Source: Escherichia coli O127:H6 str. E2348/69 | GTDB taxonomy: Bacteria; Pseudomonadota; Gammaproteobacteria; Enterobacterales; Enterobacteriaceae | Assembly: GCF_000026545.1 (NCBI RefSeq) | Contig: NC_011601.1 | DNA length: 64,000 nt | Reading direction: 5' to 3' (one strand) | In this document: in pieces, positions 1 through 64,000 of the stretch | Layout: the number at the start of each line of letters is the position of its first letter | Numbering within the stretch: position 1 is the stretch's first letter | Program-made: the position numbers and the translations under genes | Notes under the pieces: generated by a model | What the model saw: the letters and a program-made list of their open reading frames with translations, nothing else | What the model was told of the DNA's origin: nothing | The model's database searches: none

Positions 1-1
1 C

Positions 2-673
<672 letters not shown>

Positions 674-688
674 TAAGGAGTTTTGATT

Positions 689-994
689 ATGACCGTACGT
701 ATTCTGGCTGTGTGTGGTAACGGACAAGGCAGTTCCATGATCATGAAAATGAAAGTGGACCAGTTTTTAACCCAGTCGAACATCGACCACACGGTAAACA
801 GCTGCGCGGTTGGCGAATACAAAAGCGAGTTGAGCGGTGCGGATATCATCATCGCTTCTACCCATATTGCGGGCGAAATCACCGTGACCGGCAACAAATA
901 TGTGGTTGGCGTGCGCAACATGCTCTCTCCTGCTGATTTTGGCCCGAAACTGCTGGAAGTGATCAAAGAGCATTTCCCGCAGGACGTGAAGTAA
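689..994 (+). CDS. ulaB: PTS ascorbate-specific EIIB component
   Basis: ORF 683-994; product [22 protein letters not shown]... with the CGNGxGSS phospho-cysteine motif; ATG at 689. Confidence 0.9.
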
Positions 995-1003
995 GGACGC
1001 GCC

Positions 1004-1468
1004 ATGAAATTACGTGATTCGCTGGCTGAAAATAAATCTATCCGCCTGCAAGCGGAAGCAGAGACATGGCAGGACGCAGTGAAAATCGGCGTTGATCTGC
1101 TGGTAGCGGCAGATGTGGTAGAGCCGCGTTACTACCAGGCGATTCTGGATGCGGTTGAACAGCACGGCCCGTACTTTGTGCTCGCACCCGGCCTGGCAAT
1201 GCCGCACGGACGCCCGGAAGAGGGGGTTAAGAAAACTGGTTTTGCGCTGGTGACGCTGAAAAAGCCGCTGGAGTTCAACCACGAAGATAACGATCCGGTG
1301 GATATCCTCATCACCATGGCGGCGGTTGATGCCAACACTCACCAGGAAGTGGGCATCATGCAGATCGTCAACCTGTTTGAAGATGAAGAGAATTTCGACC
1401 GTTTACGTGCCTGCCGTACCGAGCAGGAAGTACTGGATCTCATTGACCGCACCAACGCGGCAGCTTAA
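1004..1468 (+). CDS. ulaC: PTS ascorbate-specific EIIA component
   Basis: 154-aa [19 protein letters not shown]..., position in ula operon. Confidence 0.9.
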
Positions 1469-1481
1469 GAAGGAATTGAAC

Positions 1482-2132
1482 ATGTCATTACCGATGTTAC
1501 AAGTCGCGCTGGACAACCAGACTATGGATAGCGCCTACGAAACCACTCGCCTGATTGCCGAAGAAGTCGACATTATCGAAGTGGGCACCATTCTTTGCGT
1601 AGGCGAAGGCGTGCGTGCGGTTCGTGACCTGAAAGCGCTGTACCCGCACAAAATCGTACTGGCTGACGCCAAAATTGCCGATGCAGGAAAAATCCTTTCT
1701 CGCATGTGCTTCGAAGCCAACGCTGACTGGGTGACCGTAATTTGCTGTGCGGATATCAACACCGCCAAAGGCGCGCTGGACGTGGCAAAAGAGTTTAATG
1801 GCGACGTGCAGATCGAACTGACCGGCTACTGGACCTGGGAACAGGCGCAGCAGTGGCGCGACGCAGGCATTGGGCAGGTGGTTTATCACCGCAGCCGTGA
1901 CGCGCAGGCCGCAGGCGTGGCATGGGGCGAAGCGGATATCACCGCGATCAAACGTCTTTCCGATATGGGCTTCAAAGTTACCGTCACTGGTGGTCTGGCG
2001 CTGGAAGATCTGCCGTTGTTTAAAGGCATTCCGATTCATGTGTTTATCGCTGGTCGCAGCATTCGTGATGCCGCTTCTCCGGTGGAGGCCGCACGTCAGT
2101 TCAAACGTTCCATCGCTGAACTGTGGGGCTAA
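1482..2132 (+). CDS. ulaD: 3-keto-L-gulonate-6-phosphate decarboxylase
   Basis: Internal ATG at 1482 of ORF 1326-2132 preceded by AAGGA; product [36 protein letters not shown]... (216 aa). Confidence 0.9.
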
Positions 2133-2141
2133 GGAGCGGAT

Positions 2142-2996
2142 ATGTTGTCCAAACAAATCCCGCTTGGCATCTACGAAAAAGCACTCCCCGCTGGGGAGTG
2201 CTGGCTGGAACGACTGCAACTGGCAAAAACGTTAGGCTTCGATTTTGTCGAGATGTCAGTAGATGAAACGGACGATCGCCTTTCGCGCCTCGACTGGAGC
2301 CGCGAGCAGCGTCTGGCACTGGTGAATGCGATTGTTGAAACCGGCGTGCGCGTACCGTCCATGTGCCTTTCTGCTCATCGTCGTTTCCCGCTGGGAAGCG
2401 AAGATGACGCGGTGCGGGCCCAGGGGCTGGAGATTATGCGTAAAGCTATCCAGTTCGCCCAGGACGTCGGCATTCGCGTGATCCAACTGGCGGGCTATGA
2501 CGTTTACTATCAGGAAGCCAATAACGAAACGCGTCGTCGTTTTCGTGACGGCCTGAAAGAGAGCGTTGAGATGGCGAGCCGCGCGCAGGTCACACTGGCG
2601 ATGGAGATCATGGATTACCCATTGATGAACTCCATCAGCAAGGCGCTGGGCTACGCACACTATCTCAACAATCCGTGGTTCCAGCTCTACCCGGATATCG
2701 GCAACCTGTCGGCGTGGGACAACGACGTGCAGATGGAGTTGCAGGCTGGAATCGGGCACATCGTCGCGGTGCATGTGAAAGACACCAAACCAGGCGTCTT
2801 CAAAAACGTGCCGTTTGGCGAAGGCGTAGTGGATTTCGAACGTTGCTTCGAAACGCTCAAACAGAGTGGCTATTGCGGGCCGTACCTGATTGAGATGTGG
2901 AGCGAAACGGCGGAAGACCCGGCGGCAGAAGTAGCGAAAGCGCGTGATTGGGTGAAAGCGCGCATGGCCAAAGCAGGCATGGTGGAGGCGGCATAA
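2142..2996 (+). CDS. ulaE: L-ribulose-5-phosphate 3-epimerase
   Basis: 284-aa [45 protein letters not shown]...; sugar-phosphate isomerase/epimerase TIM-barrel. Confidence 0.9.
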
Positions 2997-3676
2997 TGCA
3001 AAAGCTGAAACAGCAGGTGTTTGAGGCCAACATGGAGCTGCCGCGTTACGGGTTGGTGACCTTTACCTGGGGCAACGTCAGCGCTATTGACCGTGAACGC
3101 GGGCTGGTGGTGATCAAGCCCAGCGGTGTCGCCTACGAAACCATGAAAGCGGACGATATGGTAGTGGTCGATATGAGCGGCAAGGTGGTGGAAGGGGAAT
3201 ATCGCCCGTCTTCCGACACCGCCACGCATCTCGAACTCTACCGTCGTTATCCGTCGCTTGGTGGTATTGTCCATACCCACTCCACTCATGCTACCGCATG
3301 GGCGCAGGCGGGGCTGGCGATCCCGGCGTTAGGCACCACGCACGCCGACTACTTCTTTGGCGATATCCCGTGTACGCGCGGATTAAGCGAAGTGCAGGGC
3401 GAGTACGAACTGAACACCGGCAAAGTAATTATCGAAACGCTGGGCAACGCCGAGCCGCTGCATACACCGGGGATTGTGGTGTACCAGCACGGGCCGTTCG
3501 CCTGGGGGAAAGATGCTCACGATGCGGTGCATAACGCGGTGGTGATGGAAGAAGTGGCAAAAATGGCGTGGATTGCCCGCGGCATTAACCCACAATTGAA
3601 TCACATCGACAGCTATCTTATGAATAAACACTTCATGCGTAAGCATGGTCCCAACGCTTATTACGGGCAGAAGTAA
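2996..3676 (+). CDS. ulaF: L-ribulose-5-phosphate 4-epimerase
   Basis: ATG overlaps the ulaE stop (TAATG); product [45 protein letters not shown]... (class II aldolase/epimerase fold). Confidence 0.9.
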
Positions 3677-3746
3677 AACACGCGCTGCGGAAATTTCCTT
3701 CTTCGGGAGATAACTGGTCTAATTCCGCAGCCGTTTTTCAAAAAAA

Positions 3747-3764
3747 GCCCCCTGCGAAGGGGGC
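3747..3764. terminator. GC-rich hairpin (gccccctgcgaagggggc) between convergent ulaF and yjfY, flanked by A/T runs; likely bidirectional intrinsic terminator
   Basis: Perfect 7-bp stem with 4-nt loop, preceded by tttttcaaaaaaa. Confidence 0.6.
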
Positions 3765-3804
3765 AAAGCAAACTATGGCAATGTTTCGTTGGTTATACCT
3801 GGTG

Positions 3805-4080
3805 CTAGCGATAAATATCCGCGCTGGCGTGCATATTGCCGTTACTTCCCGGTTCCCGCATCAGAATCACGTGGTAGTACGTTGCGCCCTGCGCATCTGT
3901 TTCTTCATTTAATGCCTGACGTGCTTCACTTTCAGTGGCGAAATTATGATTGATATAAATCACGCCTAAGCTTTGCACATCATCCATATTTCTGGCCTGG
4001 TGGTTATTAATTTCAATGGCTGCCCATGTATTTGCACTTAGCAAAAGCACAGCCAGAAGGGCTAAAACTCGACTGAACAT
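3805..4080 (-). CDS. yjfY: Small secreted protein of unknown function (DUF1471-like)
   Basis: Internal start of ORF 3805-4149 giving a 91-aa product MFSRVLALLAVLLLSANTWAA... with signal peptide. Confidence 0.8.
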   Translation of the reverse strand: MFSRVLALLAVLLLSANTWAAIEINNHQARNMDDVQSLGVIYINHNFATESEARQALNEETDAQGATYYHVILMREPGSNGNMHASADIYR

Positions 4081-4388
4081 AGATACCTCCTCGACGGCTG
4101 ACTTTATGTGCTCTCCTCTGTGATGATCTTCTGATTTAATTTTAATCAATGATAAAGAAGTTGATGGTGACCATTTCTGATGCAGTTGTTCAAAAAAACA
4201 CCATGATGAATTGTGATGAACTCCAAATCAGCGGTTTAGAGGTTATTTGCGAAAGGGGAGATTTATTTCGGCTCTGCCCTTGAGTTTAGCGGGGTATGTC
4301 AGTACTATAACGCGTCATTTTTCAGCCGACCTTTAACACGTTCCTTGCCTCCCCGGGATTCGGCTGACCCAGACAGGAGGCTGAATAA

Positions 4389-4802
<414 letters not shown>

Positions 4803-4808
4803 TTTCTG

Positions 4809-5355
<547 letters not shown>

Positions 5356-5384
5356 TCGGTCACGGTCCATTAATACGACTTTGA

Positions 5385-5846
<462 letters not shown>

Positions 5847-5868
5847 TTCGTTATTCAACGAGACGTAA

Positions 5869-5896
5869 AAACGCCGACCAGTGGTCGGCGTTTTGC
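5869..5896 (+). terminator. Intrinsic terminator of the rpsF-priB-rpsR-rplI operon
   Basis: aaaaacgccgaccagtggtcggcgttttgctttt: 9-bp stem, 3-nt loop, T-tract. Confidence 0.8.
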
Positions 5897-6206
5897 TTTT
5901 AAGTGATAAAAACCGCAGAAACAGACGTTCCCTCCATAAATCTCTTGTTATTCCTTTTATAAAAAGTTCGCAGTACCCATACCTGGCCCCCAGCCTCGCC
6001 GCTGGTAGTTCGTGTCATGTTTTTTACGCGTAAAACACGACAAAAGCATCAATACAGCGATCGTCTCCCTTGTATGATAATAAAAACAATATGTTATATA
6101 TGAATGTGCTGTTATTTTATTGTTTTTATATATAAAAGGATAAAATATCATCACTTTCGTAATCTTGAACGCTTTGCAGGTGCGTTCAATCCAATAAATG
6201 CTAATA

Positions 6207-6227
6207 TTATGGCTATCATAGCCATAA
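6207..6227. promoter_or_regulatory. 21-bp perfect palindrome TTATGGCTAT-C-ATAGCCATAA about 20 bp upstream of the HTH gene start; candidate autoregulatory operator
   Basis: Read directly from the sequence; flanked by two 22-bp direct repeats (about 6125-6146 and 6226-6247). Confidence 0.5.
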
Positions 6228-6247
6228 AAAGATAAAATATTATCACT

Positions 6248-6727
6248 ATGGGTAAAAAAACAGCACCGTTACTCCCTTATACGAATCAGATGCTTAGTGA
6301 ATTTGGTGAGCGGCTGAAACTTGCTCGTTTACGACGCAGGCTTACCGCAAAGCAAGTTGCTGAACGTGCTGGGATGTCGCCAATAACATTGCGCTCTCTG
6401 GAGTCAGGAAGTGCAGGGGTCACGATAGGGGCATATTTGTCTGTGATGCAGGTTTTGGGCCTGGAAACGGATTTAAATAAGCTTGCAGCTGAAGACGACT
6501 TAGGGCGTCAGCTCCAGGATTCCCGTTTGATTAAAAAAAGAGGGCTTTCTCGTTCATCAGGTAAAAATGAAGAAGGTATTCAGACAGACCCTTTTCAAAC
6601 GAGGTATGAGAAAGAAGGTTTACTCACCACGGATTTAACAGCACTGGCAGAAGGCTCAACGCCATCTATTACAGGAGAAACATCAACCTCTCTTGCAGCA
6701 CTATTAAAACCGATAAAAAACCGTTAA
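6248..6727 (+). CDS. Xre/Cro-type helix-turn-helix DNA-binding protein with long low-complexity C-terminal tail; HipB-like regulator of the downstream split-kinase module
   Basis: 159-aa ORF; N-terminal [32 protein letters not shown] is a classic Xre HTH; first gene of a three-gene co-directional cluster. Confidence 0.7.
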
Positions 6728-6740
6728 AAGGAAATTAATT

Positions 6741-7001
6741 ATGGCATTAATCGGAGTGTATGCGGATTGGGAAGGCCTGGATGGTCCGGAGCGGATTGGT
6801 TATTTACACAGTCGCCGCACTCGGACGCGTGAGATATTTGAGTTTGAGTACGATAAAAAGGCGCTTGCAGATCCTTCACTTAATTTCATTCAGTTAGATC
6901 CTGAAATAATGTTGTATGAGGGAGCACAGTACCCAATTCCTCCAAAGGATAAATTTGGTGCATTTAGTGATTCCTGCCCGGATCGTTGGGGCGTATGCTA
7001 A
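6741..7001 (+). CDS. HipA N-terminal subdomain-like small protein (HipS-like putative antitoxin)
   Basis: 86-aa ORF with AAGGA 8 nt upstream; contains ...FGAFSDSCPDRWG, resembling the conserved motif of HipA N-terminal domains; stop overlaps the next start (TAATG). Confidence 0.55.
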   Translation: MALIGVYADWEGLDGPERIGYLHSRRTRTREIFEFEYDKKALADPSLNFIQLDPEIMLYEGAQYPIPPKDKFGAFSDSCPDRWGVC

Positions 7002-8008
7002 TGAAGCGTCGTTTTGAGAGGGATATTCGAGACGGGTTATGTGATAAAGACTCCCACCTTTATGAGTCTGATTATCTACTAGGTGTTCATGATCTTTATC
7101 GGGTTGGGGCTCTTCGATACAAACGTGAAGACGCTGGAGAGTTTCTTGATAATCGCATTGATGTTGCAGCCCCACCATTTACCGAAATAGCGAGTCTGGA
7201 AAGGGCTAGCCGGGCAATTGAAGAAGATCCTGATAATAAAGAGCTAATGGGGCAAAAATGGTTAAGAATGCTAATCGCTCCGGGGGGATCATTAGGGGGG
7301 GCACGTCCGAAAGCCAGTGTTGTTGATGAAGCTGGGCATCTCTACATCGCTAAATTTCCCAGTGTAAAAGATGAGTATGATGTTGGTGGATGGGAAATGG
7401 TCGTTAATGCACTTGCTGTTGGCTGTGGACTGAATGTTGCACCTGCTCAGGCGCATAAATTTGCCAGCAATTACCATTGTTTTATGGTTCGTCGTTTTGA
7501 CCGCACTAATGCGGGAAGGCGTCTGCATTTTGCTTCGGCTATGACACTAACCAGGCATCAGGATGGTGAAGATGCCTCTACAGGTGTGAGTTATCTGGAA
7601 TTAGCAGATGTTCTTATCAGGCATGGCGCGCAGACTAATACTGATCTTAAGGAACTCTGGTCCAGGATTGTTTTTAATATTCTTGTTTCTAATACCGATG
7701 ACCATTTACGTAATCATGGATATATCTTGATACCGGGAAAAGGTTGGCGGCTTTCTGAGGCATATGATTTGAATCCTGTTGCCAGGTCTGACGGTCTAAA
7801 ACTCAATATTACAGAAAATGATAATGCACTTGATTTGGAATTAGCTCGAGAAGTTGCGGAGTATTTTCGACTTGGTTTGACAGAAGCAGATGACATTATT
7901 GCTAATTTTAGAGGGATTGTCAGTCAGTGGCGAATCATTGCCGAGCGTCTTCGATTACCTGGTCGTGAGCAAGAGTTAATGGCAGAGGCGTTCAGGGGGG
8001 CAATTTAG
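7001..8008 (+). CDS. HipA-family Ser/Thr kinase core (HipT-like putative toxin)
   Basis: 335 aa from ATG 7001 (ORF 6986-8008); Gly-rich loop GGSLGGARPKAS, catalytic-loop-like VSNTDDHLRNHG and downstream AYDLNP at HipA-like spacing. Confidence 0.65.
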   Translation: MKRRFERDIRDGLCDKDSHLYESDYLLGVHDLYRVGALRYKREDAGEFLDNRIDVAAPPFTEIASLERASRAIEEDPDNKELMGQKWLRMLIAPGGSLGGARPKASVVDEAGHLYIAKFPSVKDEYDVGGWEMVVNALAVGCGLNVAPAQAHKFASNYHCFMVRRFDRTNAGRRLHFASAMTLTRHQDGEDASTGVSYLELADVLIRHGAQTNTDLKELWSRIVFNILVSNTDDHLRNHGYILIPGKGWRLSEAYDLNPVARSDGLKLNITENDNALDLELAREVAEYFRLGLTEADDIIANFRGIVSQWRIIAERLRLPGREQELMAEAFRGAI

Positions 8009-8104
8009 AATAGTTATTTTGATATATTCGCTAAATCATAAATTTGCGAAGCAATGCCAGTAGATACTGAACGTTTTGGAAGAGACGTTTAATTTATGAG
8101 AAAA

Positions 8105-8141
8105 ATAGAAACGCTACAAAGCTAAATTATAGCGTTTCTAT
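8105..8141. terminator. Inverted repeat (atagaaacgct / agcgtttctat) between convergent kinase gene and MFS transporter gene; probable bidirectional terminator
   Basis: 11-bp arms with about 15-nt loop in AT-rich context. Confidence 0.45.
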
Positions 8142-8150
8142 GTAAAATAA

Positions 8151-9428
8151 TTAGCTTGTCGCTAACTGTACTTGTGGTTCTTCGTCTTTAACTTTGATAA
8201 GCATCCACAGCGCAATGGCGCCAATAATGTCAAAGAAAGCCAGGGCAATAAAGAACGGCGCGAAGCCAATAATGTGAACGAATGCCCCGATAAACAGGTT
8301 GAAAATCAACTGACCGCTCCATGCACAGGCTCCTGCCATACCCACAGCGGTAGCTACTTCGTCTTTTTTGAATAGGTCACCGCCCAGAGTTGCTGCAACA
8401 GTAGAAAGACATTGATGCGAGAATGCGCCAATGCTAATCAGTAATACGGCGATGTAGGGATTTTCGACAATACTCACCAGACCAATCGTCATCATAATGA
8501 CGGCTGCAATAGTGAAGGTAATTCTTCGTGAGTTAATTAAACTCACGCCGCGATCGTGGAAGAACTTCGCGACAAAACCACTGGCTAAACAGCCGAGATC
8601 GCCCAGCAGGAAAGGCAGCCAGACGAACATGGCAATTTCTTTCAGGCTAAAATGCAGCGTTTCGACGAAGAAAATCGGTACCCAGAAGTTAATGGTTCCC
8701 CATGCCGGGTCAGCGAGAAAACGCGCGATGCCAATCCCCCAGAAATTACGTTGGCTGAGGATATGCTTGATTGACGTTTTTTCTTTCTTATCTGTTTTAA
8801 GATGCTGTTCTTGCCCAGACTCAATATAGTGGCGCTCTTCATCAGAAAGGCGTTTAGCATCTTTTGGATCTTTATAACAAAAGAACCAAAATAAAGCCGC
8901 GAGTAAAGCAAGGCTACCTGAGACAATAAACGCAAATTGCCAGCTATGAAACATAATGCACCAGGCAATCAACGGTGGAGCAAGCATCGCGCCGAGTGAG
9001 GTGCCCATATTGAAAACACCTGTCGCCACGCCACGCTCTTTTGCCGGGAACCATGTTGATGCGGTTTTTACACCCGCAGGAATTGCCGATGCTTCGCTGA
9101 AACCCATCAGGGCGCGCATAAATGCCAGACCTGACCATGTTCCTGTCAAGGCATGCCCCATTGTCGCCAGGCCCCAGATTGCGGCACATATCGCAAAACT
9201 TAACTTCAGACCCACGGTATCAATAAAGAAGCCCATTATCGGTTGCCCCAATGTATAGGCCAACTGGAATGCACTGACAATCCATGAATATTGTTCTTTG
9301 GTTATTCCGGTTGTCTCCATAATCGTTGGAGCCGCAATACCTAACGCCGTTCTGTCCAGATAATTGATTACAGTGATAAAGCATACGAGGGCAATCATAT
9401 GCCATCGATAATTCTTTATTTTATTCAT
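8151..9428 (-). CDS. MFS transporter, anion:cation symporter (ExuT/GudP-like) family; probable organic-acid importer
   Basis: 425-aa ORF, about 12 predicted TM segments, N-terminal ...YLDRTALGIAAP... typical of hexuronate/aldarate-type MFS permeases. Confidence 0.75.
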   Translation of the reverse strand: MNKIKNYRWHMIALVCFITVINYLDRTALGIAAPTIMETTGITKEQYSWIVSAFQLAYTLGQPIMGFFIDTVGLKLSFAICAAIWGLATMGHALTGTWSGLAFMRALMGFSEASAIPAGVKTASTWFPAKERGVATGVFNMGTSLGAMLAPPLIAWCIMFHSWQFAFIVSGSLALLAALFWFFCYKDPKDAKRLSDEERHYIESGQEQHLKTDKKEKTSIKHILSQRNFWGIGIARFLADPAWGTINFWVPIFFVETLHFSLKEIAMFVWLPFLLGDLGCLASGFVAKFFHDRGVSLINSRRITFTIAAVIMMTIGLVSIVENPYIAVLLISIGAFSHQCLSTVAATLGGDLFKKDEVATAVGMAGACAWSGQLIFNLFIGAFVHIIGFAPFFIALAFFDIIGAIALWMLIKVKDEEPQVQLATS

Positions 9429-9520
9429 TTTTAAACCTTTTAATTATATTAATAAACCCTGGTTATTGGTATTTCCATGTAATAGGCAATAAAAATCAGG
9501 TACAGAGGAAATATTGAAAA

Positions 9521-11593
9521 TTATTGTGTGTAAATGTCTCCCTTTAAAAAGTCTGGCCAGTTTTTTTCAAAGTAAATACCGTTAATACACGGTTGAATAC
9601 GTAAAGACTTTACTTCGGTAATAAAAGAACCTTGCGAATATTGAATTGTTAATTTGTGATTTTTGTCTTCAGCGAGTTCAGAGCGAAAACGCCATTCTTC
9701 TTTTGCGCCGCGACGAGTTTGTGGTAGGCATTTGCCTTGTGGATCAATAACCATACGCGCCCCACGGCTACCACCACCAGCATCAATATAATGCGTTAAT
9801 TGTGTTAATACCGCGGCAGAAGTCAGCGCCATATGCCGCCACATAAACAGCTCGGCAACTTCACCCACATGTTTGATTGCCAATCCATGCCGTTGCACAA
9901 ATTCACTCAATAGCAGGGCATCACGAGTGGCGCGTCGGACTTTATCGGCATGGCAAATAAATCCCGCATGGTCAGACATTCGTGCCTGAATTTTTTCTCT
10001 CACAACCGACAACGGCATCCCGGTCCCGTTATCGTGCGCCTGAGTAATGATCTCTCTTATAGAAGCCAGTGCCGGAGCTGCCAGCTGTGCAATATCTCCA
10101 TCAATATTCCGCTTTTGCGTGCAACCAATAAAGCGCGCCAGACGAACAGCAAAAACCTGCCCGGCATTCAACGCCGCGCCGCCAGGTCGGGTGACGCCGT
10201 GTGTGCCAGCAACTTCCCCCACCGCAAAACAACCGGGCAGAGATGTTTGTCCCCAGATATCGACTTCAATGCCGCCATTCATGTGCTGATTATTCATGGC
10301 AAACTGCAATGGCTGCGTGATGAGATCGTAACCGTGCATCTTATACAGCGAGATAGACAGAGGATTCATTCGTTGCAGGCGTTCGATGGGCGATGGTGCC
10401 AGAGCGTCGTTATTTTCCAGATACGTGCGAACGTCGTCGTCCAGTCGATCTAATGAGAACGGCAGGTCACCCGGCACAGGTTCAGGATTGCGATTGAAAT
10501 CCATAAATACCTGACGCCCTGATTGCTGCTCTTGCGCCACCGCCATATCTAACAAGCTGGAGCCAAAATCCATTACCCGCGTGGCGTGGAATGGCCACTG
10601 ATAGCCTTTACGGAAGATGTTTGAAGCCAACTCCTGGGTGGTGCGATAGTAATCTGCGAGGAAGTTATACTCGTTGCCCCCAGCATCCACGGAATAGATA
10701 TATGGGATCACCTGTACATAGGTGCCGGACAAATTCCACGGAAACGTGCTGCGCGGTGTGCCGATACCAAACTGGCTTTCAGTCAGATTCGTTAACGTCA
10801 GACCTTCCTCCAGCGCCAGCCCCAGCGAGCCGAAACATTTGTGTGGATACACACTGTCGCGATAAAGCTCGCCAGGCCCGCCTGTTGCCAGTACCACATT
10901 GGGTGCAGTCACAATTGCCAGCCCCCATGGGTTATGGGCGCGATGACCGGTCGCGAGGATTGCCCCCGCCACACGGTCTTCACCGTTTTCGTCACGCTGA
11001 TGCAGCAGTTTAATCACTGTTGCACTGGTCAACATTGGGATAGCAAGACGCTGTACTTCTTCCAGCAGCACTTTCACCATTAACCTTGAGGTACGCGGCC
11101 CACACGAGGTTGCACGCCCGGCTTCGTCGTGGTCGGTTTGATAACGAAGAATCGCGCCATAGCGATCTTCCGGTAATTCCAGACCAAGATATTGCAACCC
11201 GCCAAGAGTGTGCAGAGAACCTACCGCTTCAACATAAGCGGTGTCGTGATCCATCGCCCCACCGCTCGCCAGTGCCTCTGCCAGTTTGGCGAAGTTGTCG
11301 CCGTTGCCCGCGGTAGCGGCGGTAAACAGTGTTTGTTTATCAGAGCCAGAACATGCCGACGTCCCCATATATAACCCGGCGGTGGCGATTAACACATTTT
11401 GCTGGCGGCGTTTAAGTTCCACAGCTGCACGCAGCCCGGCTGCACCACTGCCGACTACCAGGGCATCTGTTTTCCAGAGTGGGTAATCAACACCGTCTAC
11501 CGTGACAACCCATGCGGGGTCTGCCTGTGCAAAACCCTTTGGGAAAGTAACGTGCGTCAGCGCATCAAGGATGGTGTCATCAAGCTGACTCAT
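9521..11593 (-). CDS. FAD-binding oxidoreductase, fumarate reductase/succinate dehydrogenase flavoprotein-like (690 aa)
   Basis: N-terminal dinucleotide-binding motif DALVVGSGAAGLRAAVEL; large size; ATGA overlap with upstream CoA-transferase gene. Confidence 0.65.
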   Translation of the reverse strand: MSQLDDTILDALTHVTFPKGFAQADPAWVVTVDGVDYPLWKTDALVVGSGAAGLRAAVELKRRQQNVLIATAGLYMGTSACSGSDKQTLFTAATAGNGDNFAKLAEALASGGAMDHDTAYVEAVGSLHTLGGLQYLGLELPEDRYGAILRYQTDHDEAGRATSCGPRTSRLMVKVLLEEVQRLAIPMLTSATVIKLLHQRDENGEDRVAGAILATGHRAHNPWGLAIVTAPNVVLATGGPGELYRDSVYPHKCFGSLGLALEEGLTLTNLTESQFGIGTPRSTFPWNLSGTYVQVIPYIYSVDAGGNEYNFLADYYRTTQELASNIFRKGYQWPFHATRVMDFGSSLLDMAVAQEQQSGRQVFMDFNRNPEPVPGDLPFSLDRLDDDVRTYLENNDALAPSPIERLQRMNPLSISLYKMHGYDLITQPLQFAMNNQHMNGGIEVDIWGQTSLPGCFAVGEVAGTHGVTRPGGAALNAGQVFAVRLARFIGCTQKRNIDGDIAQLAAPALASIREIITQAHDNGTGMPLSVVREKIQARMSDHAGFICHADKVRRATRDALLLSEFVQRHGLAIKHVGEVAELFMWRHMALTSAAVLTQLTHYIDAGGGSRGARMVIDPQGKCLPQTRRGAKEEWRFRSELAEDKNHKLTIQYSQGSFITEVKSLRIQPCINGIYFEKNWPDFLKGDIYTQ

Positions 11594-13131
11594 GCATCCT
11601 CCATCGGCGTAAACAGGCTGCTTTCCATCAGACGTGGGTGCCTGATAATCGGACGGAAGGCCATGAATGGCAGAATGTCGCGCTCAATCTCTACGCCAGG
11701 GGCGATCTCAATTAATTCAACGCCTTCTGCCGTTAACTGGAATACCGCACGTTCGGTGATATACAGCACTTCCTGACCGCTTTGCTGTGCGTAGGCGGCG
11801 CTAAAGGTGATTTTTTCCACCAGGGCAACCAATTTAGGGATTTGACCTGACTGGGCGATATGCAAGCCATCTGGCGTTACATCAATCTTGCTGCCTTTGG
11901 CGTCGAACGTACCGCAAAACACCACTTTACGGGCGTTTTGTGCAATTTCGAGAAATCCGCCGGGGCCAATGAGATTGCCATTAAGATGGGATACGTTGAC
12001 GTTACCGTACCGATCCATCTCTCCCATGCCGAGGAAGGTGATATCGATACCGCCGCCACTGTAGAATTCGAATTGATCGAGTGATGGAATAATGGCATCG
12101 GCGTTACGGGCGCAGCCGAACAGAGCATCATCCAGCATCATGCCGTTATGTACACCCTGTTCTACACTCAGCCACAAACTTTGATAAGGCACGCCTTCGC
12201 GCAGCGCAACCCCAGGAATACCGCCGGGAATACCAAAGCCAAAGTTGGTTGAAGCGCCTGCCACCAGTTCCCGCGCTGCCCGACGGGCAATCAGGCGACG
12301 CACCGGATGACTAACCAGTTCAATAGCGTCGTTAGAACTTAGACGGCGATGTTGACCGCTGATGGTCAGGTCGTAACCGCCAAGATAGGTTTGCGGTTGT
12401 TCGCGGTGCTCAACGATGCCATCGACCAGAATTCCTGGTAGCTTGACCCGACGTGGTTCAATGGTACCTGCTTCCAGCACATCGCGGACCTGTACGAACA
12501 CTTTGCCGCCGCTGTTGTGTGCTGCCAGCGCCATCGAATAGCTATCCATATAAATCGCTTCTTCTTCGAGGCTAACGTTGCCTCGTGGATCGGCATAAGT
12601 GCCACGCAAAATCGCGTAATCCACTTTGAAAGGGCGATAACGAAGTTTGGTCTCACCGTCGATTTCAATCAGTTCTACCAGGTCGTCGGTAGTGCATTCA
12701 TTCGACTTACCGCCGCCATTGCGTGGATCAACAAACGATCCCAGCCCAACGTGGGTAAAAAGCCCCGGACGTCCGGCACCGATCTCCCGCAGCAGTGCCT
12801 GAATTACGCCACCAGGGAAACAGTAGGCTTCAATAGCATTGCTTTTCACCAGTTCCTGCATCTTGGGCGACCAGGTAAAATGTCCGGCAATAATGCGTTT
12901 GAGCATTTCGGCGTGAGCAAAACGGTTAGTGCCTTTGCTGTCGCGATCGCCAATACCCAGCGAGTGGATTAATGTCAGATCGCGCGGGTGTCCGGTTTGC
13001 AGGAAACGCGCTTCAATGGCGGCCAGAATATGGTCAGCTTCCACCATACCGCCGCCGTTACCGCTAATGGCAATGGTTGCGCCGTCCTGAATTTGCGCCG
13101 CCAGTGTCTCGGCGGTTGATAACTTACGCAT
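11590..13131 (-). CDS. Family I CoA-transferase (acetyl-CoA hydrolase/transferase, fused alpha/beta, YdiF/Pct-like)
   Basis: 513-aa ORF MRKLSTAETLAAQIQDGATIAISGNGGG... with the glycine-rich CoA-transferase N-terminus and duplicated domain architecture. Confidence 0.7.
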   Translation of the reverse strand: MRKLSTAETLAAQIQDGATIAISGNGGGMVEADHILAAIEARFLQTGHPRDLTLIHSLGIGDRDSKGTNRFAHAEMLKRIIAGHFTWSPKMQELVKSNAIEAYCFPGGVIQALLREIGAGRPGLFTHVGLGSFVDPRNGGGKSNECTTDDLVELIEIDGETKLRYRPFKVDYAILRGTYADPRGNVSLEEEAIYMDSYSMALAAHNSGGKVFVQVRDVLEAGTIEPRRVKLPGILVDGIVEHREQPQTYLGGYDLTISGQHRRLSSNDAIELVSHPVRRLIARRAARELVAGASTNFGFGIPGGIPGVALREGVPYQSLWLSVEQGVHNGMMLDDALFGCARNADAIIPSLDQFEFYSGGGIDITFLGMGEMDRYGNVNVSHLNGNLIGPGGFLEIAQNARKVVFCGTFDAKGSKIDVTPDGLHIAQSGQIPKLVALVEKITFSAAYAQQSGQEVLYITERAVFQLTAEGVELIEIAPGVEIERDILPFMAFRPIIRHPRLMESSLFTPMEDA

Positions 13132-13140
13132 ACAATTTCC

Positions 13141-13923
13141 TTATTGATTGTGGAAGCTCACGCCGGCTTTTTCGGCAAATGCGTGCGTCGCCTGTTGGCA
13201 ATCCTGAGTGGCGGACATTAATCCAGCCAGTAACTGGTGGGAGTAATCGGCGTGTTTATTTTCCAGCGCCAGAATCAGTTGCTTAATATGTGCCAGTGCC
13301 ACCGGACCACATTTTTCCAGCTGCGCTAACTGGTTCACCATCCAGCTTTCCACCTGTTCTTTTTCTACCACTTCATCAATTAAATTCGCTGTCTGAGCTT
13401 CCTGCGCCGTCAGGCGTTTACCCAGCATCAGCATCTGGCGACCGACCACCGGGCCAACCTGATTAAGCACGCGTTCAATGCCCATCCAGCCAGGCACCAT
13501 GCCGAGCATCACTTCCGGGTTAGAGAATTTCGCGCCGGGGCGAGCGATACGAATATCACAGCACAAGGCGAGTTCAATCCCACCGCCAATGGTATGACCG
13601 TTGAGATTTGCAACCGTTAATTGGGGTAAATTGCGCAGGCGATTAAAAACCTCGTTACCGCGTTTAATCCATTTTCTGCCCATATCTAATGGCGAATAGG
13701 CCGACCACGATTTAATATCGCCGCCCGCACAAAAGAATTTATCGCCGGTTGCCGTTAATTCGACTAATCGTAATGTGGTGTCGTTTTCAATTTCATTTAA
13801 ATAATGGTCGAGAGATTCGATCATTTCTTCATTAATAGCATGACATTTATCTTCACGGTTCAATGTCAGGCGGCAAGAAGCCGCCGCTCTGCTGAACAGA
13901 ACGGGTTGGTCATTCATGATCAT
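13141..13923 (-). CDS. Enoyl-CoA hydratase/isomerase (crotonase) family protein
   Basis: 260-aa ORF; ...DKFFCAGGDIKSW... and ...NGHTIGGGIELALCCDIRIA... match the crotonase oxyanion-hole segments. Confidence 0.75.
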   Translation of the reverse strand: MIMNDQPVLFSRAAASCRLTLNREDKCHAINEEMIESLDHYLNEIENDTTLRLVELTATGDKFFCAGGDIKSWSAYSPLDMGRKWIKRGNEVFNRLRNLPQLTVANLNGHTIGGGIELALCCDIRIARPGAKFSNPEVMLGMVPGWMGIERVLNQVGPVVGRQMLMLGKRLTAQEAQTANLIDEVVEKEQVESWMVNQLAQLEKCGPVALAHIKQLILALENKHADYSHQLLAGLMSATQDCQQATHAFAEKAGVSFHNQ

Positions 13924-13926
13924 TCC

Positions 13927-14769
13927 TTAACAATAATGTGCGATGCGATCGACGCTAATATCCAGCGTGCTGTTAATATCTTTCTGCCACCAGTACGGTG
14001 AGAATATTTCCAGTTCAATAGCGCCATTAAATCCGGCGTTTTCAACCAGCCGACGAATTGACGGAATATTGATGACACCATCTCCCGGCATTCCACGGTC
14101 ATTGACCAGATCGGTGGTCGGCACTAACCAGTCGGAAACATGAAACGCGAGGATGCGTTTTCCGGCACGCAGGATCTGACTGGCGAGATCCGGGTCCCAC
14201 CAGACATGGTAGACATCTACCGCCACGCCGAGGCCAAATTCGCCATCGGGATCGAGTTCATCACACCAGTCCAGCGCCTGACGTAACGTGCACAGACAAG
14301 AACGATCGGCAGCAGTCATCGGGTGCAGTGGCTCCAGTGCAATTGGCACGCCGACCTCTTTCGAATGTGGCAGCAACTGGCGAATCCCTTGTTTCACCTG
14401 TTCCCGTGCTTCGTACAGATCTTTTGTTCCCATTGGCAGACCGCCAACCACCTGCATATAACAGGCGGCGTTCAGTACAGCGGCGTCGTCCAGCGCCCGG
14501 CGGTTATCGTCAATCGCCAGTTTGCGCTCCGCCAGCGTCGGTGCGGTGTAGTAGGTGCTACGGCACAAACCGGAAACGTTCATGTTACTGGCAGCAAGCT
14601 GGCGGGCGATTTGCTGGAGATCTTCACTCTGCAACTCCCTGCGCCAGGGGGCAATCGCGCCAATACCGCGTGCGGCGCAGGCATCAATAATGGCGGGTAG
14701 CGGCGTTTTATAGCCCAGTGTCGCGGTATTGATACTGAATAAATCCGGGCGTTGTAACAGATCTCTCAT
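13927..14769 (-). CDS. Sugar-phosphate isomerase/epimerase (xylose isomerase-like TIM barrel) family protein, possibly a dehydratase
   Basis: 280-aa ORF with ...LAFHVSDW... and ...IELEIFS... typical of the AP-endonuclease-2/xylose-isomerase-like fold. Confidence 0.6.
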   Translation of the reverse strand: MRDLLQRPDLFSINTATLGYKTPLPAIIDACAARGIGAIAPWRRELQSEDLQQIARQLAASNMNVSGLCRSTYYTAPTLAERKLAIDDNRRALDDAAVLNAACYMQVVGGLPMGTKDLYEAREQVKQGIRQLLPHSKEVGVPIALEPLHPMTAADRSCLCTLRQALDWCDELDPDGEFGLGVAVDVYHVWWDPDLASQILRAGKRILAFHVSDWLVPTTDLVNDRGMPGDGVINIPSIRRLVENAGFNGAIELEIFSPYWWQKDINSTLDISVDRIAHYC

Positions 14770-14778
14770 GATTCAGCC

Positions 14779-15570
14779 TCAGAAGCGCGGCATACTTAAG
14801 CCGCCGTCGATGGCGACCGCCTGACCACAGGTGTAAATCAGTTTACCTTCCGCCATCGCGCGGACAGTGGAAGCAATATCAGCCGGATAACCCCAACGTC
14901 CCCACGGCACCAGACCTTTGGCAATCAGTTCGTCGTAATAGGCCGTTGCCGGAATAGTCATATCGGTTTTGATGAGACCAGGACGCACTTCATATACGCC
15001 AATTTGTTCATTACAAAGGCGAGCAGCAAACAGACGAGCAGCGGCAGAGACGGCAGTTTTGGCAATGGTATATTCGCCGCGATTCATCGCCAGCATGATG
15101 GCGTTGATGGAACTGACAAAAATAATCGAGCGGTGCGGCAGTTCTGCTTCCGGTTTCGGCTGTGCCAGTAAGCGCTTACTGAATGCCTGAGCAAGGAAGA
15201 ACGGTGCGCGGGTGTTAATGGCAATATTTTGGTCGAAGCTGTCTGGTTCGAGGTCGAGAAGGTCACCGCGTTTTTTCACTGAAATGCCTGCGTTGTTGAG
15301 CAGGCAGTCCAGACGTCCCCACTGGTTTTGCGCTGCGTCGAGCATCTCTTCATGCAGGGAGAGATCGCCCACATCAGCAGGGAAGCAAATCACTTCCACG
15401 CCTTCCGCCAGACATTCTTGTTGTGTGGCATGTAATTTTTCTACGCTATCGGCATCCGGACGATCATTAATCAGCAGATTAAATCCGCCACGCGCAAGCT
15501 CCAGCGCACAGCCTTTTCCAATACCACGTGCGGCTCCGGTAATCACGGCAACAGGACGAGTGGATTTCAT
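14779..15570 (-). CDS. Short-chain dehydrogenase/reductase (SDR)
   Basis: 263-aa ORF; cofactor motif VAVITGAARGIGKG, NNAG, and catalytic Y-x3-K (EYTIAKTAV). Confidence 0.8.
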   Translation of the reverse strand: MKSTRPVAVITGAARGIGKGCALELARGGFNLLINDRPDADSVEKLHATQQECLAEGVEVICFPADVGDLSLHEEMLDAAQNQWGRLDCLLNNAGISVKKRGDLLDLEPDSFDQNIAINTRAPFFLAQAFSKRLLAQPKPEAELPHRSIIFVSSINAIMLAMNRGEYTIAKTAVSAAARLFAARLCNEQIGVYEVRPGLIKTDMTIPATAYYDELIAKGLVPWGRWGYPADIASTVRAMAEGKLIYTCGQAVAIDGGLSMPRF

Positions 15571-15639
15571 ACAATAGCTCTCTTTTTTTTGAATTTTGTT
15601 TCCTTAGTGATGATTAGCTTGCGACTGGAGGGTAAAAAG

Positions 15640-15661
15640 ATCAACCATCTAGTTGGTTGAT
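15640..15661. promoter_or_regulatory. Inverted repeat ATCAACCA-N6-TGGTTGAT in the divergent SDR/TetR intergenic region; candidate TetR operator
   Basis: 8-bp perfect arms read directly; about 70 bp upstream of the SDR start and about 120 bp upstream of the TetR start. Confidence 0.45.
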
Positions 15662-15783
15662 ATGCGATGGCGATCACAGGACATTTGATAACCTGATGAA
15701 AGTACAAGTTTTTGCCCTTTTTTCTGAAGCTGAAATCAAATCAGGTTATGATAGTCACCACGAAGAGGTCGTGGGGAAGCGTT

Positions 15784-16431
15784 ATGTATCTTGATACCAG
15801 CAACGTACAGAGCCTGAAAGAAAAGCTGCTGTTATGCGCGGTTAATGAATTTGCCGAATATGGTTACGAAGGGGCCAGAGTCGATAATATCGTCAAGGCC
15901 GCGGGGTGCAGTAAACAGACGGTTTATCACCACTTTGGTAATAAAGAAAATTTATTTATCGAAGTACTGGAATATACCTGGAACGATATTCGACAAAAAG
16001 AAAAGGCCCTTGATTTCTCAGATCTTCCGCCACAGAAAGCCATTGAGAAAATAATCGATTTTACATGGGATTATTATATTTCTAATCCCTGGTTTTTAAA
16101 AATTGTGCATAGTGAAAATCAAAGTAAGGGTGTGCATTATGCAAAATCACAGCGTCTTTTAGAAATTAACCATGCGCACTTGCAGTTAATGGAATCCTTA
16201 TTGGATGAAGGGAAGAAACAAAATATTTTTAAGCCAGATATCGACCCATTGCAGGTGAATATTAATATTGCTGCGCTTGGGGGATATTATTTGATCAACC
16301 AGCATACGCTTGGCCTGGTTTATCACATCAGTATGGTTTCACCGCAGGCACTGGAAGCCAGACGTAAGGTCATCAAAGAGACAATCCTTAGCTGGCTTTT
16401 GGTTGACCCTTCATCTACCGCGCGCGAATAA
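15784..16431 (+). CDS. TetR/AcrR-family transcriptional regulator
   Basis: Internal ATG of ORF 15712-16431; N-terminal ...[44 protein letters not shown]... is a canonical TetR HTH. Confidence 0.8.
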
Positions 16432-17053
16432 AACTGCCATCCGGCTGGCGGGTAAACAGGACCTGTTGATTATTCCCCGTATCAATGGTTAAGCCCGTCA
16501 CCACGCCGCTGGCGTTCTGGCGGATTTTCACCATCTGCCCGTTTTGCAAATTACTCAGTGGCTTATCCGCGCCTTCTACCTGCGCCATGGCATAGACATC
16601 GGTAGCGGGCAGTCCGTGGTCGCGGAACAGCTGCGCCATCGTTTTACCGGGTTCGACACGATAGGAGCGCCATTGATTATCAATTCCGCTATCTGGCTGG
16701 AATGGTTGCGTATGGGTGGTTTGCGGCTGCTCTTCTGGCTGGCCTTCCTGTATTGGTTCTGGAGCGACCGGAGCCACCTGATCAGGATCATTTTGTGGCG
16801 TGACTAATTGCGCCCGCAGCTGTTCTTCTGTCGGTGGTTGTGATTGCGACTGAATATCTAACTGCGCTTCACGCGTCACCACCGGCGCGTTGGGCGTATC
16901 ATCAGATGGAAGCAGAAATCCGACCACCAATACAATGGCGGCAATAATGATCCCCCGACGATGCATCGGCGGCAGCGGGTCCATGAAGCGAAAATTGTCC
17001 GGCGCGTGCCAGACTTTCTCCAGGGTTGGTTTTAGTTCAAAGCGCCCGGGCAT
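16415..17053 (-). CDS. ytfB: Cell-division protein with OapA/LysM-like C-terminal domain
   Basis: 212-aa product [34 protein letters not shown]... with Pro/Gln-rich linker; 3' end overlaps the TetR gene 3' end. Confidence 0.85.
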
Positions 17054-17270
17054 GGTTTCCTCCTGCTCCGCGTCTTGTTCCTCAATCATAGCCTATGAAT
17101 AAGCTAACGCTATGATGTCCGTGGTAAACCCGCCTTTATTATATTCATACGGGATATTGCTATTGTTTCTTTTTCCCCGGGATTTGTCATCATTCCCGCG
17201 ACAAAGTTTTACCCAAAGAAGTGTGGCTGATATGCTGCCCGCTACTTTATACCCTAAGAAAGGAAATACG

Positions 17271-17891
17271 ATGACCACCCCAACTTTTGACACCATCGAA
17301 GCGCAAGCAAGCTACGGCATTGGTTTGCAGGTAGGGCAACAACTGAGTGAATCTGGCCTGGAAGGGCTGCTGCCAGAAGCACTGGTTGCAGGCATTGCCG
17401 ATGCGCTGGAAGGCAAACATCCGGCTGTTCCGGTTGATGTGGTGCACCGCGCGCTGCGTGAAATCCACGAACGCGCCGATGCCGTTCGTCGTCAGCGTTT
17501 CCAGGCGATGGCTGCTGAAGGTGTGAAATACCTGGAAGAAAACGCCAAAAAAGAAGGTGTAAATAGCACCGAATCTGGCCTGCAATTCCGCGTGATCAAC
17601 CAGGGTGAAGGCGCAATTCCGGCACGTACCGACCGCGTTCGTGTTCATTACACCGGAAAACTGATCGACGGCACCGTGTTTGACAGCTCCGTTGCTCGCG
17701 GCGAGCCAGCTGAATTCCCGGTTAACGGCGTGATCCCTGGCTGGATTGAAGCACTGACTCTGATGCCGGTAGGTTCTAAATGGGAACTGACTATCCCGCA
17801 GGAACTGGCATATGGCGAGCGTGGCGCAGGCGCGTCCATCCCTCCGTTCAGCACCCTGGTGTTTGAAGTCGAACTGCTGGAAATCCTCTAA
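17271..17891 (+). CDS. fklB: FKBP-type peptidyl-prolyl cis-trans isomerase
   Basis: 206-aa product [22 protein letters not shown]...[15 protein letters not shown]...FEVELLEIL. Confidence 0.95.
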
Positions 17892-17919
17892 GCAGCGCAT
17901 TCTGTTCCCCTCGAACCAG

Positions 17920-19469
17920 CTGTCTCTTATACACAAATCCCCACCCGGGGATTTGTGATGTCTGTCAGTCTGCTTTAGGGGGACTCTTTCCATCCGGTAG
18001 TTTCCTTCCTCCCCGGCAGCGATTTTTTGAACTTTTTCCTCACCTGTTGATCTTCTCTTATATTTCATTTTCTTCGGGTCTGTTATGGTACTTTCTGATT
18101 GTTATTCATGGGCTAACGAGCAGTTTGGACATGCCCGTCTCGGTGATCCGCGTCGTACACGACGCCTTGTGTCACTGGCCTCTTCTCTCGCTCAGCATGC
18201 AGGTCTTTCTATTGTGAAATCATCCCAGTCCACTGCTCAGGTTGAAGGTGCGTACCGCCTGATACGTAACCCGTCTGTGTCCCCGCAAGCCATTGCCGAA
18301 GCCGGATTTACCGCCACTGTAAGGGCATGTGAGGCTCATCCGCTGCTCCTCGCGCTGGAAGACACCACCACCATTAACTTCAGTCACAGTACGGCATCTG
18401 ATGACCTGGGGAATACCACCACTAACCCGAAGACGCGCGGGCTGCTGGCTCACTCTGTCCTGATGTACGCCCCCGACAGCGCCCTGCCAGTCGGTCTTAT
18501 CGAACAGCAGCGCTGGAGTCGTGCCACGGACACCTACGGTGTTAAGCACCAGCGAAAAGAACGTCCCTATGAAGAAAAAGAAAGTTACCGCTGGCAGCAG
18601 GCTTCGGAGCGCATGGCCGAACGGCTGGGGGAGATACAGAAACGGGTAATCACTGTCTGTGACCGGGAAGCGGATATCTGGCATTACCTGCATTATAAAG
18701 TCAGCCACGGGCAGCGCTTCGTGGTGCGTGCAGCACAGAATCGCCGGCTGGAAGAAGCACCCGGCAAGCTCTTCGAACTGCCGGAAGTCCTGGCAACCGC
18801 GGGAAGCCACACGCTGAATGTGATGCAAAAAGGCGGGCGGGCAGCCCGCCAGGCCCGGATGTTCATCAGTTACAGCGAAGTCAGCATAAAAAATCCCGAC
18901 AACAGCGGCCAGGCGCTCCCGCTCACGTATGTCTGTTGCCGGGAGCAGGCAGAGGACGGCGCCTGCTGGCATCTGCTGACGTCAGAAAAAGTGGCGAGTG
19001 CCGCCGATGCGCGACGTATCGTCAGCCATTACGAGCGACGCTGGCTGATAGAGGAATACCACAAGGCGTGGAAAAGTGGTGGTACATGTGTGGAATCGCT
19101 GTGAATGCAGACCCGGGATAACCTCGAGCGCATGGTGGTTATCAAGGCGTTTATCGCGGTGCGGGTGCTGGGCCTGCGGCAGGGCGGTATCAGTGAAGAA
19201 ACACAAAATGACAGCTGTGAGAAAATACTGACGCCGACAGAGTGGAAACTGCTGTGGGTTAAGCTGGAAGGAAAACCGCTTCCGTCACAGATGCCGACAC
19301 TGAAATGGGCCTGTCTGAAACTGGCGAAACTGGGGCGATGGCATGACAGCAAACGCACCGGTCGCCCCGGTTGGGTAGTCATGTGGGATGGCTGGTTCAG
19401 ACTTCAGGATATGGTTGAGGGTTACCTGGTGATGAAGTCTCTTGATCAGGAGATCTGATCAAGAGACAG
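17920..19469 (+). mobile_element. IS50/Tn5-like insertion sequence (IS4 family) with diverged transposase
   Basis: Left end CTGTCTCTTATACACAAAT (2 mismatches to the Tn5 outside end as I recall it); right end is the exact reverse complement of the Tn5 inside end CTGTCTCTTGATCAGATCT; flanked by direct repeat cgaaccag; internal Tn5-Tnp-like ORF. Confidence 0.85.
18085..19458 (+). pseudogene. Tn5-like transposase interrupted by an in-frame TGA at 19102-19104 (ORFs 18085-19104 and 19105-19458, same frame)
   Basis: N-fragment LGDPRRTRRLV...EGAYRLIRNP...LALEDTT...CDREADI...RRWLIEEYHKAWKSG closely resembles Tn5 Tnp including the DDE positions; C-fragment DNLERMVV...AVRVLGLRQ... continues the alignment after the stop. 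Confidence 0.7.
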
Positions 19470-19757
19470 CGAACCAGAGGGGAGCAGACATTCAGCAATA
19501 AACCCTTCAGTTTGCCAAACGGCGCTATTTTGTGTTGCAAAGACCCCGTAAGCGTGTATTTTTGTGAGCTGTTTCGCGTTATCACCGTGATATGACACTC
19601 ACTTTAAACATAAAATTAACATTAGATCTAAATCTTAGTATTCATACCGCGTATTGTTACCTAATATCGATGAGTCCCGATACAGATTCGTCGTATCATA
19701 GACTGACTAAAGGCCGTAGAGCCTGAACAACACAGACAGGTACAGGAAGAAAAAAAC

Positions 19758-21170
19758 ATGGTAGATCAGGTAAAAGTCGTTGCCGATGATCAGGCTCCGG
19801 CTGAACAGTCGCTACGGCGCAATCTCACAAACCGACATATTCAGCTTATTGCCATTGGCGGTGCCATTGGTACAGGGTTGTTTATGGGGTCCGGCAAAAC
19901 GATTAGCCTTGCCGGGCCGTCGATCATTTTTGTTTATATGATCATTGGTTTTATGCTCTTTTTCGTGATGCGGGCAATGGGGGAATTGCTGCTTTCGAAT
20001 CTGGAATACAAATCTTTTAGTGACTTCGCTTCCGATTTACTCGGGCCGTGGGCAGGATATTTCACCGGCTGGACCTACTGGTTCTGCTGGGTTGTAACCG
20101 GTATGGCAGACGTGGTTGCCATTACCGCCTATGCGCAATTCTGGTTCCCTGGGCTTTCTGACTGGGTTGCTTCGTTATCCGTGATCATTCTGTTACTGGT
20201 TCTAAACCTCGCCACGGTAAAAATGTTCGGTGAGATGGAGTTCTGGTTTGCGATGATCAAAATCGTCGCCATCGTGTCGCTGATTGTTGTCGGCCTGGTC
20301 ATGGTGGCGATGCACTTTCAGTCACCGACCGGTGTGGAAGCATCATTTACACATTTGTGGAATGACGGCGGCTGGTTCCCGAAAGGCTTAAGCGGCTTCT
20401 TTGCCGGATTCCAGATAGCGGTTTTCGCTTTCGTGGGGATTGAGCTGGTAGGTACAACAGCTGCGGAAACCAAAGATCCGGAGAAATCACTGCCACGCGC
20501 GATTAACTCCATTCCGATCCGTATCATTATGTTCTACGTCTTCTCGCTGATTGTGATTATGTCCGTGACGCCGTGGAGTTCGGTAGTCCCGGAGAAAAGC
20601 CCGTTCGTTGAACTGTTTGTGTTGGTAGGTTTGCCTGCGGCTGCCAGCGTGATCAACTTTGTGGTGCTGACCTCTGCGGCGTCTTCCGCTAACAGCGGTG
20701 TCTTCTCTACCAGCCGTATGCTGTTTGGCCTGGCCCAGGAAGGTGTGGCACCGAAAGCGTTCGCTAAACTCTCTAAGCGCGCAGTACCCGCGAAAGGGTT
20801 GACCTTCTCTTGTATCTGTCTGCTCGGCGGCGTGGTGATGTTGTATGTGAATCCCAGCGTGATTGGCGCGTTCACGATGATTACAACCGTTTCCGCGATT
20901 CTGTTTATGTTTGTCTGGACGATTATCCTTTGCTCGTACCTGGTGTATCGCAAACAGCGTCCTCATCTGCATGAGAAGTCGATCTACAAGATGCCACTCG
21001 GCAAGCTGATGTGCTGGGTATGTATGGCGTTCTTTGTGTTTGTTCTGGTGTTGTTGACACTGGAAGATGACACCCGCCAGGCGCTGCTGGTTACCCCGCT
21101 GTGGTTTATCGCGCTGGGGCTGGGCTGGCTGTTTATTGGTAAGAAACGGGCTGCTGAACTGCGGAAATAA
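19758..21170 (+). CDS. cycA: D-serine/D-alanine/glycine:H+ symporter
   Basis: 470-aa APC-family permease MVDQVKVVADDQAPAEQSLRRNLTNRHIQLIAIGGAIGTGLFMGSG... Confidence 0.95.
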   Translation: MVDQVKVVADDQAPAEQSLRRNLTNRHIQLIAIGGAIGTGLFMGSGKTISLAGPSIIFVYMIIGFMLFFVMRAMGELLLSNLEYKSFSDFASDLLGPWAGYFTGWTYWFCWVVTGMADVVAITAYAQFWFPGLSDWVASLSVIILLLVLNLATVKMFGEMEFWFAMIKIVAIVSLIVVGLVMVAMHFQSPTGVEASFTHLWNDGGWFPKGLSGFFAGFQIAVFAFVGIELVGTTAAETKDPEKSLPRAINSIPIRIIMFYVFSLIVIMSVTPWSSVVPEKSPFVELFVLVGLPAAASVINFVVLTSAASSANSGVFSTSRMLFGLAQEGVAPKAFAKLSKRAVPAKGLTFSCICLLGGVVMLYVNPSVIGAFTMITTVSAILFMFVWTIILCSYLVYRKQRPHLHEKSIYKMPLGKLMCWVCMAFFVFVLVLLTLEDDTRQALLVTPLWFIALGLGWLFIGKKRAAELRK

Positions 21171-21182
21171 TCGCATTATCAT

Positions 21183-21207
21183 GCTGGATGGCGCAATGCC
21201 ATCCAGC
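21183..21207. terminator. Hairpin gctggatggcgcaatgccatccagc followed by ttttag, between convergent cycA and ytfE
   Basis: 10-bp perfect stem read directly. Confidence 0.7.
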
Positions 21208-21214
21208 TTTTAGA

Positions 21215-21877
21215 TCACTCACCCGCCAGCGCGCGCGGGAATAGTACATTGTTTTCCAGACTGATGTGCTCCATCAGGTCATCAATCAGTTCATTAATGC
21301 CGTTATACATCGCTTTCCAGGTGGTGCAGGCTTCCGGCGGCGGTGTGACGTTATTGGTGGTGTGTTTGATCACTTCCAGCAGTTCGCCCGCTTCATCGTG
21401 CTCGCTTTCCATTACGCTGATTGGCCCCATTGCCTGGCTGCCCATGCCTTGTTTAATCATCGGGAAGAGAATTTGCTCTTCTTTCATCATGTGGCTGGAA
21501 AGCTCTTCATGCAGCATAGTCAGGTATTTTGTCAGCCCTTTTGGCACACTTGGTTTGTCGGCGTGAACGCGCTCGACTTTAGTCGCTTGCAGGATCAGCT
21601 CCGGCAGCTGCTCGCGATGGCGATCGTGATAGCGCACAATAATGTGGTCGATGATTTCCGCCAGCGGCGCGCTACGCCAGTCTTTCTCAATCGGTTGTTC
21701 AGCAAGCTTTGCCAGTTCGGCTTCAATGACGTCAACATCCAGTTCTTTACGTGCCGCCGCGCGCGCCAGCGTCTGCTTACCGCCACAGCAGTAATCCATA
21801 TCATATTTACGAAACAGAGCCGAAGCGCGAGGAATAGAGAGCGCCAGTTCACCTAAAGGTTGGTCGCGATAAGCCAT
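21215..21877 (-). CDS. ytfE: Iron-sulfur cluster repair di-iron protein (RIC)
   Basis: 220-aa product [41 protein letters not shown]... Confidence 0.95.
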
Positions 21878-21903
21878 AGCTGATACCTCATTCTTAATAA
21901 GAT

Positions 21904-21926
21904 AAGATGTATTTTAAATGCACCTT
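21904..21926. promoter_or_regulatory. Probable NsrR operator upstream of ytfE (AAGATGTATTTTAAATGCACCTT)
   Basis: Imperfect AT-rich palindrome close to the NsrR consensus as I recall it; about 30-50 bp upstream of the ytfE start. Confidence 0.5.
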
Positions 21927-21984
21927 TAAGGCAAAAGCTATAACCCTTACGTAGCAGAGGCTTATTTAACTCACTGCCAGCGTG

Positions 21985-22959
21985 TCAACTTTCTGAGACA
22001 GATTCAGTTAAAGGTTTTTCTGGTTTTGCTCTGACCGCGATGACCACGCCAATCACTAACAGCGCGATACCGCTCAGCGTCATTAGCGGCGGCATTTGCT
22101 GGCGGAGTAAAAAGGTGTACAGCAAACCTGCCAGCGTTTCGAAAACAATCAGCGGCCCGAGAATCACTGTCGGTAATCGCTGGCTGGCGACGTTCCAGCA
22201 GAGTGCGCCAACCCATGAGCAAAGCACGGCTATCGCAACCATCAGACTAATAAACACCAGCGGACGGGGGCCAAAGGGTAAGGAGAAGTCCGGCGTTTGC
22301 ATATTCAGCCAGTAACAGGCGACGAGATAGCCGATGAGAGAAACCGGCAGCGTGACCAGCGCCTGCGCCGTCGCCCACATCATCGGATGTTTGTCGGGAT
22401 TTTCCCGCAGCCAGCGGGCGTTGCGCAGGGCATACCATGCCCAGCAGACCACGGAAACTAACGCTAGCACGATGCCTGAGGTATAACGTGCCCAGTCAAA
22501 ATCGGGGAGTCCGTGGTTTAACTCAGCAATATTCACACACGCCAGGCCGATGCCAATACAAACCAGTGCCGGGGCGAGTTTTCCCCACGCGAGTTTGCCA
22601 TCGCGCTGGCTATAAAGCAGATTGGCAAAAACGGGAATCACCACCGGCAGGGTGCCGATAATCATCGTGGAAACAGGTGCGCCAGTACGTTGAATGGCAC
22701 TGGCGAGGCAGAAGTAATAGATGAGGTTGCCCATCATAGTGAGCATCAAGGCGGTAAGCCAGTCGCGACGCGCCAACTGACGCAGACGCACGCGTCCCAG
22801 CCAGGCAATGGGCAGCGCAATTAACCCTAACGCCAGATAACGCCCCATCGACTGCAACATCGCCGGGTATTCCGGTACGATCAACGGCCCGACAAAAATA
22901 AGCCCCCACATCAACCCTGCTAACAGGGCGTACAGCACGCCGCTAATCATTACTGGCAT
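21985..22959 (-). CDS. ytfF: Inner-membrane DMT-superfamily (EamA-like) transporter
   Basis: 324-aa hydrophobic ORF (true start may be the ATG 9 nt downstream, MISGVLYALLAG...). Confidence 0.85.
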   Translation of the reverse strand: MPVMISGVLYALLAGLMWGLIFVGPLIVPEYPAMLQSMGRYLALGLIALPIAWLGRVRLRQLARRDWLTALMLTMMGNLIYYFCLASAIQRTGAPVSTMIIGTLPVVIPVFANLLYSQRDGKLAWGKLAPALVCIGIGLACVNIAELNHGLPDFDWARYTSGIVLALVSVVCWAWYALRNARWLRENPDKHPMMWATAQALVTLPVSLIGYLVACYWLNMQTPDFSLPFGPRPLVFISLMVAIAVLCSWVGALCWNVASQRLPTVILGPLIVFETLAGLLYTFLLRQQMPPLMTLSGIALLVIGVVIAVRAKPEKPLTESVSES

Positions 22960-23058
22960 CCATTGGTCTGTCAGAAGAAACGTTCAGGAAGCAGACATGA
23001 TTGCTCCCGGCATCCCGTCATTATCAGAGAGGATGCGGGAGGATGCCACTTTAATTAA

Positions 23059-23919
23059 CTATTTATTAACATTAAAAAGATGGCTTACGCTCTCGGCTAA
23101 CGTTGTCGTTGGGCGGCCAATCAATTTGCTCAGTGTTTTGCTGTCATCAAACAGACCGCCTTTCGATGCGCCAACGTCAGAATCCGCCAGCATATCCGCC
23201 AGTCCGTCAGGCAGGCCAACGCTTTTCAGCGCCGCAGCGAAATCGGTTTCGCTCAGATTTTGATAGGTAACCGATTTGCCGCTCTGTTTGGTCAGCTCTG
23301 CCGCTAACTGTGTCAACGTCCAGGCACTATCGCCCGCCAGTTCGTAAACCTTGCCTTCGTGACCGGCTTCGCTAATCACGCGTGCCGCAGCTACCGCATA
23401 ATCAGCCCGCGTTGCTGAGGCAATTTTGCCATCGCCCGCGGCACCGATAAATACGCCGTGTTCCAGTGCTGCCGGGGCGCTGGCGAGGTAGTTTTCGGTG
23501 TACCAGCCGTTGCGCAGCAGGGTGTAAACGATGCCAGAATCAACCAGCATTTTCTCCGTCTCGATGTGCTCATCGGCGAGGCCGAGCGGGGAGGAATCGG
23601 CATGTAGCAGGCTGGTATAAGCGATAAATTTCACGTCGGCCGCCTTTGCGGCATTAATAACATTACGATGCTGCGGGGCACGTTGACCCACTTCGCTGGA
23701 AGAGATCAGCAGTAGTTTTTCCACTCCCTGAAGCGCAGATGTCAGTGCGGCTTCATCGCCGTAATCAGCCTTACGCACGGTAATGCCTTGTGCTGTCAGT
23801 ACCTGTGCTTTTGCCGGATTACGAACGATAGCCACTATTTGGCTGGCAGGAACCGTTTTCATCAAGGATTCAATAACATAGTGACCAAGTTGGCCAGTGG
23901 CACCAGTAATAGCGATCAT
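23059..23919 (-). CDS. qorB: NAD(P)H:quinone oxidoreductase (NmrA-like)
   Basis: 286-aa product MIAITGATGQLGHYVIESLMKTVPASQIVAIVRNPAKAQ... (ytfG). Confidence 0.9.
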   Translation of the reverse strand: MIAITGATGQLGHYVIESLMKTVPASQIVAIVRNPAKAQVLTAQGITVRKADYGDEAALTSALQGVEKLLLISSSEVGQRAPQHRNVINAAKAADVKFIAYTSLLHADSSPLGLADEHIETEKMLVDSGIVYTLLRNGWYTENYLASAPAALEHGVFIGAAGDGKIASATRADYAVAAARVISEAGHEGKVYELAGDSAWTLTQLAAELTKQSGKSVTYQNLSETDFAAALKSVGLPDGLADMLADSDVGASKGGLFDDSKTLSKLIGRPTTTLAESVSHLFNVNK

Positions 23920-24007
23920 GGGAAGTCTCCATCGTTTTGTCTTGTGTTTAAATACGCTAACACTTAAACTTACTTTTAGTAAGTACGTACAAAAAGGTAA
24001 GTATGAA

Positions 24008-24388
24008 ATGAGTCAGGTTAGCCTGTCGCAACAACTGAAAGAGGGAAATCTCTTTGCGGAACAGTGCCCGTCGCGCGAGGTGTTGAAACACGTCACCAGC
24101 CGTTGGGGGGTGTTGATTCTGGTGGCGCTACGCGAAGGTACTCATCGCTTTAGCGACCTGCGGCGCAAAATGGGCGGGGTGAGTGAAAAGATGCTTGCGC
24201 AGTCGTTACAGGCATTAGAACAGGATGGTTTTCTTAACCGTATCGCGTATCCGGTGGTGCCGCCGCATGTGGAATATAGCCTCACGCCGCTGGGCGAGCA
24301 GGTGAGCGAAAAGGTTGCTGCACTGGCGGACTGGATTGAGTTGAATTTGCCCGAGGTGTTAGCGGTGCGGGATGAACGTGCGGCATAA
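24008..24388 (+). CDS. ytfH: HxlR-family transcriptional regulator
   Basis: 126-aa product from internal ATG of ORF 23897-24388; ...CPSREVLKHVTSRWGVLILVALREGTHRFSDLRRKMGGVSEKMLAQSLQALEQDGFLNR... Confidence 0.85.
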   Translation: MSQVSLSQQLKEGNLFAEQCPSREVLKHVTSRWGVLILVALREGTHRFSDLRRKMGGVSEKMLAQSLQALEQDGFLNRIAYPVVPPHVEYSLTPLGEQVSEKVAALADWIELNLPEVLAVRDERAA

Positions 24389-24394
24389 CTGCCG

Positions 24395-24510
24395 GATGCG
24401 CTGCGCTTATCCGGACTACGGTTCATGGCTTGTAGGGCGGATAAGATGCGTCAGCATCGCATCCGCCAATAAATGCCGGATGCGGTTGATGATTTGTAGG
24501 CCGAAAAAGA
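24395..24510. repeat. REP (repetitive extragenic palindromic) element cluster
   Basis: gccggatgcg...cgcatccggc-type palindromic units between ytfH and cpdB. Confidence 0.7.
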
Positions 24511-24516
24511 AGTGTT

Positions 24517-26460
24517 TTACTTACTCAGATCCACCTGATAAATCGCAAACCCGATATCATCGGTCGCGACTTTATTCATCGGATACTGCCCTTTTTCTTT
24601 AATAAACGCTGCGGCTTTATCTGACGGAGAGGTTTCGAAACGGATATCCAGTTTCTTATCGCCAGCTATCGGTGCTAAACGCCAGTTGTTATCTGCAGCC
24701 GGGTGAATTTCCCCCGCACGTTTCGACTCATCAGCAATCCACGCTGCCAGCACCGAGCGGTTCTCATCCGGTGAAGCAAAAGCGATATGGCTGTCGCCCG
24801 TACCGGCAAATTTGCCGCCGTAAGCGCGATAGTTATTGGTGGCAACGAGGAACATGGCGTTCGGATCAATCGGCTTGCCGTTAAAGGTCAGGTTCTTAAT
24901 CCTTTCCGCATTGGCATTAATCATCTGGCACTCGCCGTCATAACGGGCGGGCTGGGTAACATCAATCTGATAATTCACACCATCAATAACATCAAAGTTA
25001 TAGGTGCGGAAACCATCCCAGTTGATGAGTGACTGTGGTTTCGTGCTGTTAGGATCAATCTGGTTAAACTGTCCGGCGGAGCACTCCAGCCACTCTTTCA
25101 CCTCTTTACCGCTGGCTTTCACCACAATCAGCGTATTGGGGTAGAGATAAAGATCGGCGGCATTACGGAAGGTCAACTGGCCTTTTTCCACCTCCACATA
25201 GCTTGCCGGGTCATTTTTGCGACCACCAACTTTAAACGGTGCGGCAGCTGAAAGCACTGGCAGTTTTGCCAGATCCGGATCGCCCTGAATGTAATGCTCG
25301 ACATACGCTTTTTGCGCGTTGTTCACCACCTGCACGGTCGGATCGTCCTGCACAAGCGCCAGATAGCTATACATATTGTCGGCAGATTTACCGATTGGCT
25401 TGCTGACGAACTGGCGTGTGGCATCGTGATCGGCTTTGAGTGTTTCTACCAGCTTGCTGTCTTCCGCCGCGAGGGATTTTTTATTAGCGATGTCGTAAAT
25501 CGGCCGTGCTTCCGCTTTCGCCTGCGTCACCTGCCATTTACCGCTGTCATTACTGAGTTGTAAGTCGACCACACCAAGATGATCGCCCCACATGCCTGGC
25601 ATTACCGCCGGAACACCATTCAGCGTGCCTTTCGCGATATCAGCCCCTTCGATATCAGCAAAATCTTTACCTGGGAAAACGGCGTGAGCATGGCCAAACA
25701 TAATGGCGTTAACGCCCGGAATTTCACTGAGGTAATAAACTGAGTTTTCCGCCATCACTTTATACGGATCGGCAGACAGCCCGGAATGCGCCAGAACGAC
25801 AACGACATCGGCACCTTTCTCGCGCATTTCAGGCACGTATTTGCGTACGGTTTCGGTAATATCATTCACCGTCACTTTCCCGGATAAATTAGCTTTATCC
25901 CAGCCCATGATTTGTGGCGGGACGACGCCAATATAGCCAATCTTCAGCGTCTGTTTTTTTCCGTCTGTATCGACCACTTCGGTGTCTTTAATTAAATACG
26001 GTGTAAACATTGGCTGTTTGGTTCTGGCGTCAATGACGTTGGCATTTACATAAGGGAATTTCGCTCCCGCCAGCGCATTTTTCAGATAATCCAGACCGTA
26101 GTTAAACTCGTGGTTGCCAAGCGTGCCGACGGTATAGTCCAGCGTATTTAATGCCTTATAGACCGGGTGAATATCACCTGCTTTTAATCCTTTCGCCGAC
26201 ATGTAATCTGCCAGCGGACTCCCCTGAATCAAATCGCCGTTATCGACCAGTAGGCTGTTTTTCACTTCATTGCGGGCATCGTTAATCAGGCTTGCCGTAC
26301 GTACCAGTCCGAATTTTTCCGTGGCGGTGTCTTTGTAATAATCGAAATCCATCATGTTGCTATGCAGATCAGTGGTTTCCATGATACGCAGATCGACCGT
26401 CGCTGCATTCACACTGGCGGCAATCAGCGTGGCCAGGAGCGTTGCGCTAAACTTAATCAT
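24517..26460 (-). CDS. cpdB: 2',3'-cyclic-nucleotide 2'-phosphodiesterase / 3'-nucleotidase (periplasmic)
   Basis: 647-aa product [42 protein letters not shown]... with calcineurin-like metallophosphatase motifs. Confidence 0.95.
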
Positions 26461-26649
26461 CAGGGACATCCTTTTATCATCGGGAATACGAAAGAAAAGG
26501 GAGAATAAACGTCTTACTTATAGAACAGTGAAGAATGCCACAATTTTACGCTTTGAAAATGATGACACTATCACAGTTGGCGCATTCATTAACGATAGGG
26601 TATAAGTAAAACAATAAGTTAACACCGCTCACAGAGACGAGGTGGAGAA

Positions 26650-27390
26650 ATGTTAGATCAAGTATGCCAGCTTGCACGGAATGCAGGCGATGCCATTATG
26701 CAGGTCTACGACGGGACGAAACCGATGGACGTCGTCAGCAAAGCGGACAATTCTCCGGTAACGGCAGCGGATATTGCCGCACATACCGTTATCATGGACG
26801 GTTTACGTACGCTGACACCGGATATTCCGGTCCTTTCTGAAGAAGATCCTCCCGGTTGGGAAGTCCGTCAGCACTGGCAGCGTTACTGGCTGGTAGACCC
26901 GCTGGATGGTACTAAAGAGTTTATTAAACGTAATGGCGAATTCACCGTTAACATTGCGCTCATCGACCACGGCAAACCGATTTTAGGTGTGGTGTATGCG
27001 CCGGTAATGAACGTAATGTACAGCGCGGCAGAAGGCAAAGCCTGGAAAGAAGAGTGCGGTGTGCGCAAGCAGATTCAGGTCCGCGATGCGCGCCCGCCGC
27101 TGGTGGTGATCAGCCGTTCCCATGCAGATGCGGAGCTGAAAGAGTATCTGCAACAGCTTGGCGAACATCAGACCACGTCCATCGGCTCTTCGCTGAAATT
27201 CTGCCTGGTGGCGGAAGGACAGGCGCAGCTGTACCCGCGTTTCGGGCCAACCAATATTTGGGATACCGCCGCTGGTCATGCTGTGGCTGCAGCTGCCGGA
27301 GCGCACGTTCACGACTGGCAGGGTAAACCGCTGGATTACACTCCGCGCGAGTCGTTCCTGAATCCGGGGTTCAGAGTGTCTATTTATTAA
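26650..27390 (+). CDS. cysQ: 3'(2'),5'-bisphosphate nucleotidase
   Basis: 246-aa product [22 protein letters not shown]... with [12 protein letters not shown] inositol-monophosphatase-family motif. Confidence 0.95.
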
Positions 27391-27937
27391 TTAATTTATG
27401 CAGCAGGTCCATCACTTGCTGCACCTCTTCCTGAGTAAGCGCCCCGTCTTTGGCCCATTGCACGCGACCGTCTTTATCCAGCACCACTACAGCAGAACTT
27501 TTTTCATCCAGCTGCCAGGCACCGCGTGCGACGCCATTGCTATCAACAATAAACTGCGACCAGGGATAAAGCTTTTTATTACTCTCCAGACTGCTGCGCA
27601 CAAACATCCCTGAACCCGGAATCGCGTCGTCGGTGTTAACAATGGTAGTGGTCTGGTAACGATCGTGCGGTAACTTCGCTGATTTAATCGCTTCAATCAG
27701 CGTCGCGTTTTTCTCTTTTGCAGAGGTGCGACCAGCAATATGTTGCAGTACTCGCACTTTTCCCACTAACTGCGCACTGTTCCAGGTTTTGTAGCTAAAC
27801 TGATCTTTATCAAGCACCAACTCGCCACGATCGGTGATGCCAATCGGCGGCACTCGCTGACCGGTTTCGAACTGATGTGCGGAAGCCATCATCGGCAACA
27901 GCAGGCAGGTGAGTGCCAGAATCTTGCGTAGGGTCAT
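27380..27937 (-). CDS. ytfJ: Periplasmic protein of unknown function
   Basis: ORF with signal peptide [20 protein letters not shown]; 3' end overlaps the cysQ 3' end by about 11 nt. Confidence 0.85.
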
Positions 27938-28261
27938 GGTGTTTCCTTCTTATGATATGCAGGTGATCCGACCACTTGGGTCTGAGTTTTAATCATATGT
28001 GCTATTTATCGAATTTCCCGCAAGTGTGATGCCAGTTTGCGGTCAAGCGCACAAATCATATGAAAAATGAATGCTTATACTGAAGACCGCGCTTCGGTAA
28101 AAAGATAATTCTGAATAATTGTAACCTTTAGGTAAAAAAAGTTATACGCGGTGGAAACATTGCCCGGATAGTCTATAGTCACTAGGCATTAAAATTTGCG
28201 CCTCATAATCGTTGGGCCGATTGTGGCACCGCAAAGGCGTAATACTCAGCAGGAGATAACA

Positions 28262-28468
28262 ATGAAAATTTTCCAACGGTACAACCCACTTCAGGTGGCG
28301 AAGTACGTAAAGATCCTGTTCCGTGGACGGTTATACATCAAGGACGTTGGCGCTTTTGAATTTGATAAGGGTAAGATTCTTATCCCAAAAGTGAAGGATA
28401 AGCTGCATTTGTCAGTGATGTCCGAAGTTAACCGTCAGGTTATGCGTCTGCAAACAGAGATGGCTTAA
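28262..28468 (+). CDS. ytfK: Small protein of unknown function (DUF1107)
   Basis: 68-aa product [68 protein letters not shown]. Confidence 0.85.
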
Positions 28469-28545
28469 CCAAAGTGCTATGCAGTAAAAAGTGCTATGCA
28501 GTAATAAGACGGCTCCTGATTCGGGAGCCGTTGATGTTTCTGGGG

Positions 28546-29889
28546 TTACGCGACGCTTTCTTCTTTATCTTTAGCGTCAGGCAGTTTTGGCGAAAGGGCG
28601 GTGGCCTTGCTGTCGATTCGGGTCACCAGCAGCTGGTCGATGCGGTAGTTATCGATATCCACCACTTCAAATTTGTAGCCGGCGAATTTCACCGAATCGG
28701 TGCGTTTCGGGATCTTACGCAGCATAAACATCATAAAGCCGCCGATGGTTTCGTAGTTGCCCGACTGCGGGAACTCGTCAATATCCAGCACGCGCATGAC
28801 GTCGTCAATCGGAGTGCCGCCGTCTATCAGCCATGAGTTCTCATCACGGGCGACAATCTGCTCTTCCAGCCCCTGACCGACCAGATCGCCCATCAGCGTG
28901 GTCATCACGTCGTTGAGGGTGATGATCCCCACTACCAGTGCGTACTCATTCATGATCACCGCGAAGTCTTCACCTGCGGTTTTAAAACTTTCCAACGCCT
29001 CTGAAAGGGTTAACGTATCCGGCACAATCAGCGTATTGCGAATTTGTACGCCGCTGTTCAGTGCCAGGCTTTGGTTAGCCAGCACGCGGTTCAGCAGGTC
29101 TTTAGAATCGACATAGCCGATGATGTGGTCAATATCTTCATTACAGACGAGAAACTTAGAGTGCGGATGTTCCGCCACCTTATTCTTCAGACTTTGCTCA
29201 TCTTCGTGGAGATCAAACCAAATCACGTTTTCACGCGGTGTCATTGAAGACGGAACGGTACGGGATTCCAGCTCAAAGACGTTTTCAATCAGCTCGTGTT
29301 CCTGTTTACGTAACACGCCCGCCAGCGCACCGGCTTCCACTACCGCGTAGATATCATCAGAAGTGATGTCATCTTTACGTACCATTGGCAGTTTGAAAAT
29401 ACGGAAGATTATGTTCGCCAGTCCGTTGAAGAACCACACCAGCGGGGTGCAAACGTACAGGCAGAAGCGCATCGGGTTGATGATACGCAAAGCCACAGCT
29501 TCTGGCGCAATCATACCGATGCGTTTCGGGGTTAAATCCGCAAACAGGATAAACATGCCAGTCACTAACGAGAAAGAGAGAATAAAGCTCAGTTGCTCAG
29601 AGAGTTCTGCCGACATATAGCGGGAGAACAGGCTGTGAAAAGCTGGAGAAAATGCCGCATCACCGACGATACCGCCGAGAATCGCCACTGCGTTCAGACC
29701 GATTTGGACCACGGTAAAGAACATGCCGGGATTTTCCTGCATATTCAGAACGCGTTGGGCATTTATATTGCCTTCATCAGCCAGCAGTTTAAGTTTGATT
29801 TTGCGTGAGGCGGCAAGCGAGATCTCGGACATCGAGAAGAACGCACTTACAGCGATCAAACAGAGTATGACTAAAATACTGTTTAACAT
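28546..29889 (-). CDS. paeA: Inner-membrane CBS/CorC-HlyC-domain protein (polyamine export protein)
   Basis: 447-aa product MLNSILVILCLIAVSAFFSMSEISLAASRKIKLKLLADEG... (ytfL). Confidence 0.9.
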   Translation of the reverse strand: MLNSILVILCLIAVSAFFSMSEISLAASRKIKLKLLADEGNINAQRVLNMQENPGMFFTVVQIGLNAVAILGGIVGDAAFSPAFHSLFSRYMSAELSEQLSFILSFSLVTGMFILFADLTPKRIGMIAPEAVALRIINPMRFCLYVCTPLVWFFNGLANIIFRIFKLPMVRKDDITSDDIYAVVEAGALAGVLRKQEHELIENVFELESRTVPSSMTPRENVIWFDLHEDEQSLKNKVAEHPHSKFLVCNEDIDHIIGYVDSKDLLNRVLANQSLALNSGVQIRNTLIVPDTLTLSEALESFKTAGEDFAVIMNEYALVVGIITLNDVMTTLMGDLVGQGLEEQIVARDENSWLIDGGTPIDDVMRVLDIDEFPQSGNYETIGGFMMFMLRKIPKRTDSVKFAGYKFEVVDIDNYRIDQLLVTRIDSKATALSPKLPDAKDKEESVA

Positions 29890-30059
29890 ATCTTATCCGA
29901 CCTTTCAGGCCAGATCCTCGGAAGGGGAAGTTGATTAATTTGTGTGAAATACACATTGAAAGCCGATTCGAAGAAAGTGAACCGGCATTTTCAGTGGCTA
30001 GTATAGCGTAAGGTACTGTAAAGCCGCCAGAGGGTTAAAATTCAGACAGCTGAAAAATG

Positions 30060-30175
30060 AAAAACTGCCTGATGCGCTATGCCGAACAGGCCTACGCAGT
30101 CCCCACAATATATTGAATTTGGACGATTTTGTAGGCCTGGCAAGGCGTTTACGCCGTATCCGGCATAAACAAAAT
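30060..30175. repeat. REP element(s) between paeA and msrA
   Basis: gcctgatgcgc...ggcctac / gccggatacggcgtaaacgcc palindromic units. Confidence 0.65.
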
Positions 30176-30211
30176 GCACTTTATCAACAATCTACATTTG
30201 TACCCGTAACG

Positions 30212-30850
30212 CTATGCTTCCGGCGGCAGACAGACGCCAATTCCGCCAATTCCACAGTAACCATACGGGTTTTTATGCAGATATTGCTGGTGGTCATCTT
30301 CGGCATAATAAAACGGTGTGGCGTTAGCGATTTCCGTGGTGATGCGACGATCGTCATCGGCGGCAAGCATCGCCGCCTGAAAACGTTCCAGACTGGCGCG
30401 AGCGGCGGCATCCTGTTCTGGGGTCAGCGGATAAATCGCTGAACGATACTGCGTGCCGTGGTCATTGCCCTGACGCATTCCCTGGGCGGGATCGTGATTC
30501 TCCCAAAATACCTGTAGCAACTGCTCATAGCTGATGACGGAAGGATCGTAAACAATGCGTACCGCTTCGGCATGACCAGTATCACCGGAGCACACTTCCC
30601 GATAAGTCGGATTTGGCGTATAGCCGCCGGTATAACCTGCGGCGGTGCTGTAAACGCCGTGTAACTGCCAGAACAGACGCTCCACACCCCAGAAACAACC
30701 CATCGCAAAAATGGCAATCTCCATTCCGTCAGGTACATTGGTCATTGAGTGACCGTTAACCGCATGCAGCGTGGCTACGGGCATCGGGGTGTTACGTCCA
30801 GGCAGGGCATCGGCGGGGGAAACCAGATGCTTTTTATCAAATAAACTCAT
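30212..30850 (-). CDS. msrA: Peptide methionine sulfoxide reductase A
   Basis: 212-aa product [36 protein letters not shown]...[17 protein letters not shown]... with GCFWG active site. Confidence 0.95.
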
Positions 30851-31013
30851 GGTGTCGCTCTCCCGAAAATCGGTCATTGGGGTTAAGGTTGTAACAAGAG
30901 GCGTATTTGCACACAATAACCACCGTGAATAGGTCTAAAGTAAAACATAAGAAATATTTGGGGTTTAGTCTGCTTTTTAATCCATATTACTGGATTTTTG
31001 TTAAGCCGTTTAA

Positions 31014-36565
<5,552 letters not shown>

Positions 36566-36567
36566 CA

Positions 36568-36909
36568 ATGCGAATATTTGTCTACGGCAGTTTACGCCAC
36601 AAACAAGGCAACAGTCACTGGATGACCAATGCCCAGTTACTGGGCGATTTCAGTATTGATAACTACCAGTTGTATAGCCTGGGCCACTATCCAGGCGCAG
36701 TACCGGGGAACGGAACAGTACACGGTGAAGTTTATCGTATTGACAACGCCACGCTGGCCGAACTTGATGCCTTGCGCACCAGGGGCGGTGAATACGCGCG
36801 CCAGTTGATTCAGACGCCGTACGGGAGTGCATGGATGTACGTTTATCAACGACCCGTCGATGGATTAAAGCTAATTGAAAGCGGCGACTGGTTAGACAGG
36901 GATAAGTAA
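36568..36909 (+). CDS. ytfP: Gamma-glutamylcyclotransferase-family protein
   Basis: 113-aa product MRIFVYGSLRHKQGNSHWM... Confidence 0.9.
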   Translation: MRIFVYGSLRHKQGNSHWMTNAQLLGDFSIDNYQLYSLGHYPGAVPGNGTVHGEVYRIDNATLAELDALRTRGGEYARQLIQTPYGSAWMYVYQRPVDGLKLIESGDWLDRDK

Positions 36910-36920
36910 TAATAAAAGCA

Positions 36921-36938
36921 CGCCACCTTCGGGTGGCG
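36921..36938 (+). terminator. Intrinsic terminator after ytfP (cgccaccttcgggtggcg + T-run)
   Basis: 7-bp stem, 4-nt loop, followed by ttgtttta. Confidence 0.75.
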
Positions 36939-37288
36939 TTGTTTTATGCGATGTATCTCGCGATTCTTTTTGTAACTTTCCCATCTTTTGCTTTTCTCTC
37001 CGGGCCGCTTTCCATATCTGCAATCGCATAAAAAACTCTGCTGGCGTTAACAAATGTGCAGGGGTAAAACGGGGGCACGCTTTGAACGGTGAGTATGAGT
37101 GAGGCCGGCTAACTTCCAGCAAGTGGCTATGAACAGCAAAATGGTGGTCGAGCTTAGCTTGTTCTTACCGTTCAAGTCTTTCAACTGCTGAAAATAATAA
37201 TAGTGGAGTAGAGAGTTTATAAATTGCGGGCATAAAAAAACCCTTACTAACCGAAGCCCGGTGTTCAGGGTTATTGCGCCAGAAGAAC

Positions 37289-37819
37289 TTATTTATTCTT
37301 GGCGCGCTCGAAGGAAGCAACGATTTCAGCTTTAGCGGCTTCTGCGTTTTCCCAGCCTTCAACTTTAACCCACTTGCCTTTTTCGAGGTCTTTGTAGTGC
37401 TCGAAGAAGTGAGCGATCTGTGCTTTCAGCAGTTCAGGCAGATCGTTAACGTCTTTAATGTGATCGTATTCTTTGCTCAGCTTGCTGTGCGGAACCGCAA
37501 TCAGTTTCGCATCTTCACCGGCTTCGTCGGTCATTTTCAGTACGCCAACCGGACGGCAGCGGATCACAGAACCCGGCTGCAGCGGGTACGGAGTCGGGAC
37601 CAGTACGTCAACCGGGTCACCGTCCAGAGACAGGGTGTGGTTGATGTAACCGTAGTTGCACGGATAGAACATCGCGGTGGACATGAAGCGGTCAACGAAC
37701 AGTGCGCCGCTCTCTTTGTCGATTTCGTATTTGATCGGATCTGCGTTAGCCGGGATCTCAATAACAACGTAGATGTCTTCCGGCAGATCTTTACCCGCAG
37801 GGACGTTGAGTAAGCTCAT
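37289..37819 (-). CDS. ppa: Inorganic pyrophosphatase
   Basis: 176-aa product [46 protein letters not shown]... Confidence 0.97.
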
Positions 37820-38128
37820 GTCTGTTTCCTTTAAAAATATGTGGCAAACAAGTGCCGAGTATTATAGCCAACTCGCGCCGAATGTCTTCGCTTGTTTTCG
37901 TCTTCATTTTCCTTTTTCGCCAGTTTTAAGACGGTATACAGAGCAGGAAAATCCATAACCGTAGCCGCATTTTTCATAGTGAGATGAAAGCGATTACAAA
38001 CTTGTGATTAACGTTTTATTTACTTTTTTGAAGTGTGATGTAACGCAATCCGTTACATAACGAATTGTCTATAGTTTTTTCGCGAACATCTTTTCACCAA
38101 TAATAATTACCCCGACGAGGACAACCCT

Positions 38129-39085
38129 ATGTGGAAACGCTTACTTGTAGTCTCTGCAGTCTCGGCAGCCATGTCGTCTATGGCGTTGGCCGCTCCATTA
38201 ACCGTAGGATTTTCGCAGGTCGGATCGGAATCCGGCTGGCGCGCCGCAGAAACCAATGTGGCGAAAAGTGAAGCCGAAAAACGCGGGATTACGTTGAAAA
38301 TTGCCGATGGTCAGCAAAAGCAGGAAAACCAGATTAAAGCGGTACGTTCCTTCGTCGCGCAAGGGGTGGATGCGATCTTTATCGCTCCAGTGGTAGCGAC
38401 CGGTTGGGAGCCGGTAGTAAAAGAGGCGAAAGATGCCGAAATCCCGGTCTTCTTGCTTGACCGTTCCATCGATGTGAAAGACAAATCTCTCTATATGACC
38501 ACCGTTACTGCCGACAACATCCTCGAAGGTAAGTTGATCGGTGACTGGCTGGTGAAAGAGGTTAACGGCAAACCATGTAACGTGGTTGAGTTACAGGGCA
38601 CCGTTGGGGCCAGCGTCGCCATTGACCGTAAGAAAGGCTTTGCCGAAGCCATAAAGAATGCGCCAAATATCAAAATTATCCGCTCGCAGTCAGGTGACTT
38701 CACCCGTAGTAAAGGCAAAGAGGTCATGGAGAGCTTTATCAAAGCGGAAAACAACGGCAAAAACATCTGCATGGTTTACGCCCATAACGACGACATGGTG
38801 ATTGGTGCAATTCAGGCAATTAAAGAAGCGGGCCTGAAACCGGGCAAAGATATCCTGACAGGCTCTATCGACGGCGTGCCGGACATCTACAAAGCGATGA
38901 TTGATGGCGAAGCGAACGCCAGCGTTGAACTGACGCCGAACATGGCAGGTCCTGCTTTCGATGCGCTGGAGAAATACAAAAAAGACGGCACCATGCCTGA
39001 AAAGCTGACGTTAACCAAATCCACCCTTTATCTGCCTGATACCGCAAAAGAAGAGTTAGAGAAGAAGAAAAATATGGGGTATTGA
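38129..39085 (+). CDS. ytfQ: ABC transporter periplasmic sugar-binding protein (galactofuranose)
   Basis: 318-aa ORF with signal peptide MWKRLLVVSAVSAAMSSMALA. Confidence 0.9.
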   Translation: MWKRLLVVSAVSAAMSSMALAAPLTVGFSQVGSESGWRAAETNVAKSEAEKRGITLKIADGQQKQENQIKAVRSFVAQGVDAIFIAPVVATGWEPVVKEAKDAEIPVFLLDRSIDVKDKSLYMTTVTADNILEGKLIGDWLVKEVNGKPCNVVELQGTVGASVAIDRKKGFAEAIKNAPNIKIIRSQSGDFTRSKGKEVMESFIKAENNGKNICMVYAHNDDMVIGAIQAIKEAGLKPGKDILTGSIDGVPDIYKAMIDGEANASVELTPNMAGPAFDALEKYKKDGTMPEKLTLTKSTLYLPDTAKEELEKKKNMGY

Positions 39086-39094
39086 GGGTTGCTA

Positions 39095-39200
39095 TGCCTG
39101 ATGCCGATTCGTAGGCCGGATAAGGCGCTCGCGCCGCATCCGGCGGTTGTGCGCTGAAGCCTGATGCGACGCTTACCGCGTCTTATCATGCCTACTGGGA
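39095..39200. repeat. REP element cluster between ytfQ and ytfR
   Basis: gcctgatgccgattcgtaggccggataaggcgctcgcgccgcatccggc... palindromic units. Confidence 0.7.
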
Positions 39201-39224
39201 GCACGCTTTACACCGGGGGAAACC

Positions 39225-40727
39225 ATGACGACCGACCAACACCAGGAAATCCTCCGCACCGAAGGATTAAGTAAATTTTTCCCCGGTGTCAAAGCGTTAG
39301 ACAACGTTGATTTCAGCCTGCGCCGTGGCGAAATCATGGCGCTGCTCGGTGAAAACGGGGCGGGAAAATCGACGCTAATCAAAGCATTAACCGGTGTATA
39401 CCACGCCGATCGCGGCACCATCTGGCTGGAAGGCCAGGCTATCTCACCGAAAAACACCGCCCACGCACAACAACTCGGCATCGGCACCGTCTATCAGGAA
39501 GTCAACCTGCTACCCAATATGTCGGTCGCTGATAATCTATTCATAGGTCGCGAACCCGAACGTTTCGGCCTTCTACGCCGTAAAGAGATGGAAAAGCGCG
39601 CCACCGAACTGATGGCATCTTACGGTTTCTCCCTCGACGTGCGCGAACCGCTCAACCGCTTTTCAGTCGCGATGCAGCAAATCGTCGCCATTTGCCGGGC
39701 TATCGATCTCTCCGCCAAAGTGCTGATCCTCGATGAACCCACCGCCAGTCTCGACACTCAGGAAGTAGAGTTACTGTTTGGCCTGATGCGTCAACTTCGC
39801 GATCGCGGCGTCAGTCTGATCTTCGTCACTCATTTTCTCGATCAGGTTTATCAGGTCAGCGATCGGATCACCGTCTTACGTAACGGCAGTTTCGTAGGCT
39901 GTCGGGAAACGCGCGAGCTACCGCAGATCGAACTGGTAAAAATGATGCTGGGGCGTGAACTGGACACCCACGCGCTTCAGCGTGCCGGGAGAACATTGCT
40001 GAGCGACAAACCTGTTGCCGCGTTCAAAAATTACGGCACAAAAGGAACGATCGCGCCGTTTGATCTCGAAGTACGCCCCGGCGAGATCGTTGGCCTGGCG
40101 GGCTTGCTGGGATCAGGACGTACCGAAACCGCCGAAGTGATCTTCGGTATCAAACCTGCTGATAGCGGCACGGCGTTGATCAAAGGCAAACCGCAAACGC
40201 TACGCTCGCCACATCAGGCTTCGGTACTGGGCATCGGCTTCTGCCCGGAAGACAGGAAAACCGATGGCATTATCGCCGCCGCCTCGGTGCGGGAAAATAT
40301 CATCCTCGCTCTCCAGGCCCAGCGCGGCTGGCTACGACCTATTTCCCGCAAAGAGCAGCAAGAGATTGCCGAACGCTTTATTCGCCAGCTTGGCATTCGC
40401 ACACCTTCCACCGAACAACCGATTGAATTTCTCTCCGGCGGCAATCAGCAAAAAGTGTTGCTTTCACGTTGGCTACTGACCCGACCGCAATTTCTGATTC
40501 TCGACGAGCCAACGCGCGGAATTGATGTTGGTGCGCATGCCGAGATCATCCGCCTAATTGAAACGCTGTGCGCCGATGGGCTGGCGCTGCTGGTGATCTC
40601 CTCCGAACTGGAAGAGCTGGTGGGCTATGCCGACCGGGTGATTATCATGCGCGATCGCAAACAGGTAGCGGAGATCCCACTGGCAGAGCTTTCCGTTCCG
40701 GCGATCATGAACGCCATTGCGGCGTAA
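39225..40727 (+). CDS. ytfR: ABC transporter ATP-binding protein (duplicated ATPase domains)
   Basis: 500-aa ORF with two Walker A motifs (GENGAGKST; GLLGSGRTE) and signature LSGGNQQKV. Confidence 0.9.
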   Translation: MTTDQHQEILRTEGLSKFFPGVKALDNVDFSLRRGEIMALLGENGAGKSTLIKALTGVYHADRGTIWLEGQAISPKNTAHAQQLGIGTVYQEVNLLPNMSVADNLFIGREPERFGLLRRKEMEKRATELMASYGFSLDVREPLNRFSVAMQQIVAICRAIDLSAKVLILDEPTASLDTQEVELLFGLMRQLRDRGVSLIFVTHFLDQVYQVSDRITVLRNGSFVGCRETRELPQIELVKMMLGRELDTHALQRAGRTLLSDKPVAAFKNYGTKGTIAPFDLEVRPGEIVGLAGLLGSGRTETAEVIFGIKPADSGTALIKGKPQTLRSPHQASVLGIGFCPEDRKTDGIIAAASVRENIILALQAQRGWLRPISRKEQQEIAERFIRQLGIRTPSTEQPIEFLSGGNQQKVLLSRWLLTRPQFLILDEPTRGIDVGAHAEIIRLIETLCADGLALLVISSELEELVGYADRVIIMRDRKQVAEIPLAELSVPAIMNAIAA

Positions 40728-40737
40728 GGAGAACAGT

Positions 40738-41763
40738 GTGATGCCTCAATCTCTCCCGGACACTACGCCGCCGAAAAGGCGTTTTCGCTGGCCAACAGGA
40801 ATGCCGCAGCTGGCGGCACTGTTGCTGGTGCTGCTGGTTGATAGCCTGGTGGCCCCACATTTCTGGCAGGTGGTGCTTCAGGATGGGCGTTTGTTCGGTA
40901 GCCCTATCGACATTCTTAACCGTGCGGCCCCCGTTGCGCTACTGGCGATTGGCATGACGCTGGTTATCGCCACCGGTGGGATTGATCTCTCCGTAGGGGC
41001 GGTGATGGCTATCGCCGGAGCCACAACGGCTGCGATGACGGTCGCGGGATTCAGCCTGCCAATTGTTTTGTTAAGCGCCCTGGGCACTGGCATCCTGGCG
41101 GGATTGTGGAACGGCATACTGGTAGCGATCCTCAAAATTCAGCCGTTTGTCGCCACCCTGATCTTGATGGTCGCCGGGCGCGGCGTGGCGCAACTGATCA
41201 CCTCCGGACAGATCGTCACATTTAACTCACCGGATCTCTCCTGGTTTGGCAGTGGATCGCTGTTGTTCCTGCCAACGCCAGTCATTATTGCGGTGCTGAC
41301 GCTTCTCCTGTTCTGGCTGTTGACCCGCAAAACGGCACTGGGGATGTTTATCGAAGCCGTTGGTATCAACATTCGGGCGGCAAAAAATGCCGGGGTAAAC
41401 ACGCGGATCATCGTCATGCTCACCTACGTTTTGAGCGGGCTATGTGCGGCGATTGCGGGCATTATCGTGGCGGCGGATATTCGCGGTGCCGATGCCAATA
41501 ACGCCGGGTTATGGCTGGAGCTGGACGCCATTCTTGCAGTGGTGATTGGCGGCGGATCGCTGATGGGCGGGCGCTTTAACCTGCTGCTTTCGGTGGTGGG
41601 GGCGCTGATTATTCAGGGAATGAACACCGGAATTTTGCTTTCTGGCTTTCCGCCGGAGATGAACCAGGTCGTAAAAGCGGTGGTGGTGCTTTGCGTGCTG
41701 ATTGTTCAGTCGCAACGCTTTATCAGTCTGATTAAAGGGGGACGTAACCGTGATAAAACGTAA
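40738..41763 (+). CDS. ytfT: ABC transporter permease
   Basis: Hydrophobic ORF 40717-41763; start most likely the GTG at 40738 or ATG at 40741 (about 341 aa). Confidence 0.85.
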   Translation: MMPQSLPDTTPPKRRFRWPTGMPQLAALLLVLLVDSLVAPHFWQVVLQDGRLFGSPIDILNRAAPVALLAIGMTLVIATGGIDLSVGAVMAIAGATTAAMTVAGFSLPIVLLSALGTGILAGLWNGILVAILKIQPFVATLILMVAGRGVAQLITSGQIVTFNSPDLSWFGSGSLLFLPTPVIIAVLTLLLFWLLTRKTALGMFIEAVGINIRAAKNAGVNTRIIVMLTYVLSGLCAAIAGIIVAADIRGADANNAGLWLELDAILAVVIGGGSLMGGRFNLLLSVVGALIIQGMNTGILLSGFPPEMNQVVKAVVVLCVLIVQSQRFISLIKGGRNRDKT

Positions 41764-42745
41764 TTTGCCACTGATGATCACCATCGGCGTCTTTGTGTTG
41801 GGTTATATCTACTGTCTGACCCAGTTTCCCGGTTTTGCTTCCACAAGAGTGATCTGCAATATCCTGACCGATAATGCCTTTCTTGGGATAATCGCCGTTG
41901 GTATGACCTTTGTGATCCTCTCCGGTGGGATCGATCTCTCCGTCGGTTCGGTGATCGCCTTTACTGGCGTGTTTCTGGCAAAAGTGATTGGCGATTTCGG
42001 CCTCTCACCGCTGCTGGCGTTTCCGCTGGTGCTGGTGATGGGCTGTGCCTTCGGCGCATTTATGGGACTTCTGATCGACGCCCTGAAGATCCCGGCGTTT
42101 ATCATTACTTTGGCAGGAATGTTCTTTTTGCGTGGCGTCAGCTATCTCGTTTCGGAAGAGTCGATCCCGATAAACCATCCTGTTTATGACACGCTCTCAA
42201 GCCTTGCGTGGAAAATCCCTGGCGGCGGTCGCTTAAGTGCGATGGGACTGCTGATGCTGGCGGTGGTGGTTATCGGCATATTCCTCGCGCATCGTACCCG
42301 TTTTGGTAATCAGGTATACGCCATTGGCGGCAACGCAACGTCGGCAAACCTGATGGGGATTTCCACTCGCAGCACCACTATTCGCATTTATATGCTCTCC
42401 ACCGGACTGGCAACGCTGGCGGGGATTGTCTTCTCGATTTATACCCAGGCCGGATATGCACTGGCGGGCGTAGGTGTGGAACTGGATGCTATCGCCTCAG
42501 TGGTAATTGGCGGTACGCTTTTGAGTGGTGGCGTTGGAACGGTATTAGGGACGCTTTTTGGCGTGGCGATTCAGGGACTGATTCAGACTTACATAAACTT
42601 TGATGGCACGCTGAGTTCCTGGTGGACGAAAATCGCCATCGGTATTTTGTTGTTTATTTTTATAGCATTACAGCGTGGATTAACGGTGCTGTGGGAGAAT
42701 CGTCAGAGTTCGCCAGTGACAAGAGTCAACATTGCGCAGCGATAA
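41750..42745 (+). CDS. yjfF: ABC transporter permease
   Basis: 331-aa hydrophobic ORF overlapping the ytfT 3' end. Confidence 0.9.
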   Translation: MIKRNLPLMITIGVFVLGYIYCLTQFPGFASTRVICNILTDNAFLGIIAVGMTFVILSGGIDLSVGSVIAFTGVFLAKVIGDFGLSPLLAFPLVLVMGCAFGAFMGLLIDALKIPAFIITLAGMFFLRGVSYLVSEESIPINHPVYDTLSSLAWKIPGGGRLSAMGLLMLAVVVIGIFLAHRTRFGNQVYAIGGNATSANLMGISTRSTTIRIYMLSTGLATLAGIVFSIYTQAGYALAGVGVELDAIASVVIGGTLLSGGVGTVLGTLFGVAIQGLIQTYINFDGTLSSWWTKIAIGILLFIFIALQRGLTVLWENRQSSPVTRVNIAQR

Positions 42746-42777
42746 AAACGCCTCTCCGTGTGGAGAGGCGCAGGAGA

Positions 42778-43776
42778 TTACGCGTCCGGGAACTCACGGA
42801 TAAAGCGTTCGACATCTTCAACCATATGGTCGTTGCCGACAAAGAACGAACGGCGCTGGTGCAGGGTTTCCGGGATAATATCCAGAATACGCTCTTTGCC
42901 ATCGCTCGCTTTACCGCCCGCTTGTTCCGCCAGGAATGCCATCGGGTTGCACTCATACAGTAAACGTAGTTTACCGTCCGGGTGGCTGGCGGTGCTTGGG
43001 TAGAGATAAATACCGCCTTTCAGCAGGTTACGGTGGAAATCCGCGACCAGTGAACCGATATAACGTGAGGTATACGGGCGGTTGGTGGATTTATCTTCTT
43101 CCTGGCAGAATTTAATGTACTTCTTCACCCCGTTCGGAAACTTAATGTAGTTTCCTTCGTTGATGGAGTAGGTTTTGCCTTTCTCCGGGAAGCGCATCCG
43201 TTCCTGGCACAGGCAGAAAACACCCAGCGAAGGATCATAAGTAAAGGCGTGAACACCGCATCCGGTGGTGTAAACCAGCATAGTAGAGGAGCCGTATACC
43301 ACGTAACCTGCCGCAACCTGTTTGTTACCAGGCTGGAGGAAATCTTCTTCCGTTACCGGCGTGCCAACAGGCGTAACGCGGCGGTAGATGGAGAAAATGG
43401 TACCGACAGAGACGTTAACATCGATGTTGGACGAGCCATCCAGTGGGTCCATCAGCACCACGTATTTTGCGTGTTCACAGCCTTCAAAGACGACAATCTC
43501 ATCTTCTTCTTCAGAGGCAATGCCCGCAACGATATCGCGTGCTTTCAGTGCGGCTTTCAGTTTCTCATTAGCGAACAGGTCGAGTTTCTGCTGAACCTCG
43601 CCCTGCACGTTCTCAGCACCGCTGGCACCCAGGATATCAACCAGTCCTGCTTTGTTGATATCGCGATGGATAATCTTGGCGCCCAGTTTTATTGCCGACA
43701 GCAAAGCAGTGAGCTCACCGGTAGCATGAGAAAACTCGTGCTGCTTTTCGACAATAAATTCACCTAACGTTTTCAT
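42778..43776 (-). CDS. fbp: Fructose-1,6-bisphosphatase class 1
   Basis: 332-aa product [45 protein letters not shown]... Confidence 0.97.
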
Positions 43777-43951
43777 AAAACTTTCCCTGCAATGTTTATG
43801 GAGTAAAGCGACCGCAACAATCTTAACAAATAATCCCAATGTTGCGCTCAGGTGAATCGCGCCAGCAAATTACGGATTATCCTGAAATGCGTTTCTCACT
43901 TGCCCGACATATGCGTAAAATGAGCGCCAGATTAAAAAAGGATAGTGACGT

Positions 43952-45325
43952 ATGCGCATTCATATTTTAGGAATTTGTGGCACGTTTATGGGCGGTCTGG
44001 CGATGCTGGCGCGCCAGTTAGGCCATGAAGTAACGGGTTCGGACGCCAATGTGTATCCGCCGATGAGCACCTTACTTGAGAAGCAAGGTATTGAACTGAT
44101 TCAGGGTTACGATGCCAGCCAGCTCGATCCACAGCCGGATCTGGTGATTATTGGTAACGCCATGACCCGTGGAAATCCGTGTGTGGAAGCGGTACTGGAA
44201 AAAAACATCCCTTATATGTCAGGTCCGCAGTGGCTGCACGATTTTGTGCTGCGCGACCGCTGGGTGCTGGCCGTTGCCGGTACACACGGCAAAACCACCA
44301 CGGCGGGAATGGCGACCTGGATTCTGGAACAATGCGGTTACAAACCGGGATTTGTGATCGGCGGTGTGCCGGGGAACTTTGAGGTTTCGGCGCGTCTGGG
44401 CGAAAGCGATTTCTTTGTTATCGAAGCGGATGAGTACGACTGCGCCTTCTTTGACAAACGCTCTAAATTTGTCCATTACTGCCCGCGTACGCTGATCCTC
44501 AACAACCTTGAGTTCGATCACGCCGATATCTTTGACGACCTGAAAGCGATCCAGAAACAGTTCCACCATCTGGTGCGTATCGTTCCGGGGCAGGGTCGTA
44601 TTATCTGGCCGGAAAATGACATCAACCTGAAACAGACCATGGCGATGGGCTGCTGGAGCGAGCAGGAGCTGGTGGGCGAGCAAGGTCACTGGCAGGCGAA
44701 AAAGCTGACCACCGATGCTTCCGAATGGGAAGTCTTGCTGGATGGCGAAAAAGTGGGCGAAGTGAAATGGTCGCTGGTAGGCGAACATAATATGCACAAT
44801 GGCCTGATGGCGATTGCAGCGGCTCGCCATGTTGGTGTAGCGCCGGCAGATGCCGCTAACGCGCTGGGTTCGTTTATTAACGCTCGTCGCCGCCTGGAGT
44901 TGCGTGGTGAAGCGAATGGCGTCACGGTATATGACGATTTCGCCCATCACCCGACGGCGATTCTGGCAACGCTGGCGGCGCTGCGTGGCAAAGTTGGCGG
45001 TACGGCGCGCATTATTGCCGTGCTGGAGCCGCGTTCGAATACCATGAAAATGGGGATCTGCAAAGACGATCTGGCACCTTCATTAGGTCGTGCCGATGAA
45101 GTCTTCCTGCTGCAACCGGCACATATTCCGTGGCAGGTGGCAGAAGTGGCAGAAGCCTGCGTTCAGCCTGCACACTGGAGTGGCGATGTGGATACGCTGG
45201 CAGATATGGTGGTGAAAACCGCTCAGCCTGGCGACCATATTCTGGTGATGAGCAACGGCGGTTTTGGTGGGATCCATCAGAAACTGCTGGATGGGCTGGC
45301 GAAGAAGGCGGAAGCTGCGCAGTAA
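43952..45325 (+). CDS. mpl: UDP-N-acetylmuramate:L-alanyl-gamma-D-glutamyl-meso-diaminopimelate ligase
   Basis: 457-aa product MRIHILGICGTFMGGLAMLARQLGHEVTGSD... (Mur ligase family). Confidence 0.95.
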   Translation: MRIHILGICGTFMGGLAMLARQLGHEVTGSDANVYPPMSTLLEKQGIELIQGYDASQLDPQPDLVIIGNAMTRGNPCVEAVLEKNIPYMSGPQWLHDFVLRDRWVLAVAGTHGKTTTAGMATWILEQCGYKPGFVIGGVPGNFEVSARLGESDFFVIEADEYDCAFFDKRSKFVHYCPRTLILNNLEFDHADIFDDLKAIQKQFHHLVRIVPGQGRIIWPENDINLKQTMAMGCWSEQELVGEQGHWQAKKLTTDASEWEVLLDGEKVGEVKWSLVGEHNMHNGLMAIAAARHVGVAPADAANALGSFINARRRLELRGEANGVTVYDDFAHHPTAILATLAALRGKVGGTARIIAVLEPRSNTMKMGICKDDLAPSLGRADEVFLLQPAHIPWQVAEVAEACVQPAHWSGDVDTLADMVVKTAQPGDHILVMSNGGFGGIHQKLLDGLAKKAEAAQ

Positions 45326-45334
45326 TTCTGAAGC

Positions 45335-45470
45335 CTTGCATGTGTGTGTATGCCGGATAAAGCGTTTACGCCGCATCCGGCATTTGAGCATAGTGCCTGA
45401 TGCGACGCTTGATGCGTCTTATCAGGCCTACAGGTGCACCGTATCCGGCAAACCATACTCACATCAACAA
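45335..45470. repeat. REP element cluster between mpl and yjgA
   Basis: gccggataaagcgtttacgccgcatccggc and gcctgatgcgacgct...gcgtcttatcaggcctac units. Confidence 0.75.
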
Positions 45471-45476
45471 CGAAAA

Positions 45477-46028
45477 TTACCCTTCGTTTTCCGCTAACTC
45501 GCGCAGATACTGGAAAATCTGACGTGCGGATTTCGGCGGCTTATTCCCTTCTTTCTCTTTCTTCGCGTTGCGGATCAGAGTTCGCAGTTGCTGACGATCG
45601 GCATCGGGCCACAGATTCAATACTTCAGCGATGGCATCATCACCCTGGTCGATCAGACGATCGCGCAGGTTTTCCAGTTTATGGAACAGCACCACCTGCT
45701 GGTTGTGGCGGTTTTTCAGCTTATCCAGCGCCTGACGAATAGGCTCTACGTCGCGCTGGCGCAGCATCTTGCCGATGAGCTGCAACTGGCGGCGGCGACC
45801 TTCCATCTTAATACGCTGGGCGAGCTCAATAGCCGCGCGCAGATCCGCATCTAACGGGATCTTATCCAGCGCGTTTTTCCCCAGATCAACAATTTCCGCG
45901 CCAAGGCGTTTTAGCTCCTCGGCATCACGTTTAATTTCACTTTTACTGACCCAGATAATTTCATCGTCTTCGTCTTCGATGTCATCACCGGGAACGTCGT
46001 CGAGCCAGTCTTCGGGCTGCTTAGTCAT
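45477..46028 (-). CDS. yjgA: Ribosome-associated protein (DUF615)
   Basis: 183-aa product [43 protein letters not shown]... Confidence 0.9.
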
Positions 46029-46121
46029 CTCAGGCTCCTTAAAAAAAGAGGCTAATGTTACCAGTTAAGATGCGCACTGAAAAACGGTTCTCTGTTAGAC
46101 TTCAGAGAAACTCTCTACATT

Positions 46122-47474
46122 ATGGCACTTGCAATGAAAGTAATCTCTCAAGTTGAAGCGCAGCGCAAGATTCTGGAAGAAGCAGTTTCGACTGCGCTGG
46201 AGTTGGCCTCAGGCAAATCGGACGGTGCAGAAGTTGCCGTCAGCAAGACCACCGGCATTAGCGTAAGCACGCGTTATGGTGAAGTGGAGAATGTTGAATT
46301 CAATAGCGATGGCGCGCTGGGGATCACCGTTTATCACCAGAACCGTAAAGGTAGCGCATCGTCTACCGATTTAAGCCCGCAGGCCATTGCCCGCACCGTA
46401 CAGGCGGCGCTGGATATTGCCCGTTACACTTCGCCAGATCCGTATGCAGGCGTGGCAGACAAAGAACTGCTGGCTTTCGACGCGCCGGATCTTGACCTGT
46501 TCCACCCTGCGGACGTTTCTCCGGATGAAGCCATTGAACTGGCGGCCCGTGCGGAACAGGCGGCATTGCAGGCGGACAAACGCATCACCAATACCGAAGG
46601 CGGTAGCTTTAACAGCCACTACGGTGTCAAAGTTTTTGGCAACAGCCACGGCATGTTGCAGGGTTACTGCTCAACGCGTCATTCGCTCTCCAGTTGTGTA
46701 ATCGCCGAAGAAAATGGCGATATGGAGCGCGATTATGCCTACACCATTGGGCGTGCGATGAGCGATCTACAAACGCCAGAGTGGGTTGGGGCCGACTGTG
46801 CTCGCCGTACCTTATCGCGCCTGTCACCGCGTAAACTTTCTACCATGAAAGCGCCGGTGATTTTTGCCAATGAAGTGGCAACAGGGTTGTTTGGTCATTT
46901 GGTGGGGGCGATAGCGGGTGGTGCGGTCTACCGTAAATCGACCTTCTTGCTCGACTCGCTCGGTAAACAAATTCTGCCGGATTGGCTGACCATTGAAGAG
47001 CATCCGCATCTGCTGAAAGGGCTGGCATCTACACCATTCGACAGCGAAGGTGTGCGCACCGAGCGCCGCGATATCGTCAAAGATGGCATCCTGACTCAGT
47101 GGCTGCTGACCAGCTATTCGGCGCGGAAACTGGGGCTGAAAAGCACCGGACATGCGGGCGGTATTCACAACTGGCGGATTGCCGGACAAGGGCTAAGCTT
47201 CGAACAAATGCTCAAAGAGATGGGCACCGGGCTGGTGGTGACGGAGCTGATGGGCCAGGGCGTGAGTGCCATTACTGGTGATTATTCCCGTGGTGCAGCG
47301 GGCTTCTGGGTAGAGAATGGCGAGATTCAGTATCCGGTGAGCGAAATCACCATCGCTGGTAATTTAAAAGATATGTGGCGCAATATTGTCACCGTCGGTA
47401 ACGATATTGAAACACGCAGTAATATACAGTGTGGTTCTGTGCTGTTGCCGGAGATGAAAATCGCCGGGCAGTAA
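46122..47474 (+). CDS. pmbA: Metalloprotease PmbA (TldD/PmbA family)
   Basis: 450-aa product [43 protein letters not shown]... Confidence 0.95.
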
Positions 47475-47653
47475 AAAACTGGCGCGACCTGCCGCGCTAT
47501 AAACTAAAAAATTACACAAAATCATTCGCACTGCATCGAGACGGAAAGTGAATGAGAGCCGGGGAGCGTACTCGTAGTACGTGACTCGGGCGAATGAGCG
47601 TAGCCGTCGATGAGGCAGTGTGAAGGATGAAGTGTAAATAAAAAAGGAAGTGA

Positions 47654-48043
<390 letters not shown>

Positions 48044-48087
48044 TTCTTTATTTCCCTGTTGCCTGCACTCAGGTAACAGGGAACTTA

Positions 48088-48552
48088 TCATCGCAAATAA
48101 TGCACCACCTGATTGCTGCTGCCGCGCCAGATCAGGGAAGGGTCTTTTAAATCCTGCACAAATTTGCCGTCGACCAGCACGTTAATCAAATCAACAACCT
48201 GCATTTGCGCAGCGTTGAGTTCGTCGAGTTTATAGCCTGTCCACACCCAGATGTCTTTACCCGGACACTCGGCGCGGATGCGTTGTACCAGTTTCAGAAT
48301 ATCCGGCACGTTTTGCGGATGTAGCGGATCGCCGCCGGAGAGGGAAATACCCTGGCGTTTGATACGAGTGTCATTCAGATCGTTAATGATCTGGTCTTCC
48401 ATTGCTTTGGTAAATGGCTGACCGGAATTTACCCGCCAGGTGCTTTTGTTATAGCAACCGGGGCATTCATGAACACACCCGGAGACAAACAGGGTGCAGC
48501 GAGTGCCGGGGCCGTTGACGATGTCGACAGGATAGTACTGATGATAGTTCAT
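48088..48552 (-). CDS. nrdG: Anaerobic ribonucleoside-triphosphate reductase activating protein (radical SAM)
   Basis: 154-aa product MNYHQYYPVDIVNGPGTRCTLFVSGCVHECPGCYNKSTW... Confidence 0.95.
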   Translation of the reverse strand: MNYHQYYPVDIVNGPGTRCTLFVSGCVHECPGCYNKSTWRVNSGQPFTKAMEDQIINDLNDTRIKRQGISLSGGDPLHPQNVPDILKLVQRIRAECPGKDIWVWTGYKLDELNAAQMQVVDLINVLVDGKFVQDLKDPSLIWRGSSNQVVHYLR

Positions 48553-48559
48553 TATTTCA

Positions 48560-48700
<141 letters not shown>

Positions 48701-48709
48701 GAGTGAAGA

Positions 48710-50848
48710 TTAACCTATCTGCCCATTTCCCAAATGTTTAACGCGGCGCTTAACTTCTTCCTGCTTACCAGCGTTAAACGGACGTGCATCCGGGCTACCT
48801 AAATATCCGCACACGCGGCGAGTCACCGACACACGGGAGGTGTCATGGTTACCACATTTCGGACAAGTGAAGCCTTTGCTGGTGCACTCAAATTCGCCGG
48901 TAAAGCCACACTCGTAGCATTCATCGATCGGTGTGTTGGTGCCGTAATACGGTACATGCTGATAGCTGTAATCCCAGACATCTTCCAGCGCCTTCAGGTT
49001 GTGCTGAATGTTTGGATACTCGCCATAGCAAATGAAGCCACCGTTCGCCAGTGGCGGGTAAGGCGCTTCAAAGTCGATCTTGTCGTACGGGTTCACCTTC
49101 TTCTCCACATCGAGGTGGAAACTGTTGGTGTAGTAACCTTTATCGGTCACGCCCGGCACCACGCCAAACTCAGCGGTATCGAGACGGCAGAAGCGGTCGC
49201 ACAGGTTCTCACTCGGCGTACTGTAGAGGCTGAAACCGTAGCCAGTTTCTTCTTTCCACTGCTCCACCGCCTGACGCAGACGCTCAACAATCGCAATACC
49301 TTTCGCGCGCAGCTGCTCGTTGTCGTAAACATGCTCGCCGCCGAACAGCGCGTTAATGGTTTCGTGGATGCCGATGTAACCCAGCGAAATAGACGCACGA
49401 CCGTTTTTGAAGATTTCAGAAACGTCGTCGTCAGCATTCAGACGCACGCCACAAGCGCCTTCCATATAGAGGATCGGGGCTACGCGCGCTTTCACGCCTT
49501 CGAGACGAGCGATACGGGTCATCAGTGCCTTACGTGCCAACACCAGACGTTCATCCAGCAGCTTCCAGAAGGTGGCTTCATCGCCTTTTGCTTCCAGAGC
49601 AATACGCGGCAGGTTCAGGCTGATCACGCCGAGGTTGTTACGACCATCGTGGATCTGCTCGCCGTTTTCATTTTCCCACACGCCGAGGAAGCTGCGGCAG
49701 CCCATCGGGGTTTTAAACGAACCGGTGACTTTCACTACCTGATCGTAGTTCAGGATATCCGGATACATGCGCTTGCTTGCGCACTCCAGCGCCAGCTGTT
49801 TGATGTCGTAGTTCGGATCGCCTTTTTTATGGTTCAGGCCATCGCGAATCGCAAACACCAGTTTCGGGAACACCGCCGTTTTACGGTTTTTACCGAGGCC
49901 GGCGATACGGTTACGCAGGATAGATTCCTGAATCAGGCGCGACTCCCAGCTGGTGCCCAGACCAAAACCAAAGGTCACAAACGGTGTTTGACCGTTGGCG
50001 GTGTGCAGGGTGTTTACTTCGTACTCCAGCGACTGGAAGGCATCGTAGCACTCTTTGATGGTACGAGAGTTAGCGTAGCCTTCGGCGTCCGGGATGCTCC
50101 ATTCTTCTGCGGTCTTGCGATGTTTGTTGTAGCTGGCGGTGACAAACGGTGCCAGCACTTCATCGATACGGTTAATGGTGGTGCCGCCATAAATATGGCT
50201 GGCGACCTGAGCAATAATCTGCGCAGTTACCGCGGTTGCCGTAGAGATCGATTTCGGCGGTTCAATCTCGGCGTTCCCCATTTTAAAGCCCTGGGTCAGC
50301 ATGCCTTTCAGGTCGATCAACATGCAGTTGAACATCGGGAAGAACGGTGAGTAATCGAGATCGTGATAGTGAATATCACCACGTTCATGTGCCTGCACCA
50401 CGTCACGCGGCAGCAGGTGCTGGCGTGCATAGTGTTTAGCCACGATCCCGGCCAGCAGGTCGCGCTGGGTTGGAATCACCTTGCTGTCTTTGTTGGCGTT
50501 TTCGTTGAGTAACGAGGAGTTGGTCTGCTCGACCAGACCACGGATCTCCTGGTTCAGGCGACCGCGTTTTTCACGTTCAATGTCGCGATCGTGACGGTAC
50601 TCGATGTAAGCACGAGCCAGTTGTTTGTATGGCCCCGACATCAGCTGGTTTTCAACTGCGGTCTGGATCTCATTGATATCCACCTGGTTGCGGCCCTGCA
50701 TCTGCTCGCTGACAACCGCAGCAACAGTGGCGCAATAATCGTCATCATCGACTTCCGCTGCTTTAGCTGCACGCAGAATCGCTTCTTTGATGCGCTCTGA
50801 TTTAAACGGCACTTTGCAGCCGTCTCGTTTCATCACATGCGGTGTCAT
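48710..50848 (-). CDS. nrdD: Anaerobic ribonucleoside-triphosphate reductase (glycyl radical enzyme)
   Basis: 712-aa product MTPHVMKRDGCKVPFKSERIKEAILRAAKAAEV... ending with Zn-ribbon CxxC...CxxC and glycyl-radical region. Confidence 0.97.
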   Translation of the reverse strand: MTPHVMKRDGCKVPFKSERIKEAILRAAKAAEVDDDDYCATVAAVVSEQMQGRNQVDINEIQTAVENQLMSGPYKQLARAYIEYRHDRDIEREKRGRLNQEIRGLVEQTNSSLLNENANKDSKVIPTQRDLLAGIVAKHYARQHLLPRDVVQAHERGDIHYHDLDYSPFFPMFNCMLIDLKGMLTQGFKMGNAEIEPPKSISTATAVTAQIIAQVASHIYGGTTINRIDEVLAPFVTASYNKHRKTAEEWSIPDAEGYANSRTIKECYDAFQSLEYEVNTLHTANGQTPFVTFGFGLGTSWESRLIQESILRNRIAGLGKNRKTAVFPKLVFAIRDGLNHKKGDPNYDIKQLALECASKRMYPDILNYDQVVKVTGSFKTPMGCRSFLGVWENENGEQIHDGRNNLGVISLNLPRIALEAKGDEATFWKLLDERLVLARKALMTRIARLEGVKARVAPILYMEGACGVRLNADDDVSEIFKNGRASISLGYIGIHETINALFGGEHVYDNEQLRAKGIAIVERLRQAVEQWKEETGYGFSLYSTPSENLCDRFCRLDTAEFGVVPGVTDKGYYTNSFHLDVEKKVNPYDKIDFEAPYPPLANGGFICYGEYPNIQHNLKALEDVWDYSYQHVPYYGTNTPIDECYECGFTGEFECTSKGFTCPKCGNHDTSRVSVTRRVCGYLGSPDARPFNAGKQEEVKRRVKHLGNGQIG

Positions 50849-51084
50849 GATCGCTCCATATTTTTAAGAACAGGTTATCCACAGAAATTGGGAAAGGCGT
50901 TTTCCGGTTTTTTCGTTTCGTTTTCCGGTGCTTTCCGCAATCGCCATCCGCTTATCCACAACGTCGCACCTTTTTCGTGGGGAGCTGTAGTAGCAATTAT
51001 AGTCGATTAATACAACATATTGGGTTGGGACGCATTTTAAAGTCTATATATAGTGCTTTGCATCAAGGATGTTTGAACTTTTTT

Positions 51085-51098
51085 TGATGTAGCTCAAA
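51085..51098. promoter_or_regulatory. FNR-like half-site pair TTGAT-GTAG-CTCAA upstream of nrdDG
   Basis: 9/10 match to TTGAT-N4-ATCAA read from sequence; nrdDG is FNR-activated in E. coli (from memory); exact position relative to the TSS not verifiable here. Confidence 0.3.
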
Positions 51099-51241
51099 GT
51101 AAAAAGCAGAGCGTACGGATGACGGGCGCTACAGCGATATGTAAATTTTTTAATGAATTTTTTGATTATAAAATCAACAAAAACAACATACTGACAGGCA
51201 AAACCCCGGAATGACAGGCATTACCGGGGCTTAGCGAAGAT

Positions 51242-52897
51242 TTACTTCTGTAACCACCAGACAGCCTCAAAAGGCCGTAAAGTCATGGTACAGGGTTGTG
51301 GTGAGGCTTCTTCGTAGTTATGCATCACAAGCTGCCAGTTGCCGAGCATTTTCCCTGGCTGCCAGGGTTGGGTCTCACGGCTAAGGTTGGCAATGACCAG
51401 CAAGGTTTGCCCCTTCCACTCACGGCGATAGCACCACAATACAGGGCTATTTGGCAGCAGATCCTGGTAATCGCCCCATGTCAGGACGGCTTCTTGCTTA
51501 CGCAGTGCGATTAACTTTTGGTAGGTGTAAAACACCGAGGACTCATCGGCCAGCGCTGCTTCTACGTTGATTTCCTGATAGTTATCGCCCAGGCCAATCC
51601 ACGGTTCGCCAGCCGTAAACCCGGCATTATCGCCGTTGGTCCATTGCATGGGCGTGCGACTGTTGTCACGGGATTTACTGGCGAGGATTGCCAATAACTC
51701 GTCGGCATCACGCCCATCGTTGCGCAGCTCGGCAAACATATTGAGGCTCTCCACGTCGCGATAGTCAGTAATGCGCGTGAAATGTGGGTTGGTCATGCCA
51801 ATCTCTTCGCCCTGGTAGATATACGGCGTTCCCTGCATGCCATGCAGCACCATCGCCAGCATTTTTGCCGCAGGCACGCGGTATTCACCTTCATCACCAA
51901 AGCGAGAAACAATGCGCGGCTGATCGTGGTTACACCAGAACAAGGCATTCCATGCCACGTTGTGCATTCCTTGTTGCCAGTGGCGGAACAATGTTTTCAA
52001 CGCCACAAAGTCAGGTTTAGCCAGCGTCCATTTTTCACCACCGGGATAATCGACCTTCAGGTGATGAAAATTAAAGGTCATCGACAATTCACTGCCTGTC
52101 AGTGCCGCGTATCGCTGGCAATGCTCAAGGCTGGTGGAGGACATTTCACCTACGGTCATTAACCCGCGTGGCGTAAACACATCGCGGTTCATCTCGTGCA
52201 AAAACTCGTGTGCTCGTGGCCCGTCGGTGTAGAAGCGACGCCCATCGCCATCCAGGTCTTCAGGGTAACGCGGGTCTTTGGAGATCAGATTCACCACATC
52301 TAGGCGCAACCCGTCGACCCCACGATCGGCCCAGAACTCACAGACTTTTTTCAGCTCTGCGCGTACCGCTGGATTCTCCCAGTTGAGATCCGCCTGTTCT
52401 GGTGCAAAGAGATGCAAATAGTACTGTTCGCTTTCTGCATGCCAGCGCCACGCACTACCACCGAATTTTGAACGCCAGTTGTTCGGTGGCGTTTCTGGTT
52501 CTCCATCGCGCCAGATATAAAACTGGCGGTAAGGGCTTTCTTTGTTCAGCGCCTCGCGAAACCAGGCATGTTGGGTAGAGGTATGGTTAAACACCATATC
52601 GAGAATGATACGAATCCCGCGCGATTTTGCCTGTGTCACCAGTTCGTCAAAATCGTCCAGCGTGCCATAGGTGGGATCAATCGCCGTATAATTCGCTACG
52701 TCGTAACCGTTATCGACCTGGGGAGAGACATAAAAGGGGGTTAGCCAGATGGCATCAACGCCCAGTTTATGCAGATAGTCCAGGCGTTGGATAACGCCAC
52801 GTAAATCGCCGGTGCCGCTACCCGTGGTGTCCTGAAAACTCTTTGGATAAATCTGGTAGATAACGCCGTTTTGCCACCAGTGGGGAAGATGAGTCAT
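51242..52897 (-). CDS. treC: Trehalose-6-phosphate hydrolase
   Basis: 551-aa product MTHLPHWWQNGVIYQIYPKSFQDTTGSGTGDLRGVIQRLDYL... (GH13). Confidence 0.95.
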   Translation of the reverse strand: MTHLPHWWQNGVIYQIYPKSFQDTTGSGTGDLRGVIQRLDYLHKLGVDAIWLTPFYVSPQVDNGYDVANYTAIDPTYGTLDDFDELVTQAKSRGIRIILDMVFNHTSTQHAWFREALNKESPYRQFYIWRDGEPETPPNNWRSKFGGSAWRWHAESEQYYLHLFAPEQADLNWENPAVRAELKKVCEFWADRGVDGLRLDVVNLISKDPRYPEDLDGDGRRFYTDGPRAHEFLHEMNRDVFTPRGLMTVGEMSSTSLEHCQRYAALTGSELSMTFNFHHLKVDYPGGEKWTLAKPDFVALKTLFRHWQQGMHNVAWNALFWCNHDQPRIVSRFGDEGEYRVPAAKMLAMVLHGMQGTPYIYQGEEIGMTNPHFTRITDYRDVESLNMFAELRNDGRDADELLAILASKSRDNSRTPMQWTNGDNAGFTAGEPWIGLGDNYQEINVEAALADESSVFYTYQKLIALRKQEAVLTWGDYQDLLPNSPVLWCYRREWKGQTLLVIANLSRETQPWQPGKMLGNWQLVMHNYEEASPQPCTMTLRPFEAVWWLQK

Positions 52898-52946
52898 TAC
52901 GTTATTCCTGCAAATGCGAGGGGGCGCAATTGCGCCCCGAAGAAAA

Positions 52947-54368
52947 TTAAACAATGTCCAGCGTGCCCAGGCGGTATTTCCGCTGATAGATAAACGAGGT
53001 GAGTACAATCGGGATGATGATGGCGATAGCCATTGCCAGCGCAAACACCTGCCAGTAGCTCGGTTGAATCGAGAGAATTCCCGGCAGGCCGCCTACGCCG
53101 ATGCCATTCGCCATAACGCCGTTCAGGCCGCATAGCAATCCTGCCAGACCAGAACCAATCATCGCGCACAGCATCGGGAAGCGATATTTCAGGTTGATGC
53201 CGTACATTGCAGGCTCAGTGACCCCAAGCCAGGCGGAGATAGCGGCAGGCACGGAGATCTCGCGTTCATTGGGCTTGCGGCTGGAAATGATAATACCTAT
53301 CACGGCGGAGCCCTGAGCGATATTCGACAGTGCAATCAGCGGCCACACTGGCGTGCCACCCATGCTTTGAATCATCTGCAAATCAATAGCAAGCGTGGTC
53401 TGGTGTACGCCGGTGATCACCAGTGGGGCGTACAGGAAGCCAAACAATGCCGCGCCAATCGGAGCAAAGCTGCCGGTCATCAGGTGACGTACCGCAAAGG
53501 CAACGCCATCGCCAATCATGCGACCAAACGGACCAATCAGCGCATGGGCGAGGAACACCGCGAGGATCAGCGAACAGACGGGCACCACCACCAGATAGAG
53601 GTAATCCGGCACGATGCGTTTAAGGCGAGTTTCAATAACGCCCAGCGCCAGCCCGGCTAACAGTGCCGGGATCACCTGCGCCTGATAGCCCACTTTGGCG
53701 ATGCTGAACATGCCAAAGTCCCACACTTCCGGCAGCTGCTGCCCGAGCAGATAAGCGTTCATCAGCTGTGGAGAAACCAGCGTTACGCCAAGCACGATAC
53801 CAAGGATCGGCGTGCCGCCCATTTTTTTCACCGCTGACCAGCAAATCCCGACCGGCAGGTAGAAGAAAATCGCTTCACCGATCAACCACAGAAAATCGTA
53901 GATCGTTTGCAGGGAAGGGTACATTTGCGCCAGCGTCTGACCGTTGCTCATGGGCAAATCGCCGATCACATTGCGAAAACCGAGGATCAAACCGCCGCTA
54001 ATCAGCGCGGGCAGCAACGGGAAGAAAATCTCCGCGAAATGAGAGATCAACTGCTCATGCCATTTCATATTCTGCCGTGCGGCTTTTTTTACCTGCTCTT
54101 TATCAACCTGCGCCTGTCCGGTTGACGCAATCAGTGCTTGATAGTAATCACCCACGTTGGTGCCAATCACCACCTGAAATTGCCCGGCATTGGTGAAACA
54201 GCCTTTCACCATGGGGAGTTGCTCAATTTCTTTCGGTCTGGCATTGGCCGGTTGGTTGAGGACAAAGCGCAGGCGAGTAATACAGTGGCTCACCGTCGCA
54301 ATATTGCCGCGCCCGCCGACCAGTTCAATCAACCGATCGATATCCGTTTGGTTTATTTTGCTCATCAT
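52947..54368 (-). CDS. treB: PTS trehalose-specific EIIBC component
   Basis: 473-aa product MMSKINQTDIDRLIELVGGRGNIATVSHCITRLRF... Confidence 0.95.
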   Translation of the reverse strand: MMSKINQTDIDRLIELVGGRGNIATVSHCITRLRFVLNQPANARPKEIEQLPMVKGCFTNAGQFQVVIGTNVGDYYQALIASTGQAQVDKEQVKKAARQNMKWHEQLISHFAEIFFPLLPALISGGLILGFRNVIGDLPMSNGQTLAQMYPSLQTIYDFLWLIGEAIFFYLPVGICWSAVKKMGGTPILGIVLGVTLVSPQLMNAYLLGQQLPEVWDFGMFSIAKVGYQAQVIPALLAGLALGVIETRLKRIVPDYLYLVVVPVCSLILAVFLAHALIGPFGRMIGDGVAFAVRHLMTGSFAPIGAALFGFLYAPLVITGVHQTTLAIDLQMIQSMGGTPVWPLIALSNIAQGSAVIGIIISSRKPNEREISVPAAISAWLGVTEPAMYGINLKYRFPMLCAMIGSGLAGLLCGLNGVMANGIGVGGLPGILSIQPSYWQVFALAMAIAIIIPIVLTSFIYQRKYRLGTLDIV

Positions 54369-54486
54369 AAAGCCCCATGGCAGATGACATTTTTGGTTGG
54401 CTGCAGAATATATTGCGCGGAAAAATTTAAAAACGGGAACGTTCCCGAAACACAGCGAAGATCACAATTTATCGTTCGGAAAACGA

Positions 54487-55434
54487 TCAGGACAGGGTGG
54501 CGGGGATGATGATTTGTTGCGGTTCGCTGCGCCCGGTTACCTGCGCGATCAACTGGCAGGCCGCCTGGCGTCCAGCTTCGGCGTAACCGGGATCTACGGT
54601 GACGATCTCCGGATGGAGGAATTTCATTAACGGTGTATTACCGACGCTCGCCAGTTGCAAGGTGTCGATGCGTTGCTCTTGCAGGTATTTACTTGCGCCA
54701 AGTGCCAGCGTGTCGGTTGCGCACAGTAACGCGGTAGTTTCAGGCGTAATCACTTTTGCTACGTTCTCATAGCCTTGCTTCATAGCAAGCCCTGGCAGAG
54801 CGGCAACGGGATGCAATTTATGCGTTTTGCAGAACGCAAGGTAGGCTTCGTGACGTCGCTTACCGGTTGTCACGTCACTATGCGGCACGCCGAGATAGCT
54901 GATATTACGATGTCCCTGGTCATACAGCCGTTGCATCAGGATCTTGATTGCCCCTTCGTCGTCATAACAGACCGAAGCAAAGCCTTTTGCGTCACGCGCC
55001 AGCAGAACCAGCGATGACTGCCAGTGGGCTAACATTTCTTCTGTTATGCCGGTAAAACCGAACAGCACTACGCCGTCGATATTACGCCGTTTCAGCACCC
55101 CCAAATGTTCGGCAACTAATTGTGGGGAAAACTGACTTTCCATCATGATTGGATCGTAACCTTGTTCATAGAACGCTGGCAGCATGGTTTGAACGGCGAG
55201 ATTTTCTGACAACGAATCCAGACGGGTAACAATGATGGCGACCACTTTATCGCTTTGCCCACGCATAGCGCGCGCGGAGCGGGAAGGGGAAAATCCATGC
55301 TGATTCATCACTGCTTCAACACGCTCGCGCGTGCGCTGGCTCACGCCGCTTTCGTTATTCAGCACCCGGGAAACCGTAGATTTCCCCACGCCGCTTAAGC
55401 GCGCGATGTCTTTGATGGTCAGCCGATTTTGCAT
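54487..55434 (-). CDS. treR: Trehalose operon repressor (LacI family)
   Basis: 315-aa product MQNRLTIKDIARLSGVGKSTVSRVLNNESGVSQRTRERVEAVM... Confidence 0.95.
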   Translation of the reverse strand: MQNRLTIKDIARLSGVGKSTVSRVLNNESGVSQRTRERVEAVMNQHGFSPSRSARAMRGQSDKVVAIIVTRLDSLSENLAVQTMLPAFYEQGYDPIMMESQFSPQLVAEHLGVLKRRNIDGVVLFGFTGITEEMLAHWQSSLVLLARDAKGFASVCYDDEGAIKILMQRLYDQGHRNISYLGVPHSDVTTGKRRHEAYLAFCKTHKLHPVAALPGLAMKQGYENVAKVITPETTALLCATDTLALGASKYLQEQRIDTLQLASVGNTPLMKFLHPEIVTVDPGYAEAGRQAACQLIAQVTGRSEPQQIIIPATLS

Positions 55435-55499
55435 CCTGTTGTCCCATAACGTGTTGTTTAATTATTTGAGCCTAACTTTACCTGTGCATTCAGCAATGG

Positions 55500-55812
55500 G
55501 TAAAGTCTGGTTTATCGTTGGTTTAGTTGCCAGCAGGTATTATATCGCCATAAATGCTACGAATATTATTGGATTCTCCTTATTATTTGCGGCGCTTTTT
55601 TCACTTACCGGAGGTTATATGGAACCTGATCCCACGCCTCTCCCTCGACGGAGATTAAAACTTTTCCGGTAAGCCCGTCTTTTCGCGGCGTTACCGGATG
55701 CGTAAGGCCGTGACGTTTTAACGTCCCTGCTCAGCTTTATTACCTTCAGGTAAGGCTTCGCCACGCCTGAAGACATTTCTGTACTGTTTCAGACAGTGCG
55801 GAGGGACTCCTT
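55500..55812 (+). promoter_or_regulatory. mgtA 5' leader region (Mg2+/proline-responsive attenuation leader containing mgtL)
   Basis: Long untranslated leader between treR and mgtA containing the mgtL ORF; assignment from known mgtA biology. Confidence 0.6.
55619..55672 (+). CDS. mgtL: mgtA leader peptide (proline-rich, 17 aa)
   Basis: [17 protein letters not shown] encoded about 140 nt upstream of mgtA within the long 5' leader. Confidence 0.8.
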
Positions 55813-58509
55813 ATGTTTAAAGAAATTTTTACCCGGTTCATTCGCCATTTACCTTCCCGTCTGGTTCATCGTGATCCATTGCCTGGCGCGCAGCAGACAG
55901 TGAATGCGGCGGTCCCGCCTTCTTTAAGTGCGCATTGCCTGAAAATGGCGGTGATGCCCGAAGAAGAATTGTGGAAAACGTTCGACACCCATCCGGAAGG
56001 GTTAAATCTGGCGGAAGTGGAATCTGCCCGCGAACAACATGGTGAAAATAAATTACCCGCACAACAACCGTCGCCGTGGTGGGTACATTTATGGGTCTGC
56101 TATCGCAACCCCTTTAATATTTTGCTTACCATTCTCGGTGCTATTTCTTACGCCACGGAAGATTTATTTGCCGCAGGTGTTATCGCGCTAATGGTCGCTA
56201 TTTCTACGTTGCTGAACTTTATTCAGGAAGCTCGTTCCACCAAAGCGGCAGATGCCCTGAAAGCGATGGTCAGTAATACCGCGACGGTACTGCGCGTAAT
56301 TAACGATAAAGGTGAAAATGGCTGGCTGGAAATCCCGATAGACCAACTGGTGCCCGGCGATATTATAAAACTGGCGGCGGGGGATATGATCCCGGCAGAT
56401 TTACGTATCTTGCAGGCGCGGGATCTGTTTGTCGCTCAGGCGTCGTTAACCGGTGAGTCTCTGCCCGTAGAAAAAGCCGCTACCACTCGCCAGCCGGAGC
56501 ACAGTAATCCGCTGGAGTGCGACACCCTGTGTTTTATGGGCACCACCGTGGTGAGCGGCACGGCACAAGCAATGGTGATTGCCACAGGTGCCAATACCTG
56601 GTTTGGTCAACTGGCGGGTCGTGTTAGTGAGCAGGAAAGCGAGCCGAATGCCTTTCAGCAAGGGATTAGCCGCGTCAGTATGCTGCTGATTCGCTTTATG
56701 CTGGTGATGGCTCCGGTGGTGTTGCTTATCAACGGTTACACCAAAGGTGACTGGTGGGAAGCTGCACTGTTTGCGCTTTCGGTCGCGGTAGGTTTAACGC
56801 CAGAAATGTTGCCGATGATTGTTACCTCGACGCTGGCGCGTGGCGCAGTCAAGTTGTCGAAACAGAAAGTGATCGTCAAACATCTGGATGCCATTCAGAA
56901 CTTTGGCGCAATGGATATTCTGTGCACTGATAAAACCGGCACCCTGACACAGGATAAAATTGTGCTGGAGAATCATACCGATATCTCCGGTAAAACTAGC
57001 GAACGCGTGCTGCATAGCGCGTGGTTGAACAGTCATTACCAGACCGGGCTTAAAAACCTGCTTGATACAGCGGTGCTCGAAGGTACGGATGAAGAGTCAG
57101 CGCGCTCGCTGGCCAGCCGTTGGCAAAAAATTGATGAGATTCCGTTTGATTTCGAGCGTCGTCGGATGTCGGTGGTTGTGGCAGAAAATACCGAACACCA
57201 TCAGTTGGTTTGCAAAGGTGCATTGCAGGAAATCCTCAATGTGTGTTCGCAAGTGCGTCACAATGGCGAGATTGTACCGCTCGATGACACCATGCTGCGT
57301 AAGATTAAGCGGGTTACTGATACGCTGAATCGTCAGGGGCTGCGCGTGGTTGCGGTGGCGACGAAATACCTGCCAGCGCGTGAAGGAGATTACCAGCGGG
57401 CGGATGAATCCGACCTGATCCTCGAAGGATATATTGCTTTCCTTGATCCGCCAAAAGAGACAACCGCTCCGGCACTGAAGGCATTAAAAGCGAGTGGAAT
57501 TACCGTAAAAATCCTTACTGGCGACAGTGAGTTGGTTGCAGCGAAAGTGTGCCATGAAGTGGGGCTGGACGCGGGAGAGGTGGTCATTGGTAGTGATATT
57601 GAAACGCTATCTGACGACGAACTGGCAAATCTCGCACAGCGCACCACGCTGTTTGCTCGCCTGACGCCGATGCATAAAGAACGCATTGTGACCTTACTGA
57701 AGCGCGAAGGGCATGTGGTTGGCTTTATGGGCGATGGTATAAATGATGCGCCCGCCTTACGTGCTGCGGATATCGGCATTTCTGTGGACGGCGCGGTAGA
57801 TATTGCCCGTGAAGCGGCTGATATCATCCTGCTGGAAAAAAGCCTGATGGTGCTGGAAGAGGGGGTTATTGAGGGACGTCGCACTTTCGCCAACATGCTG
57901 AAATACATCAAAATGACGGCGAGCTCTAACTTCGGTAATGTGTTCAGCGTGCTGGTGGCGAGTGCTTTCTTGCCCTTCCTGCCGATGTTGCCGTTACACT
58001 TGCTTATTCAGAACCTGCTGTACGATGTGTCACAGGTGGCGATCCCGTTTGATAACGTCGACGACGAGCAAATTCAAAAGCCGCAGCGTTGGAATCCGGC
58101 GGATCTGGGGCGCTTTATGGTCTTCTTCGGACCGATCAGCTCGATTTTCGATATTCTGACGTTTTGCCTGATGTGGTGGGTATTCCATGCCAACACGCCG
58201 GAAACGCAAACGCTGTTCCAGTCGGGCTGGTTTGTGGTGGGCTTACTGTCGCAAACGCTGATTGTGCATATGATCCGCACCCGTCGTGTACCGTTTATTC
58301 AGAGCTGTGCATCGTGGCCGTTAATGATCATGACCGTGATCGTGATGATTGTCGGGATCGCATTGCCGTTTTCACCGCTGGCCAGTTATCTGCAGCTGCA
58401 GGCGCTGCCGTTAAGCTATTTCCCGTGGCTGGTTGCGATTCTGGCAGGGTATATGACGTTAACCCAGTTGGTGAAAGGGTTCTATAGCCGTCGTTACGGC
58501 TGGCAGTAA
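55813..58509 (+). CDS. mgtA: Magnesium-transporting P-type ATPase
   Basis: 898-aa ORF with DKTGTLT phosphorylation motif and GDGINDAPAL. Confidence 0.97.
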   Translation: MFKEIFTRFIRHLPSRLVHRDPLPGAQQTVNAAVPPSLSAHCLKMAVMPEEELWKTFDTHPEGLNLAEVESAREQHGENKLPAQQPSPWWVHLWVCYRNPFNILLTILGAISYATEDLFAAGVIALMVAISTLLNFIQEARSTKAADALKAMVSNTATVLRVINDKGENGWLEIPIDQLVPGDIIKLAAGDMIPADLRILQARDLFVAQASLTGESLPVEKAATTRQPEHSNPLECDTLCFMGTTVVSGTAQAMVIATGANTWFGQLAGRVSEQESEPNAFQQGISRVSMLLIRFMLVMAPVVLLINGYTKGDWWEAALFALSVAVGLTPEMLPMIVTSTLARGAVKLSKQKVIVKHLDAIQNFGAMDILCTDKTGTLTQDKIVLENHTDISGKTSERVLHSAWLNSHYQTGLKNLLDTAVLEGTDEESARSLASRWQKIDEIPFDFERRRMSVVVAENTEHHQLVCKGALQEILNVCSQVRHNGEIVPLDDTMLRKIKRVTDTLNRQGLRVVAVATKYLPAREGDYQRADESDLILEGYIAFLDPPKETTAPALKALKASGITVKILTGDSELVAAKVCHEVGLDAGEVVIGSDIETLSDDELANLAQRTTLFARLTPMHKERIVTLLKREGHVVGFMGDGINDAPALRAADIGISVDGAVDIAREAADIILLEKSLMVLEEGVIEGRRTFANMLKYIKMTASSNFGNVFSVLVASAFLPFLPMLPLHLLIQNLLYDVSQVAIPFDNVDDEQIQKPQRWNPADLGRFMVFFGPISSIFDILTFCLMWWVFHANTPETQTLFQSGWFVVGLLSQTLIVHMIRTRRVPFIQSCASWPLMIMTVIVMIVGIALPFSPLASYLQLQALPLSYFPWLVAILAGYMTLTQLVKGFYSRRYGWQ

Positions 58510-58534
58510 AGAATAAACTGGGCATGGTGGCCCG

Positions 58535-58670
58535 GATTCAGATTGCAGACAAAGTGAGCTTTGTTCATGCCGGATGCGGCGTAAACGCCCAATCCGGCCT
58601 ACAAATTAAATAAATTGCAGGAATCACGTAGGCCTGATAAGCGTAGCGCATCAGGCGATTTTGCTTTTGT
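58535..58670. repeat. REP element cluster downstream of mgtA
   Basis: gccggatgcggcgtaaacgcc... and gcctgataagcgtagcgcatcaggc palindromic units. Confidence 0.75.
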
Positions 58671-58714
58671 CATCAGACTTAATCCGGGCATGATAGCCCG
58701 GATTTCCGTCAAGA

Positions 58715-59101
58715 TTAGCGACGAACAGCGATCGCTTCGATCTCAATCTTCACGTCTTTCGGCAGACGGGCAACTTCAACGCAAGAACGTGCCGGGAAGG
58801 TGGCATTGTGTTCGGTGAAGAAGGCTTCGTAGGTAGCATTAACGGTTGCGAAGTCGTTCAGATCTTTCACAAACACGGTAGTTTTAACGATGTCGCCCAC
58901 TTTCAGGCCAGCGGCTTCGACGATCGCTTTTACGTTATCCAGCGACTGACGTGCCTGTGCAGCGACATCTGCCGGGACTTCGCCCGTTTTCGGATTTACC
59001 GGGATCTGACCGGAGGTGATGATCATATTGCCCAGATCAACGCCCTGTACGTAAGGACCGATAGCTGCCGGTGCATTTTCCGTCGCGATAGTTTTGCTCA
59101 T
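58715..59101 (-). CDS. ridA: 2-iminobutanoate/2-iminopropanoate deaminase (RidA/YjgF family)
   Basis: 128-aa product MSKTIATENAPAAIGPYVQGVDLGNMIITSGQIPVNPKTGEV... Confidence 0.95.
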   Translation of the reverse strand: MSKTIATENAPAAIGPYVQGVDLGNMIITSGQIPVNPKTGEVPADVAAQARQSLDNVKAIVEAAGLKVGDIVKTTVFVKDLNDFATVNATYEAFFTEHNATFPARSCVEVARLPKDVKIEIEAIAVRR

Positions 59102-59173
59102 GATTTCTCCTTTATTACAGCGGTAAAAAGTCTGGCTCATTATAGGGAGCCAGACTTTTATTACCAACCGCAA

Positions 59174-59635
59174 TTAATTGGCCAGCACCACATTATGGGA
59201 AAACTCTTTTTCACAGTATTTGCATTTGAGCGCGATGTCATTGGCGCGTTTTCGCACGGCAAAGCTGGATGAAACCGGTTCGGCATGGCTGATACAGTTG
59301 CTGTTCGGGCAGACCAGCACATTGTCGATGCGCTCCGGCAGACTTGGGCGCGATTTACCCACCACTTCATAGTTGTCGATACGGTTAACCGTGGCTTGCG
59401 GTGCATACAATGCCAGTTGGTCTACTTGATCTTCACTCAAAAAGGTATTTTCGATTTTGATCAGATCTTTGCGGCCCATCTCGCCAGAAGGCAAATTCAG
59501 ACCAATGGTGATCCGCTGATCCGTTTCGGTCAGCTTGAACAGACTCAATAGTTTAAAACCGATCTGGGCGGGGATATGGTCAATTACCGTGCCGCGTTTA
59601 ATAGCTTCAACCTGCAATTTATTATCGTGTGTCAT
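59174..59635 (-). CDS. pyrI: Aspartate carbamoyltransferase regulatory chain
   Basis: 153-aa product [52 protein letters not shown]... with C-terminal Zn-binding cysteines. Confidence 0.97.
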
Positions 59636-59647
59636 CTCTATTTCCCC

Positions 59648-60583
59648 TTACAGTACCAGATCGCGATTCAGAACCAGTGCCAGTAACGCCTGGCGAGCGA
59701 AAATCCCGTTGCCTGCTTGCTGGAAGTACCAGGCGTGAGGCGTTTTATCCACATCCGTCGCAATCTCATCAACACGCGGCAGCGGATGCAGCACTTTCAT
59801 ATTGGCTTTGGCGTTGTGGAGATCGCTGGCGCGAAGAACAAACTGCGCTTTCACGTTGGCGTACTCGGACGGGTCCAGACGCTCTTTTTGCACGCGGGTC
59901 ATGTACAGGATGTCTACTTCCGCCATCACTTCTTCAATAGAGCTGTGCAGACTCCAGGCGATCCCTTTTTCATCGAGCATATCCAGAATGTATTGCGGCA
60001 TTGCCAGCGCATCCGGCGCGATAAAGTAAAAACGGTTGCCGTCGAACTTCGCTAGCGCCTGGGTCAGGGAGTGAACGGTGCGGCCATATTTCAGGTCACC
60101 AACCATTGCGACGTGGAGATTGTCCAGACGCCCCTGGGTTTCCTGAATGGTGAATAAGTCCAGCAAGGTTTGCGTCGGATGTTGGTTGGAGCCATCACCG
60201 GCATTCAGTACCGGTACATTGCCGGAAAACTCGGTGGCCAGGCGCGCTGCACCTTCCTGCGGATGACGCATCACTATCGCATCGACGTAAGTGCTGATAA
60301 CCGAAATGGTATCGGCCAGCGTTTCGCCCTTTTTACCCAGTGATGTATTGGCGCTGTCGGAGAAGCCCACCACGCTGGCACCCAGGCGGTGCATGGAAGT
60401 TTCGAAAGAGAGGCGGGTGCGGGTAGAGGCTTCGAAGAAACAGCTGGCAATAACTTTGTGCTTCAACAGCTCTGGTTGCGGGTTCGCTTTCAGTTTCGCC
60501 GCTGTCGCCAGCACCAGATTAAGGTCATCGCGACTAAGGTCGTTTATGGAAATGATATGTTTCTGATATAGCGGATTAGCCAT
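59648..60583 (-). CDS. pyrB: Aspartate carbamoyltransferase catalytic chain
   Basis: 311-aa product [63 protein letters not shown]... Confidence 0.97.
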
Positions 60584-60586
60584 CTT

Positions 60587-60721
60587 TTATCTCCTGACGC
60601 CTGGGCAAAAAAAAGCCCCTCGATTGAGGGGCTGGGAATGGGTGATCAACGGGAAGAAAAACGGCAGGCCAGCGTCTTTTTTCAGACGCGGTAAGACAAA
60701 ATGTCGAACACACTGAACCAT
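60587..60721 (-). CDS. pyrL: pyrBI operon leader peptide
   Basis: 44-aa product MVQCVRHFVLPRLKKDAGLPFFFPLITHSQPLNRGAFFCPGVRR immediately upstream of pyrB. Confidence 0.85.
   Translation of the reverse strand: MVQCVRHFVLPRLKKDAGLPFFFPLITHSQPLNRGAFFCPGVRR
60607..60632 (-). terminator. pyrBI attenuator terminator hairpin (gcccctcaatcgaggggc + U8 on the transcribed strand)
   Basis: 7-bp GC stem followed by a run of 8 T on the minus strand, inside the pyrL 3' region. Confidence 0.8.
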
Positions 60722-61001
60722 ACATCCTCCCGGCAAATTGTCCGGCATTATACTCATCGTCAGAAGCGGCGCAAGCATTTGATGCAATATTTTGTCGGCG
60801 CAAACGGTTTATTTGAATTATAAGTCAAAATATATGCATTTTTATTTGATGTGATTCTGGAGGAGAACTGTCGTTTGGTATCAATAATTGCAGACATTTC
60901 CTGCTTTTTTCTTTTTCACTTTCACGCAATCAGATATGCATTTTATTCCATTCATCCGACTTATAGGGCGGAGTGTGAAAACGAACGGCTAACACTATTG
61001 C

Positions 61002-61397
61002 TTACTGCGCAGGGATGCGCGCTATCACTTTAATTTCAAAATCAAAGCCTGCCAGCCATGTAACGCCCGCCGCCGTCCAGGTTGGATAAGGTGGCGCGCT
61101 AAATATTTCATTTTTCACCGTCATGATGTCTTCAAATTGTTTTTCTGGATCGGTATGAAAGCTCGTAACATCAATGATATCGTCAAAAGTGCATCCCGCA
61201 GCAGCCAGGGTCGCATGCAAATTATCAAATGCCAGTCTGACTTGTTGCTGAAAATCGGGTTCTGGTGTTCCGTCCTCTCGACTTCCTACTTGCCCGGAAA
61301 CAAACAGCAAATCGCCGGAACGAATAGCCGCAGAATAACGATGCTCAGCATACAGTGAATGTCGGCCAGCAGGGAAAACAGCGGTTCTTTCTACCAT
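61002..61397 (-). CDS. yjgH: RidA/YjgF-family protein
   Basis: 131-aa product MVERTAVFPAGRHSLYAEHRYSAAIRSGDLLFVSGQVG... Confidence 0.9.
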   Translation of the reverse strand: MVERTAVFPAGRHSLYAEHRYSAAIRSGDLLFVSGQVGSREDGTPEPDFQQQVRLAFDNLHATLAAAGCTFDDIIDVTSFHTDPEKQFEDIMTVKNEIFSAPPYPTWTAAGVTWLAGFDFEIKVIARIPAQ

Positions 61398-61527
61398 TTG
61401 GTTATCCTCAAGATTTACGACATGAACAGAAGATTTATATTTACCGGGAGCCGCTTTTAGCGGACGACGTGAGTAAACAAAACCCAGACATCATGGATAA
61501 TGGCTGGGCTTAATTGAGCGTAGTCGG

Positions 61528-62241
61528 TTATGCGCCAAACGCGCCATCAATGGTATGCATCGCGCCGGTAACAAAACTGGCTTCTGGCCCTGCTAACCAT
61601 GCGACCATACCAGCGACCTCTTCCGGTTGCCCATGTCTTTTGATGGCCATAAAACCATGCAACATATCGCGCATTGGCCCGTTGGCGGGATTAGCGTCGG
61701 TATCAATTGGCCCTGGCTGGACGACGTTGATGGTGATCCCACGCGGTCCAAAATCACGGGCCAGCCCGCGCGCCATGCCTTGTAGAGCAGATTTACTGGC
61801 GGCATAAGCAGCCATGCCTGCAACAGGCATACGATCGCCATTCACGGAGCCGATGATTAAGATGCGCCCGCCTTCGGGCATCTGCCGGGCGGCTTCAACA
61901 GAGGCATGATAAGGAGCATGAATATTGATTTTGAAAAGGCGATCAATATCGTCGGCATTTAATTCCAGGGCATCGCCAAAGACGCCAATACCTGCATTTA
62001 CCACCAGGATATCCAATGCGCCGCTCTTACGAACGACATCAATAACAGCGTCTCTGTCAGCACTATCTGTGAATACTGCTGTCGCTCCAGTCTTTTGTGC
62101 CAGGCGTTCAGCGGCATCTTTCGACCCCGCATAGGTGAATCGTACATTGGCCCCATCGGTGACAAAACGACGTACGATAGCGGCACCGATTCCACGGCTA
62201 CCACCGAGGATGAGAACTGTCTTACCTGTAAAAGCGCCCAT
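61528..62241 (-). CDS. bdcA: SDR-family oxidoreductase (c-di-GMP-binding biofilm dispersal mediator)
   Basis: 237-aa product MGAFTGKTVLILGGSRGIGAAIVRRFVTDGANVRFTY... (yjgI); internal start of ORF 61528-62319. Confidence 0.9.
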   Translation of the reverse strand: MGAFTGKTVLILGGSRGIGAAIVRRFVTDGANVRFTYAGSKDAAERLAQKTGATAVFTDSADRDAVIDVVRKSGALDILVVNAGIGVFGDALELNADDIDRLFKINIHAPYHASVEAARQMPEGGRILIIGSVNGDRMPVAGMAAYAASKSALQGMARGLARDFGPRGITINVVQPGPIDTDANPANGPMRDMLHGFMAIKRHGQPEEVAGMVAWLAGPEASFVTGAMHTIDGAFGA

Positions 62242-62311
62242 AAGGACTCCTTGATTTATTATGTAACATGCATTACAAAACTGTTTTAACTTTCTGTCAA
62301 CAAGTTTTGTA

Positions 62312-62905
62312 ATGGTCACTAAAAAACAATCTCGCGTTCCAGGTCGTCCCAGACGTTTCGCTCCTGAGCAGGCTGTCTCTGCGGCAAAAGTGCTTTTTCA
62401 CCAAAAAGGTTTCGATGCTGTCAGTGTTGCTGAAGTTACTGATTATCTTGGTATTAACCCCCCGAGTCTCTACGCGGCTTTTGGCAGTAAGGCTGGGTTA
62501 TTTAGCCGTGTACTCAATGAATATGTCGGTACGGAAGCTATTCCGCTTGCCGATATTCTTCGTGATGATCGTCCGGTAGGCGAGTGCCTGGTTGAGGTAT
62601 TAAAAGAAGCGGCGCGCAGATATAGCCAAAACGGCGGCTGCGCTGGCTGTATGGTTCTTGAAGGTATTCATAGTCATGATCCACAAGCGCGTGATATTGC
62701 CATTCAATATTATCACACCGCAGAAACGACCATTTATGACTATATCGCCAGGCGGCATCCACAAAACGCACAATGTGTGACTGATTTTATGAGTACCGTG
62801 ATGTCAGGGCTTTCTGCGAAGGCACGAGAGGGGCACTCTATCGAACAACTCTGTGCAACAGCTGCCCTGGCGGGGGAAGCGATAAAAACTATTCTCAAGG
62901 AGTGA
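62312..62905 (+). CDS. bdcR: TetR-family transcriptional regulator
   Basis: 197-aa product MVTKKQSRVPGRPRRFAPEQAVSAAKVLFHQKGFDAVSVAEVTDYLGINPPSLYAAFGSK...; divergent from bdcA. Confidence 0.9.
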   Translation: MVTKKQSRVPGRPRRFAPEQAVSAAKVLFHQKGFDAVSVAEVTDYLGINPPSLYAAFGSKAGLFSRVLNEYVGTEAIPLADILRDDRPVGECLVEVLKEAARRYSQNGGCAGCMVLEGIHSHDPQARDIAIQYYHTAETTIYDYIARRHPQNAQCVTDFMSTVMSGLSAKAREGHSIEQLCATAALAGEAIKTILKE

Positions 62906-63037
62906 TGCGGGCCTTGACCCGAAAGGCGGGAACTCGCCTGCCGATAAGTTGTGATAAGACAATAATTCACGCGTTAAGGCTAGCGGAATTGATCATCTTT
63001 TCGTATAACGATAGAAATGAAACGTTGTTTTAATTAA

Positions 63038-63502
<465 letters not shown>

Positions 63503-63624
63503 TGACTTTTCGCCGTAAATAACTCCAGGTTTACGGCGAGTTTGTGAAAAGAGCGTTTTTTGATATTTTTTTGTGAGTAAAATTTGTAATGCTTAGACGT
63601 TCTTATTAACTCAAGGAGTTCGTC

Positions 63625-64000
63625 ATGAGCAAAATATCAGATTTGAATTATTCTCAACACATTACATTAGCCGACAATTTTAAACAAAAAAATAAAGCCT
63701 TAGATACCTGGTATGTGGGAATGAATGATTTTTCCCGAATTGCCGGGGGGCAGAATAGCAGAAGCAATATTCTTTCTCCTGGAGCATTTTTGGAGTTTTT
63801 GGCAAAGATATTTACCCTGGGTTATGTGGATTTTAGCAAACGCTCCAACGAAGCGGGTAGAAAGATGATGACTCATATTGAGTCCTCATCTTATTCTAAA
63901 GATACTGATGGCAATGAAAAAATGAAGTTTTACATGAATAATCCTGAAGGGGAGCGAGCGGATTTATCTAAGGTGAAGATAGAATTACACTTGCCTCAGC
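63625..64000 (+). CDS. yjgL: Protein of unknown function, N-terminal part (continues beyond window)
   Basis: ATG at 63625 preceded by AAGGAG; open to window end (MSKISDLNYSQHITLADNFKQKNKALDTWYVGMNDF...). Confidence 0.7.
   Translation, partial: MSKISDLNYSQHITLADNFKQKNKALDTWYVGMNDFSRIAGGQNSRSNILSPGAFLEFLAKIFTLGYVDFSKRSNEAGRKMMTHIESSSYSKDTDGNEKMKFYMNNPEGERADLSKVKIELHLPQ

Follow-up and report, generated by a model that had tools for sequence, protein, structure and literature searches.

HipA-type kinases are the founding persistence toxins, and, to our knowledge, the Hip operators mapped so far are those of the K-12/Shewanella type and of two HipBST systems. In Escherichia coli K-12, HipB binds four operators cooperatively, and the centers of O1 and O2 lie 28 bp apart in the published oligonucleotide (PMC3376134). 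A tripartite system, hipBST, was described in E. coli O127:H6, the same strain as the one analyzed here, with a stop/start overlap of 1 nt between hipS and hipT (PMC6581861). Its HipB suffices to repress its own promoter, and repression is better when the kinase is coexpressed (PMC10627512). In Legionella pneumophila, HipB binds three conserved operators, O1 to O3 (PMC10653801).

The locus studied here belongs to a 64,000-nucleotide stretch of DNA from E. coli O127:H6 strain E2348/69, referred to below as the window. It matches this strain at 100%, is flanked by rplI and an MFS transporter gene, and has the gene order of a HipBA module, in which an XRE-family HTH gene stands immediately upstream of a hipA-family kinase gene in the same orientation. 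We propose that positions 6100 to 6250 are most probably the promoter-operator of a two-gene hipBA-like operon, made of four ~18-bp boxes (B1 to B4 in Table 1) that would serve HipB-type autorepression overlapping the promoter. The initial annotation had read this region as one through which an HTH antitoxin or regulator represses its own gene, and the conservation of the boxes, their position, and their covariation with the HTH protein are all consistent with that reading.

As in K-12 hipBA, an XRE-type HTH gene lies upstream of a gene for a kinase of the HipA fold, and four putative operators, each a short dyad, overlap the promoter and form closely spaced pairs, with centers 31 bp apart here versus 28 bp in K-12. 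The motif is unrelated, however: TATCC-N8-GGATA in K-12 and WGCYA-N6-TRGCA with an AATAWT core at our locus. This dissimilarity had already been remarked upon, and it holds, since TATCCN8GGATA has no match between 5900 and 6250 with up to 2 mismatches; its count over the whole window is that expected by chance. The proteins also differ. The kinase is ~18% identical to K-12 HipA, which a sequence search misses altogether, and K-12 HipB is an 88-aa protein ending in Trp, whereas the HTH protein here has 163 aa when intact, with a variable linker and an LAALLKPxKKP motif. The L. pneumophila hipBST operators, identified upstream of hipB by cross-species alignment, are likewise partly asymmetric inverted repeats, the proximal one of which overlaps the predicted promoter (PMC10653801). 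Nevertheless, they number three, stand at even intervals with gaps of 53 bp, and have another motif, unlike the two 39-bp pairs at variable distance from each other that we describe here.

Table 1. Features of the hipBA-like locus of E. coli E2348/69 (positions in the window; box scores from the position weight matrix [PWM])
Feature	Position	Strand	Description
Terminator hairpin, perfect, 13-bp arms	5868-5894		After rplI
B1, distal-left box	6102..6119	-	13.8 bits, a weak box in E. coli; 16-bp site 6107-6122, TGCTG-TTATTT-TATTG; most degenerate of the four
Perfect 14-bp palindrome, TTTTATATATAAAA	6124..6137	.	Arm of 7; in the distal spacer, centered on the B1/B2 dyad
B2, distal-right box (first direct repeat)	6141..6158	+	11.0 bits, a weak box in E. 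coli; 16-bp site 6138-6153, GGATA-AAATAT-CATCA
B3, proximal-left box	6194..6211	-	18.6 bits, top-scoring; 16-bp site 6199-6214, TGCTA-ATATTA-TGGCT
Extended -10-like element, TGCTAATAT	6199..6207	+	Inside B3; hexamer TAATAT at 6202-6207
Perfect palindrome	6207..6227	.	Left arm 6207-6216, inner half of B3; right arm 6218-6227, in the B3-B4 spacer
B4, proximal-right box (second direct repeat)	6233..6250	+	15.4 bits; 16-bp site 6230-6245, AGATA-AAATAT-TATCA; abuts the ATG
HipB-like XRE-family HTH gene	6248..6727	+	159 aa here, 163 aa in other strains; Pfam HTH_31, 6e-11
hipA-family kinase gene, pseudogene in E2348/69	6741..8008	+	HipA_C domain, 5.4e-47; PGAP/RefSeq "frameshifted"

In the 19 short-match genomes listed, which include K-12 C600 and O157:H7, the match to positions 5850 to 8100 is limited to the first ~50 nt. 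The accessory segment with the hipBA-like locus therefore begins right after the rplI terminator. Among complete E. coli genomes, ~19% carry it, with ST131, ATCC 25922, and IHE3034 as examples. The whole locus is 97.8 to 100% identical among E. coli copies, and the 156-bp promoter region reaches at least 99% identity in 909 of the 1041 carrying genomes. A search of positions 5800 to 6400 for known RNA families yielded no match at the gathering score, and the weak matches fall on the rplI terminator.

In the initial annotation, the coding part of the locus was described as three proteins, namely, a 159-aa HTH protein, a small protein, and a kinase. This division is a frameshift artifact of a single hipA-family gene. 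The G-run at 6988 to 6991 is G4 instead of G5 in E2348/69 (a 1-nt deletion), and the split products are pieces of 86 and 335 aa whose frames share a 1-nt stop/start overlap (TAATG, 6999 to 7003). The corresponding DNA of strains FP4 and IHE3034 encodes one intact 422-aa HipA-family protein together with a 163-aa HTH protein, and in relatives and other E. coli strains, the kinase is one continuous open reading frame (ORF) of 419 to 423 aa; RefSeq flags both genes as frameshifted in E2348/69. The G4 split allele is present in 3 of 1044 E. coli genomes, and in 60 of 79 related loci, the HTH gene is immediately followed by a full-length HipA homolog (at least 400 aligned residues). Other frameshifts interrupt the kinase gene in AVS0467 (at 7244), in AHB4 (at 7815), in ATCC 25922, and in an ST131 isolate. 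Of 7 E. coli genomes sampled, 5 have a broken kinase gene and 6 an intact HTH gene; it looks as if the toxin has been repeatedly lost in E. coli while the antitoxin gene and its promoter have been retained.

The intact kinase has the hallmarks of a HipBA toxin, a HipA_C domain with conserved catalytic residues and a full-length HipA fold. The Gly-rich loop A180-P190 (APGGSLGGARP) and residues D320, D321, H322, and N325 are invariant among 32 homologs, and the AlphaFold model of the intact protein (pLDDT of 81, pTM of 0.84) aligns with full-length K-12 and Shewanella oneidensis HipA over ~455 columns, with TM scores of 0.70 to 0.72 and ~18% identity. The N-terminal 127 aa gave no match in a sequence search against the PDB, and the kinase could not be matched to the Hip tree of Gerdes 2021 through the supplements of that paper.

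The broken form in E2348/69 resembles the O127 hipBST operon in that an HTH gene is followed by kinase-related frames with a 1-nt overlap, and the 335-aa piece has the published length. However, the published HipB and HipS have 107 and 103 aa, versus frames of 159 and 86 aa here. We rejected an identity with HipBST, given that the HipT chains of PDB entries 7AB3-5 match at best with an E value of 2e-8 over ~104 residues, that the ORF is intact elsewhere, and that PGAP flags the frameshifts. Indeed, all matches to HipT chains are weak and partial (E values of 2e-8 to 9e-5), the fold search ranks full-length HipA first, and we found neither a separate conserved hipS nor a kinase of the HipT clade. 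Moreover, the frameshift falls inside the predicted helix 82-97, so the 86-aa piece would be a truncated subdomain rather than a clean equivalent of HipS. Since the single ORF is intact elsewhere and its model superposes on full-length HipA, we read the module as a two-gene hipBA-like system. This corrects a misreading by which a frameshifted hipA mimics a second hipBST in the enteropathogenic reference strain where HipBST was discovered.

The start of the HTH gene at the ATG at 6248, as initially assigned, agrees with its homologs, 78 of 79 of which begin at the aligned N terminus. Its length of 159 aa, by contrast, is that of a 1-nt-deletion variant of the 163-aa protein: alignment with three other strains shows that the A-run at 6715 to 6720 is A6 in E2348/69 and A7 in the others, and the loss alters only the last residues of the protein (KNR versus KKPLKGN). 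The protein has thousands of relatives, and their alignment comprises a highly conserved N-terminal portion of 95 residues, a variable linker that is probably disordered, and the conserved C-terminal LAALLKPxKKP motif, which is likely a kinase-binding or degradation tag. In its longer form, TSAxLAALLKPxKKP, this motif occupies family residues ~145 to 160, after the variable linker. The closest solved relative is PDB entry 9u9g ("XRE family transcriptional regulator, HipB," 153 aa; E value of 1e-30 over residues 1 to 97), with which the protein shares an N-terminal MxKKTAPLxP motif and the HTH domain. Our literature search returned no organism or publication for 9u9g and no DNA complex of its family.

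Upstream of the HTH gene, the perfect palindrome that had been noticed first, TTATGGCTAT-C-ATAGCCATAA (10+1+10), is present. The two 22-bp direct repeats reported around it are real as well, the second at 6226 to 6247; the first, given as 6125 to 6146, was placed 9 nt too low and lies at 6134 to 6155, so the spacing is 92 bp, not ~100 bp. A repeat finder extends them to 24 nt (6132-6155 and 6224-6247, 22/24 identical). In dinucleotide-preserving shuffles of the intergenic region (5895 to 6250), a perfect palindrome with arms of at least 10 occurred in 0.36% of 20,000 sequences, and a 24-mer repeat pair at 22/24 occurred in none of 1000, the maximum being 19/24. Two inverted copies of the repeat, absent from the initial annotation, correspond to B1 and B3. 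The repeat finder also pairs an inverted copy at ~6106 to 6126 with the first direct repeat, in a 28-nt imperfect inverted repeat that joins B1 with B2, and it reports a short inverted match between 6199-6208 and 6236-6245.

The significance of these copies emerges from the comparison of related loci. Scanning one genome per species gave us 80 gamma- and betaproteobacterial loci (Enterobacterales, Pseudomonas, Burkholderiales, Xanthomonadales, and others). We compared the 140 nt that precede their start codons and refined a PWM on the 80 upstream regions. The resulting ~18-bp box (consensus CAGAATAATGGCACTT, core RRAATAWTRGCAC) was found 254 times in the 80 regions, by a PWM trained on the very loci that it describes. 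The commonest order is - + - +, that is, two inverted pairs (42 of 80 regions), and 105 of 110 adjacent (-,+) pairs are spaced exactly 39 bp from start to start, although such counts overstate the number of independent observations because many of the loci come from closely related Pseudomonas. Both pairs of E2348/69, B1/B2 and B3/B4, have this spacing. Of the 80 regions, 75 have a minus-strand box at -51 to -58 and 59 have a plus-strand box at -14/-15, whereas the distal pair stands anywhere from 67 to 156 bp from the proximal one. The sequence of the 21-bp spacers within pairs is not conserved, even among enterobacteria; the constant 39-bp spacing therefore reflects a constraint rather than mere inherited identity.

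Each box is a 16-bp pseudo-palindrome with the extended consensus WGCYA-N6-TRGCA. The outer half (…TRGCAC) is strongly conserved; the left boxes also have a good inner half (TGCCA, AGCCA), whereas that of the right ones is degenerate. Within a pair, the box centers are 31 bp apart, or about three helical turns, which would place both boxes on the same face of the DNA. In the 64-kb window, only seven sites score at least 11 bits, and four of them are B1 to B4; none of 2000 local shuffles contained four PWM hits. The other matches, at 12085, 14000, and 15214, were considered as a possible regulon and discarded, as they lie inside ORFs and their number is at the chance level, shuffles predicting 1.9 ± 1.4 sites of this score.

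One of the boxes appears to serve two purposes. The pattern TGnTAnnnT of an extended -10 element is present in 88% of B3 boxes versus 22% of B1, 10% of B2, and 14% of B4 boxes, indicating that B3 is under an additional constraint of the kind that a -10 element imposes. Judging from this element, transcription would start near 6212 to 6215, with a leader of ~33 nt. A scan for consensus sigma-70 promoters found none on the plus strand and only a chance-level match on the minus strand, and there is no convincing -35 element upstream of B3.

The protein encoded next to the boxes is the best candidate to bind them. Position 9 of B1, B2, and B4 covaries with the two residues that open the predicted recognition helix of the HTH protein, residues 45-46: this position is G in 88 of 94 boxes when the residues are L-T, T in 12 of 13 when they are Q-M, and A in 27 boxes and G in 20 when they are P-M, although shared ancestry inflates these counts and could account for part of the covariation. 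The L-T class goes with TGGCA/TGCCA, the Q-M class with TTGCA, and the P-M class with TAGCA/TGGCA. The covariation is consistent in direction, and its classes appear repeatedly within Pseudomonas. We base the choice of the adjacent HTH protein on this covariation and on the fixed position of the boxes beside its gene in many genomic contexts; the same comparison suggests that residues 45-46 are likely the specificity-determining pair. B3 is exempt from the pairing: all 33 of the 33 L-T loci and 6 of 7 Q-M loci retain A at its position 9 (read on the coding strand as T at -12), which fits a promoter constraint that overrides the operator preference at this box.

We infer from these data who binds, with what stoichiometry, where transcription starts, and how repression may come about, including any role of the kinase. 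Each box would bind a dimer of the HTH protein, and the two boxes of a pair would be filled together, on the same helix face. With B3 and B4 occupied, RNA polymerase would be blocked at the extended -10 element and in the initial transcribed region, which would switch the operon off; the distal pair, B1/B2, would add cooperativity. By analogy with K-12 HipBA, the kinase probably strengthens or bridges the complex; since the kinase is broken in E2348/69, only repression by HipB alone could operate in this strain.

This four-box model leaves the perfect palindrome, with its 0.36% frequency in local shuffles, unaccounted for. The initial annotation centered the operator on the palindrome; on this view, the palindrome would be the main operator and bind a single HTH dimer, and the direct repeats would be auxiliary sites. 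Its perfection, its statistical rarity, and its location between the -10-like element and the ATG speak for this role, as do its identity in all 6 aligned E. coli copies and the near-uniformity of the promoter region among carriers; however, the identity in the 6 copies is uninformative, as the whole locus hardly varies among them. Across the 80 related loci, the conserved element is instead the repeated box, which includes both direct repeats. The left arm of the palindrome (TTATGGCTAT) is conserved in enterobacteria as part of a box, whereas the right arm (ATAGCCATAA) is found in Escherichia only: the corresponding sequence is unrelated in Salmonella, Serratia, Erwinia, Atlantibacter, Pluralibacter, and all Pseudomonas and Burkholderia loci, even though the HTH domain is 70 to 85% identical. 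The best perfect dyads in the proximal pairs of other loci have arms of 3 to 6. In addition, the center of the palindrome (6217) is 5 bp off the dyad of the proximal pair (6222), and its half-sites, GGCTA-N3-TAGCC, do not have the N6 spacing of the conserved box. The right arm has no PWM match, and we also dismissed it as an extra box for this reason and for its half-site spacing. A role as the main operator is accordingly very unlikely; by sequence comparison, the palindrome lies outside the family-wide operator and consists of the inner half of B3 and a complement that has arisen only in Escherichia. There is about an even chance that this complement is a neutral by-product of one template switch (quasi-palindrome correction, an established mutational mechanism) that copied the inner arm of B3 into the spacer in Escherichia. 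Only the length of the spacer seems constrained, its sequence varying freely between genera, and the dyads, shorter or imperfect, that Atlantibacter (TATAATGGCATCATCCATATA) and Erwinia rhapontici (TTATGGCCATAA) form from the same TTATGG would fit recurrent quasi-palindrome correction. Sequence data alone, however, do not separate a neutral origin from a lineage-specific function. Such a function strikes us as rather unlikely; the right arm would then be an add-on to which a host regulator binds or, should transcription begin no later than ~6207 to 6212, part of a 5'-terminal mRNA hairpin. As RNA, the palindrome forms a predicted 9-bp hairpin (-11.8 kcal/mol for 6200 to 6260, z of -3.2), which would matter only if transcription starts upstream of ~6207, and the assignment of the -10 element to B3 does not favor such a start. 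Were the add-on real, it would bring a hipBA-like operon of horizontal origin under host control or alter the lifetime of the antitoxin mRNA.

The position of the promoter relative to the boxes can also be read in another way. The lack of a clear Shine-Dalgarno sequence before the ATG, correctly pointed out for E. coli (AAAGATAAAATATTATCACTATG), had led to the suggestion that the transcript is leaderless or that the operator overlaps the -10 element and the start. In a leaderless or near-leaderless transcript, the AT-rich core of B4 (AATATT, 6236 to 6241, or TAAAAT, 6233 to 6238) would be the -10 element, and transcription would begin at A6248 or just before it. B4 indeed stands at a fixed distance from the ATG (-14/-15 in 59 loci), and AATATT ends 7 nt before A6248. 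Nonetheless, B4 lacks two features conserved in B3, the -12 T and the TG extension, and the spacer offers no -35 element. Most nonenterobacterial B4 boxes, moreover, begin with the Shine-Dalgarno-like AGGA, which argues for a leader; enterobacteria have GATA there. Hence, a leaderless start is conceivable yet improbable, and the extended -10 element in B3 is the better supported of the two. The least credible of the alternatives is that the boxes are bound by a host factor other than the adjacent HTH protein or are mere reiterations of AT-rich promoter or UP-like elements. Their AATAWT core is AT rich and -10-like, as this would have it, but the boxes accompany the HTH gene across at least four orders and in differing genomic contexts, their position 9 covaries with HTH residues 45-46, and an exact 39-bp pairing is foreign to promoters.

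The proposed four-box promoter-operator is thus an element of the ordinary autorepression kind with a previously undescribed motif, and it is unsurprising in principle. In the literature searched, we found no paper describing an operator of this HipBA clade, no experimental member of the clade, and no binding, footprint, or start-site data for the family. The hipBA of Acidovorax citrulli, for which an EMSA of HipB has been published, was examined as a possible member and is doubtful as such, its HipA being a 440-aa protein with a Couple_hipA domain. Our analysis provides a testable operator model for an uncharacterized HipBA clade spread over Enterobacterales, Pseudomonas, Burkholderiales, and Xanthomonadales. 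The model comprises a motif, the layout in four boxes with their fixed 39-bp geometry, the possible use of one box as the -10 element, and a candidate specificity residue pair.

Two further sequences of the window deserve mention. Positions 6253 to 6266 (TAAAAAAACAGCAC), inside the HTH coding region, are 93% complementary to 6106 to 6119 in B1. We considered this segment as a fifth box and set it aside; since it encodes the conserved KKTAP and receives no PWM score, the complementarity is probably a coincidence. Finally, another perfect palindrome, one of only three in the window, lies at 2180 to 2202 (AGCACTCCCCGCTGGGGAGTGCT), with 10-nt arms and a 3-nt loop.

Follow-up and report, generated by a model that had tools for sequence, protein, structure and literature searches.

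The interval between rplI and ytfB in E. coli E2348/69 is very likely a mosaic, recombining chromosomal locus and not an inserted island, with an old catabolic operon of inferred function that was deleted in K-12 and a two-gene hipBA module. The window analyzed is a 64,000-nucleotide stretch of the O127:H6 strain E2348/69, and it is 100% identical to the E. coli E2348/69 sequence NZ_CP059840.2. The genes and coordinates that the original prediction listed for the interval were borne out (Table 1), including the 17 nt shared by the 3′ ends of the TetR gene and ytfB (16415–16431). The predicted start of the interval, 5897, agrees with the breakpoint found. All compared strains are collinear to 5899/5900 and diverge directly past the T-run of the rplI rho-independent terminator (5868–5899), which is the left breakpoint common to every haplotype of the locus. 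The right junction had been placed directly against ytfB, but relative to K-12 the variable DNA stops at 16030/16031, within the TetR gene.

Table 1 Features of the rplI–ytfB interval and its flanks, in window coordinates
Feature	Position	Strand	Basis or remark
rplI	5397–5846	+	upstream flank
rplI rho-independent terminator	5868–5899	+	terminator scan
Variable slot adjoining rplI, here the hipBA module (2225 bp)	5900–8124		BLAST breakpoints
AT-rich regulatory region 5′ of the HTH gene	5900–6247	+	36% GC
XRE-type HTH gene, HipB-like antitoxin	6248–6727	+	PDB 9u9g match
hipA, HipA-family Ser/Thr kinase toxin, pseudogene here	6741–8008	+	alignment to intact alleles
Hairpin and T-run terminator of the catabolic operon	8105–8141	-	repeat/hairpin and terminator scans
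MFS transporter, anion:cation symporter/D-galactonate-transporter family	8151–9428	-	TIGR00893, 314 bits
FAD_binding_2 flavoprotein (FAD oxidoreductase), 690 aa	9521–11593	-	Pfam E = 1.1e-25
Fused family-I CoA transferase (FadX/acetate-3-ketoacid CoA-transferase type)	11590–13131	-	NCBIfam, PGAP name
Crotonase-fold enoyl-CoA hydratase/isomerase	13141–13923	-	PGAP puts the start at 13917
Xylose-isomerase-like TIM barrel, 'sugar phosphate isomerase/epimerase' family	13927–14769	-	PDB matches
SDR oxidoreductase	14779–15570	-	operon's first gene; 420 bits to NF009386, over its cutoff
Divergent promoter region, SDR/TetR	15571–15783		39% GC
TetR/AcrR-family regulator, 215 aa	15784–16431	+	40.4% GC
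ytfB	16415–17053	-	core right flank, convergent with the TetR gene

Ancestry of the operon and the K-12 allele

Six genes form a minus-strand operon that encodes an SDR, a TIM-barrel protein, an enoyl-CoA hydratase (ECH), a CoA transferase (CoAT), a FAD_binding_2 flavoprotein (FAD), and a transporter. By their coordinates, from the SDR gene on, the first four genes lie 9, 3, and 9 nt apart, the next overlaps its neighbor by 4 nt, and the transporter gene follows after 92 nt. The SDR/TetR promoter region contains a 22-bp palindrome (ATCAACCATCT followed by AGTTGGTTGAT) at 15640–15661 as a candidate TetR operator. This palindrome is kept in all Escherichia lineages compared, and the surrounding spacer is otherwise variable.

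The gene order fklB-ytfB-TetR-SDR-TIM-ECH-CoAT-FAD-transporter-rplI was found in E. whittamii, a divergent 'E. coli' lineage, and Entomohabitans, using one genome per species. The compared segments have the equivalent order from CoAT to rplI in Escherichia sp. MOD1-EC7003 and from fklB to FAD in E. albertii. DNA identities to E. albertii are 87–94% for the operon genes versus 91–93% for ytfB/fklB, and the corresponding identities to Entomohabitans are 73–79% and 66–80%. Thus, the operon and its divergent TetR gene would already have stood between rplI and ytfB in the Escherichia ancestor. Relatives of the flavoprotein occur in 324 species-level genomes, very distant phyla included. E. fergusonii, Salmonella, and Citrobacter are absent from the best 80 of these 324 matches, and therefore there could have been an old transfer into the ancestor of Escherichia and Entomohabitans.

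Of 5426 complete E. coli genomes, 3114 (57%) have the five-enzyme block; this and the other genome counts are based on the complete genomes of RefSeq, a clone-biased set (e.g. ST131). The prediction that the content is strain-specific fails for an enzyme operon of this prevalence, which in E. coli would be a long-standing presence/absence polymorphism with about 57% of genomes retaining it. The predicted variability stands, since the interval differs among E. coli strains and from K-12. Its exact content occurs in about 19% of complete genomes and is therefore not found in all of them.

K-12-type genomes carry yjfZ and ytfA in place of the interval content, as the original prediction stated. 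The K-12 'ytfA' gene corresponds to the last 401 nt of the TetR gene (16031–16431), and PGAP annotates it as a TetR 'missing N-terminus'. The SDR segment 15380–15481 persists in K-12 and O157 as a 102-bp relic with 80% identity. An alignment of K-12 with a yjfZ-plus-operon strain is collinear save for two gaps of 7.3 kb and 548 bp that lie on either side of this relic. In O157 the junctions are the same, and an IS609 element has been inserted as well. These data point to one deletion allele common to K-12, O157, and others, in which only the part of the TetR gene annotated as ytfA and 102 bp of decayed SDR sequence would remain. The K-12 relic has 80–85% identity to every SDR allele examined versus 98% for the flanks, and deletion accounts for this higher divergence only in part.

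The original prediction implied that an island entered a K-12-like ancestor horizontally between rplI and ytfB and lost its mobility genes later. The patchy E. coli distribution (57% of genomes for the enzymes, 19% for hipBA), the AT-rich segments, and the flavoprotein kin in very distant phyla fit this model. However, the operon and TetR gene have the same position and order at the rplI-ytfB-fklB site of Entomohabitans and of four further Escherichia lineages, where they have diverged to the same degree as the flanks, and the TetR and SDR relics in K-12 and O157 are not expected of an empty site. The predicted lack of mobility genes was confirmed. We did not detect a tRNA in 3000–20000, an integrase or transposase ORF within the rplI–ytfB interval, or a direct repeat flanking it. 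Horizontal acquisition of the island is largely refuted and very improbable. The mobility genes would be absent because the locus was inherited vertically and then suffered deletion.

Base composition is uneven. The TetR gene had been described as GC-typical along with the operon, but it measures 40.4% GC; the MFS gene measures 46.6%, and the flavoprotein 3′ end with its spacer about 35%. The TetR gene is AT-rich (40% GC) though inherited vertically, and its composition, that of hipBA (45%), and the AT-rich spacers count against vertical descent. Shortly beyond the interval, at 17920–19469, there is an ISEc13 copy whose target duplication is 8 bp long.

The slot beside rplI

The variable slot contains yjfZ or a spacer of about 45 bp in other strains, as defined by BLAST breakpoints against the yjfZ and empty haplotypes. 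Of the 5426 complete E. coli genomes, 1040 (19%) carry the hipBA slot DNA with a cover of ≥80%, and 2524 (46.5%) carry yjfZ; the frequencies of the 'empty' and 'yjfZ+operon' haplotypes were obtained by subtraction rather than by direct count. Haplotypes differ in having hipBA, yjfZ, or neither beside the rplI terminator. Only the hipBA module was plausibly acquired. It has plasmid relatives in Azotobacter (76%) and Pantoea (72%), and Escherichia sp. MOD1-EC7003 has a 139-bp hipA remnant in the equivalent slot.

The HTH protein matches PDB 9u9g ('XRE family transcriptional regulator, HipB') with E = 1.3e-30 and NCBIfam couple_hipB weakly (E = 2.9e-7; 30.3 bits, below the cutoff of 71.65). An A7 to A6 change near 6714 alters only its last residues (159 aa here versus 163 aa elsewhere), and PGAP labels the gene 'frameshifted'. 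The regulatory region upstream contains a 24-nt direct repeat (6132–6155 and 6224–6247) and a palindrome, TTATGGCTAT-c-ATAGCCATAA, at 6207–6227, which are candidate antitoxin operators. Elsewhere hipA is a single 422-aa gene, and the intact alleles of other strains match Pfam HipA_C with E = 4.6e-47. A 1-bp deletion in E2348/69 (G5 to G4 at about 6987–6990, codon 83) splits the gene into an 86-aa ORF (6741–7001) and a 340-aa ORF (6986–8008). The G4 allele occurs in 3 of 1044 carriers, all O127:H6 assemblies, and the other 1041 have the G5 run and one hipA frame at this site. Among the 1044 carriers, three different, independent frameshifts occur 3, 545, and 137 times, so that at least 66% have a frameshifted hipA.

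These data bear on the prediction of a HipBST-like three-ORF module, in which the HTH protein would be HipB, the 86-aa ORF HipS, and the 340-aa ORF HipT. The three successive ORFs have a fitting order and fitting sizes, the split lies close to where the HipA N-subdomain ends (Couple_hipA 17–94), and a TAA stop (6999–7001) overlaps an ATG (7001–7003) in the motif TAATG (6999–7003), with a predicted product of 335 aa. This is also the strain in which canonical HipBST was defined. A truly tripartite module is nevertheless extremely unlikely. Its putative gene boundary is the deletion confined to three O127:H6 assemblies, and PGAP annotates the gene as frameshifted. Similarity to the solved O127:H6 HipT (PDB 7AB3–7AB5) is only 37 bits over about 105 residues, and the 86-aa ORF gave no match. 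In other lineages hipA is broken at other sites, and therefore the pattern is one of decay. The module is very likely a conventional two-gene type II toxin–antitoxin pair with a decaying toxin gene, and the 1-bp deletion gives E2348/69 its misleading three-ORF appearance.

Uptake cassettes and substrate of the operon

The uptake genes come in two alternative cassettes, an MFS permease (1685 of 5426 complete E. coli genomes) or a three-gene DctPQM TRAP system (1446 of 5426). The 3′ 240 bp of the flavoprotein gene (9521–9760) are only 67% identical between the MFS and TRAP haplotypes, and the cassette-swap junction is placed at this 3′ end because of that divergence. An identity profile shows gradients along the operon, as fits a mosaic. 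The best PDB matches of the TRAP binding protein are 4OVR, 4X8R, 4N8Y, 4N15, 4N91, and 4MHF (E = 1e-60 to 1e-72). Glucuronate or galacturonate is bound in the 4X8R, 4N8Y, 4N91, and 4MHF structures, and 4N15 was the template on which the glucuronate binder STM3169 was modeled (PMC11668362, PMC7660916). The exchangeable uptake gene is either an ACS-family MFS permease or a DctPQM TRAP system, and the binding protein of the latter most resembles hexuronate binders.

None of the enzymes passes an equivalog threshold that would define its reaction; the SDR alone scores above cutoff, with a generic model. The CoA transferase scores below the NCBIfam FadX cutoff (E = 1.7e-113). The TIM-barrel protein matches PDB 3qc0 and 3ju2 (SMc04130; E about 1e-85) and 7vpf (6e-62), all functionally uncharacterized entries, and NCBIfam keto-sugar isomerases/epimerases weakly. 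The flavoprotein is distant kin of fumarate reductase and L-aspartate oxidase, with PDB matches only at about E = 1e-8. The MFS permease family contains D-galactonate/hexuronate transporters. Orthologous clusters elsewhere include Gfo/Idh/MocA sugar dehydrogenases, acyl-CoA dehydrogenase with Etf, and ShiA- or PcaK-like carboxylate permeases. The substrate is probably a sugar acid or hydroxylated carboxylate. We infer that a hexuronate-type sugar acid is most likely, with a hydroaromatic acid as the alternative; this assignment draws on transporters that are roughly 40% similar and on neighborhoods pointing two ways, to sugar acids and hydroaromatic acids. An imported hydroxylated carboxylate would lift TetR repression. 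The SDR would oxidize the substrate, the TIM barrel would isomerize or β-eliminate it, the flavoprotein would reduce or desaturate an intermediate, and the transferase and hydratase would process a CoA thioester last.

Breakdown of short-chain 3-ketoacids or fatty acids is suggested by the PGAP/NCBIfam names ('3-ketoacid CoA transferase', '3-ketoacyl-ACP reductase', 'enoyl-CoA hydratase'), by a published '3-ketoacid metabolism' label (PMC2831201), and by a MaoC-like hydratase gene added to the Escherichia sp. MOD1-EC7003 and Entomohabitans loci. We consider this role unlikely: the E. coli operon has neither a thiolase nor an acyl-CoA dehydrogenase, yet it encodes a TIM barrel of the keto-sugar type and a flavoprotein resembling fumarate reductase. 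The families of both alternative transporters are sugar-acid ones, and the sugar dehydrogenases of the orthologous clusters also point away from 3-ketoacids.

Comparison with known systems

The module beside rplI shares the strain background and a superficial three-ORF order with HipBST of E. coli O127:H6 (PDB 7AB3–7AB5), but it is a different locus and family, and its split is not a conserved gene boundary. It resembles HipBA type II systems (K-12 HipA/HipB; YjjJ/HipH) in having an HTH antitoxin gene directly 5′ of a HipA_C kinase gene and an AT-rich upstream region with repeats and palindromes. It is a distant relative, however, scoring 42 bits with NCBIfam YjjJ (cutoff 401); no solved HipA is close to it, and its HTH protein is longer (163 aa in most carriers).

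Hexuronate-binding TRAP transporters such as STM3169 appear by sequence to be the nearest solved relatives of the alternative cassette's binding protein. E2348/69 has the MFS version, so the TRAP cassette lies outside the window, and the genes adjoining the cassette are not those of the Uxa/Uxu hexuronate pathway.

The K-12 rplI-yjfZ-ytfA-ytfB interval has the same flanks, left breakpoint past the rplI terminator, and 17-nt ytfB overlap. It has no MFS gene, none of the five enzymes, and neither the promoter region nor the 5′ part of TetR, and yjfZ occupies the slot filled by hipBA in E2348/69.

CFT073 c5298–c5303 is a K-12-absent cluster named 'SAC 18, 3-ketoacid metabolism' that is missing from K-12, O157, and Shigella and present in UPEC, E2348, HS, several B1 strains, and SMS-3-5 (PMC2831201). 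It has six colinear metabolic genes, and its distribution agrees with the 57% prevalence found here; we equate it with the window locus by position, gene number, and annotation alone. That report covers presence/absence and an annotation-derived name, and ancestry, the K-12 relics, the transporter swap, and hipBA lie outside it. The locus is ordinary pan-genome variation, part of which was already noted in 2010.

Gene content of the rplI–ytfB interval

The query spanning 5847–16431 (10,585 bp) is 100% identical to the E2348/69 chromosome NZ_CP059840.2 (O127:H6 EPEC). The ORF listing, NCBIfam scans, and RefSeq annotation were concordant on the gene set, and they bear out the gene content, the absence of mobility genes, and the overlap between the TetR gene and ytfB that the original prediction described. 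No integrase, recombinase, or transposase ORF lies between 5900 and 16431, a tRNA scan found none in 3000–20000, and a search of 5700–16700 for direct repeats flanking the interval returned short chance repeats only. An IS4-family ISEc13 copy (17920–19469, transposase from 18085) has inserted between fklB and cycA, where it is flanked by an 8-bp target duplication; the five other strains compared lack it. It is located 1.5 kb to the right of the interval and is unconnected with the variation at the locus.

Genes of the rplI–ytfB interval and its flanks
Feature	Coordinates	Strand	Remarks
rplI	5397–5846		upstream flank, order rpsF-priB-rpsR-rplI
XRE-type HTH gene	6248–6727
HipA-family gene	6741–8008
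MFS permease	8151–9428	minus
FAD_binding_2 flavoprotein	9521–11593	minus	690 aa
Fused family-I CoA transferase	11590–13131	minus
Enoyl-CoA hydratase (crotonase)	13141–13923	minus
TIM-barrel "sugar phosphate isomerase/epimerase"	13927–14769	minus
SDR	14779–15570	minus
TetR-family gene	15784–16431		divergent from operon, converges on ytfB
ytfB	16415–17053		17-nt overlap with TetR gene

The gaps between operon genes from SDR to the MFS gene are 9, 3, and 9 nt, a 4-nt overlap, and 92 nt, and a terminator hairpin follows at 8141–8105. Multiple TetR-family NCBIfam models match the N-terminal HTH of the 15784–16431 product, and its gene is separated from the divergent operon by a 213-bp spacer. This spacer holds a 22-bp palindrome at 15640–15661, ATCAACCATCT followed by AGTTGGTTGAT, that is kept in seven of seven Escherichia sequences with variable surroundings and is a likely candidate for the TetR operator. 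A consensus promoter scan gave fewer matches than in shuffled sequence and was set aside.

The interval had been described as an AT-rich left part joined to a GC-typical catabolic operon and TetR gene. The left part is AT-rich against a window average of 51.4% GC (36% in the spacer between rplI and the HTH gene, 45% across the HTH gene and hipA). The right part is not uniformly GC-typical: the five enzyme genes are 49–55% GC, but the MFS gene is 46.6%, the flavoprotein 3′ end with its spacer about 35%, and the TetR gene 40.4%. Spacers are 35–39% GC.

Distribution and descent of the operon

Sub-queries were compared with 5426 complete E. coli genomes at a minimum cover of 80%. The five-enzyme block is present in 3114 genomes (57%), the MFS gene in 1685 (31%), an alternative three-gene TRAP cassette in 1446 (27%), the hipBA segment 5900–8124 in 1040 (19%), and yjfZ in 2524 (46.5%). 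Annotated examples fall into six arrangements. Each of them diverges at 5899/5900, directly 3′ of the rplI terminator, so the left boundary predicted at 5897 was well placed.

Arrangements at the locus, with approximate shares of complete genomes obtained by subtraction; the shares marked with a tilde are inferred
Arrangement	Example	Share
hipBA-MFS-operon-TetR	E2348/69	19%
yjfZ-MFS-operon-TetR	L002	~4%
MFS-operon-TetR, about 45 bp beside rplI	L003	~8%
TRAP-operon-TetR	L008	27%
yjfZ + TetR C-terminal fragment	K-12 type, L007	42%
yjfZ + TetR C-terminal fragment, IS609 inside	O157, L009

The gene yjfZ (L007:2571–3365) is missing from E2348/69 and Nissle 1917, where hipBA fills the slot beside rplI, from the TRAP haplotypes examined (L008 and L011), and from the 545 genomes with hipA ΔC505, ST131 among them. 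It was put forward as a qPCR target, a "conserved signature" specific to E. coli, yet more than half of the complete genomes lack it. The TetR gene of TRAP strain CUVET19-1704 (L008:11748–12394) is annotated as frameshifted; expression of the operon may be constitutive in some strains.

The K-12 site is not a pre-insertion state. In K-12-type genomes PGAP names the gene beside ytfB a TetR/AcrR regulator "missing N-terminus", and this fragment aligns to window 16031–16431 at 98%. K-12 is collinear with a strain carrying yjfZ plus the operon except for a 7.3-kb gap and a 548-bp gap, and between these gaps lies a 102-bp piece that matches the SDR gene (window 15380–15481) at 80% identity. The O157 junctions are those of K-12 (98.75% identity across them), with the addition of IS609. 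The retained TetR and SDR relics, which come from either end of the stretch spanning regulator and first gene, identify the "empty" site as the product of deletion, which argues against an island inserted at a vacant site. K-12 ytfA and its adjoining sequence are thus what is left of an operon under TetR control, retained by most other Escherichia. The SDR relic of K-12 and O157 (L007:3530–3631) is 79–85% identical to all SDR alleles examined, including those of other Escherichia species, while the sequence beside it reaches 98%. Great age of the deletion allele could account for this, or else its origin from a divergent allele that has not been sampled.

A scan of genome contigs with the flavoprotein returned 324 species-level relatives, and the window proteins were compared by tblastn with the best 80. 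The order fklB-ytfB-TetR-SDR-TIM barrel-hydratase-CoA transferase-flavoprotein-transporter-rplI is complete in three of these 80 loci: Escherichia whittamii, Entomohabitans teleogrylli, and a TRAP version labelled E. coli (L011). Contigs that are cut carry matching parts in Escherichia albertii (fklB to the flavoprotein) and Escherichia sp. MOD1-EC7003 (CoA transferase to rplI). At the DNA level the operon genes are 86–93% identical to those of E2348/69 in E. whittamii and 87–94% in E. albertii, compared to 91–93% for ytfB/fklB in both species; in Entomohabitans the values are 73–79% and 66–80%. Operon identity tracks flank identity, indicating vertical descent together with the flanks since before the Escherichia radiation. 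A tblastn line reporting the E. whittamii MFS protein as 100% identical was dropped because the DNA identity there is 91.5%. The L011 locus (NZ_JAATUR010000006.1, SCPM-O-B-8794) probably belongs to a cryptic Escherichia lineage and not to E. coli sensu stricto, because its ytfB and fklB are just 92–94% identical to those of E2348/69. An additional gene for a 159-aa MaoC-like (hotdog-fold) hydratase follows the MFS gene in MOD1-EC7003 (L012:5373–5852) and Entomohabitans (L014:13657–14136). None of the E. coli haplotypes inspected (L002, L003, L008, and the window) has it. In Entomohabitans an EamA-like permease adjoins rplI.

Within E. coli, identity to E2348/69 varies along the operon. The TRAP haplotype L008 is 99% identical in the flanks and TetR gene, 97–98% in the SDR and TIM-barrel genes, 96% in the hydratase, 93% in the CoA transferase, and 94% in the flavoprotein, with 67% in the last 240 bp of the flavoprotein gene. 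The yjfZ-MFS haplotype (L002) is 98–99% identical from the TIM-barrel gene through TetR and 94–95% from the hydratase through the flavoprotein. These shifts show that homologous recombination swapped the transporter cassettes; one junction falls in the 3′ end of the flavoprotein gene.

The original prediction of a strain-specific island does not hold for an enzyme block found in more than half of E. coli genomes and at the same site in other Escherichia and Entomohabitans. The interval is more aptly seen as an ancestral catabolic locus that recombines and is partly deleted in K-12, and whose variable slot carries a decaying hipBA pair. Mobility genes are absent because the operon descended vertically and was then deleted in K-12, and the low GC of the TetR gene is not a sign of recent acquisition because this gene is vertically inherited. 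Lack of mobility genes combined with absence from K-12 is insufficient to call an island, since K-12 has the derived, deleted state. A 2010 synteny survey reported a six-gene "3-ketoacid metabolism" cluster, CFT073 c5298–c5303, that K-12, O157, and Shigella lack and that UPEC, E2348, HS, several B1 strains, and SMS-3-5 carry (PMC2831201). By position, gene number, and annotation this cluster is very probably the E2348/69 operon. Variation at rplI–ytfB is ordinary pan-genome biology, partly noted in 2010, and the remaining interest is the uncharacterised pathway.

The hipBA pair beside rplI

An intact hipA allele matches Pfam PF07804 (HipA_C) at residues 184–397 (E = 4.6e-47), and a Gly-rich loop and the motifs DDHLRNHG and YDLNP were read by eye in the translation. 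The XRE HTH gene ends 2–13 nt upstream of hipA, and its best PDB relative is named HipB. The module thus has both parts of a HipBA type II toxin-antitoxin system, the HipA_C kinase and the adjoining upstream HTH antitoxin gene. PADLOC models gave nothing meaningful for HipA, the HTH protein, YjfZ, or the MaoC-like protein.

The module had been called HipBST-like. Alignment of other carriers shows a single 422-aa hipA gene, and lesion-free alleles exist, for example in FDAARGOS_1301. In E2348/69 one G is lost from a G5 run at codon 83, giving 86-aa and 340-aa ORFs, and an A7-to-A6 change alters the last residues of the HTH protein. An 81-nt probe over the G deletion matches exactly in 3 of 1044 carriers, all O127:H6, and 1041 keep the G5 frame; the deletion is therefore a real, clone-specific lesion. 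Identity with the canonical HipBST of O127:H6 was rejected: the HipT structures (7AB3-5) align with about 105 residues of the 340-aa ORF at only 37 bits, and a PDB search with the 86-aa ORF gave no match. Separate, conserved hipS and hipT genes, as expected of HipBST, are not seen beside rplI, where a single hipA has a clone-specific split. The frameshift gives this reference EPEC strain an artefactual three-ORF appearance, not to be mistaken for the strain's canonical HipBST.

Other lesions are common. A C deletion at hipA nt 505 occurs in 545 genomes, including ST131, and a G7-to-G8 insertion in the Gly-rich-loop codons occurs in 137, including Nissle 1917 and NCTC9022. Frameshifts affect hipA in at least 66% of carriers, and the HTH gene is mostly intact. 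Their recurrence is compatible with a costly toxin as well as with neutral decay. The G6 and G7 runs at window 7270–7300 (hipA codons ~178–188) encode the Gly-rich loop PGGSLGGAR, and assembly Ecol_448 has further G losses in them; the runs could switch the gene on and off by slippage, or these losses could be sequencing noise. Relatives of the module with 72–76% identity are found on Azotobacter and Pantoea plasmids, and a 139-bp hipA remnant lies in the corresponding slot of MOD1-EC7003. Because of the single-gene alleles, the multiple lesions, and the plasmid relatives, the module is read here as a conventional hipBA pair, horizontally mobile and now decaying. At 6999–7003 a TAATG overlaps the TAA of the upstream ORF with an in-frame ATG, and a 335-aa kinase fragment mimicking the HipS/HipT arrangement could in principle be re-initiated there. 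Such a fragment is unlikely to be functional. As a smaller side possibility, a frameshift with TAATG at the HipS/HipT-equivalent boundary may illustrate a route from hipA to a tripartite HipBST.

Predicted substrate and pathway

The MFS permease scores 314 bits on a D-galactonate-transporter family model. Among the PDB entries closest to the TRAP binding protein (E = 1e-60 to 1e-72) are 4X8R, 4N8Y, 4N91, 4MHF, and 4N15. The first four are bound to glucuronate or galacturonate, and 4N15 is the structure on which the glucuronate binder STM3169 was modelled (PMC11668362, PMC7660916). By these family assignments, both alternative uptake systems appear to be carboxylate carriers of sugar-acid families. 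The close relatives of the TIM barrel (3QC0, 3JU2, and 7VPF) are uncharacterised structural-genomics entries. The flavoprotein has a remote likeness to FrdA, SdhA, and NadB, and its family, which has no characterised member, occurs in at least 324 species, with rhizobia, planctomycetes, and verrucomicrobia among them. Its neighbours in other taxa are most often a TIM barrel and an SDR; variable neighbours are a CoA transferase, a hydratase, Gfo/Idh/MocA dehydrogenases, GMC oxidoreductases, an acyl-CoA dehydrogenase with Etf, and ShiA- or PcaK-like permeases. Literature searches on rplI with ytfB, SMc04130, 7VPF, and 9U9G found nothing relevant.

In the predicted pathway a hydroxylated carboxylate would be imported by the MFS or TRAP system and oxidized by the SDR. 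The TIM barrel would catalyze isomerisation or beta-elimination, the flavoprotein would reduce a C=C bond or introduce one by desaturation, and the CoA transferase and hydratase would process a CoA thioester. We tentatively place the substrate among hexuronate-like sugar acids, with somewhat less than even confidence. A reductive shikimate or quinate pathway would suit the ShiA-like permease in Raoultella and the PcaK-like permease in Brenneria, the cyclohexanecarboxyl-CoA-dehydrogenase-like genes in two loci, and the shikimate-reducing flavin reductases of gut bacteria. However, the sugar-acid affinities of both E. coli transporters, and the lack of close kinship between the TIM barrel and dehydroshikimate dehydratases, leave this pathway a minor alternative. 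A hydroaromatic acid is improbable as the substrate, and so is a short 3-ketoacid.

The full proposal is that the SDR, TIM-barrel, flavoprotein, CoA transferase, and crotonase block encodes an undescribed CoA-linked route for a hexuronate-like, possibly hydroaromatic, acid; taken as a whole it is doubtful. The block itself is ancestral to Escherichia, and its presence or absence sets B2/UPEC, Nissle, and many commensals apart from K-12, O157, and Shigella. As an acid-catabolic operon found in 57% of complete genomes it is a candidate niche determinant, and uptake is served by two interchangeable systems, one of high and one of low affinity. An NCBIfam scan of the five enzymes gave no match to the Uxa/Uxu (UxaC/UxuA/UxuB) families or to the oxidative Udh/Gci-type families. 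The resemblance of the E2348/69 operon to hexuronate pathways is thus limited to the transporters and does not extend to the enzymes.

Follow-up and report, generated by a model that had tools for sequence, protein, structure and literature searches.

HipBA modules described to date

In canonical type II antitoxins such as Phd and CcdA, a DNA-binding N-terminal domain is followed by a disordered C-terminal region that binds the toxin and folds on it. HipA kinases are the founding persistence toxins, and the modules built around them that have been studied are few, namely several of the clade I hipBA type, HipBST, and YjjJ (HipH). In HipBST, the antitoxin is HipS, a protein of about 103 aa, and not HipB. 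The HipT kinase of the same module has 335 aa (PMC8262856). As for the remaining diversity, Table 1 of Gerdes et al. (2021) gives no experimentally analysed module for seven of the eight other clades (PMC8262856).

The C-terminus of HipB has been given two kinds of role in the modules that are best suited for a comparison. In the K-12 module of Escherichia coli (PDB 3DNV), HipB has 88 aa; its very C-terminus touches HipA (PMC8262856), and its short tail is described as a degron, the C-terminus being a target of Lon (restated in PMC4150777). In Shewanella oneidensis MR-1 (PDB 4PU3 and 4PU4), the C-terminus of HipB is flexible in the free protein and adopts an ordered state within a hydrophobic HipA pocket, and in both systems C-terminal aromatic anchors insert into a pocket of HipA, Trp88 in K-12 and Gly95-Trp96-Tyr97 in S. 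oneidensis (PMC4150777). Among the rows listed in Table S1 of Gerdes et al. (2021), 15 clade-I HipBs measure 87-119 aa and one measures 206 aa.

Here we focus on HipB antitoxins of about 150-185 aa that are encoded upstream of a HipA-type Ser/Thr kinase of about 422 aa. They form a widespread and experimentally almost uncharacterised family. A search of Table S1 of Gerdes et al. (2021) for the kinase, by accession and by sequence words, gave no family member among the rows listed, and in the searchable literature no experiments on kinase toxicity or on antitoxin neutralisation in the long-HipB family were located.

The hipBA locus of E. coli E2348/69

One member of this family lies in the window, by which we mean the whole stretch of 64,000 nucleotides analysed from E. 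coli O127:H6 str. E2348/69 (NC_011601.1). The region of about 2 kb around it shows 100% identity to the E2348/69 chromosome in three independent assemblies, and its features are collected in Table 1. The C-terminal sequence that an earlier note on this DNA had quoted agrees exactly with the translation of the antitoxin ORF (159 aa, plus strand). The locus is flanked by rplI on one side and by a gene for an MFS transporter on the other. Its position next to rplI, and its presence in 1046 of 5426 complete E. coli genomes, in every case on the chromosome, set it apart from the K-12 hipBA locus. In the region upstream of hipB, the 24-nt direct repeat ATAAAAgGATAAAATATcATCACT is found at 6132-6155 and again at 6224-6247, where the second copy touches the ATG. 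Positions 6207-6227 form a perfect palindrome, TTATGGCTAT-c-ATAGCCATAA; repeated candidate operators are in this way spread across about 115 bp.

Table 1. Features of the hipBA locus, in positions of the window
Feature	Position	Strand	Basis or remark
Candidate operator region upstream of hipB	6132..6247	+	Repeat search; putative operator function
hipB-like antitoxin ORF	6248..6727	+	159 aa; frameshift allele of the 163-aa protein WP_000516892.1
N-terminal arm, residues 1-14, starting M[AG] and ending [LM]L	6248..6289	+	Conserved in alignments
XRE-type HTH domain, residues 18-75	6299..6472	+	Pfam HTH_31 E = 6.2e-11, HTH_3 E = 1.9e-6
Conserved helical extension, residues 76-96	6473..6535	+	Conservation and predicted helices; 77-85 residues modelled in the homologue 9U9G
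Hypervariable, predicted disordered linker, residues 97-138	6536..6661	+	Alignments, pLDDT
Conserved C-terminal short linear motif, residues 139-157	6662..6718	+	78/81 homologues, pLDDT in fusion model
A6 homopolymer (A7 in intact alleles)	6715..6720	+	-1 frameshift; ATCC 11775 alignment, RefSeq 'frameshifted' note
hipA 5' fragment, N-terminal subdomain, 86 aa	6741..7001	+	Ends at a TAA made by the frameshift
G4 homopolymer (G5 in intact alleles)	6988..6991	+	-1 frameshift splitting hipA; ATCC 11775 alignment
hipA 3' fragment, 337 aa (ATG 6995) or 335 aa (ATG 7001)	6995..8008	+	Complete HipA_C kinase core

Both genes of the pair are damaged in this strain, a feature absent from the description in the earlier note. 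RefSeq annotates the hipB-like gene of E2348/69 and the downstream hipA as 'frameshifted', that is, as pseudogenes. In ATCC 11775 both alleles are intact and encode an HTH protein of 163 aa (WP_000516892.1) and a HipA family toxin of 422 aa (WP_001173915.1). Over 860 aligned bases the window differs from ATCC 11775 at two places only, each of them the loss of a single base from a homopolymer in the window. The matching region comprises 2003 bases in the 17 other E. coli records listed versus 2001 in the O127:H6 assemblies, and these 17 records therefore carry both of the bases that the window is missing. In hipB, the lost A converts the ending ...KPIKKPLKGN (163 aa) into ...KPIKNR (159 aa), with K158 replaced by N, P159 by R, and LKGN gone, so that the basic end of the C-terminal motif is trimmed; in the intact frame the stop codon would fall at 6736-6738. 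In hipA, the lost G leaves a 3' fragment with a strong HipA_C match (Pfam, E = 5.7e-47) and an 86-aa fragment which alone gives no Pfam match. The second possible start codon of the 3' fragment, at 7001, overlaps the upstream TAA in the sequence TAATG (6999-7003).

HipBST occurs in the same strain (PDB 7AB3-5; PMC10627512) and has a related kinase core. Membership in HipBST was considered for the present locus and rejected: intact relatives encode a single kinase of 419-428 aa, and the 86-aa ORF results from the change of G5 to G4. The split in HipBST is ancestral, with HipS as antitoxin, whereas the split in the window is a strain-specific homopolymer frameshift.

A family of long HipB antitoxins

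At E <= 1e-3, a database search returned 2362 homologues of HipB. Full-length homologues with 56-71% identity come from Salmonella, Serratia, Yersinia, Erwinia, Pectobacterium, Burkholderia, Azotobacter and Stenotrophomonas. For an analysis of gene order, one genome per species was taken, which gave 80 further loci, or 81 together with ATCC 11775. A long hipB followed by an intact hipA was found in 62 of the 81; the kinase there has 419-428 aa and 60-82% identity to the E. coli allele, and between hipB and hipA there is either a gap of 2 nt or an overlap of 4 nt. The other loci consist of contig ends, hipA remnants and orphan hipB genes. These loci share with HipBA modules an XRE-type HTH gene upstream and a tight operon layout that is conserved across genomes; a full-length HipA kinase beside hipB is present in the intact alleles (422 aa) and split by the -1 frameshift in the window.

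The relationship to the known modules is distant in sequence and close in fold. The kinase of the intact alleles matches the fold of HipA in 3DNT and 3DNV (Foldseek E = 1e-14), and structural alignments with the K-12 and S. oneidensis kinases have 16-19% identity (Foldseek E ~1e-13 to 1e-14), that with S. oneidensis 16-17%. A phmmer search of the PDB with the kinase missed K-12 HipA at E <= 1e-3 and reached only HipT (E ~2e-8). On the side of the antitoxin, HipB scores 16.6 bits against PRK09726, the NCBIfam equivalog for K-12 HipB (cutoff 79), and 30.3 bits against TIGR03070, the Y4mF-type couple_hipB model (cutoff 71.65), and so falls below both cutoffs. The K-12 module and the present family have in common the operon order of hipB and then hipA, the same kinase fold (Foldseek E ~1e-14) and a regulatory role of the HipB C-terminus, which in the family is a proposed one; they differ in that the family HipB is long-tailed. 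The earlier note had remarked on the unusual length of this tail. The remark is justified against the 15 clade-I HipBs mentioned above, but inside its own family the protein is ordinary, a HipB length of 149-185 aa being usual there.

Domain layout of HipB and its conservation

The earlier note had placed the HTH domain in roughly the first 75 residues, which agrees with the Pfam matches of HTH_31 and HTH_3 to residues 18-75, and it had described the rest, at 6490-6727, as a low-complexity and probably disordered tail of some 80 residues rich in S, T, E, K and G. These positions correspond to residues 81-159 and the stop codon. The residues named are indeed somewhat enriched, with a fraction of 0.45 in the tail versus 0.37 in residues 1-75. 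The description as low-complexity did not hold. The Shannon entropy of the tail is 3.68 bits versus 3.80 bits for residues 1-75, and no 12-residue window of the tail falls to 2.2 bits or less, the trigger value of SEG; such windows occur only in the first helix of the HTH domain. The predicted disorder, in turn, covers only the middle of the tail. Residues from about 97 to 138 are hypervariable and have a pLDDT below 50, but residues 76-96 and 139-158 on either side are conserved, and the former are predicted to be helical.

The first of these conserved segments directly continues the HTH domain. In an alignment of 87 sequences D83, G86, L89 and D91 are invariant and Q90 is conserved in at least 90%, and the model of HipB alone has predicted helices at residues 73-82 and 84-100. 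Residues 76-96 are thus a part of the conserved core and lie outside any disordered tail. In alignments of 33 and of 87 sequences, none of the columns of the linker that follows reaches a 50% consensus; its length ranges from 31 to 160 aa across homologues (median 43), and in two of them it has been enlarged by tandem repeats. The HipA kinase is much more conserved than this linker.

Conservation returns at the C-terminus. Residues 139-158 have the consensus GTTSAxLAALLKPxKKP, in which L149 and L152 are invariant and T145, L153, K154 and P155 are conserved in at least 90% of the 87 sequences. The motif can be described as a T/S-rich cap, an amphipathic L-A-x-L-L turn and a basic K-P-x-K-K-P stretch. 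Over the whole family it takes the form [ST][ST]x[SD]-L-[AS]-x-L-[LIF] with a K/R-rich stretch after it, and it is present at 78 of the 81 loci, the three exceptions being a truncated ORF, a contig end and a divergent orphan. The version GTTSAxLAALLKP is shared by Enterobacterales and Burkholderia, DFPLNTHSLSNLLTKKK is found in Pseudomonas, and GGFSSAxxLAxLI in several Betaproteobacteria. Past the motif the mean net charge is +3.1, with basic residues that vary in count and in position, and the extreme C-terminus varies as well. Linker and motif together make up a tail of about 67 residues past the folded core. Residues 76-163 contain no Trp, the conserved positions there being L149, L152 and L153 instead.

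Searches of the tail for anything already named gave little. Among Pfam, NCBIfam and PADLOC, no family spans the tail, PADLOC matching the generic HTH part only. Rfam has no match above the gathering score over the tail-coding region, where the sole repeat reported by TRF is a trivial AAAACCGATAA at the end of the gene. The patterns of the beta-clamp motif QL[SD]LF and of the SspB XB motif appear not to fit the C-terminal motif of HipB. The possibility that the tail is itself a separate, HipS-like small gene was rejected, the tail being contiguous with the HTH domain in all homologues; nor does any ORF of at least 40 aa in other frames overlap 6490-6727.

Structure predictions and the 9U9G structure

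The behaviour of the tail in the presence of the kinase was modelled with AlphaFold2 on a single chain in which the intact E. coli alleles were joined as HipA-(GGGGS)8-HipB. The alignment supplied consisted of 29 rows in which HipA and HipB were paired and of 76 diverse homologues of HipA left unpaired, and the resulting model has a mean pLDDT of 86.1 and a pTM of 0.75. HipA (pLDDT ~97) and the HTH core of HipB (82-96) are confidently predicted, while HipB residues 99-138 remain at 36-49. The confidence then rises again to 84 for residues 139-148 and to 94 for residues 149-158, and a short helix is formed at residues 146-150. As a control, HipB alone was predicted from a deeper alignment of 87 sequences. 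The HTH core reaches 78-87 in this case, residues 99-145 lie below 50, and residues 141-160 stay at 52-57. Within AlphaFold2, ordering of the motif requires HipA, and the linker is predicted to be disordered with or without it. A contact between the motif and HipA is read here from the difference in pLDDT, which a composite surface made up of HipA and the HTH core could also produce; moreover, the two proteins are artificially joined in one chain, and conserved amphipathic peptides may be over-docked by AlphaFold2. Covariation adds nothing to this picture. The mutual information between motif and HipA in the 62 pairs is dominated by clade structure, and A224V, the sole HipA column fixed throughout the subclade with an F-x-x-L-F motif and shared by no other, is not regarded as evidence.

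Experimental data come from one homologue. PDB entry 9U9G (released 2026-04-01) is the HipB of Pseudomonas fluorescens 2P24, a true member of the family with a long tail, which has 62-63% identity to our query over the core (profile E = 1.7e-43). The chain has 153 aa, of which only 77-85 residues are modelled. The entry contains HipB alone, and with so much of the chain unmodelled the role of the tail is not visible in it. A literature search found no paper accompanying 9U9G or the HipBA module of P. fluorescens 2P24. By prediction, the motif of the HipB tail behaves as a segment that folds upon binding would: it lacks order in free HipB and gains it beside HipA.

A proposed docking motif on a flexible tether

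The reading that we favour, with a confidence slightly better than even, is that the tail of HipB is a flexible spacer which tethers a short conserved motif, and that this motif folds onto HipA. As in other HipBs, the HTH core would dimerise and bind operator DNA, dimerisation probably proceeding via the extra helices at 73-100. The spacer of about 40 residues (97-138) would serve as a flexible tether, and the terminal motif, disordered in free HipB, would fold onto the cognate HipA. Docking of the motif would then constitute a second contact that strengthens or completes the capture of the toxin, and it may also conceal the tail from proteases. The conservation pattern, the synteny and the HipA-dependent ordering in AlphaFold2 support this reading by computation, and experiment on a homologue supports it in that 9U9G, an entry of free HipB, leaves roughly half of the chain unmodelled. 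We infer docking in cells, its site on HipA and neutralisation of the kinase alike.

The earlier note had suggested that the tail may contribute to kinase control. At the level of the family, a kinase-binding role of the tail is partly supported by these predictions, since the C-terminal 20 residues are conserved in distant Proteobacteria, the linker is variable and the ordering depends on HipA; the support is computational and consists of motif conservation and predicted ordering. That an antitoxin C-terminus folds onto its toxin is a known principle. The present family differs in its long non-conserved spacer, in the lack of a terminal Trp, and in a motif that joins L-x-x-L-L to a basic stretch.

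Unlike in Phd and CcdA, most of the disordered region of the present HipB is a spacer without conservation, which is limited to some 20 residues at the terminus. A further difference is that the HTH core, too, may touch the toxin, as it does in other HipBA complexes. S. oneidensis HipB provides a structural precedent. It is likewise an antitoxin of the XRE-HTH type with its gene ahead of that for a HipA kinase, and its C-terminus becomes ordered on HipA. Its tail, however, is short and ends in Gly-Trp-Tyr, whereas the E. coli tail has about 67 residues, no Trp, and the L-A-x-L-L and basic motif.

If a tethered motif of 20 residues does control the kinase, deletion or mutation of L149, L152 and L153 would offer a simple, testable handle on the release of the toxin, and the motif itself could be a lead for peptides that activate or inhibit HipA. 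It would also account for the half of the HipB chain that is missing from the 9U9G model. About one in five of the complete E. coli genomes carries a member of the family concerned, as do many species of Pseudomonas, Burkholderia, Serratia and Erwinia.

A more radical form of the idea would make the C-terminal motif, rather than the HTH core, the main inhibitor of the kinase, as a tethered plug or pseudosubstrate in the substrate or ATP site of HipA. We consider this improbable. HipB would then do by itself, with an element carried on a disordered leash, what HipS does functionally in HipBST. The length of the linker would set the effective concentration of the inhibitor, and hipB would have, in its three poly-A (Lys-Lys) slippage tracts at codons 3-4, 95-97 and 157-158, a mutational switch by which repression is uncoupled from neutralisation.

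Proteolysis and DNA binding as possible alternative roles of the tail

The disorder of the linker, predicted by AlphaFold2 and matched by the unmodelled part of 9U9G, would also fit a degradation signal. By analogy with K-12, the tail may mainly be a proteolytic control element, in which linker and motif would be recognised by Lon or by ClpXP or an adaptor, and HipB would be unstable unless protected. The unstructured C-terminal stretch of K-12 HipB is reported to have such a role (PMC3376134). The family itself offers a further argument. At orphan hipB loci without a trace of hipA, the motif is kept in six cases of seven, which points to either a recent loss of the toxin or a second, HipA-independent role; a partner independent of HipA, for instance a protease, could explain it. 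However, no known degron consensus was identified in the tail, and the motif lies inside a basic stretch rather than at the extreme C-terminus, which is variable. Moreover, the HipA-dependent ordering in AlphaFold2 is not expected from a pure degron model. On this evidence we regard a mainly proteolytic role as unlikely, though not so unlikely as a plug in the kinase. It is compatible with the tethered docking motif that we prefer, as docking would mask the degron.

The charge of the C-terminus invites yet another explanation, in which the basic motif serves DNA binding or autoregulation as a flexible arm on operator-flanking DNA or on the HTH dimer. The net charge past the motif is consistent with this, and a long arm could help to span the candidate operators, which extend over about 115 bp. 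In S. oneidensis, HipA and HipB each contact DNA (PMC4150777). The details of the motif fit less well. Its invariant positions are hydrophobic (L149, L152 and L153), which is typical of a protein-protein motif, and the basic residues are constant neither in number nor in position. In addition, AlphaFold2 leaves the motif of HipB alone undocked on the HTH core (pLDDT 52-57). Of the roles discussed here, we find that of a DNA-binding arm the hardest to credit.

Probable decay of the module in E2348/69

Orphan hipB genes and hipA remnants indicate that the hipA toxin gene has been lost repeatedly in the family, which is consistent with the frameshift in E2348/69. Losses affect the antitoxin as well. 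Tail-less hipB alleles of E. coli result from a frameshift in an A7 run at codons 95-97, with 110 member sequences in a single cluster of these variants, counted irrespective of the status of hipA. That alleles of this kind are fairly common suggests, as far as sequences can tell, that the tail is dispensable, at the minimum where the toxin is gone too.

In E2348/69 itself, where the motif lacks its final basic residues and a frameshift divides hipA, a role of the tail in kinase neutralisation, as suggested in the earlier note, is therefore doubtful. We think it reasonably probable that the tail is here a functionless relic of a pseudogene pair, and that its sequence persists because the decay is recent. 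The frameshift marks in RefSeq on both genes, each confirmed against the intact alleles of ATCC 11775, argue for this, as does the independent decay seen elsewhere, in the tail-less hipB alleles of E. coli and in the orphan hipB genes and hipA remnants of other genera. On the other hand, the hipB frameshift alters only the last residues and leaves the HTH domain, the linker and most of the motif intact. A complete ORF for the kinase core also remains, with its ATG in TAATG, from which residual expression of a split kinase is possible. Furthermore, a relic is a statement about one strain and leaves the conservation of the motif across the family unexplained; for the family, the tethered docking motif is still the reading that we prefer. 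The tail of hipB probably keeps little or no function in E2348/69, where, on the simplest reading, it is left without a toxin to control. For annotation, the hipBA locus of this strain should be recorded as a probably decaying module and not as a second, functional hipBA.

We also consider it improbable that the frameshift in hipA yields a still-active split kinase of the HipS/HipT kind through TAATG coupling. The division into parts of 86 aa and about 337 aa joined by TAATG resembles the geometry of HipS and HipT, a resemblance that we take to be a coincidence unless expression is demonstrated.

A C-terminal motif on a linker of variable length

The linker that separates the helix-turn-helix (HTH) domain of HipB from its C-terminal motif differs in length among homologues. 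In one E. coli homologue of 109 aa (P0018), a natural in-frame deletion bounded by the short repeats ETDL and TTDL has removed the counterpart of residues 76-129, joining the C-terminal motif almost directly to the HTH; this protein is a ready-made 'mini-linker' variant of HipB. The opposite is found at two Betaproteobacterial loci, L073 (3001-3843) and L079 (3001-3714), where the linker has grown to about 140-170 aa through tandem repeats of a 12-residue, EALPTEQLRKAI-like unit. That both proteins still carry the motif despite this expansion suggests that linker length is free to drift.

Table S1 of Gerdes et al. (2021; PMC8262856) lists many clade-I HipBs of 87-107 aa whose sequence likewise closes with a conserved amphipathic motif, [IVL]D[IL]DxΦΦ plus trailing basic residues, preceded by a short variable stretch. 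Judging from these entries, HipBs in general may have a tethered motif at the C-terminus, which the long-HipB family would show in exaggerated form.

Natural variants and the hipB leader

The three poly-A (Lys-Lys) tracts of hipB are slippage hot spots. Among natural E. coli variants, P0003 has a frameshift at codons 3-4, and the tract at codons 95-97 is the source of the tail-less proteins P0013, P0027 (110 member sequences) and P0112. A further homologue, P0004, shares the ...KPIKNR end of E2348/69 HipB in a different background.

Upstream, the strong hairpin directly after rplI implies that hipB would have its own promoter inside the 350-bp AT-rich spacer. A simple scan of the + strand of the leader (window 6132-6247) found no sigma-70 consensus. 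The direct repeat, whose second copy abuts the hipB ATG, and the palindrome in this leader are candidate HipB operators.

Features of the hipB-hipA region
Feature	Window position	Description
Intrinsic-terminator-like hairpin	5868-5894	12 bp, 7 GC pairs
24-nt direct repeat	6132-6155, 6224-6247	92% identity between copies; AT-rich leader
Perfect 10+10 palindrome	6207-6227	TTATGGCTAT-c-ATAGCCATAA; AT-rich leader
Poly-A tracts	6252-6258, 6534-6540, 6715-6720	Lys-Lys
Counterpart of P0018 deletion	6473-6634	
hipA	6741-8008	two pieces
G run	6988-6991	G5 minus one G
Stop/start overlap	6999-7003	TAATG

Loci without an intact hipA

Seven long hipB genes (L007, L046, L053, L058, L064, L065 and L081) are orphans: no hipA lies within 3 kb of them. 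In that of Erwinia rhapontici (L007, 3001-6513), the place of the kinase is taken, ~200 nt downstream of hipB, by a gene for a >930-aa protein with a P-loop motif (Walker A-like GAGKS). At L017, L025, L059 and L060, hipA is reduced to its 5' end.

In E2348/69, the loss of one G from a run of five leaves hipA in two pieces, and the upstream 86-aa ORF stops at a TAA that shares a base with an ATG in frame with the kinase core. This 86 + 335 aa split resembles HipS and HipT in layout; RefSeq lists the gene as a pseudogene.

Follow-up and report, generated by a model that had tools for sequence, protein, structure and literature searches.

Which compound is metabolised by the genes found on the minus strand of Escherichia coli E2348/69, at positions 8151-15570 of the 64-kb window (the whole stretch of DNA that was analysed)? 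An earlier note had described here six co-directional genes of the families given below, beside a divergent TetR gene. All the open reading frames were confirmed, and the RefSeq annotation contains the same six genes and the divergent TetR gene at 15784-16431. The locus comprises the following features.

8105-8141, minus strand: terminator-like hairpin, a 15-pair stem with a trailing T run, directly 3' of the MFS gene
8151-9428, minus strand: MFS permease of the anion:cation symporter type, 425 aa (TIGR00893)
9521-11593, minus strand: FAD flavoprotein with an SdhA/FrdA-like fold, 690 aa (PF00890 only)
11590-13131, minus strand: fused alpha/beta family I CoA-transferase of the YdiF/Pct type, 513 aa (PDB match to YdiF; PF01144)
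13141-13923 (RefSeq start 13917), minus strand: crotonase-fold enoyl-CoA hydratase/dehydratase, 258-260 aa (NCBIfam; ECH_1; motifs)
13927-14769, minus strand: xylose-isomerase-like TIM barrel of isomerase/epimerase structural type, 280 aa
14779-15570, minus strand: SDR, 263 aa, the operon's first gene (NF009386)
15640-15661, no strand: candidate TetR operator, a 22-bp palindrome, ATCAACCATCT/AGTTGGTTGAT (cross-genus conservation)
15663-15678, no strand: CRP-like site, TGCGATGGCGATCACA (consensus match in the window)
15784-16431, plus strand: TetR/AcrR-family regulator, 215 aa (TetR_N and TetR_C_29)

The family assignments were backed by NCBIfam, Pfam and PDB matches (YdiF, 9e-116; SMc04130, 1e-85). 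Along the operon, the gaps at the junctions are 9, 3 (9 with the RefSeq start of the crotonase gene), 9, -4 and 92 nt. A single true ATGA overlap was thus measured, between the CoA-transferase and FAD genes, where two had been claimed. The hairpin at 8105-8141 is the probable end of the operon.

The gene order and the chromosomal site, between rplI and ytfB, are common to E. coli E2348/69, Klebsiella oxytoca and Salmonella, and the whole conserved unit consists of seven genes, the six enzyme and permease genes plus the TetR gene. Comparison with the ETEC6, K. oxytoca and Salmonella orthologues gave dN/dS values of 0.03-0.19 for all scorable genes, those of the FAD gene in both cross-genus comparisons and of the MFS gene against Salmonella being unscored owing to saturated dS. 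The operon is under strong purifying selection. These values, together with an order and a site kept across three genera, indicate that it is more than a set of chance open reading frames.

Of 5426 complete E. coli genomes, 3172 contain the enzyme genes; K-12 and about 42% of the complete genomes are without the operon. K-12 lost the locus by deletion: what is left there of the operon's TetR gene is the pseudogene ytfA, which keeps only the part corresponding to 16029 onward, the E2348/69 copy being intact. The MFS permease accompanies the enzymes in 1660 of the 3172 genomes. About 1500 others are without the MFS segment, and a TRAP system occupied its place in the one inspected; a TRAP transporter thus apparently substitutes for the permease in this second form. 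The flanks of the operon in E2348/69 contain frameshifted hipBA-like genes and a defective IS element.

The palindrome at 15640-15661 is nearly invariant across E. coli, K. oxytoca and Salmonella within an intergenic region that has otherwise diverged, making it a candidate operator for the TetR protein. The adjacent CRP-like site is the sole match with at most one mismatch in the window, and in K. oxytoca and Salmonella its left half matches TGTGA perfectly. From these sequences, the operon is probably repressed by the TetR protein and CRP-dependent. The patchy occurrence and the damaged flanking genes could suggest a decaying remnant, functionless in E. coli. However, all genes are intact and show the low dN/dS values given above, the regulatory sites are conserved, and the transporter was exchanged, not lost, so that we regard decay as very improbable.

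We then considered what is imported. The MFS permease scored 314 bits with TIGR00893, under the cutoff of 395. It is the most variable component of the operon, only 51% identical to its K. oxytoca and Salmonella counterparts, and its gene has a GC content of 0.435, compared with 0.50-0.56 in the enzyme genes. TRAP transporters are carboxylate-uptake systems. The best PDB matches of the TRAP binding protein (7e-71 to 7e-51) include 4X8R and 4N8Y, which bind glucuronate and galacturonate, respectively (PMC11668362), and are the only two top matches whose ligands are backed by a paper. The protein is about 45% identical to such uronate-binding TRAP proteins, a level that does not fix its ligand. 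The anion-type permease, its replacement by a TRAP system and the resemblance of the binding protein to glucuronate and galacturonate binders point to an acid substrate, in agreement with the import of an organic acid proposed earlier. A Brenneria locus carries an MFS permease of the aromatic-acid type; since transporter families vary between lineages, substrates may vary too.

The CoA-transferase resembles YdiF over its full length, at about 40% identity, and its E324 aligns with the catalytic E333 of that enzyme; it falls below every NCBIfam equivalog cutoff. The known substrates of YdiF-type CoA-transferases are short-chain acids, not sugar acids. The crotonase matches NCBIfam short-chain enoyl-CoA hydratase models and Pfam ECH_1, and its translation retains both Glu motifs (GGGIEL and NPEVMLG). 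The retention of these residues is consistent with activation by CoA transfer followed by hydration or dehydration, as had been suggested. The closest characterised structural neighbours of the TIM barrel are IolI, ketose 3-epimerases, YgbM and YcjR; these are isomerases or epimerases working next to a carbonyl. The SDR scored 420 bits with NF009386 (cutoff 250) and 117 bits with the KduD model, far under its cutoff of 339.

The flavoprotein has PF00890 (FAD_binding_2) as its only Pfam domain. Its AF2 model (pLDDT 91.6) superimposes on FrdA and SdhA with TM scores of 0.6-0.8, at 15-19% identity. It shares with the SdhA/FrdA/NadB superfamily the four-domain fold, FAD_binding_2 and the HG..R motif, whose Arg corresponds to FrdA Arg390 and is kept as Arg469, but it has neither the covalent-FAD His nor a gene for an Fe-S partner subunit. 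Active-site mapping showed that the catalytic residues H232, E245 and R287 of the FrdA capping domain are absent, and a fumarate-reductase-type enzyme was rejected on this ground. Motifs of its own (GSDKQT, WNLSG, KGYQWPF and GSSLID) are invariant in the family, which counts 415 clusters at 50% identity below 1e-30. All the AFDB homologues are unnamed. The protein therefore founds a widespread, unannotated SdhA/FrdA-like family.

The neighbourhoods of 72 flavoprotein loci from other taxa were surveyed. The most frequent neighbour is an SDR (28/72). Gfo/Idh/MocA relatives of levoglucosan and inositol dehydrogenases occur in 23/72 and match the levoglucosan-dehydrogenase and IolG models with scores far under the cutoffs. 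PfkB kinases scoring best as KdgK adjoin the flavoprotein in 17 loci and an Eda-type (KDPG) aldolase in 14. GMC oxidoreductases, OYE enzymes, LacI regulators and CUT1 ABC transporters were also found, and a BNR_4 propeller is added in Phycisphaerae. Overlapping genes lie head to tail in the order Gfo-FAD-PfkB in Rhodobacter and Gfo-FAD in Rhizobium, while a natural OYE-FAD fusion ties the flavoprotein to a second flavin/Fe-S redox enzyme. The CoA-transferase/crotonase pair recurs with the flavoprotein in Rhodobacter (FAD-PfkB-CoAT-ECH-Aldedh), Devosia, Rubellimicrobium, a betaproteobacterium and a Desulfobacterales genome; ACAD, ETF and MaoC genes accompany it in two loci. In most lineages, the flavoprotein and the SDR occur without any CoA enzyme. 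The flavoprotein is thus the conserved core, and the CoA pair an accessory module added in some lineages. What E. coli carries widely, and K-12 has lost, is an operon centred on a flavoprotein family without described function.

The CoA enzymes could be taken as the signature of a cai-like or beta-oxidation-like route for a short hydroxy or unsaturated acid (3-hydroxypropionate/acrylate or 3-hydroxybutyrate/crotonate), possibly a C3 or C4 fragment freed from a larger molecule. CoA transfer would precede (de)hydration by the crotonase; the SDR would be the 3-hydroxyacyl dehydrogenase of this route, and the flavoprotein its enoyl(-CoA) or enoate dehydrogenase/reductase. CoA-transferase, crotonase, flavoprotein and a FabG-like SDR make up a beta-oxidation cycle minus thiolase. 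The similarity to YdiF, a short-chain enzyme, the ACAD, ETF and MaoC genes beside the CoA module and the same logic in the carnitine cai operon favour this route, and soluble FrdA-like enzymes do reduce enoates. However, the FrdA residues for enoate reduction are those missing here, and the route leaves unexplained the TIM barrel, the lineages without CoA enzymes, the KdgK/Eda, Gfo and GMC neighbours and the uronate-like TRAP binding protein. We consider it quite unlikely.

A full-text literature search revealed no paper on the cluster and none supporting any substrate; as far as could be checked, it indeed corresponds to no named E. coli pathway. The earlier note had put forward three substrate classes as speculation. 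The hydroxycinnamate-like one found no support. The sugar-acid-like one is favoured by the uronate-binder-like TRAP protein and by the neighbours of the flavoprotein in other phyla, among them KDG kinase and KDPG aldolase. The quinate/shikimate-like one stands as a rival, in which the SDR would oxidise a ring hydroxyl of a hydroaromatic or cyclitol carboxylate, the IolI-like TIM barrel would isomerise the inosose-type ketone, and the flavoprotein would desaturate next to the ketone, like KstD or cyclohexanone dehydrogenase; the CoA-transferase and crotonase would treat the ring carboxylate as in alicyclic-acid degradation. We hold this pathway to be unlikely.

Our tentative reading is that of a functional, TetR-repressed and probably CRP-dependent operon for an imported carboxylic acid, most likely hexuronate-like, with a KDG-type product as the most likely end. 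The acid would enter through the MFS permease or, in the other E. coli form, the TRAP system. The CoA-transferase would load its carboxylate onto CoA, which would acidify the alpha-hydrogen and may allow the crotonase to beta-eliminate or hydrate the thioester, a step for which we found no precedent. For example, a uronyl-CoA would lose its 4-OH or 4-OR group to give a 4-deoxy-5-keto product, and CoA would be handed to the next substrate molecule. Judging from fold and context, the TIM barrel and SDR may shift and reduce the carbonyl, as KduI and KduD do. The flavoprotein would remove two electrons in a C-C or C-H dehydrogenation, or run the corresponding reduction, beside a carboxylate or carbonyl held by its Arg469/His437 pair. 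The unlinked KdgK and Eda of E. coli would convert the KDG-type product to pyruvate and glyceraldehyde-3-phosphate. The equivalent alphaproteobacterial cluster includes an ABC importer for neutral sugars, GMC oxidoreductases and, where the CoA pair is present, an aldehyde dehydrogenase, which would form the acid intracellularly from a CH2OH precursor.

Several points argue against this scheme. It assigns no defined step to the flavoprotein, the best-conserved component, which CoA-assisted elimination, isomerisation and reduction would not require; the SDR differs from KduD; and the E. coli operon itself carries no genes for KdgK and Eda. In the literature searched, no paper mentions CoA esters of uronic or aldonic acids, and uronyl-CoA chemistry is therefore unprecedented. 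Alternatively, an unusual uronate (L-iduronate, L-guluronate or 4-O-methyl-glucuronate, for instance) could be converted to D-glucuronate or D-galacturonate for the Uxa/Uxu route, which E. coli possesses. C4 would be oxidised by either the flavoprotein or the SDR; epimerisation of the neighbouring carbon by the TIM barrel and reduction of the ketone by the SDR would follow. The likeness of the barrel to epimerases acting next to a ketone (YcjR, ketose 3-epimerases) and the uronate-like TRAP protein agree with such a conversion, and SDH-like dehydrogenation across C4-C5 of a uronate appears chemically reasonable. Yet this wholly inferential proposal leaves the CoA-transferase and crotonase without a role, and in other taxa KdgK and Eda, not Uxa/Uxu genes, directly follow the flavoprotein. 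It seems to us distinctly unlikely.

The hexuronate-like scheme can finally be compared with known systems. With the KduI/KduD-KdgK-Eda (and Uxa/Uxu) route it would share the KDG endpoint, followed by kinase and aldolase; isomerisation and SDR reduction beside a carbonyl and an acid-sugar importer are common to both, and KdgK- and Eda-type genes adjoin the flavoprotein gene in other phyla. KduI is, however, a cupin and not a TIM barrel, and to our knowledge no known uronate route employs CoA esters or an SdhA-like flavoprotein. YdiF, a fused family I acyl-CoA:acetate CoA-transferase, is paired with flavin redox enzymes in the E. coli ydi cluster; the operon, at another locus, has no acyl-CoA dehydrogenase or ETF but has the TIM barrel, SDR and SdhA-like protein. 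In the cai operon, CoA is transferred onto a hydroxy acid, a crotonase dehydrates it, a flavoenzyme acts on the product by enoyl-CoA reduction and CoA is recycled by transfer. CaiB is a class III CoA-transferase and CaiA an acyl-CoA dehydrogenase-family enzyme, whereas the transferase of the present operon belongs to family I and its flavoprotein is SdhA-like, and cai is without TIM barrel or SDR. The sole sugar-acid CoA-thioester route that we found is the deoxyribonate pathway of Klebsiella michiganensis, also enterobacterial and with MFS transporters, which runs via acyl-CoA intermediates (Price et al. 2019, PMC6365646). Its CoA synthetase, beta-hydroxyacyl-CoA dehydrogenase, thiolase, lactonase and glycerate kinase (PMC6365646) all lack counterparts in the operon, and neither an SdhA-like protein nor a TIM barrel belongs to that pathway. 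The ycjQRS, levoglucosan Lgd, 3-keto-glycoside and iol IolG/IolI systems are without SdhA-like flavoprotein or CoA enzymes, and the E. coli operon is without a Gfo gene; the likeness to these oxidation-isomerisation/elimination-reduction modules lies in the combination of a dehydrogenase, Gfo/Idh/MocA or SDR, with a xylose-isomerase-like TIM barrel at the new ketone.

The six minus-strand genes of the operon were recovered by ORF checking at exactly the positions given in an earlier note, which had been made from the sequence alone, and 8.5 kb of the window showed 100% identity to E. coli O127:H6 E2348/69. All the family assignments of that note were borne out by matches to NCBIfam, Pfam and PDB entries. 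RefSeq gives the same six genes generic names.

Features of the operon and of its control region
8105-8141, strong terminator-like hairpin, 3' of the permease gene
8151-9428, minus strand, MFS permease, last in transcription order
9521-11593, minus strand, FAD protein
11590-13131, minus strand, fused CoA-transferase
13141-13917/13923, minus strand, crotonase
13927-14769, minus strand, xylose-isomerase-like TIM barrel protein
14779-15570, minus strand, SDR (first in transcription order)
15640-15661, 22-bp palindrome ATCAACCATCT/AGTTGGTTGAT, candidate TetR operator
15663-15678, CRP-like site TGCGATGGCGATCACA, directly beside the palindrome
15784-16431, TetR/AcrR gene (RefSeq), divergent from the operon

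The gaps at the successive junctions, in transcription order, are 9, 3, 9, -4 and 92 nt. Of the two ATGA overlaps previously claimed, just one is present, at the CoA-transferase/FAD junction (-4 nt). Two E. coli protein records, P0003 (1078 aa) and P0030 (1043 aa), contain the CoA-transferase and FAD domains in one protein, presumably by read-through at the 4-nt overlap, or else as a sequencing or annotation artefact.

The rplI-ytfB interval of Klebsiella oxytoca and of some Salmonella enterica contains all seven genes, the six of the operon and the TetR gene, with their order unchanged. In this comparison the enzymes are 77-94% identical in protein, and pairwise dN/dS ranges from 0.03 to 0.19 where dS could be estimated, with at least one estimate for every gene. 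On these comparisons, the operon is a conserved functional unit. Were it a decaying remnant, a reading that we disfavour, it would be so in spite of this selection and of the intactness of its genes. A recently acquired genomic island was ruled out because the operon is syntenic in Klebsiella and Salmonella. The sequence directly downstream of the operon (6248-8008) contains genes for a hipB-like HTH protein and a hipA-family toxin, annotated as frameshifted pseudogenes in E2348/69; an EamA-family transporter gene occupies this position in K. oxytoca and Salmonella. Between fklB and cycA (18085-19458) lies an ISEc13 transposase gene, IS4-like and interrupted by a stop codon; K-12 lacks this insertion, and its fklB and cycA genes are direct neighbours.

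The divergent regulator consists of TetR_N and TetR_C_29 domains. Of the 213 bp intergenic region that it shares with the operon, only one block has escaped divergence between genera, and this block contains the palindrome. The palindrome is nearly invariant across three genera, and directly beside it lies the CRP-like site, its left half being a perfect TGTGA in Klebsiella and Salmonella. It is the sole match to the CRP consensus with at most one mismatch in the 64-kb window, where about two are expected by chance, so that weight should be given to its position and conservation rather than to its occurrence. We read this arrangement as a putative TetR operator with catabolite control, typical of an inducible carbon-source operon. 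A consensus scan of the intergenic region did not reveal any convincing sigma-70 promoter, and promoter-consensus counts over 7900-16500 were at or below the shuffled expectation.

Operon sequence was detected in 3172 of 5426 complete E. coli genomes. Among these carriers, 1660 cover at least 80% of the operon and are window-like, and roughly 1500 cover only the stretch from within the 3' end of the FAD gene through the SDR gene. In ETEC6, the one such genome that we inspected, TRAP genes encoding DctQ, DctM and DctP take the place of the MFS gene, and the FAD gene is intact and 93% identical, with its last ~80 residues divergent. These three genes are found at 395-3239 of the ETEC6 locus (L091) and in a second locus of the TRAP form (L004). 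Within the window, the GC content is 0.435 at 8001-10000 (MFS gene and 3' end of the FAD gene) versus 0.50-0.56 in the enzyme genes, and the permease is only 51% identical to its Klebsiella and Salmonella counterparts. The TRAP replacement, the GC content and the low permease identity together argue that the transporter is an exchangeable cassette, whereas the enzyme set is constant. The low-GC stretch coincides with the breakpoint of the MFS/TRAP cassette (~9753). Between the two E. coli forms of the operon dS is 0.14-0.34, which looks high within one species and suggests either old haplotypes or import from another species.

Window positions 5900-16028 are missing from K-12, in which about 1.1 kb containing yjfZ, encoding a DUF2686 protein, replaces this 10-kb segment (NC_000913.3, 4426611-4427693). 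Homology restarts at 16029, within the TetR gene, indicating that the pseudogene ytfA is the 3' stump of the operon's regulator. This deletion probably explains why the operon escaped study; ytfA itself is mentioned in the literature only as a variably present TetR gene.

The only domain identified in the flavoprotein is FAD_binding_2 (PF00890, 1e-25). None of its close relatives has a solved structure (the top sequence match in PDB scores 35 bits), and fold searches of PDB and AFDB returned no characterised close homologue. Its AF2 model (pLDDT 91.6) has a four-domain fold and superposes over its full length on FrdA/SdhA in Foldseek, with TM 0.6-0.8 and 15-19% identity. In an hhalign comparison with E. 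coli FrdA, His44, which carries the covalent FAD, is replaced by T/S; of the catalytic residues in the capping domain, H232 is replaced by G276 and E245 by V295, and R287 falls in a gap. The FAD is expected to be bound non-covalently. FrdA R390 is kept as the invariant R469 (HG..R), near which H437, possibly equivalent to FrdA H355, is also invariant. Fumarate reductase, succinate dehydrogenase and L-aspartate oxidase were ruled out as identities since their catalytic residues are absent, and NCBIfam equivalog scores were far under the cutoffs (TfrA, for example, 123 versus 718). The flavoprotein is therefore a member of this superfamily other than these three enzymes, with family-specific invariant motifs (GSDKQT, WNLSG, KGYQWPF and GSSLID). 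Judging by the modelled fold and the Arg/His pair, its reaction may be a dehydrogenation or a reduction, by two electrons, next to a carboxylate or carbonyl group. At 50% identity the family falls into at least 415 clusters (E < 1e-30), and its AFDB homologues, every one generically named, include proteins of Enterocloster bolteae, Victivallis, Succinatimonas, Halanaerobium and the Asgard archaeon Promethearchaeum.

No gene for an Fe-S partner subunit (SdhB/FrdB/TfrB) was found in the operon or among the recurrent neighbours elsewhere. In some lineages an OYE/4Fe-4S protein is encoded near the flavoprotein and is once fused to it: the metagenomic protein P0149 (1084 aa) joins an OYE-like FMN/4Fe-4S domain (residues 1-446) to an SdhA-like flavoprotein. 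The fusion and the flanking OYE genes suggest a two-flavin redox couple, in which the flavoprotein of anaerobes may exchange electrons with a second flavin/Fe-S enzyme.

To analyse the genomic context of the family, a family alignment was used to retrieve 80 loci of species-representative genomes, in which ORFs were called, the neighbours clustered and the recurrent clusters annotated. The counts listed here cover the 72 non-Escherichia loci and are lower bounds, owing to crude ORF calling in high-GC loci and to many short contigs.

Recurrent neighbours of the flavoprotein gene (loci out of 72, lower bounds)
SDR of the same type, 28
Gfo/Idh/MocA dehydrogenases, 23, matching levoglucosan dehydrogenase and IolG over the full length but under the cutoffs
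GMC oxidoreductases, two types, 20 and 19
LacI regulator, 18
PfkB kinases, with KDG kinase as their top-scoring assignment, 17
CUT1 ABC ATPase, 16
OYE-type Fe-S flavoenzymes, 15
Eda-type KDPG aldolase, 14
the TIM barrel protein, 10

The typical order is ABC-GMC-GMC-Dabb-LacI-Gfo-FAD-KdgK(-Eda) in Rhodobacteraceae and rhizobia, OYE/GltD-SDR-Eda-(BNR_4)-FAD-KdgK-MtnA in Phycisphaerae, and OYE-FAD-SDR in anaerobic Firmicutes and Aminicenantes, preceded in one Clostridiales locus by a putative TIM barrel ORF. Closer to E. coli, Pseudescherichia, Mangrovibacter and Phytobacter have a TetR gene beside SDR-Gfo-TIM-MFS-FAD, and Brenneria a TetR gene beside SDR-TIM-FAD-MFS, with an MFS protein of the aromatic-acid type. 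Two of these arrangements were confirmed by gene calls that carry precomputed Pfam domains: Gfo-FAD-PfkB-CoA_trans-ECH-Aldedh-ABC-GMC in Rhodobacter, with overlapping starts and stops, and Aldedh-ABC-GMC-GMC-Gfo-FAD in Rhizobium leguminosarum. The CoA-transferase/crotonase pair accompanies the flavoprotein in four further loci, from Devosia, Rubellimicrobium, a Desulfobacterales genome and a betaproteobacterium, where the arrangement is CoAT-ECH-TRAP-MaoC-ACAD-EtfBA-TIM-FAD. The recurrence of neighbours across loci argues for a conserved core in which the flavoprotein is joined by a dehydrogenase, SDR or Gfo, and which in most cases would feed a kinase and an aldolase of the KDG type; the CoA-transferase/crotonase pair is a recurrent add-on outside this core.

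In five loci from Phycisphaerae MAGs (L053, L060 and L073-L075) a gene for a secreted BNR_4 beta-propeller protein separates the Eda gene from that of the flavoprotein; an MtnA-like isomerase is encoded close by in Phycisphaerae MAG loci, some of which also encode a GH28-like protein (pectate-lyase fold). In a Desulfobacterales MAG (L068, 13719-16397), genes for a putative IlvD/Edd-type dehydratase and a DapA-family aldolase, both assigned from N-terminal sequences only, lie just downstream of the FAD/ACAD/CoA-transferase genes. They may represent a second type of sugar-acid endpoint adjoining the flavoprotein, here in a strict anaerobe.

Residues 8-508 of the CoA-transferase align to residues 19-518 of YdiF over the full length (9e-116). 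The PcaI/ScoA and PcaJ/ScoB half-models both match the single polypeptide, and PF01144 (CoA_trans) is precomputed for the K. oxytoca and Salmonella orthologues. The protein is thus a fused alpha/beta family I enzyme of the YdiF/Pct type, with predicted CoA-transfer activity. Its E324, in a VE(T/Q)G motif, aligns with YdiF residue 333, which we take to be the catalytic glutamate forming the glutamyl-CoA thioester. The crotonase has ECH_1/ECH_2 domains, and all its NCBIfam enoyl-CoA hydratase matches are under the equivalog cutoffs. In rat ECH the catalytic glutamates E144 and E164 are located in GGGxEL and PE motifs; the crotonase contains GGGIELAL and FSNPEVMLG, so that both glutamate motifs of true hydratases/dehydratases are kept. 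An alternative use of such a CoA pair would be the conversion of a short hydroxy or enoic acid in the manner of beta-oxidation or of the cai operon, to be weighed against the KDG kinases and KDPG aldolases found beside the flavoprotein.

The SDR belongs to NF009386 (PRK12745; 420 bits versus a cutoff of 250). KduD, the 2-dehydro-3-deoxy-D-gluconate 5-dehydrogenase, was rejected as its identity (TIGR01832, 116.9 bits versus a cutoff of 338.85), and its score is also far under the FabG equivalog cutoff. The TIM barrel protein matches PF01261 (AP_endonuc_2) and shares 48% identity with SMc04130 of S. meliloti (3qc0/3ju2), itself uncharacterised. The structures that rank next are those of IolI, ketose 3-epimerases, YgbM and YcjR, isomerases or epimerases acting beside a carbonyl; dehydratases, lyases and hydratases ranked lower, placing it nearest to metal-dependent keto-sugar isomerases/epimerases.

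Three lines point to a sugar acid as substrate: the importers, the relatives of the TRAP binding protein and the KdgK/Eda neighbours. The MFS permease is of the anion:cation symporter type, and TRAP systems import carboxylates; both E. coli transporters are therefore likely acid importers. A quinate/shikimate-like cyclitol-acid route is a less likely alternative. Whole-sequence comparison of the TRAP binding protein (WP_000695892, from an ETEC6-type strain), encoded outside the window, gave PDB matches from 7e-71 to 7e-51 at ~45% identity, led by 4OVR (7e-71), 4X8R (2e-68) and 4N8Y (4e-68). Of the matched proteins, 4X8R binds glucuronate, 4N8Y galacturonate and 7BBR KDG (PMC11668362). The match to 7BBR was at 2e-35. 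The other top matches reportedly bind hexuronates as well. Finally, KDG kinase and KDPG aldolase adjoin the flavoprotein in two unrelated phyla.

The E. coli operon combines acid importers with the absence of GMC oxidoreductases and aldehyde dehydrogenase, whereas the alphaproteobacterial clusters combine a neutral-sugar ABC importer with GMC oxidoreductases, and with an aldehyde dehydrogenase where the CoA pair is present. This contrast fits a common acid intermediate, which E. coli would take up directly and alphaproteobacteria would make by oxidising a CH2OH group. We propose that a uronate-like acid is imported and that CoA is transferred onto its carboxylate; the thioester would enable elimination or hydration by the crotonase, after which CoA would be handed back to the next substrate molecule. 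The TIM barrel enzyme could then shift the carbonyl and the SDR reduce it to yield an acid of the KDG type, on which KdgK and Eda, encoded at unlinked sites, would act. Alternatively, the operon might be an epimerisation or unblocking module feeding the standard hexuronate route, a role in keeping with the structural neighbours of the TIM barrel protein. Any scheme that leaves the flavoprotein idle is incomplete, since it is the most conserved part. For this reason routes from 1,5-anhydroglucitol, levoglucosan-type or inositol-type substrates, which gave the flavoprotein no necessary step, were not proposed. CoA esters of uronic or aldonic acids are not mentioned in the literature that we searched, which is both the main objection to the CoA-dependent sugar-acid scheme and the main source of its interest.

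C5-deprotonation and C4-elimination are normally carried out by polysaccharide lyases or metal-dependent dehydratases. In its strongest form, which we hold to be rather unlikely, our proposal is that the operon is the first route to process a uronate-type sugar acid through CoA thioesters, the CoA-transferase and crotonase performing this chemistry on the monomer, and that the SdhA-like flavoenzymes, a family not recognised before, lie at the centre of a pathway from sugar acids to KDG that extends over Proteobacteria, the PVC group, Firmicutes and even an Asgard archaeon. A CoA module acting on the sugar acid itself would represent carbohydrate chemistry of an undescribed kind.

We rate the cluster as a probable inducible operon for acid catabolism, whose core enzyme family is uncharacterised and whose enzymes form an unusual combination. 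More than half of the sequenced E. coli strains, including EPEC E2348/69 and other human and animal strains, carry it intact and selectively maintained, making it a conspicuous orphan pathway of the E. coli pangenome. It offers clear experimental handles, the ligand being approachable through the MFS/TRAP swap, the TRAP binding protein and the TetR/operator pair. Knowing the substrate would add a nutrient niche by which gut lineages of E. coli differ, would account for the ytfA pseudogene of K-12, and would give a first function to a large flavoprotein family whose genes adjoin those of KDG kinase and the aldolase in marine Rhodobacteraceae, rhizobia, Planctomycetes and gut anaerobes.

A literature search that included the protein accessions, 7VPF, 3JU2, 3QC0, SMc04130 and ytfA found no publication on the cluster, nor was a matching pathway found in the GapMind/RB-TnSeq paper. 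That the earlier note did not recognise any named E. coli pathway agrees with these searches and with the comparison to known systems, among which we found no match. The CoA-dependent deoxyribonate cluster of K. michiganensis, considered as a candidate, was rejected on gene content: it encodes a CoA synthetase, a beta-hydroxyacyl-CoA dehydrogenase, a thiolase and a glycerate kinase (PMC6365646), and the operon contains none of these four. The operon is likewise distinct from the cai, ydi, kdu/uxa, iol, ycj and lgd systems, although it has individual folds or logic in common with each of them.

Follow-up and report, generated by a model that had tools for sequence, protein, structure and literature searches.

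A predicted soluble FAD-dependent oxidoreductase of the fumarate reductase fold, encoded in a six-gene Escherichia coli operon, belongs to a widespread family with sugar-acid breakdown genes as companions

In the present study, we analysed a window of 64,000 nucleotides from E. coli O127:H6 strain E2348/69 (contig NC_011601.1), in which an open reading frame on the minus strand (9521-11593, start codon ATG) encodes a 690-aa FAD oxidoreductase of the NadB/SdhA/FrdA fold (RefSeq WP_000080318.1, 'FAD-dependent oxidoreductase'). This is clearly a real gene, because it is carried by 3136 of 5426 complete E. coli genomes (~58%) and its product falls in a 90%-identity protein cluster of 5032 members. 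Every name given to these proteins in a collection of 15 billion is generic: 'FAD-binding protein' or, now and then, 'succinate dehydrogenase flavoprotein subunit'. The operon occupies a fixed site, the rplI-ytfB island of the E. coli chromosome. A literature search on the locus, on the module and on PDB 7VPF, a close relative of the TIM-barrel protein described below, returned nothing relevant.

The transcription unit comprises six genes on the minus strand. An SDR oxidoreductase (14779-15570) passes the PRK12745 equivalog of NCBIfam with 420.6 bits against a cutoff of 250. It is followed by a 280-aa AP_endonuc_2 (xylose-isomerase-like) TIM-barrel isomerase, epimerase or dehydratase (13927-14769; Pfam E 1.2e-37), which matches the uncharacterised structures 3qc0 and 3ju2 at E 1e-85 and whose best NCBIfam matches, all weak, are the keto-acid isomerases/epimerases IolO, Hyi and 2-oxo-tetronate isomerase. 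The third product is a short-chain enoyl-CoA hydratase (ECH) of the crotonase type (13141-13923; Pfam ECH_1, E 5e-46) with both catalytic Glu motifs; its GGGIELAL and NPEV segments line up with the catalytic motifs of the nearest solved structure, 3-hydroxypropionyl-CoA dehydratase 5zai (E 2.8e-40). Next comes a fused alpha/beta CoA-transferase of family I (YdiF/Pct type; 11590-13131, 513 aa, Pfam CoA_trans), which matches YdiF (PDB 2ahu) at E 9e-116 and scores 380 bits, under the cutoff, on a FadX-like NCBIfam model. Its reading frame lies upstream of the flavoprotein gene and overlaps it by 4 nt ('...GGAGGATGCATGAGTCAG'), the flavoprotein ATG standing at 11593-11591 and the CoA-transferase TGA at 11592-11590. 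A GGAGG Shine-Dalgarno sequence for the flavoprotein (11598-11602, minus strand), 4 nt before the ATG, was read within the 3' end of the CoA-transferase gene. The last gene encodes an MFS transporter of the anion:cation symporter group, similar to D-galactonate transporters (8151-9428; Pfam MFS_1; NCBIfam TIGR00893, 314 bits), in whose place other E. coli lineages have a TRAP DctPQM system. The unit ends at an intrinsic-terminator-like hairpin with a 15-bp stem and a T tract (8105-8141, minus strand).

A TetR/AcrR regulator gene (TetR_N and TetR_C_29 by Pfam; RefSeq coordinates 15784-16431, plus strand) is divergent from the operon, and a TetR of the same type adjoins the SDR in further enterobacterial and metagenomic loci. 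The divergent intergenic region holds a 22-bp palindrome at 15640-15661 (ATCAACCATCT/AGTTGGTTGAT), an inverted repeat with 91% complementarity that occurs once in the window and is a candidate TetR operator. Sought in the other loci, the exact 22 bp were found in E. coli only; by alignment, the core is kept in E. albertii, K. oxytoca and S. enterica, with changed flanks in Klebsiella and Salmonella. The regulator probably controls expression through this palindrome.

The original prediction had described a 690-aa protein with an N-terminal FAD-binding motif, an ATGA overlap with the CoA-transferase gene and no adjacent Fe-S or cytochrome subunit genes, and each of these is borne out. The motif is VVGSGAAGLRAA at residues 46-57, and Pfam finds FAD_binding_2 at residues 43-475 (E 2e-26). 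It is the sole domain found, and Pfam detects no electron-input module (cytochrome c, FMN_bind or OYE-like) in the E. coli polypeptide. With every neighbour annotated by Pfam, NCBIfam and RefSeq (MFS, CoA_trans, ECH, AP_endonuc_2 TIM barrel, SDR, TetR and a HipA pseudogene), none of the genes beside the flavoprotein gene encodes an Fe-S subunit or a membrane anchor; a scan for CxxCxxC in all six frames gave only short spurious ORFs, and such partners are likewise absent from 81 related loci. Without partner genes, a covalent-FAD His or an evident signal peptide, the sequence predicts a stand-alone soluble enzyme that binds FAD non-covalently.

Alignment to FrdA shows which parts of the active site are kept. 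The carboxylate clamp of the FAD domain (FrdA H355/R390) is present as H437/R469, a His/Arg pair that holds a carboxylate in every characterised relative. FrdA H232 is replaced by G276 and the proton donor R287 by S345, both replacements being invariant in the family. By hhalign, the FrdA segment RSHTV with the covalent-FAD His44 aligns with GTSAC; residues 70-90 hold no His at all, and the family consensus lacks one too. Because these residues are replaced, the protein is, as judged from its sequence, neither a fumarate reductase nor an aspartate oxidase, and it is no canonical enoate reductase; the loss of the proton-donor Arg in particular argues against straightforward enoate-reductase chemistry. 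The original prediction had expected a soluble enoate reductase or dehydrogenase instead of a respiratory complex. The product of the E. coli gene resembles the FrdA catalytic subunit and is predicted to be a soluble flavoenzyme, but its active site differs. Superfamily membership and the database names of some orthologues would suggest a paralogue, cryptic or alternative, of fumarate reductase, succinate dehydrogenase or L-aspartate oxidase. This reading is effectively refuted: besides the lost H232 and R287 and the missing Fe-S partner, an authentic frdABCD operon lies ~47 kb away in the E2348/69 genome, and all NCBIfam equivalog scores are far under their cutoffs (123 vs 718, 99 vs 453, 82 vs 567). 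For the SdhA/FrdA model TIGR01812 the score is 81.7 bits against 567.3, and for the NadB models TIGR00551 and PRK07804 it is 99.2 against 452.75 and 107.6 against 639.

The flavoprotein is a member of a widespread, cross-phylum and uncharacterised family (415 representatives at E<=1e-30), whose companions are genes of sugar-acid breakdown and not respiratory or CoA-dependent partners. All 82 sequences checked, that from E. coli among them, share 25 signature residues without exception, including those in GSDKQT, QxG, WNLSG, KGYQWP, GSSLxD and QHxNGG, and R469. The commonest partner is the PRK12745-type SDR (35 of 81 loci, directly adjacent in 14), and the planctomycete partner also passes this equivalog (331 bits). 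It is followed by Gfo/Idh/MocA dehydrogenases (29), KdgK-like kinases (22), OYE (16) and Eda (15); the TIM-barrel partner occurs in about 12-15 loci (orthologue in 12 of 81). OYE is adjacent in 8-16 distant loci and fused to the flavoprotein in one relative (P0149). On these sequence features we propose a new SDR-associated family of the NadB/SdhA clade, to which the E. coli protein, with its signature residues and its PRK12745 SDR, would belong.

From the overlap, it had been predicted that the substrate is a CoA thioester or is formed next to one. This inference is weak, because CoA-transferase and ECH lie near family members in only 4 of 81 loci (L012, L032, L045 and L069), and these loci are polyphyletic. 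The corresponding explanation makes the flavoprotein an enoyl-CoA reductase or a surrogate acyl-CoA dehydrogenase: the CoA-transferase would form the thioester, the flavoprotein would reduce or desaturate the C-alpha/C-beta bond in place of ACAD/ETF, and ECH and SDR would complete a sequence resembling beta-oxidation or the acrylyl-CoA route. It is supported by the E. coli operon, where CoA-transferase, a competent hydratase and an SDR stand together with no ACAD and where the overlap and the internal Shine-Dalgarno sequence couple translation of CoA-transferase and flavoprotein, an arrangement kept in Klebsiella and Salmonella; an analogous logic is documented for the Anaerostipes OxcT operon, oxcT-ecdH-acaD (PMC8355322). 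However, at 77 of the 81 loci no CoA enzyme is encoded within 7 kb, and the CoA-transferase-linked flavoproteins share all signature residues with those that lack this partner. Orthologous enterobacterial clusters (57-59% identity) have Gfo where E. coli has CoA-transferase and ECH; the operons of Escherichia, Klebsiella and Salmonella lack Gfo and carry these two genes between the TIM and FAD genes instead. Locus L012 encodes its own ACAD, ETF and MaoC beside the TIM-FAD pair, and the retained His/Arg pair is the one that clamps a carboxylate in the characterised relatives. We therefore regard this explanation as distinctly improbable, and a free carbohydrate-derived carboxylate as the more likely substrate. 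Since coupling of CoA-transferase and FAD genes is found in three genera and CoA-transferase with ECH in four further lineages, the enterobacterial enzyme may still work at the CoA level. Taken as a whole, the earlier interpretation is partly supported.

The reading that we prefer, at slightly less than even odds (roughly 45%), is that the flavoprotein is a cytoplasmic oxidoreductase with non-covalent FAD which performs one redox step in a carbohydrate-acid catabolic module and needs no Fe-S or anchor subunit. The conserved companions in this module would be the PRK12745-type SDR and the AP_endonuc_2 TIM-barrel isomerase/dehydratase, with a Gfo/Idh/MocA dehydrogenase in most lineages. The substrate would be a free sugar-derived carboxylic acid of the sugar-acid or keto-deoxy-acid type, taken up through the acid-type MFS or TRAP transporter. 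Its carboxylate would dock on H437/R469, and hydride transfer would link N5 of the flavin with the carbon beta to this group; the chemistry is most likely at C-alpha/C-beta (C=C to C-C or the reverse), beyond the reach of the NAD-dependent partners. A family-specific set of capping-domain residues (S289, Y292, Q294, K329, W333, S345, S346, D349, R405 and N410) probably stands in for FrdA H232/R287 in binding and proton transfer. The pathway of other phyla appears to run into a KdgK-like kinase and Eda aldolase, functions which in E. coli would presumably come from the core genome. The enterobacterial CoA-transferase and ECH probably hydrate, dehydrate or further process a small acid intermediate through CoA cycling of the CaiB/CaiD type. 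Quinate/shikimate reductive metabolism, unsaturated uronates, keto-aldonates (kgu-like), inositol-type cyclitols and 3-hydroxypropionate/acrylate were weighed as candidate substrates, and the present data single out none of them. The E. coli operon encodes no evident flavin electron donor or acceptor, a point against this main reading.

An alternative is a NadB-like oxidation of a heteroatom, in which C-OH (or C-NH2) on the carbon beta to the bound sugar-acid carboxylate is oxidised, for instance to a keto-acid for isomerisation by the TIM barrel, and the electrons pass to O2, a quinone or a partner flavoprotein. The L-aspartate oxidases are the nearest structural neighbours, the Arg needed for C-alpha protonation in C=C reduction has given way to invariant Ser/Ser/Asp, the invariant residues of the capping domain are polar or aromatic, of the kind expected to bind a polyol, and the weak keto-acid isomerase matches of the TIM barrel fit as well. 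Nevertheless, because the module already has one or two NAD-dependent alcohol dehydrogenases (SDR and Gfo), a third, flavin-dependent alcohol oxidation is less necessary, and the association with OYE-type ene-reductases, including the one fusion, suits C=C chemistry better. We consider heteroatom oxidation unlikely, if worth keeping in view, and retain carbon-carbon redox on a free sugar-derived acid as the preferred reading.

A predicted TetR-controlled operon of this kind is carried by more than half of sequenced E. coli, the EPEC strain E2348/69 included, and by lineages of Klebsiella and Salmonella, and its flavoenzyme represents a large family that spans phyla, in which the active site is strictly conserved yet non-canonical and no member is characterised. 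A broader proposal, tentative and on balance doubtful, is that the family provides an unrecognised flavin-dependent step in carbohydrate-acid catabolism, conserved from Enterobacteriaceae to Planctomycetota. In this step, FAD would serve redox chemistry at C-alpha/C-beta (or at the beta carbon) of a free acid derived from sugar, and together with the PRK12745 SDR and a TIM-barrel enzyme the flavoprotein would feed a KdgK/Eda-type end-pathway. If so, the rplI-ytfB island would give ~58% of E. coli, and the Klebsiella and Salmonella lineages, access to an acid of dietary or host origin that is absent from the listed E. coli carbon or electron-acceptor sources, and the insertion of CoA-transferase and hydratase in the enterobacteria would represent a rerouting particular to that lineage. 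Identifying the reaction would give the fumarate-reductase/aspartate-oxidase superfamily a new specificity class and could expose a nutrient or electron-sink niche so far overlooked in gut Enterobacteriaceae and in marine polysaccharide degraders. The candidate operator and TetR offer a direct experimental handle on the inducer.

Among known systems, the likeness to FrdA of complex II extends over the full-length fold (Foldseek E 1.5e-31, TM(target) 0.78), and with FrdA/SdhA the protein shares the GxGxxG motif, the H355/R390 equivalents and the C-terminal SRG motif (R610); the identity is only 18%, and the covalent-FAD His, H232/R287 and nearby FrdB/C/D-like genes are all missing. No family member has been solved, as the best E-value of a PDB sequence search was only 3.7e-08. 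In NadB, R290/H244 occupy the positions of FrdA R287/H232, which are S345/G276 here; the flavoprotein has a larger capping domain and, at its ends, ~40 extra N-terminal and ~70 extra C-terminal residues, and its genomic context is sugar catabolism and not NAD synthesis. NadB oxidises a C-N and not a C-C bond, an observation that speaks against the main reading. Shewanella Fcc3, urocanate reductase (UrdA), Klebsiella NADH:fumarate reductase (KpFRD) and Vibrio acrylate reductase (ARD) are similar in being soluble, with non-covalent FAD (predicted here) and a Motif I His/Arg that binds carboxylate, and KpFRD and ARD also in the OYE-like module fused or adjacent in some relatives of our protein. 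The Motif I His and second Arg are present (H437 and R469), whereas the proton donor Fcc3 R402 (FrdA R287) is S345. The 3-ketosteroid dehydrogenases (KstD, delta4-(5alpha)-KSTD) and cyclohexanone dehydrogenase are likewise stand-alone FAD_binding_2 enzymes with no Fe-S partners, desaturating beside a carbonyl. The acyl-CoA deoxyribonate pathway of Klebsiella michiganensis was rejected as a counterpart; it is a different locus, whose cluster has CoA-synthetase, hydroxyacyl-CoA dehydrogenase, thiolase and glycerate kinase and no FrdA-like protein (PMC6365646). The CoA-cycling modules CaiB/CaiD (carnitine), AcuN/AcuK (acrylate) and Anaerostipes OxcT/EcdH resemble the E. coli operon in placing a CoA-transferase and a short-chain enoyl-CoA hydratase beside a flavoenzyme and a transporter. 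They differ in that the E. coli flavoenzyme has the FrdA fold and not that of ACAD, its CoA-transferase is of family I (YdiF type) while CaiB and AcuN are family III transferases, and the SDR/TIM/FAD core is widespread without the CoA module.

In the present study, the flavoprotein of E. coli E2348/69 was found to be a full member of the NadB/SdhA/FrdA clade with a C-terminal helical domain, and it belongs to a strictly conserved, uncharacterised family whose active site is non-canonical. The sequence of the window matches the genome of this strain (EPEC O127:H6) at 100% identity, and the ORF is located as originally predicted (WP_000080318.1; 9521..11593, minus strand, 690 aa, ATG start); its RefSeq name is 'FAD-dependent oxidoreductase'. 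Pfam detected FAD_binding_2 alone (residues 43-475, E 2e-26), with VVGSGAAGLRAA at residues 46-57, and the protein has about 40 extra residues at the N-terminus and about 70 at the C-terminus. All NCBIfam equivalog scores were far below their cutoffs (TfrA 123 vs 718, NadB 99 vs 453, SdhA/FrdA 82 vs 567). The UrdA- or KstD-like kinship of the original prediction was not borne out by this architecture.

All genes around the flavoprotein gene were annotated; the minus strand carries, in transcriptional order, an SDR (14779-15570), an AP_endonuc_2 TIM barrel (TIM; 13927-14769), an enoyl-CoA hydratase (ECH; 13141-13923), a YdiF-type CoA-transferase of 513 aa (CoAT; 11590-13131), the flavoprotein and an anion-type MFS transporter (8151-9428), with a divergent TetR gene. 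The ATGA overlap of the flavoprotein start codon with the CoAT stop is real, and a GGAGG Shine-Dalgarno sequence lies 4 nt before this start, within the upstream ORF. As had been noticed from the sequence, no gene for an Fe-S or anchor subunit is among the annotated neighbours; a six-frame CxxCxxC scan for an Fe-S subunit returned short spurious ORFs only, and the authentic frdABCD is about 47 kb away. The MFS gene is followed by a strong terminator-like hairpin (8141-8105, minus strand); generic scans for sigma-70 promoters and for terminators gave no enrichment over shuffles. In addition, the TetR/SDR intergenic region contains a 22-bp palindrome (ATCAACCATCT/AGTTGGTTGAT, 15640-15661), found once in the window, whose core is kept in E. 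albertii, K. oxytoca and S. enterica and which is likely the TetR operator. Half-sites of related sequence, TCAAC..GTTGA, can be seen in the corresponding regions of Brenneria and Pseudescherichia. Between rplI and the MFS gene lies a low-GC region with an HTH and HipA-like type II toxin-antitoxin pair (6248-8008, plus strand), both genes being frameshifted pseudogenes per RefSeq; the island as found in Klebsiella and Salmonella lacks this region. Directly downstream of fklB is a transposase pseudogene of the IS4-like element ISEc13, with an internal stop (18085-19458, plus strand).

The flavoprotein gene is present in 3136 of 5426 complete E. coli genomes, and 1659 genomes carry the full MFS-type island; in many other strains, TRAP DctPQM replaces the MFS gene (locus L002, 3895-6990, compared with window 8151-9750). 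The swapped stretch, 8151-9750, comprises the MFS gene and some 80 codons at the 3' end of the flavoprotein gene. Two alleles of the flavoprotein are about 98% identical up to about residue 612 and about 55% thereafter, and the GC content goes down from 0.54 to 0.43 at the same point, which places a recombination junction inside the 3' end of the gene, travelling with the transporter. Beyond E. coli, 1.84 billion representatives were searched exhaustively and yielded 3143 homologues under generic names throughout, 415 of them at E<=1e-30, with many end-to-end alignments at 35-59% identity; no solved structure of a family member was found. Genome scanning placed family loci in Enterobacteriaceae, beta-proteobacteria, Rhizobiales and Rhodobacteraceae, and also in Planctomycetota/Phycisphaerae, Lentisphaerota, Verrucomicrobiota, Clostridia, Bacteroidia, Aminicenantes and more. 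Twenty-five residues, mostly polar, are invariant in 82/82 sequences examined (S79, S84, D85, T88, T153, D154, Q274, G276, S289, G290, Y292, Q294, K329, W333, S345, S346, D349, R405, N410, Q436, H437, N439, E460, R469 and R610), which argues for a single conserved reaction across the family.

The partners of the family were surveyed at 81 non-redundant loci, using tblastn with the E. coli operon proteins, clustering of neighbour ORFs within ±7 kb and annotation of the clusters by Pfam and NCBIfam. An orthologous SDR is present at 35 loci (14 directly adjacent), Gfo/Idh/MocA dehydrogenases (Gfo) at 29, PfkB kinases at 22, all adjacent, GMC oxidoreductases at 20, LacI at 18, OYE-type flavoproteins at 16, KDPG aldolase at 15 and the orthologous TIM barrel at 12, with three distant ones. 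With FAD for the flavoprotein gene, the order is TetR / SDR-Gfo-TIM-MFS-FAD in Pseudescherichia, Mangrovibacter and Phytobacter, and TetR / SDR-TIM-FAD in Brenneria; a beta-proteobacterium, Lentisphaeria, Opitutia/Coraliomargarita and one planctomycete have Gfo-TIM-SDR-FAD in varying order. Alpha-proteobacteria carry LacI and Gfo-FAD-PfkB with a sugar ABC transporter and two GMC genes, Phycisphaerae (OYE-4Fe4S-NAD protein)-SDR-Eda-BNR_4-FAD-PfkB, and Clostridiales, Bacteroidia, Aminicenantes and some Phycisphaerae (TIM)-OYE-FAD-SDR. By NCBIfam, the Gfo adjacent to FAD resembles levoglucosan (sugar C3) dehydrogenase most closely, the kinase is KdgK-like, the aldolase is Eda, and the planctomycete SDR, as the E. 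coli one, passes the PRK12745 equivalog. OYE-like FMN oxidoreductases are fused to distant family flavoproteins (P0149, 1084 aa, one representative) or directly upstream of them (L081, 8527-9999; L063, L079 and L083), and an 880-aa OYE-4Fe4S-NAD(P) protein shares a Phycisphaerae cluster with the flavoprotein (L074, 5676-8324); these arrangements suggest that electrons come in from NAD(P)H or that there is a second ene-reductase step. A BNR_4-repeat protein of ~500 aa immediately upstream of the flavoprotein (L052, 8457-9995; equivalents in L059, L076 and L077), in Phycisphaerae clusters also bearing SDR, Eda and the KdgK-like kinase, is possibly a glycan-active enzyme, hinting at the polysaccharide from which the substrate comes. 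The TIM partner matched 3qc0 and 3ju2 (Sinorhizobium SMc04130) at E 1e-85, both structural-genomics entries of unknown function, and 7vpf ('xylose isomerase') at E 6e-62; structures are thus available for this partner, and no published function was found for it in the searchable literature.

The CoAT is YdiF/Pct-like (2ahu, E 9e-116). The ECH keeps both catalytic Glu motifs and has 3-hydroxypropionyl-CoA dehydratase (5zai, E 2.8e-40) as its closest match; these assignments point to a short-chain acid. CoAT and ECH pairs such as CaiB/CaiD and AcuN/AcuK can hydrate or dehydrate an acid by CoA cycling. A published precedent for the E. coli module is the Anaerostipes operon of a Pct-type CoA-transferase, ECH and dehydrogenase, which handles 3-oxopropionate from inositol cleavage (PMC8355322). 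In Klebsiella oxytoca and Salmonella enterica, the rplI-ytfB site is likewise occupied by the identical seven-gene island, in which CoAT and FAD again overlap by 4 nt. Two single-polypeptide predictions with CoA_trans and FAD_binding_2 in some E. coli assemblies (P0003, 1078 aa; P0030, 1043 aa) presumably arise by read-through or frameshifting at the ATGA junction. From this overlap, it had been proposed that the substrate of the flavoprotein is a CoA thioester or is formed next to one. We found CoAT and ECH at 4 of the 81 loci each, and the CoAT-associated flavoproteins are polyphyletic: those of L032 and L045 have their nearest relatives (69-77% identity) in CoAT-less loci, that of L012 in Gfo-type clusters (61-64%), and no signature residue separates the two groups. 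In the betaproteobacterial locus L012 (13-12109; CoAT-ECH-DctPQM-MaoC-ACAD-ETFbeta-ETFalpha-TIM-FAD), a canonical acyl-CoA dehydrogenase system coexists with TIM-FAD. TIM-FAD is joined here to a complete acyl-CoA desaturation/hydration module, with a separate OYE gene 3.5 kb downstream. The conserved core is SDR/TIM/(Gfo)/FAD, to which CoA chemistry is an accessory confined to particular lineages, and a CoA thioester is an unlikely substrate of the family. The soluble orphan flavoprotein of the original prediction stands, its named relatives are not the closest, and its CoA-thioester argument is weak.

Catalytic residues were mapped by family profile alignment to FrdA of the same genome (99.4% probability). 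The carboxylate clamp of the FAD domain is conserved, FrdA H355 and R390 corresponding to H437 and R469. FrdA H44, of covalent FAD attachment, has no counterpart, residues 70-90 and the consensus being without His, and the FAD is predicted to be non-covalent. The capping site is altered, with catalytic H232 ('QYHPT') replaced by G276 ('QFGIGT') and proton donor R287 ('LGPRD') by S345 ('GSSLID'). We suggest that a free, carbohydrate-derived carboxylate would dock at H437/R469, and that a hydride would move between N5 of the FAD and the carbon beta to the clamped carboxylate. NadB-like heteroatom oxidation at this carbon is considered doubtful beside C-alpha/C-beta chemistry (C=C <-> C-C), which is the most probable given that NAD-dependent alcohol dehydrogenases are already part of the module and that it is linked to OYE ene-reductase modules. 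The pathway of the sugar-derived carboxylate would end in a KdgK/Eda-type route, whose enzymes in E. coli are presumably encoded by the core genome, and the enterobacterial CoAT/ECH pair would act on a small acid intermediate. The probability of this whole package is tentatively put at about 45%, and the substrate is worth finding. Fumarate, urocanate, methacrylate and acrylate reductases conserve Motif I (Fcc3 R402/H504/R544, including the proton-donor Arg), and Motif II sets the specificity of soluble FAD_binding_2 reductases (bioRxiv 10.1101/2022.01.20.477176). Of Motif I, the flavoprotein retains just the His/Arg, so it is neither a fumarate reductase nor a succinate dehydrogenase, an aspartate oxidase or a canonical enoate reductase. 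A classical fumarate or aspartate activity is extremely improbable.
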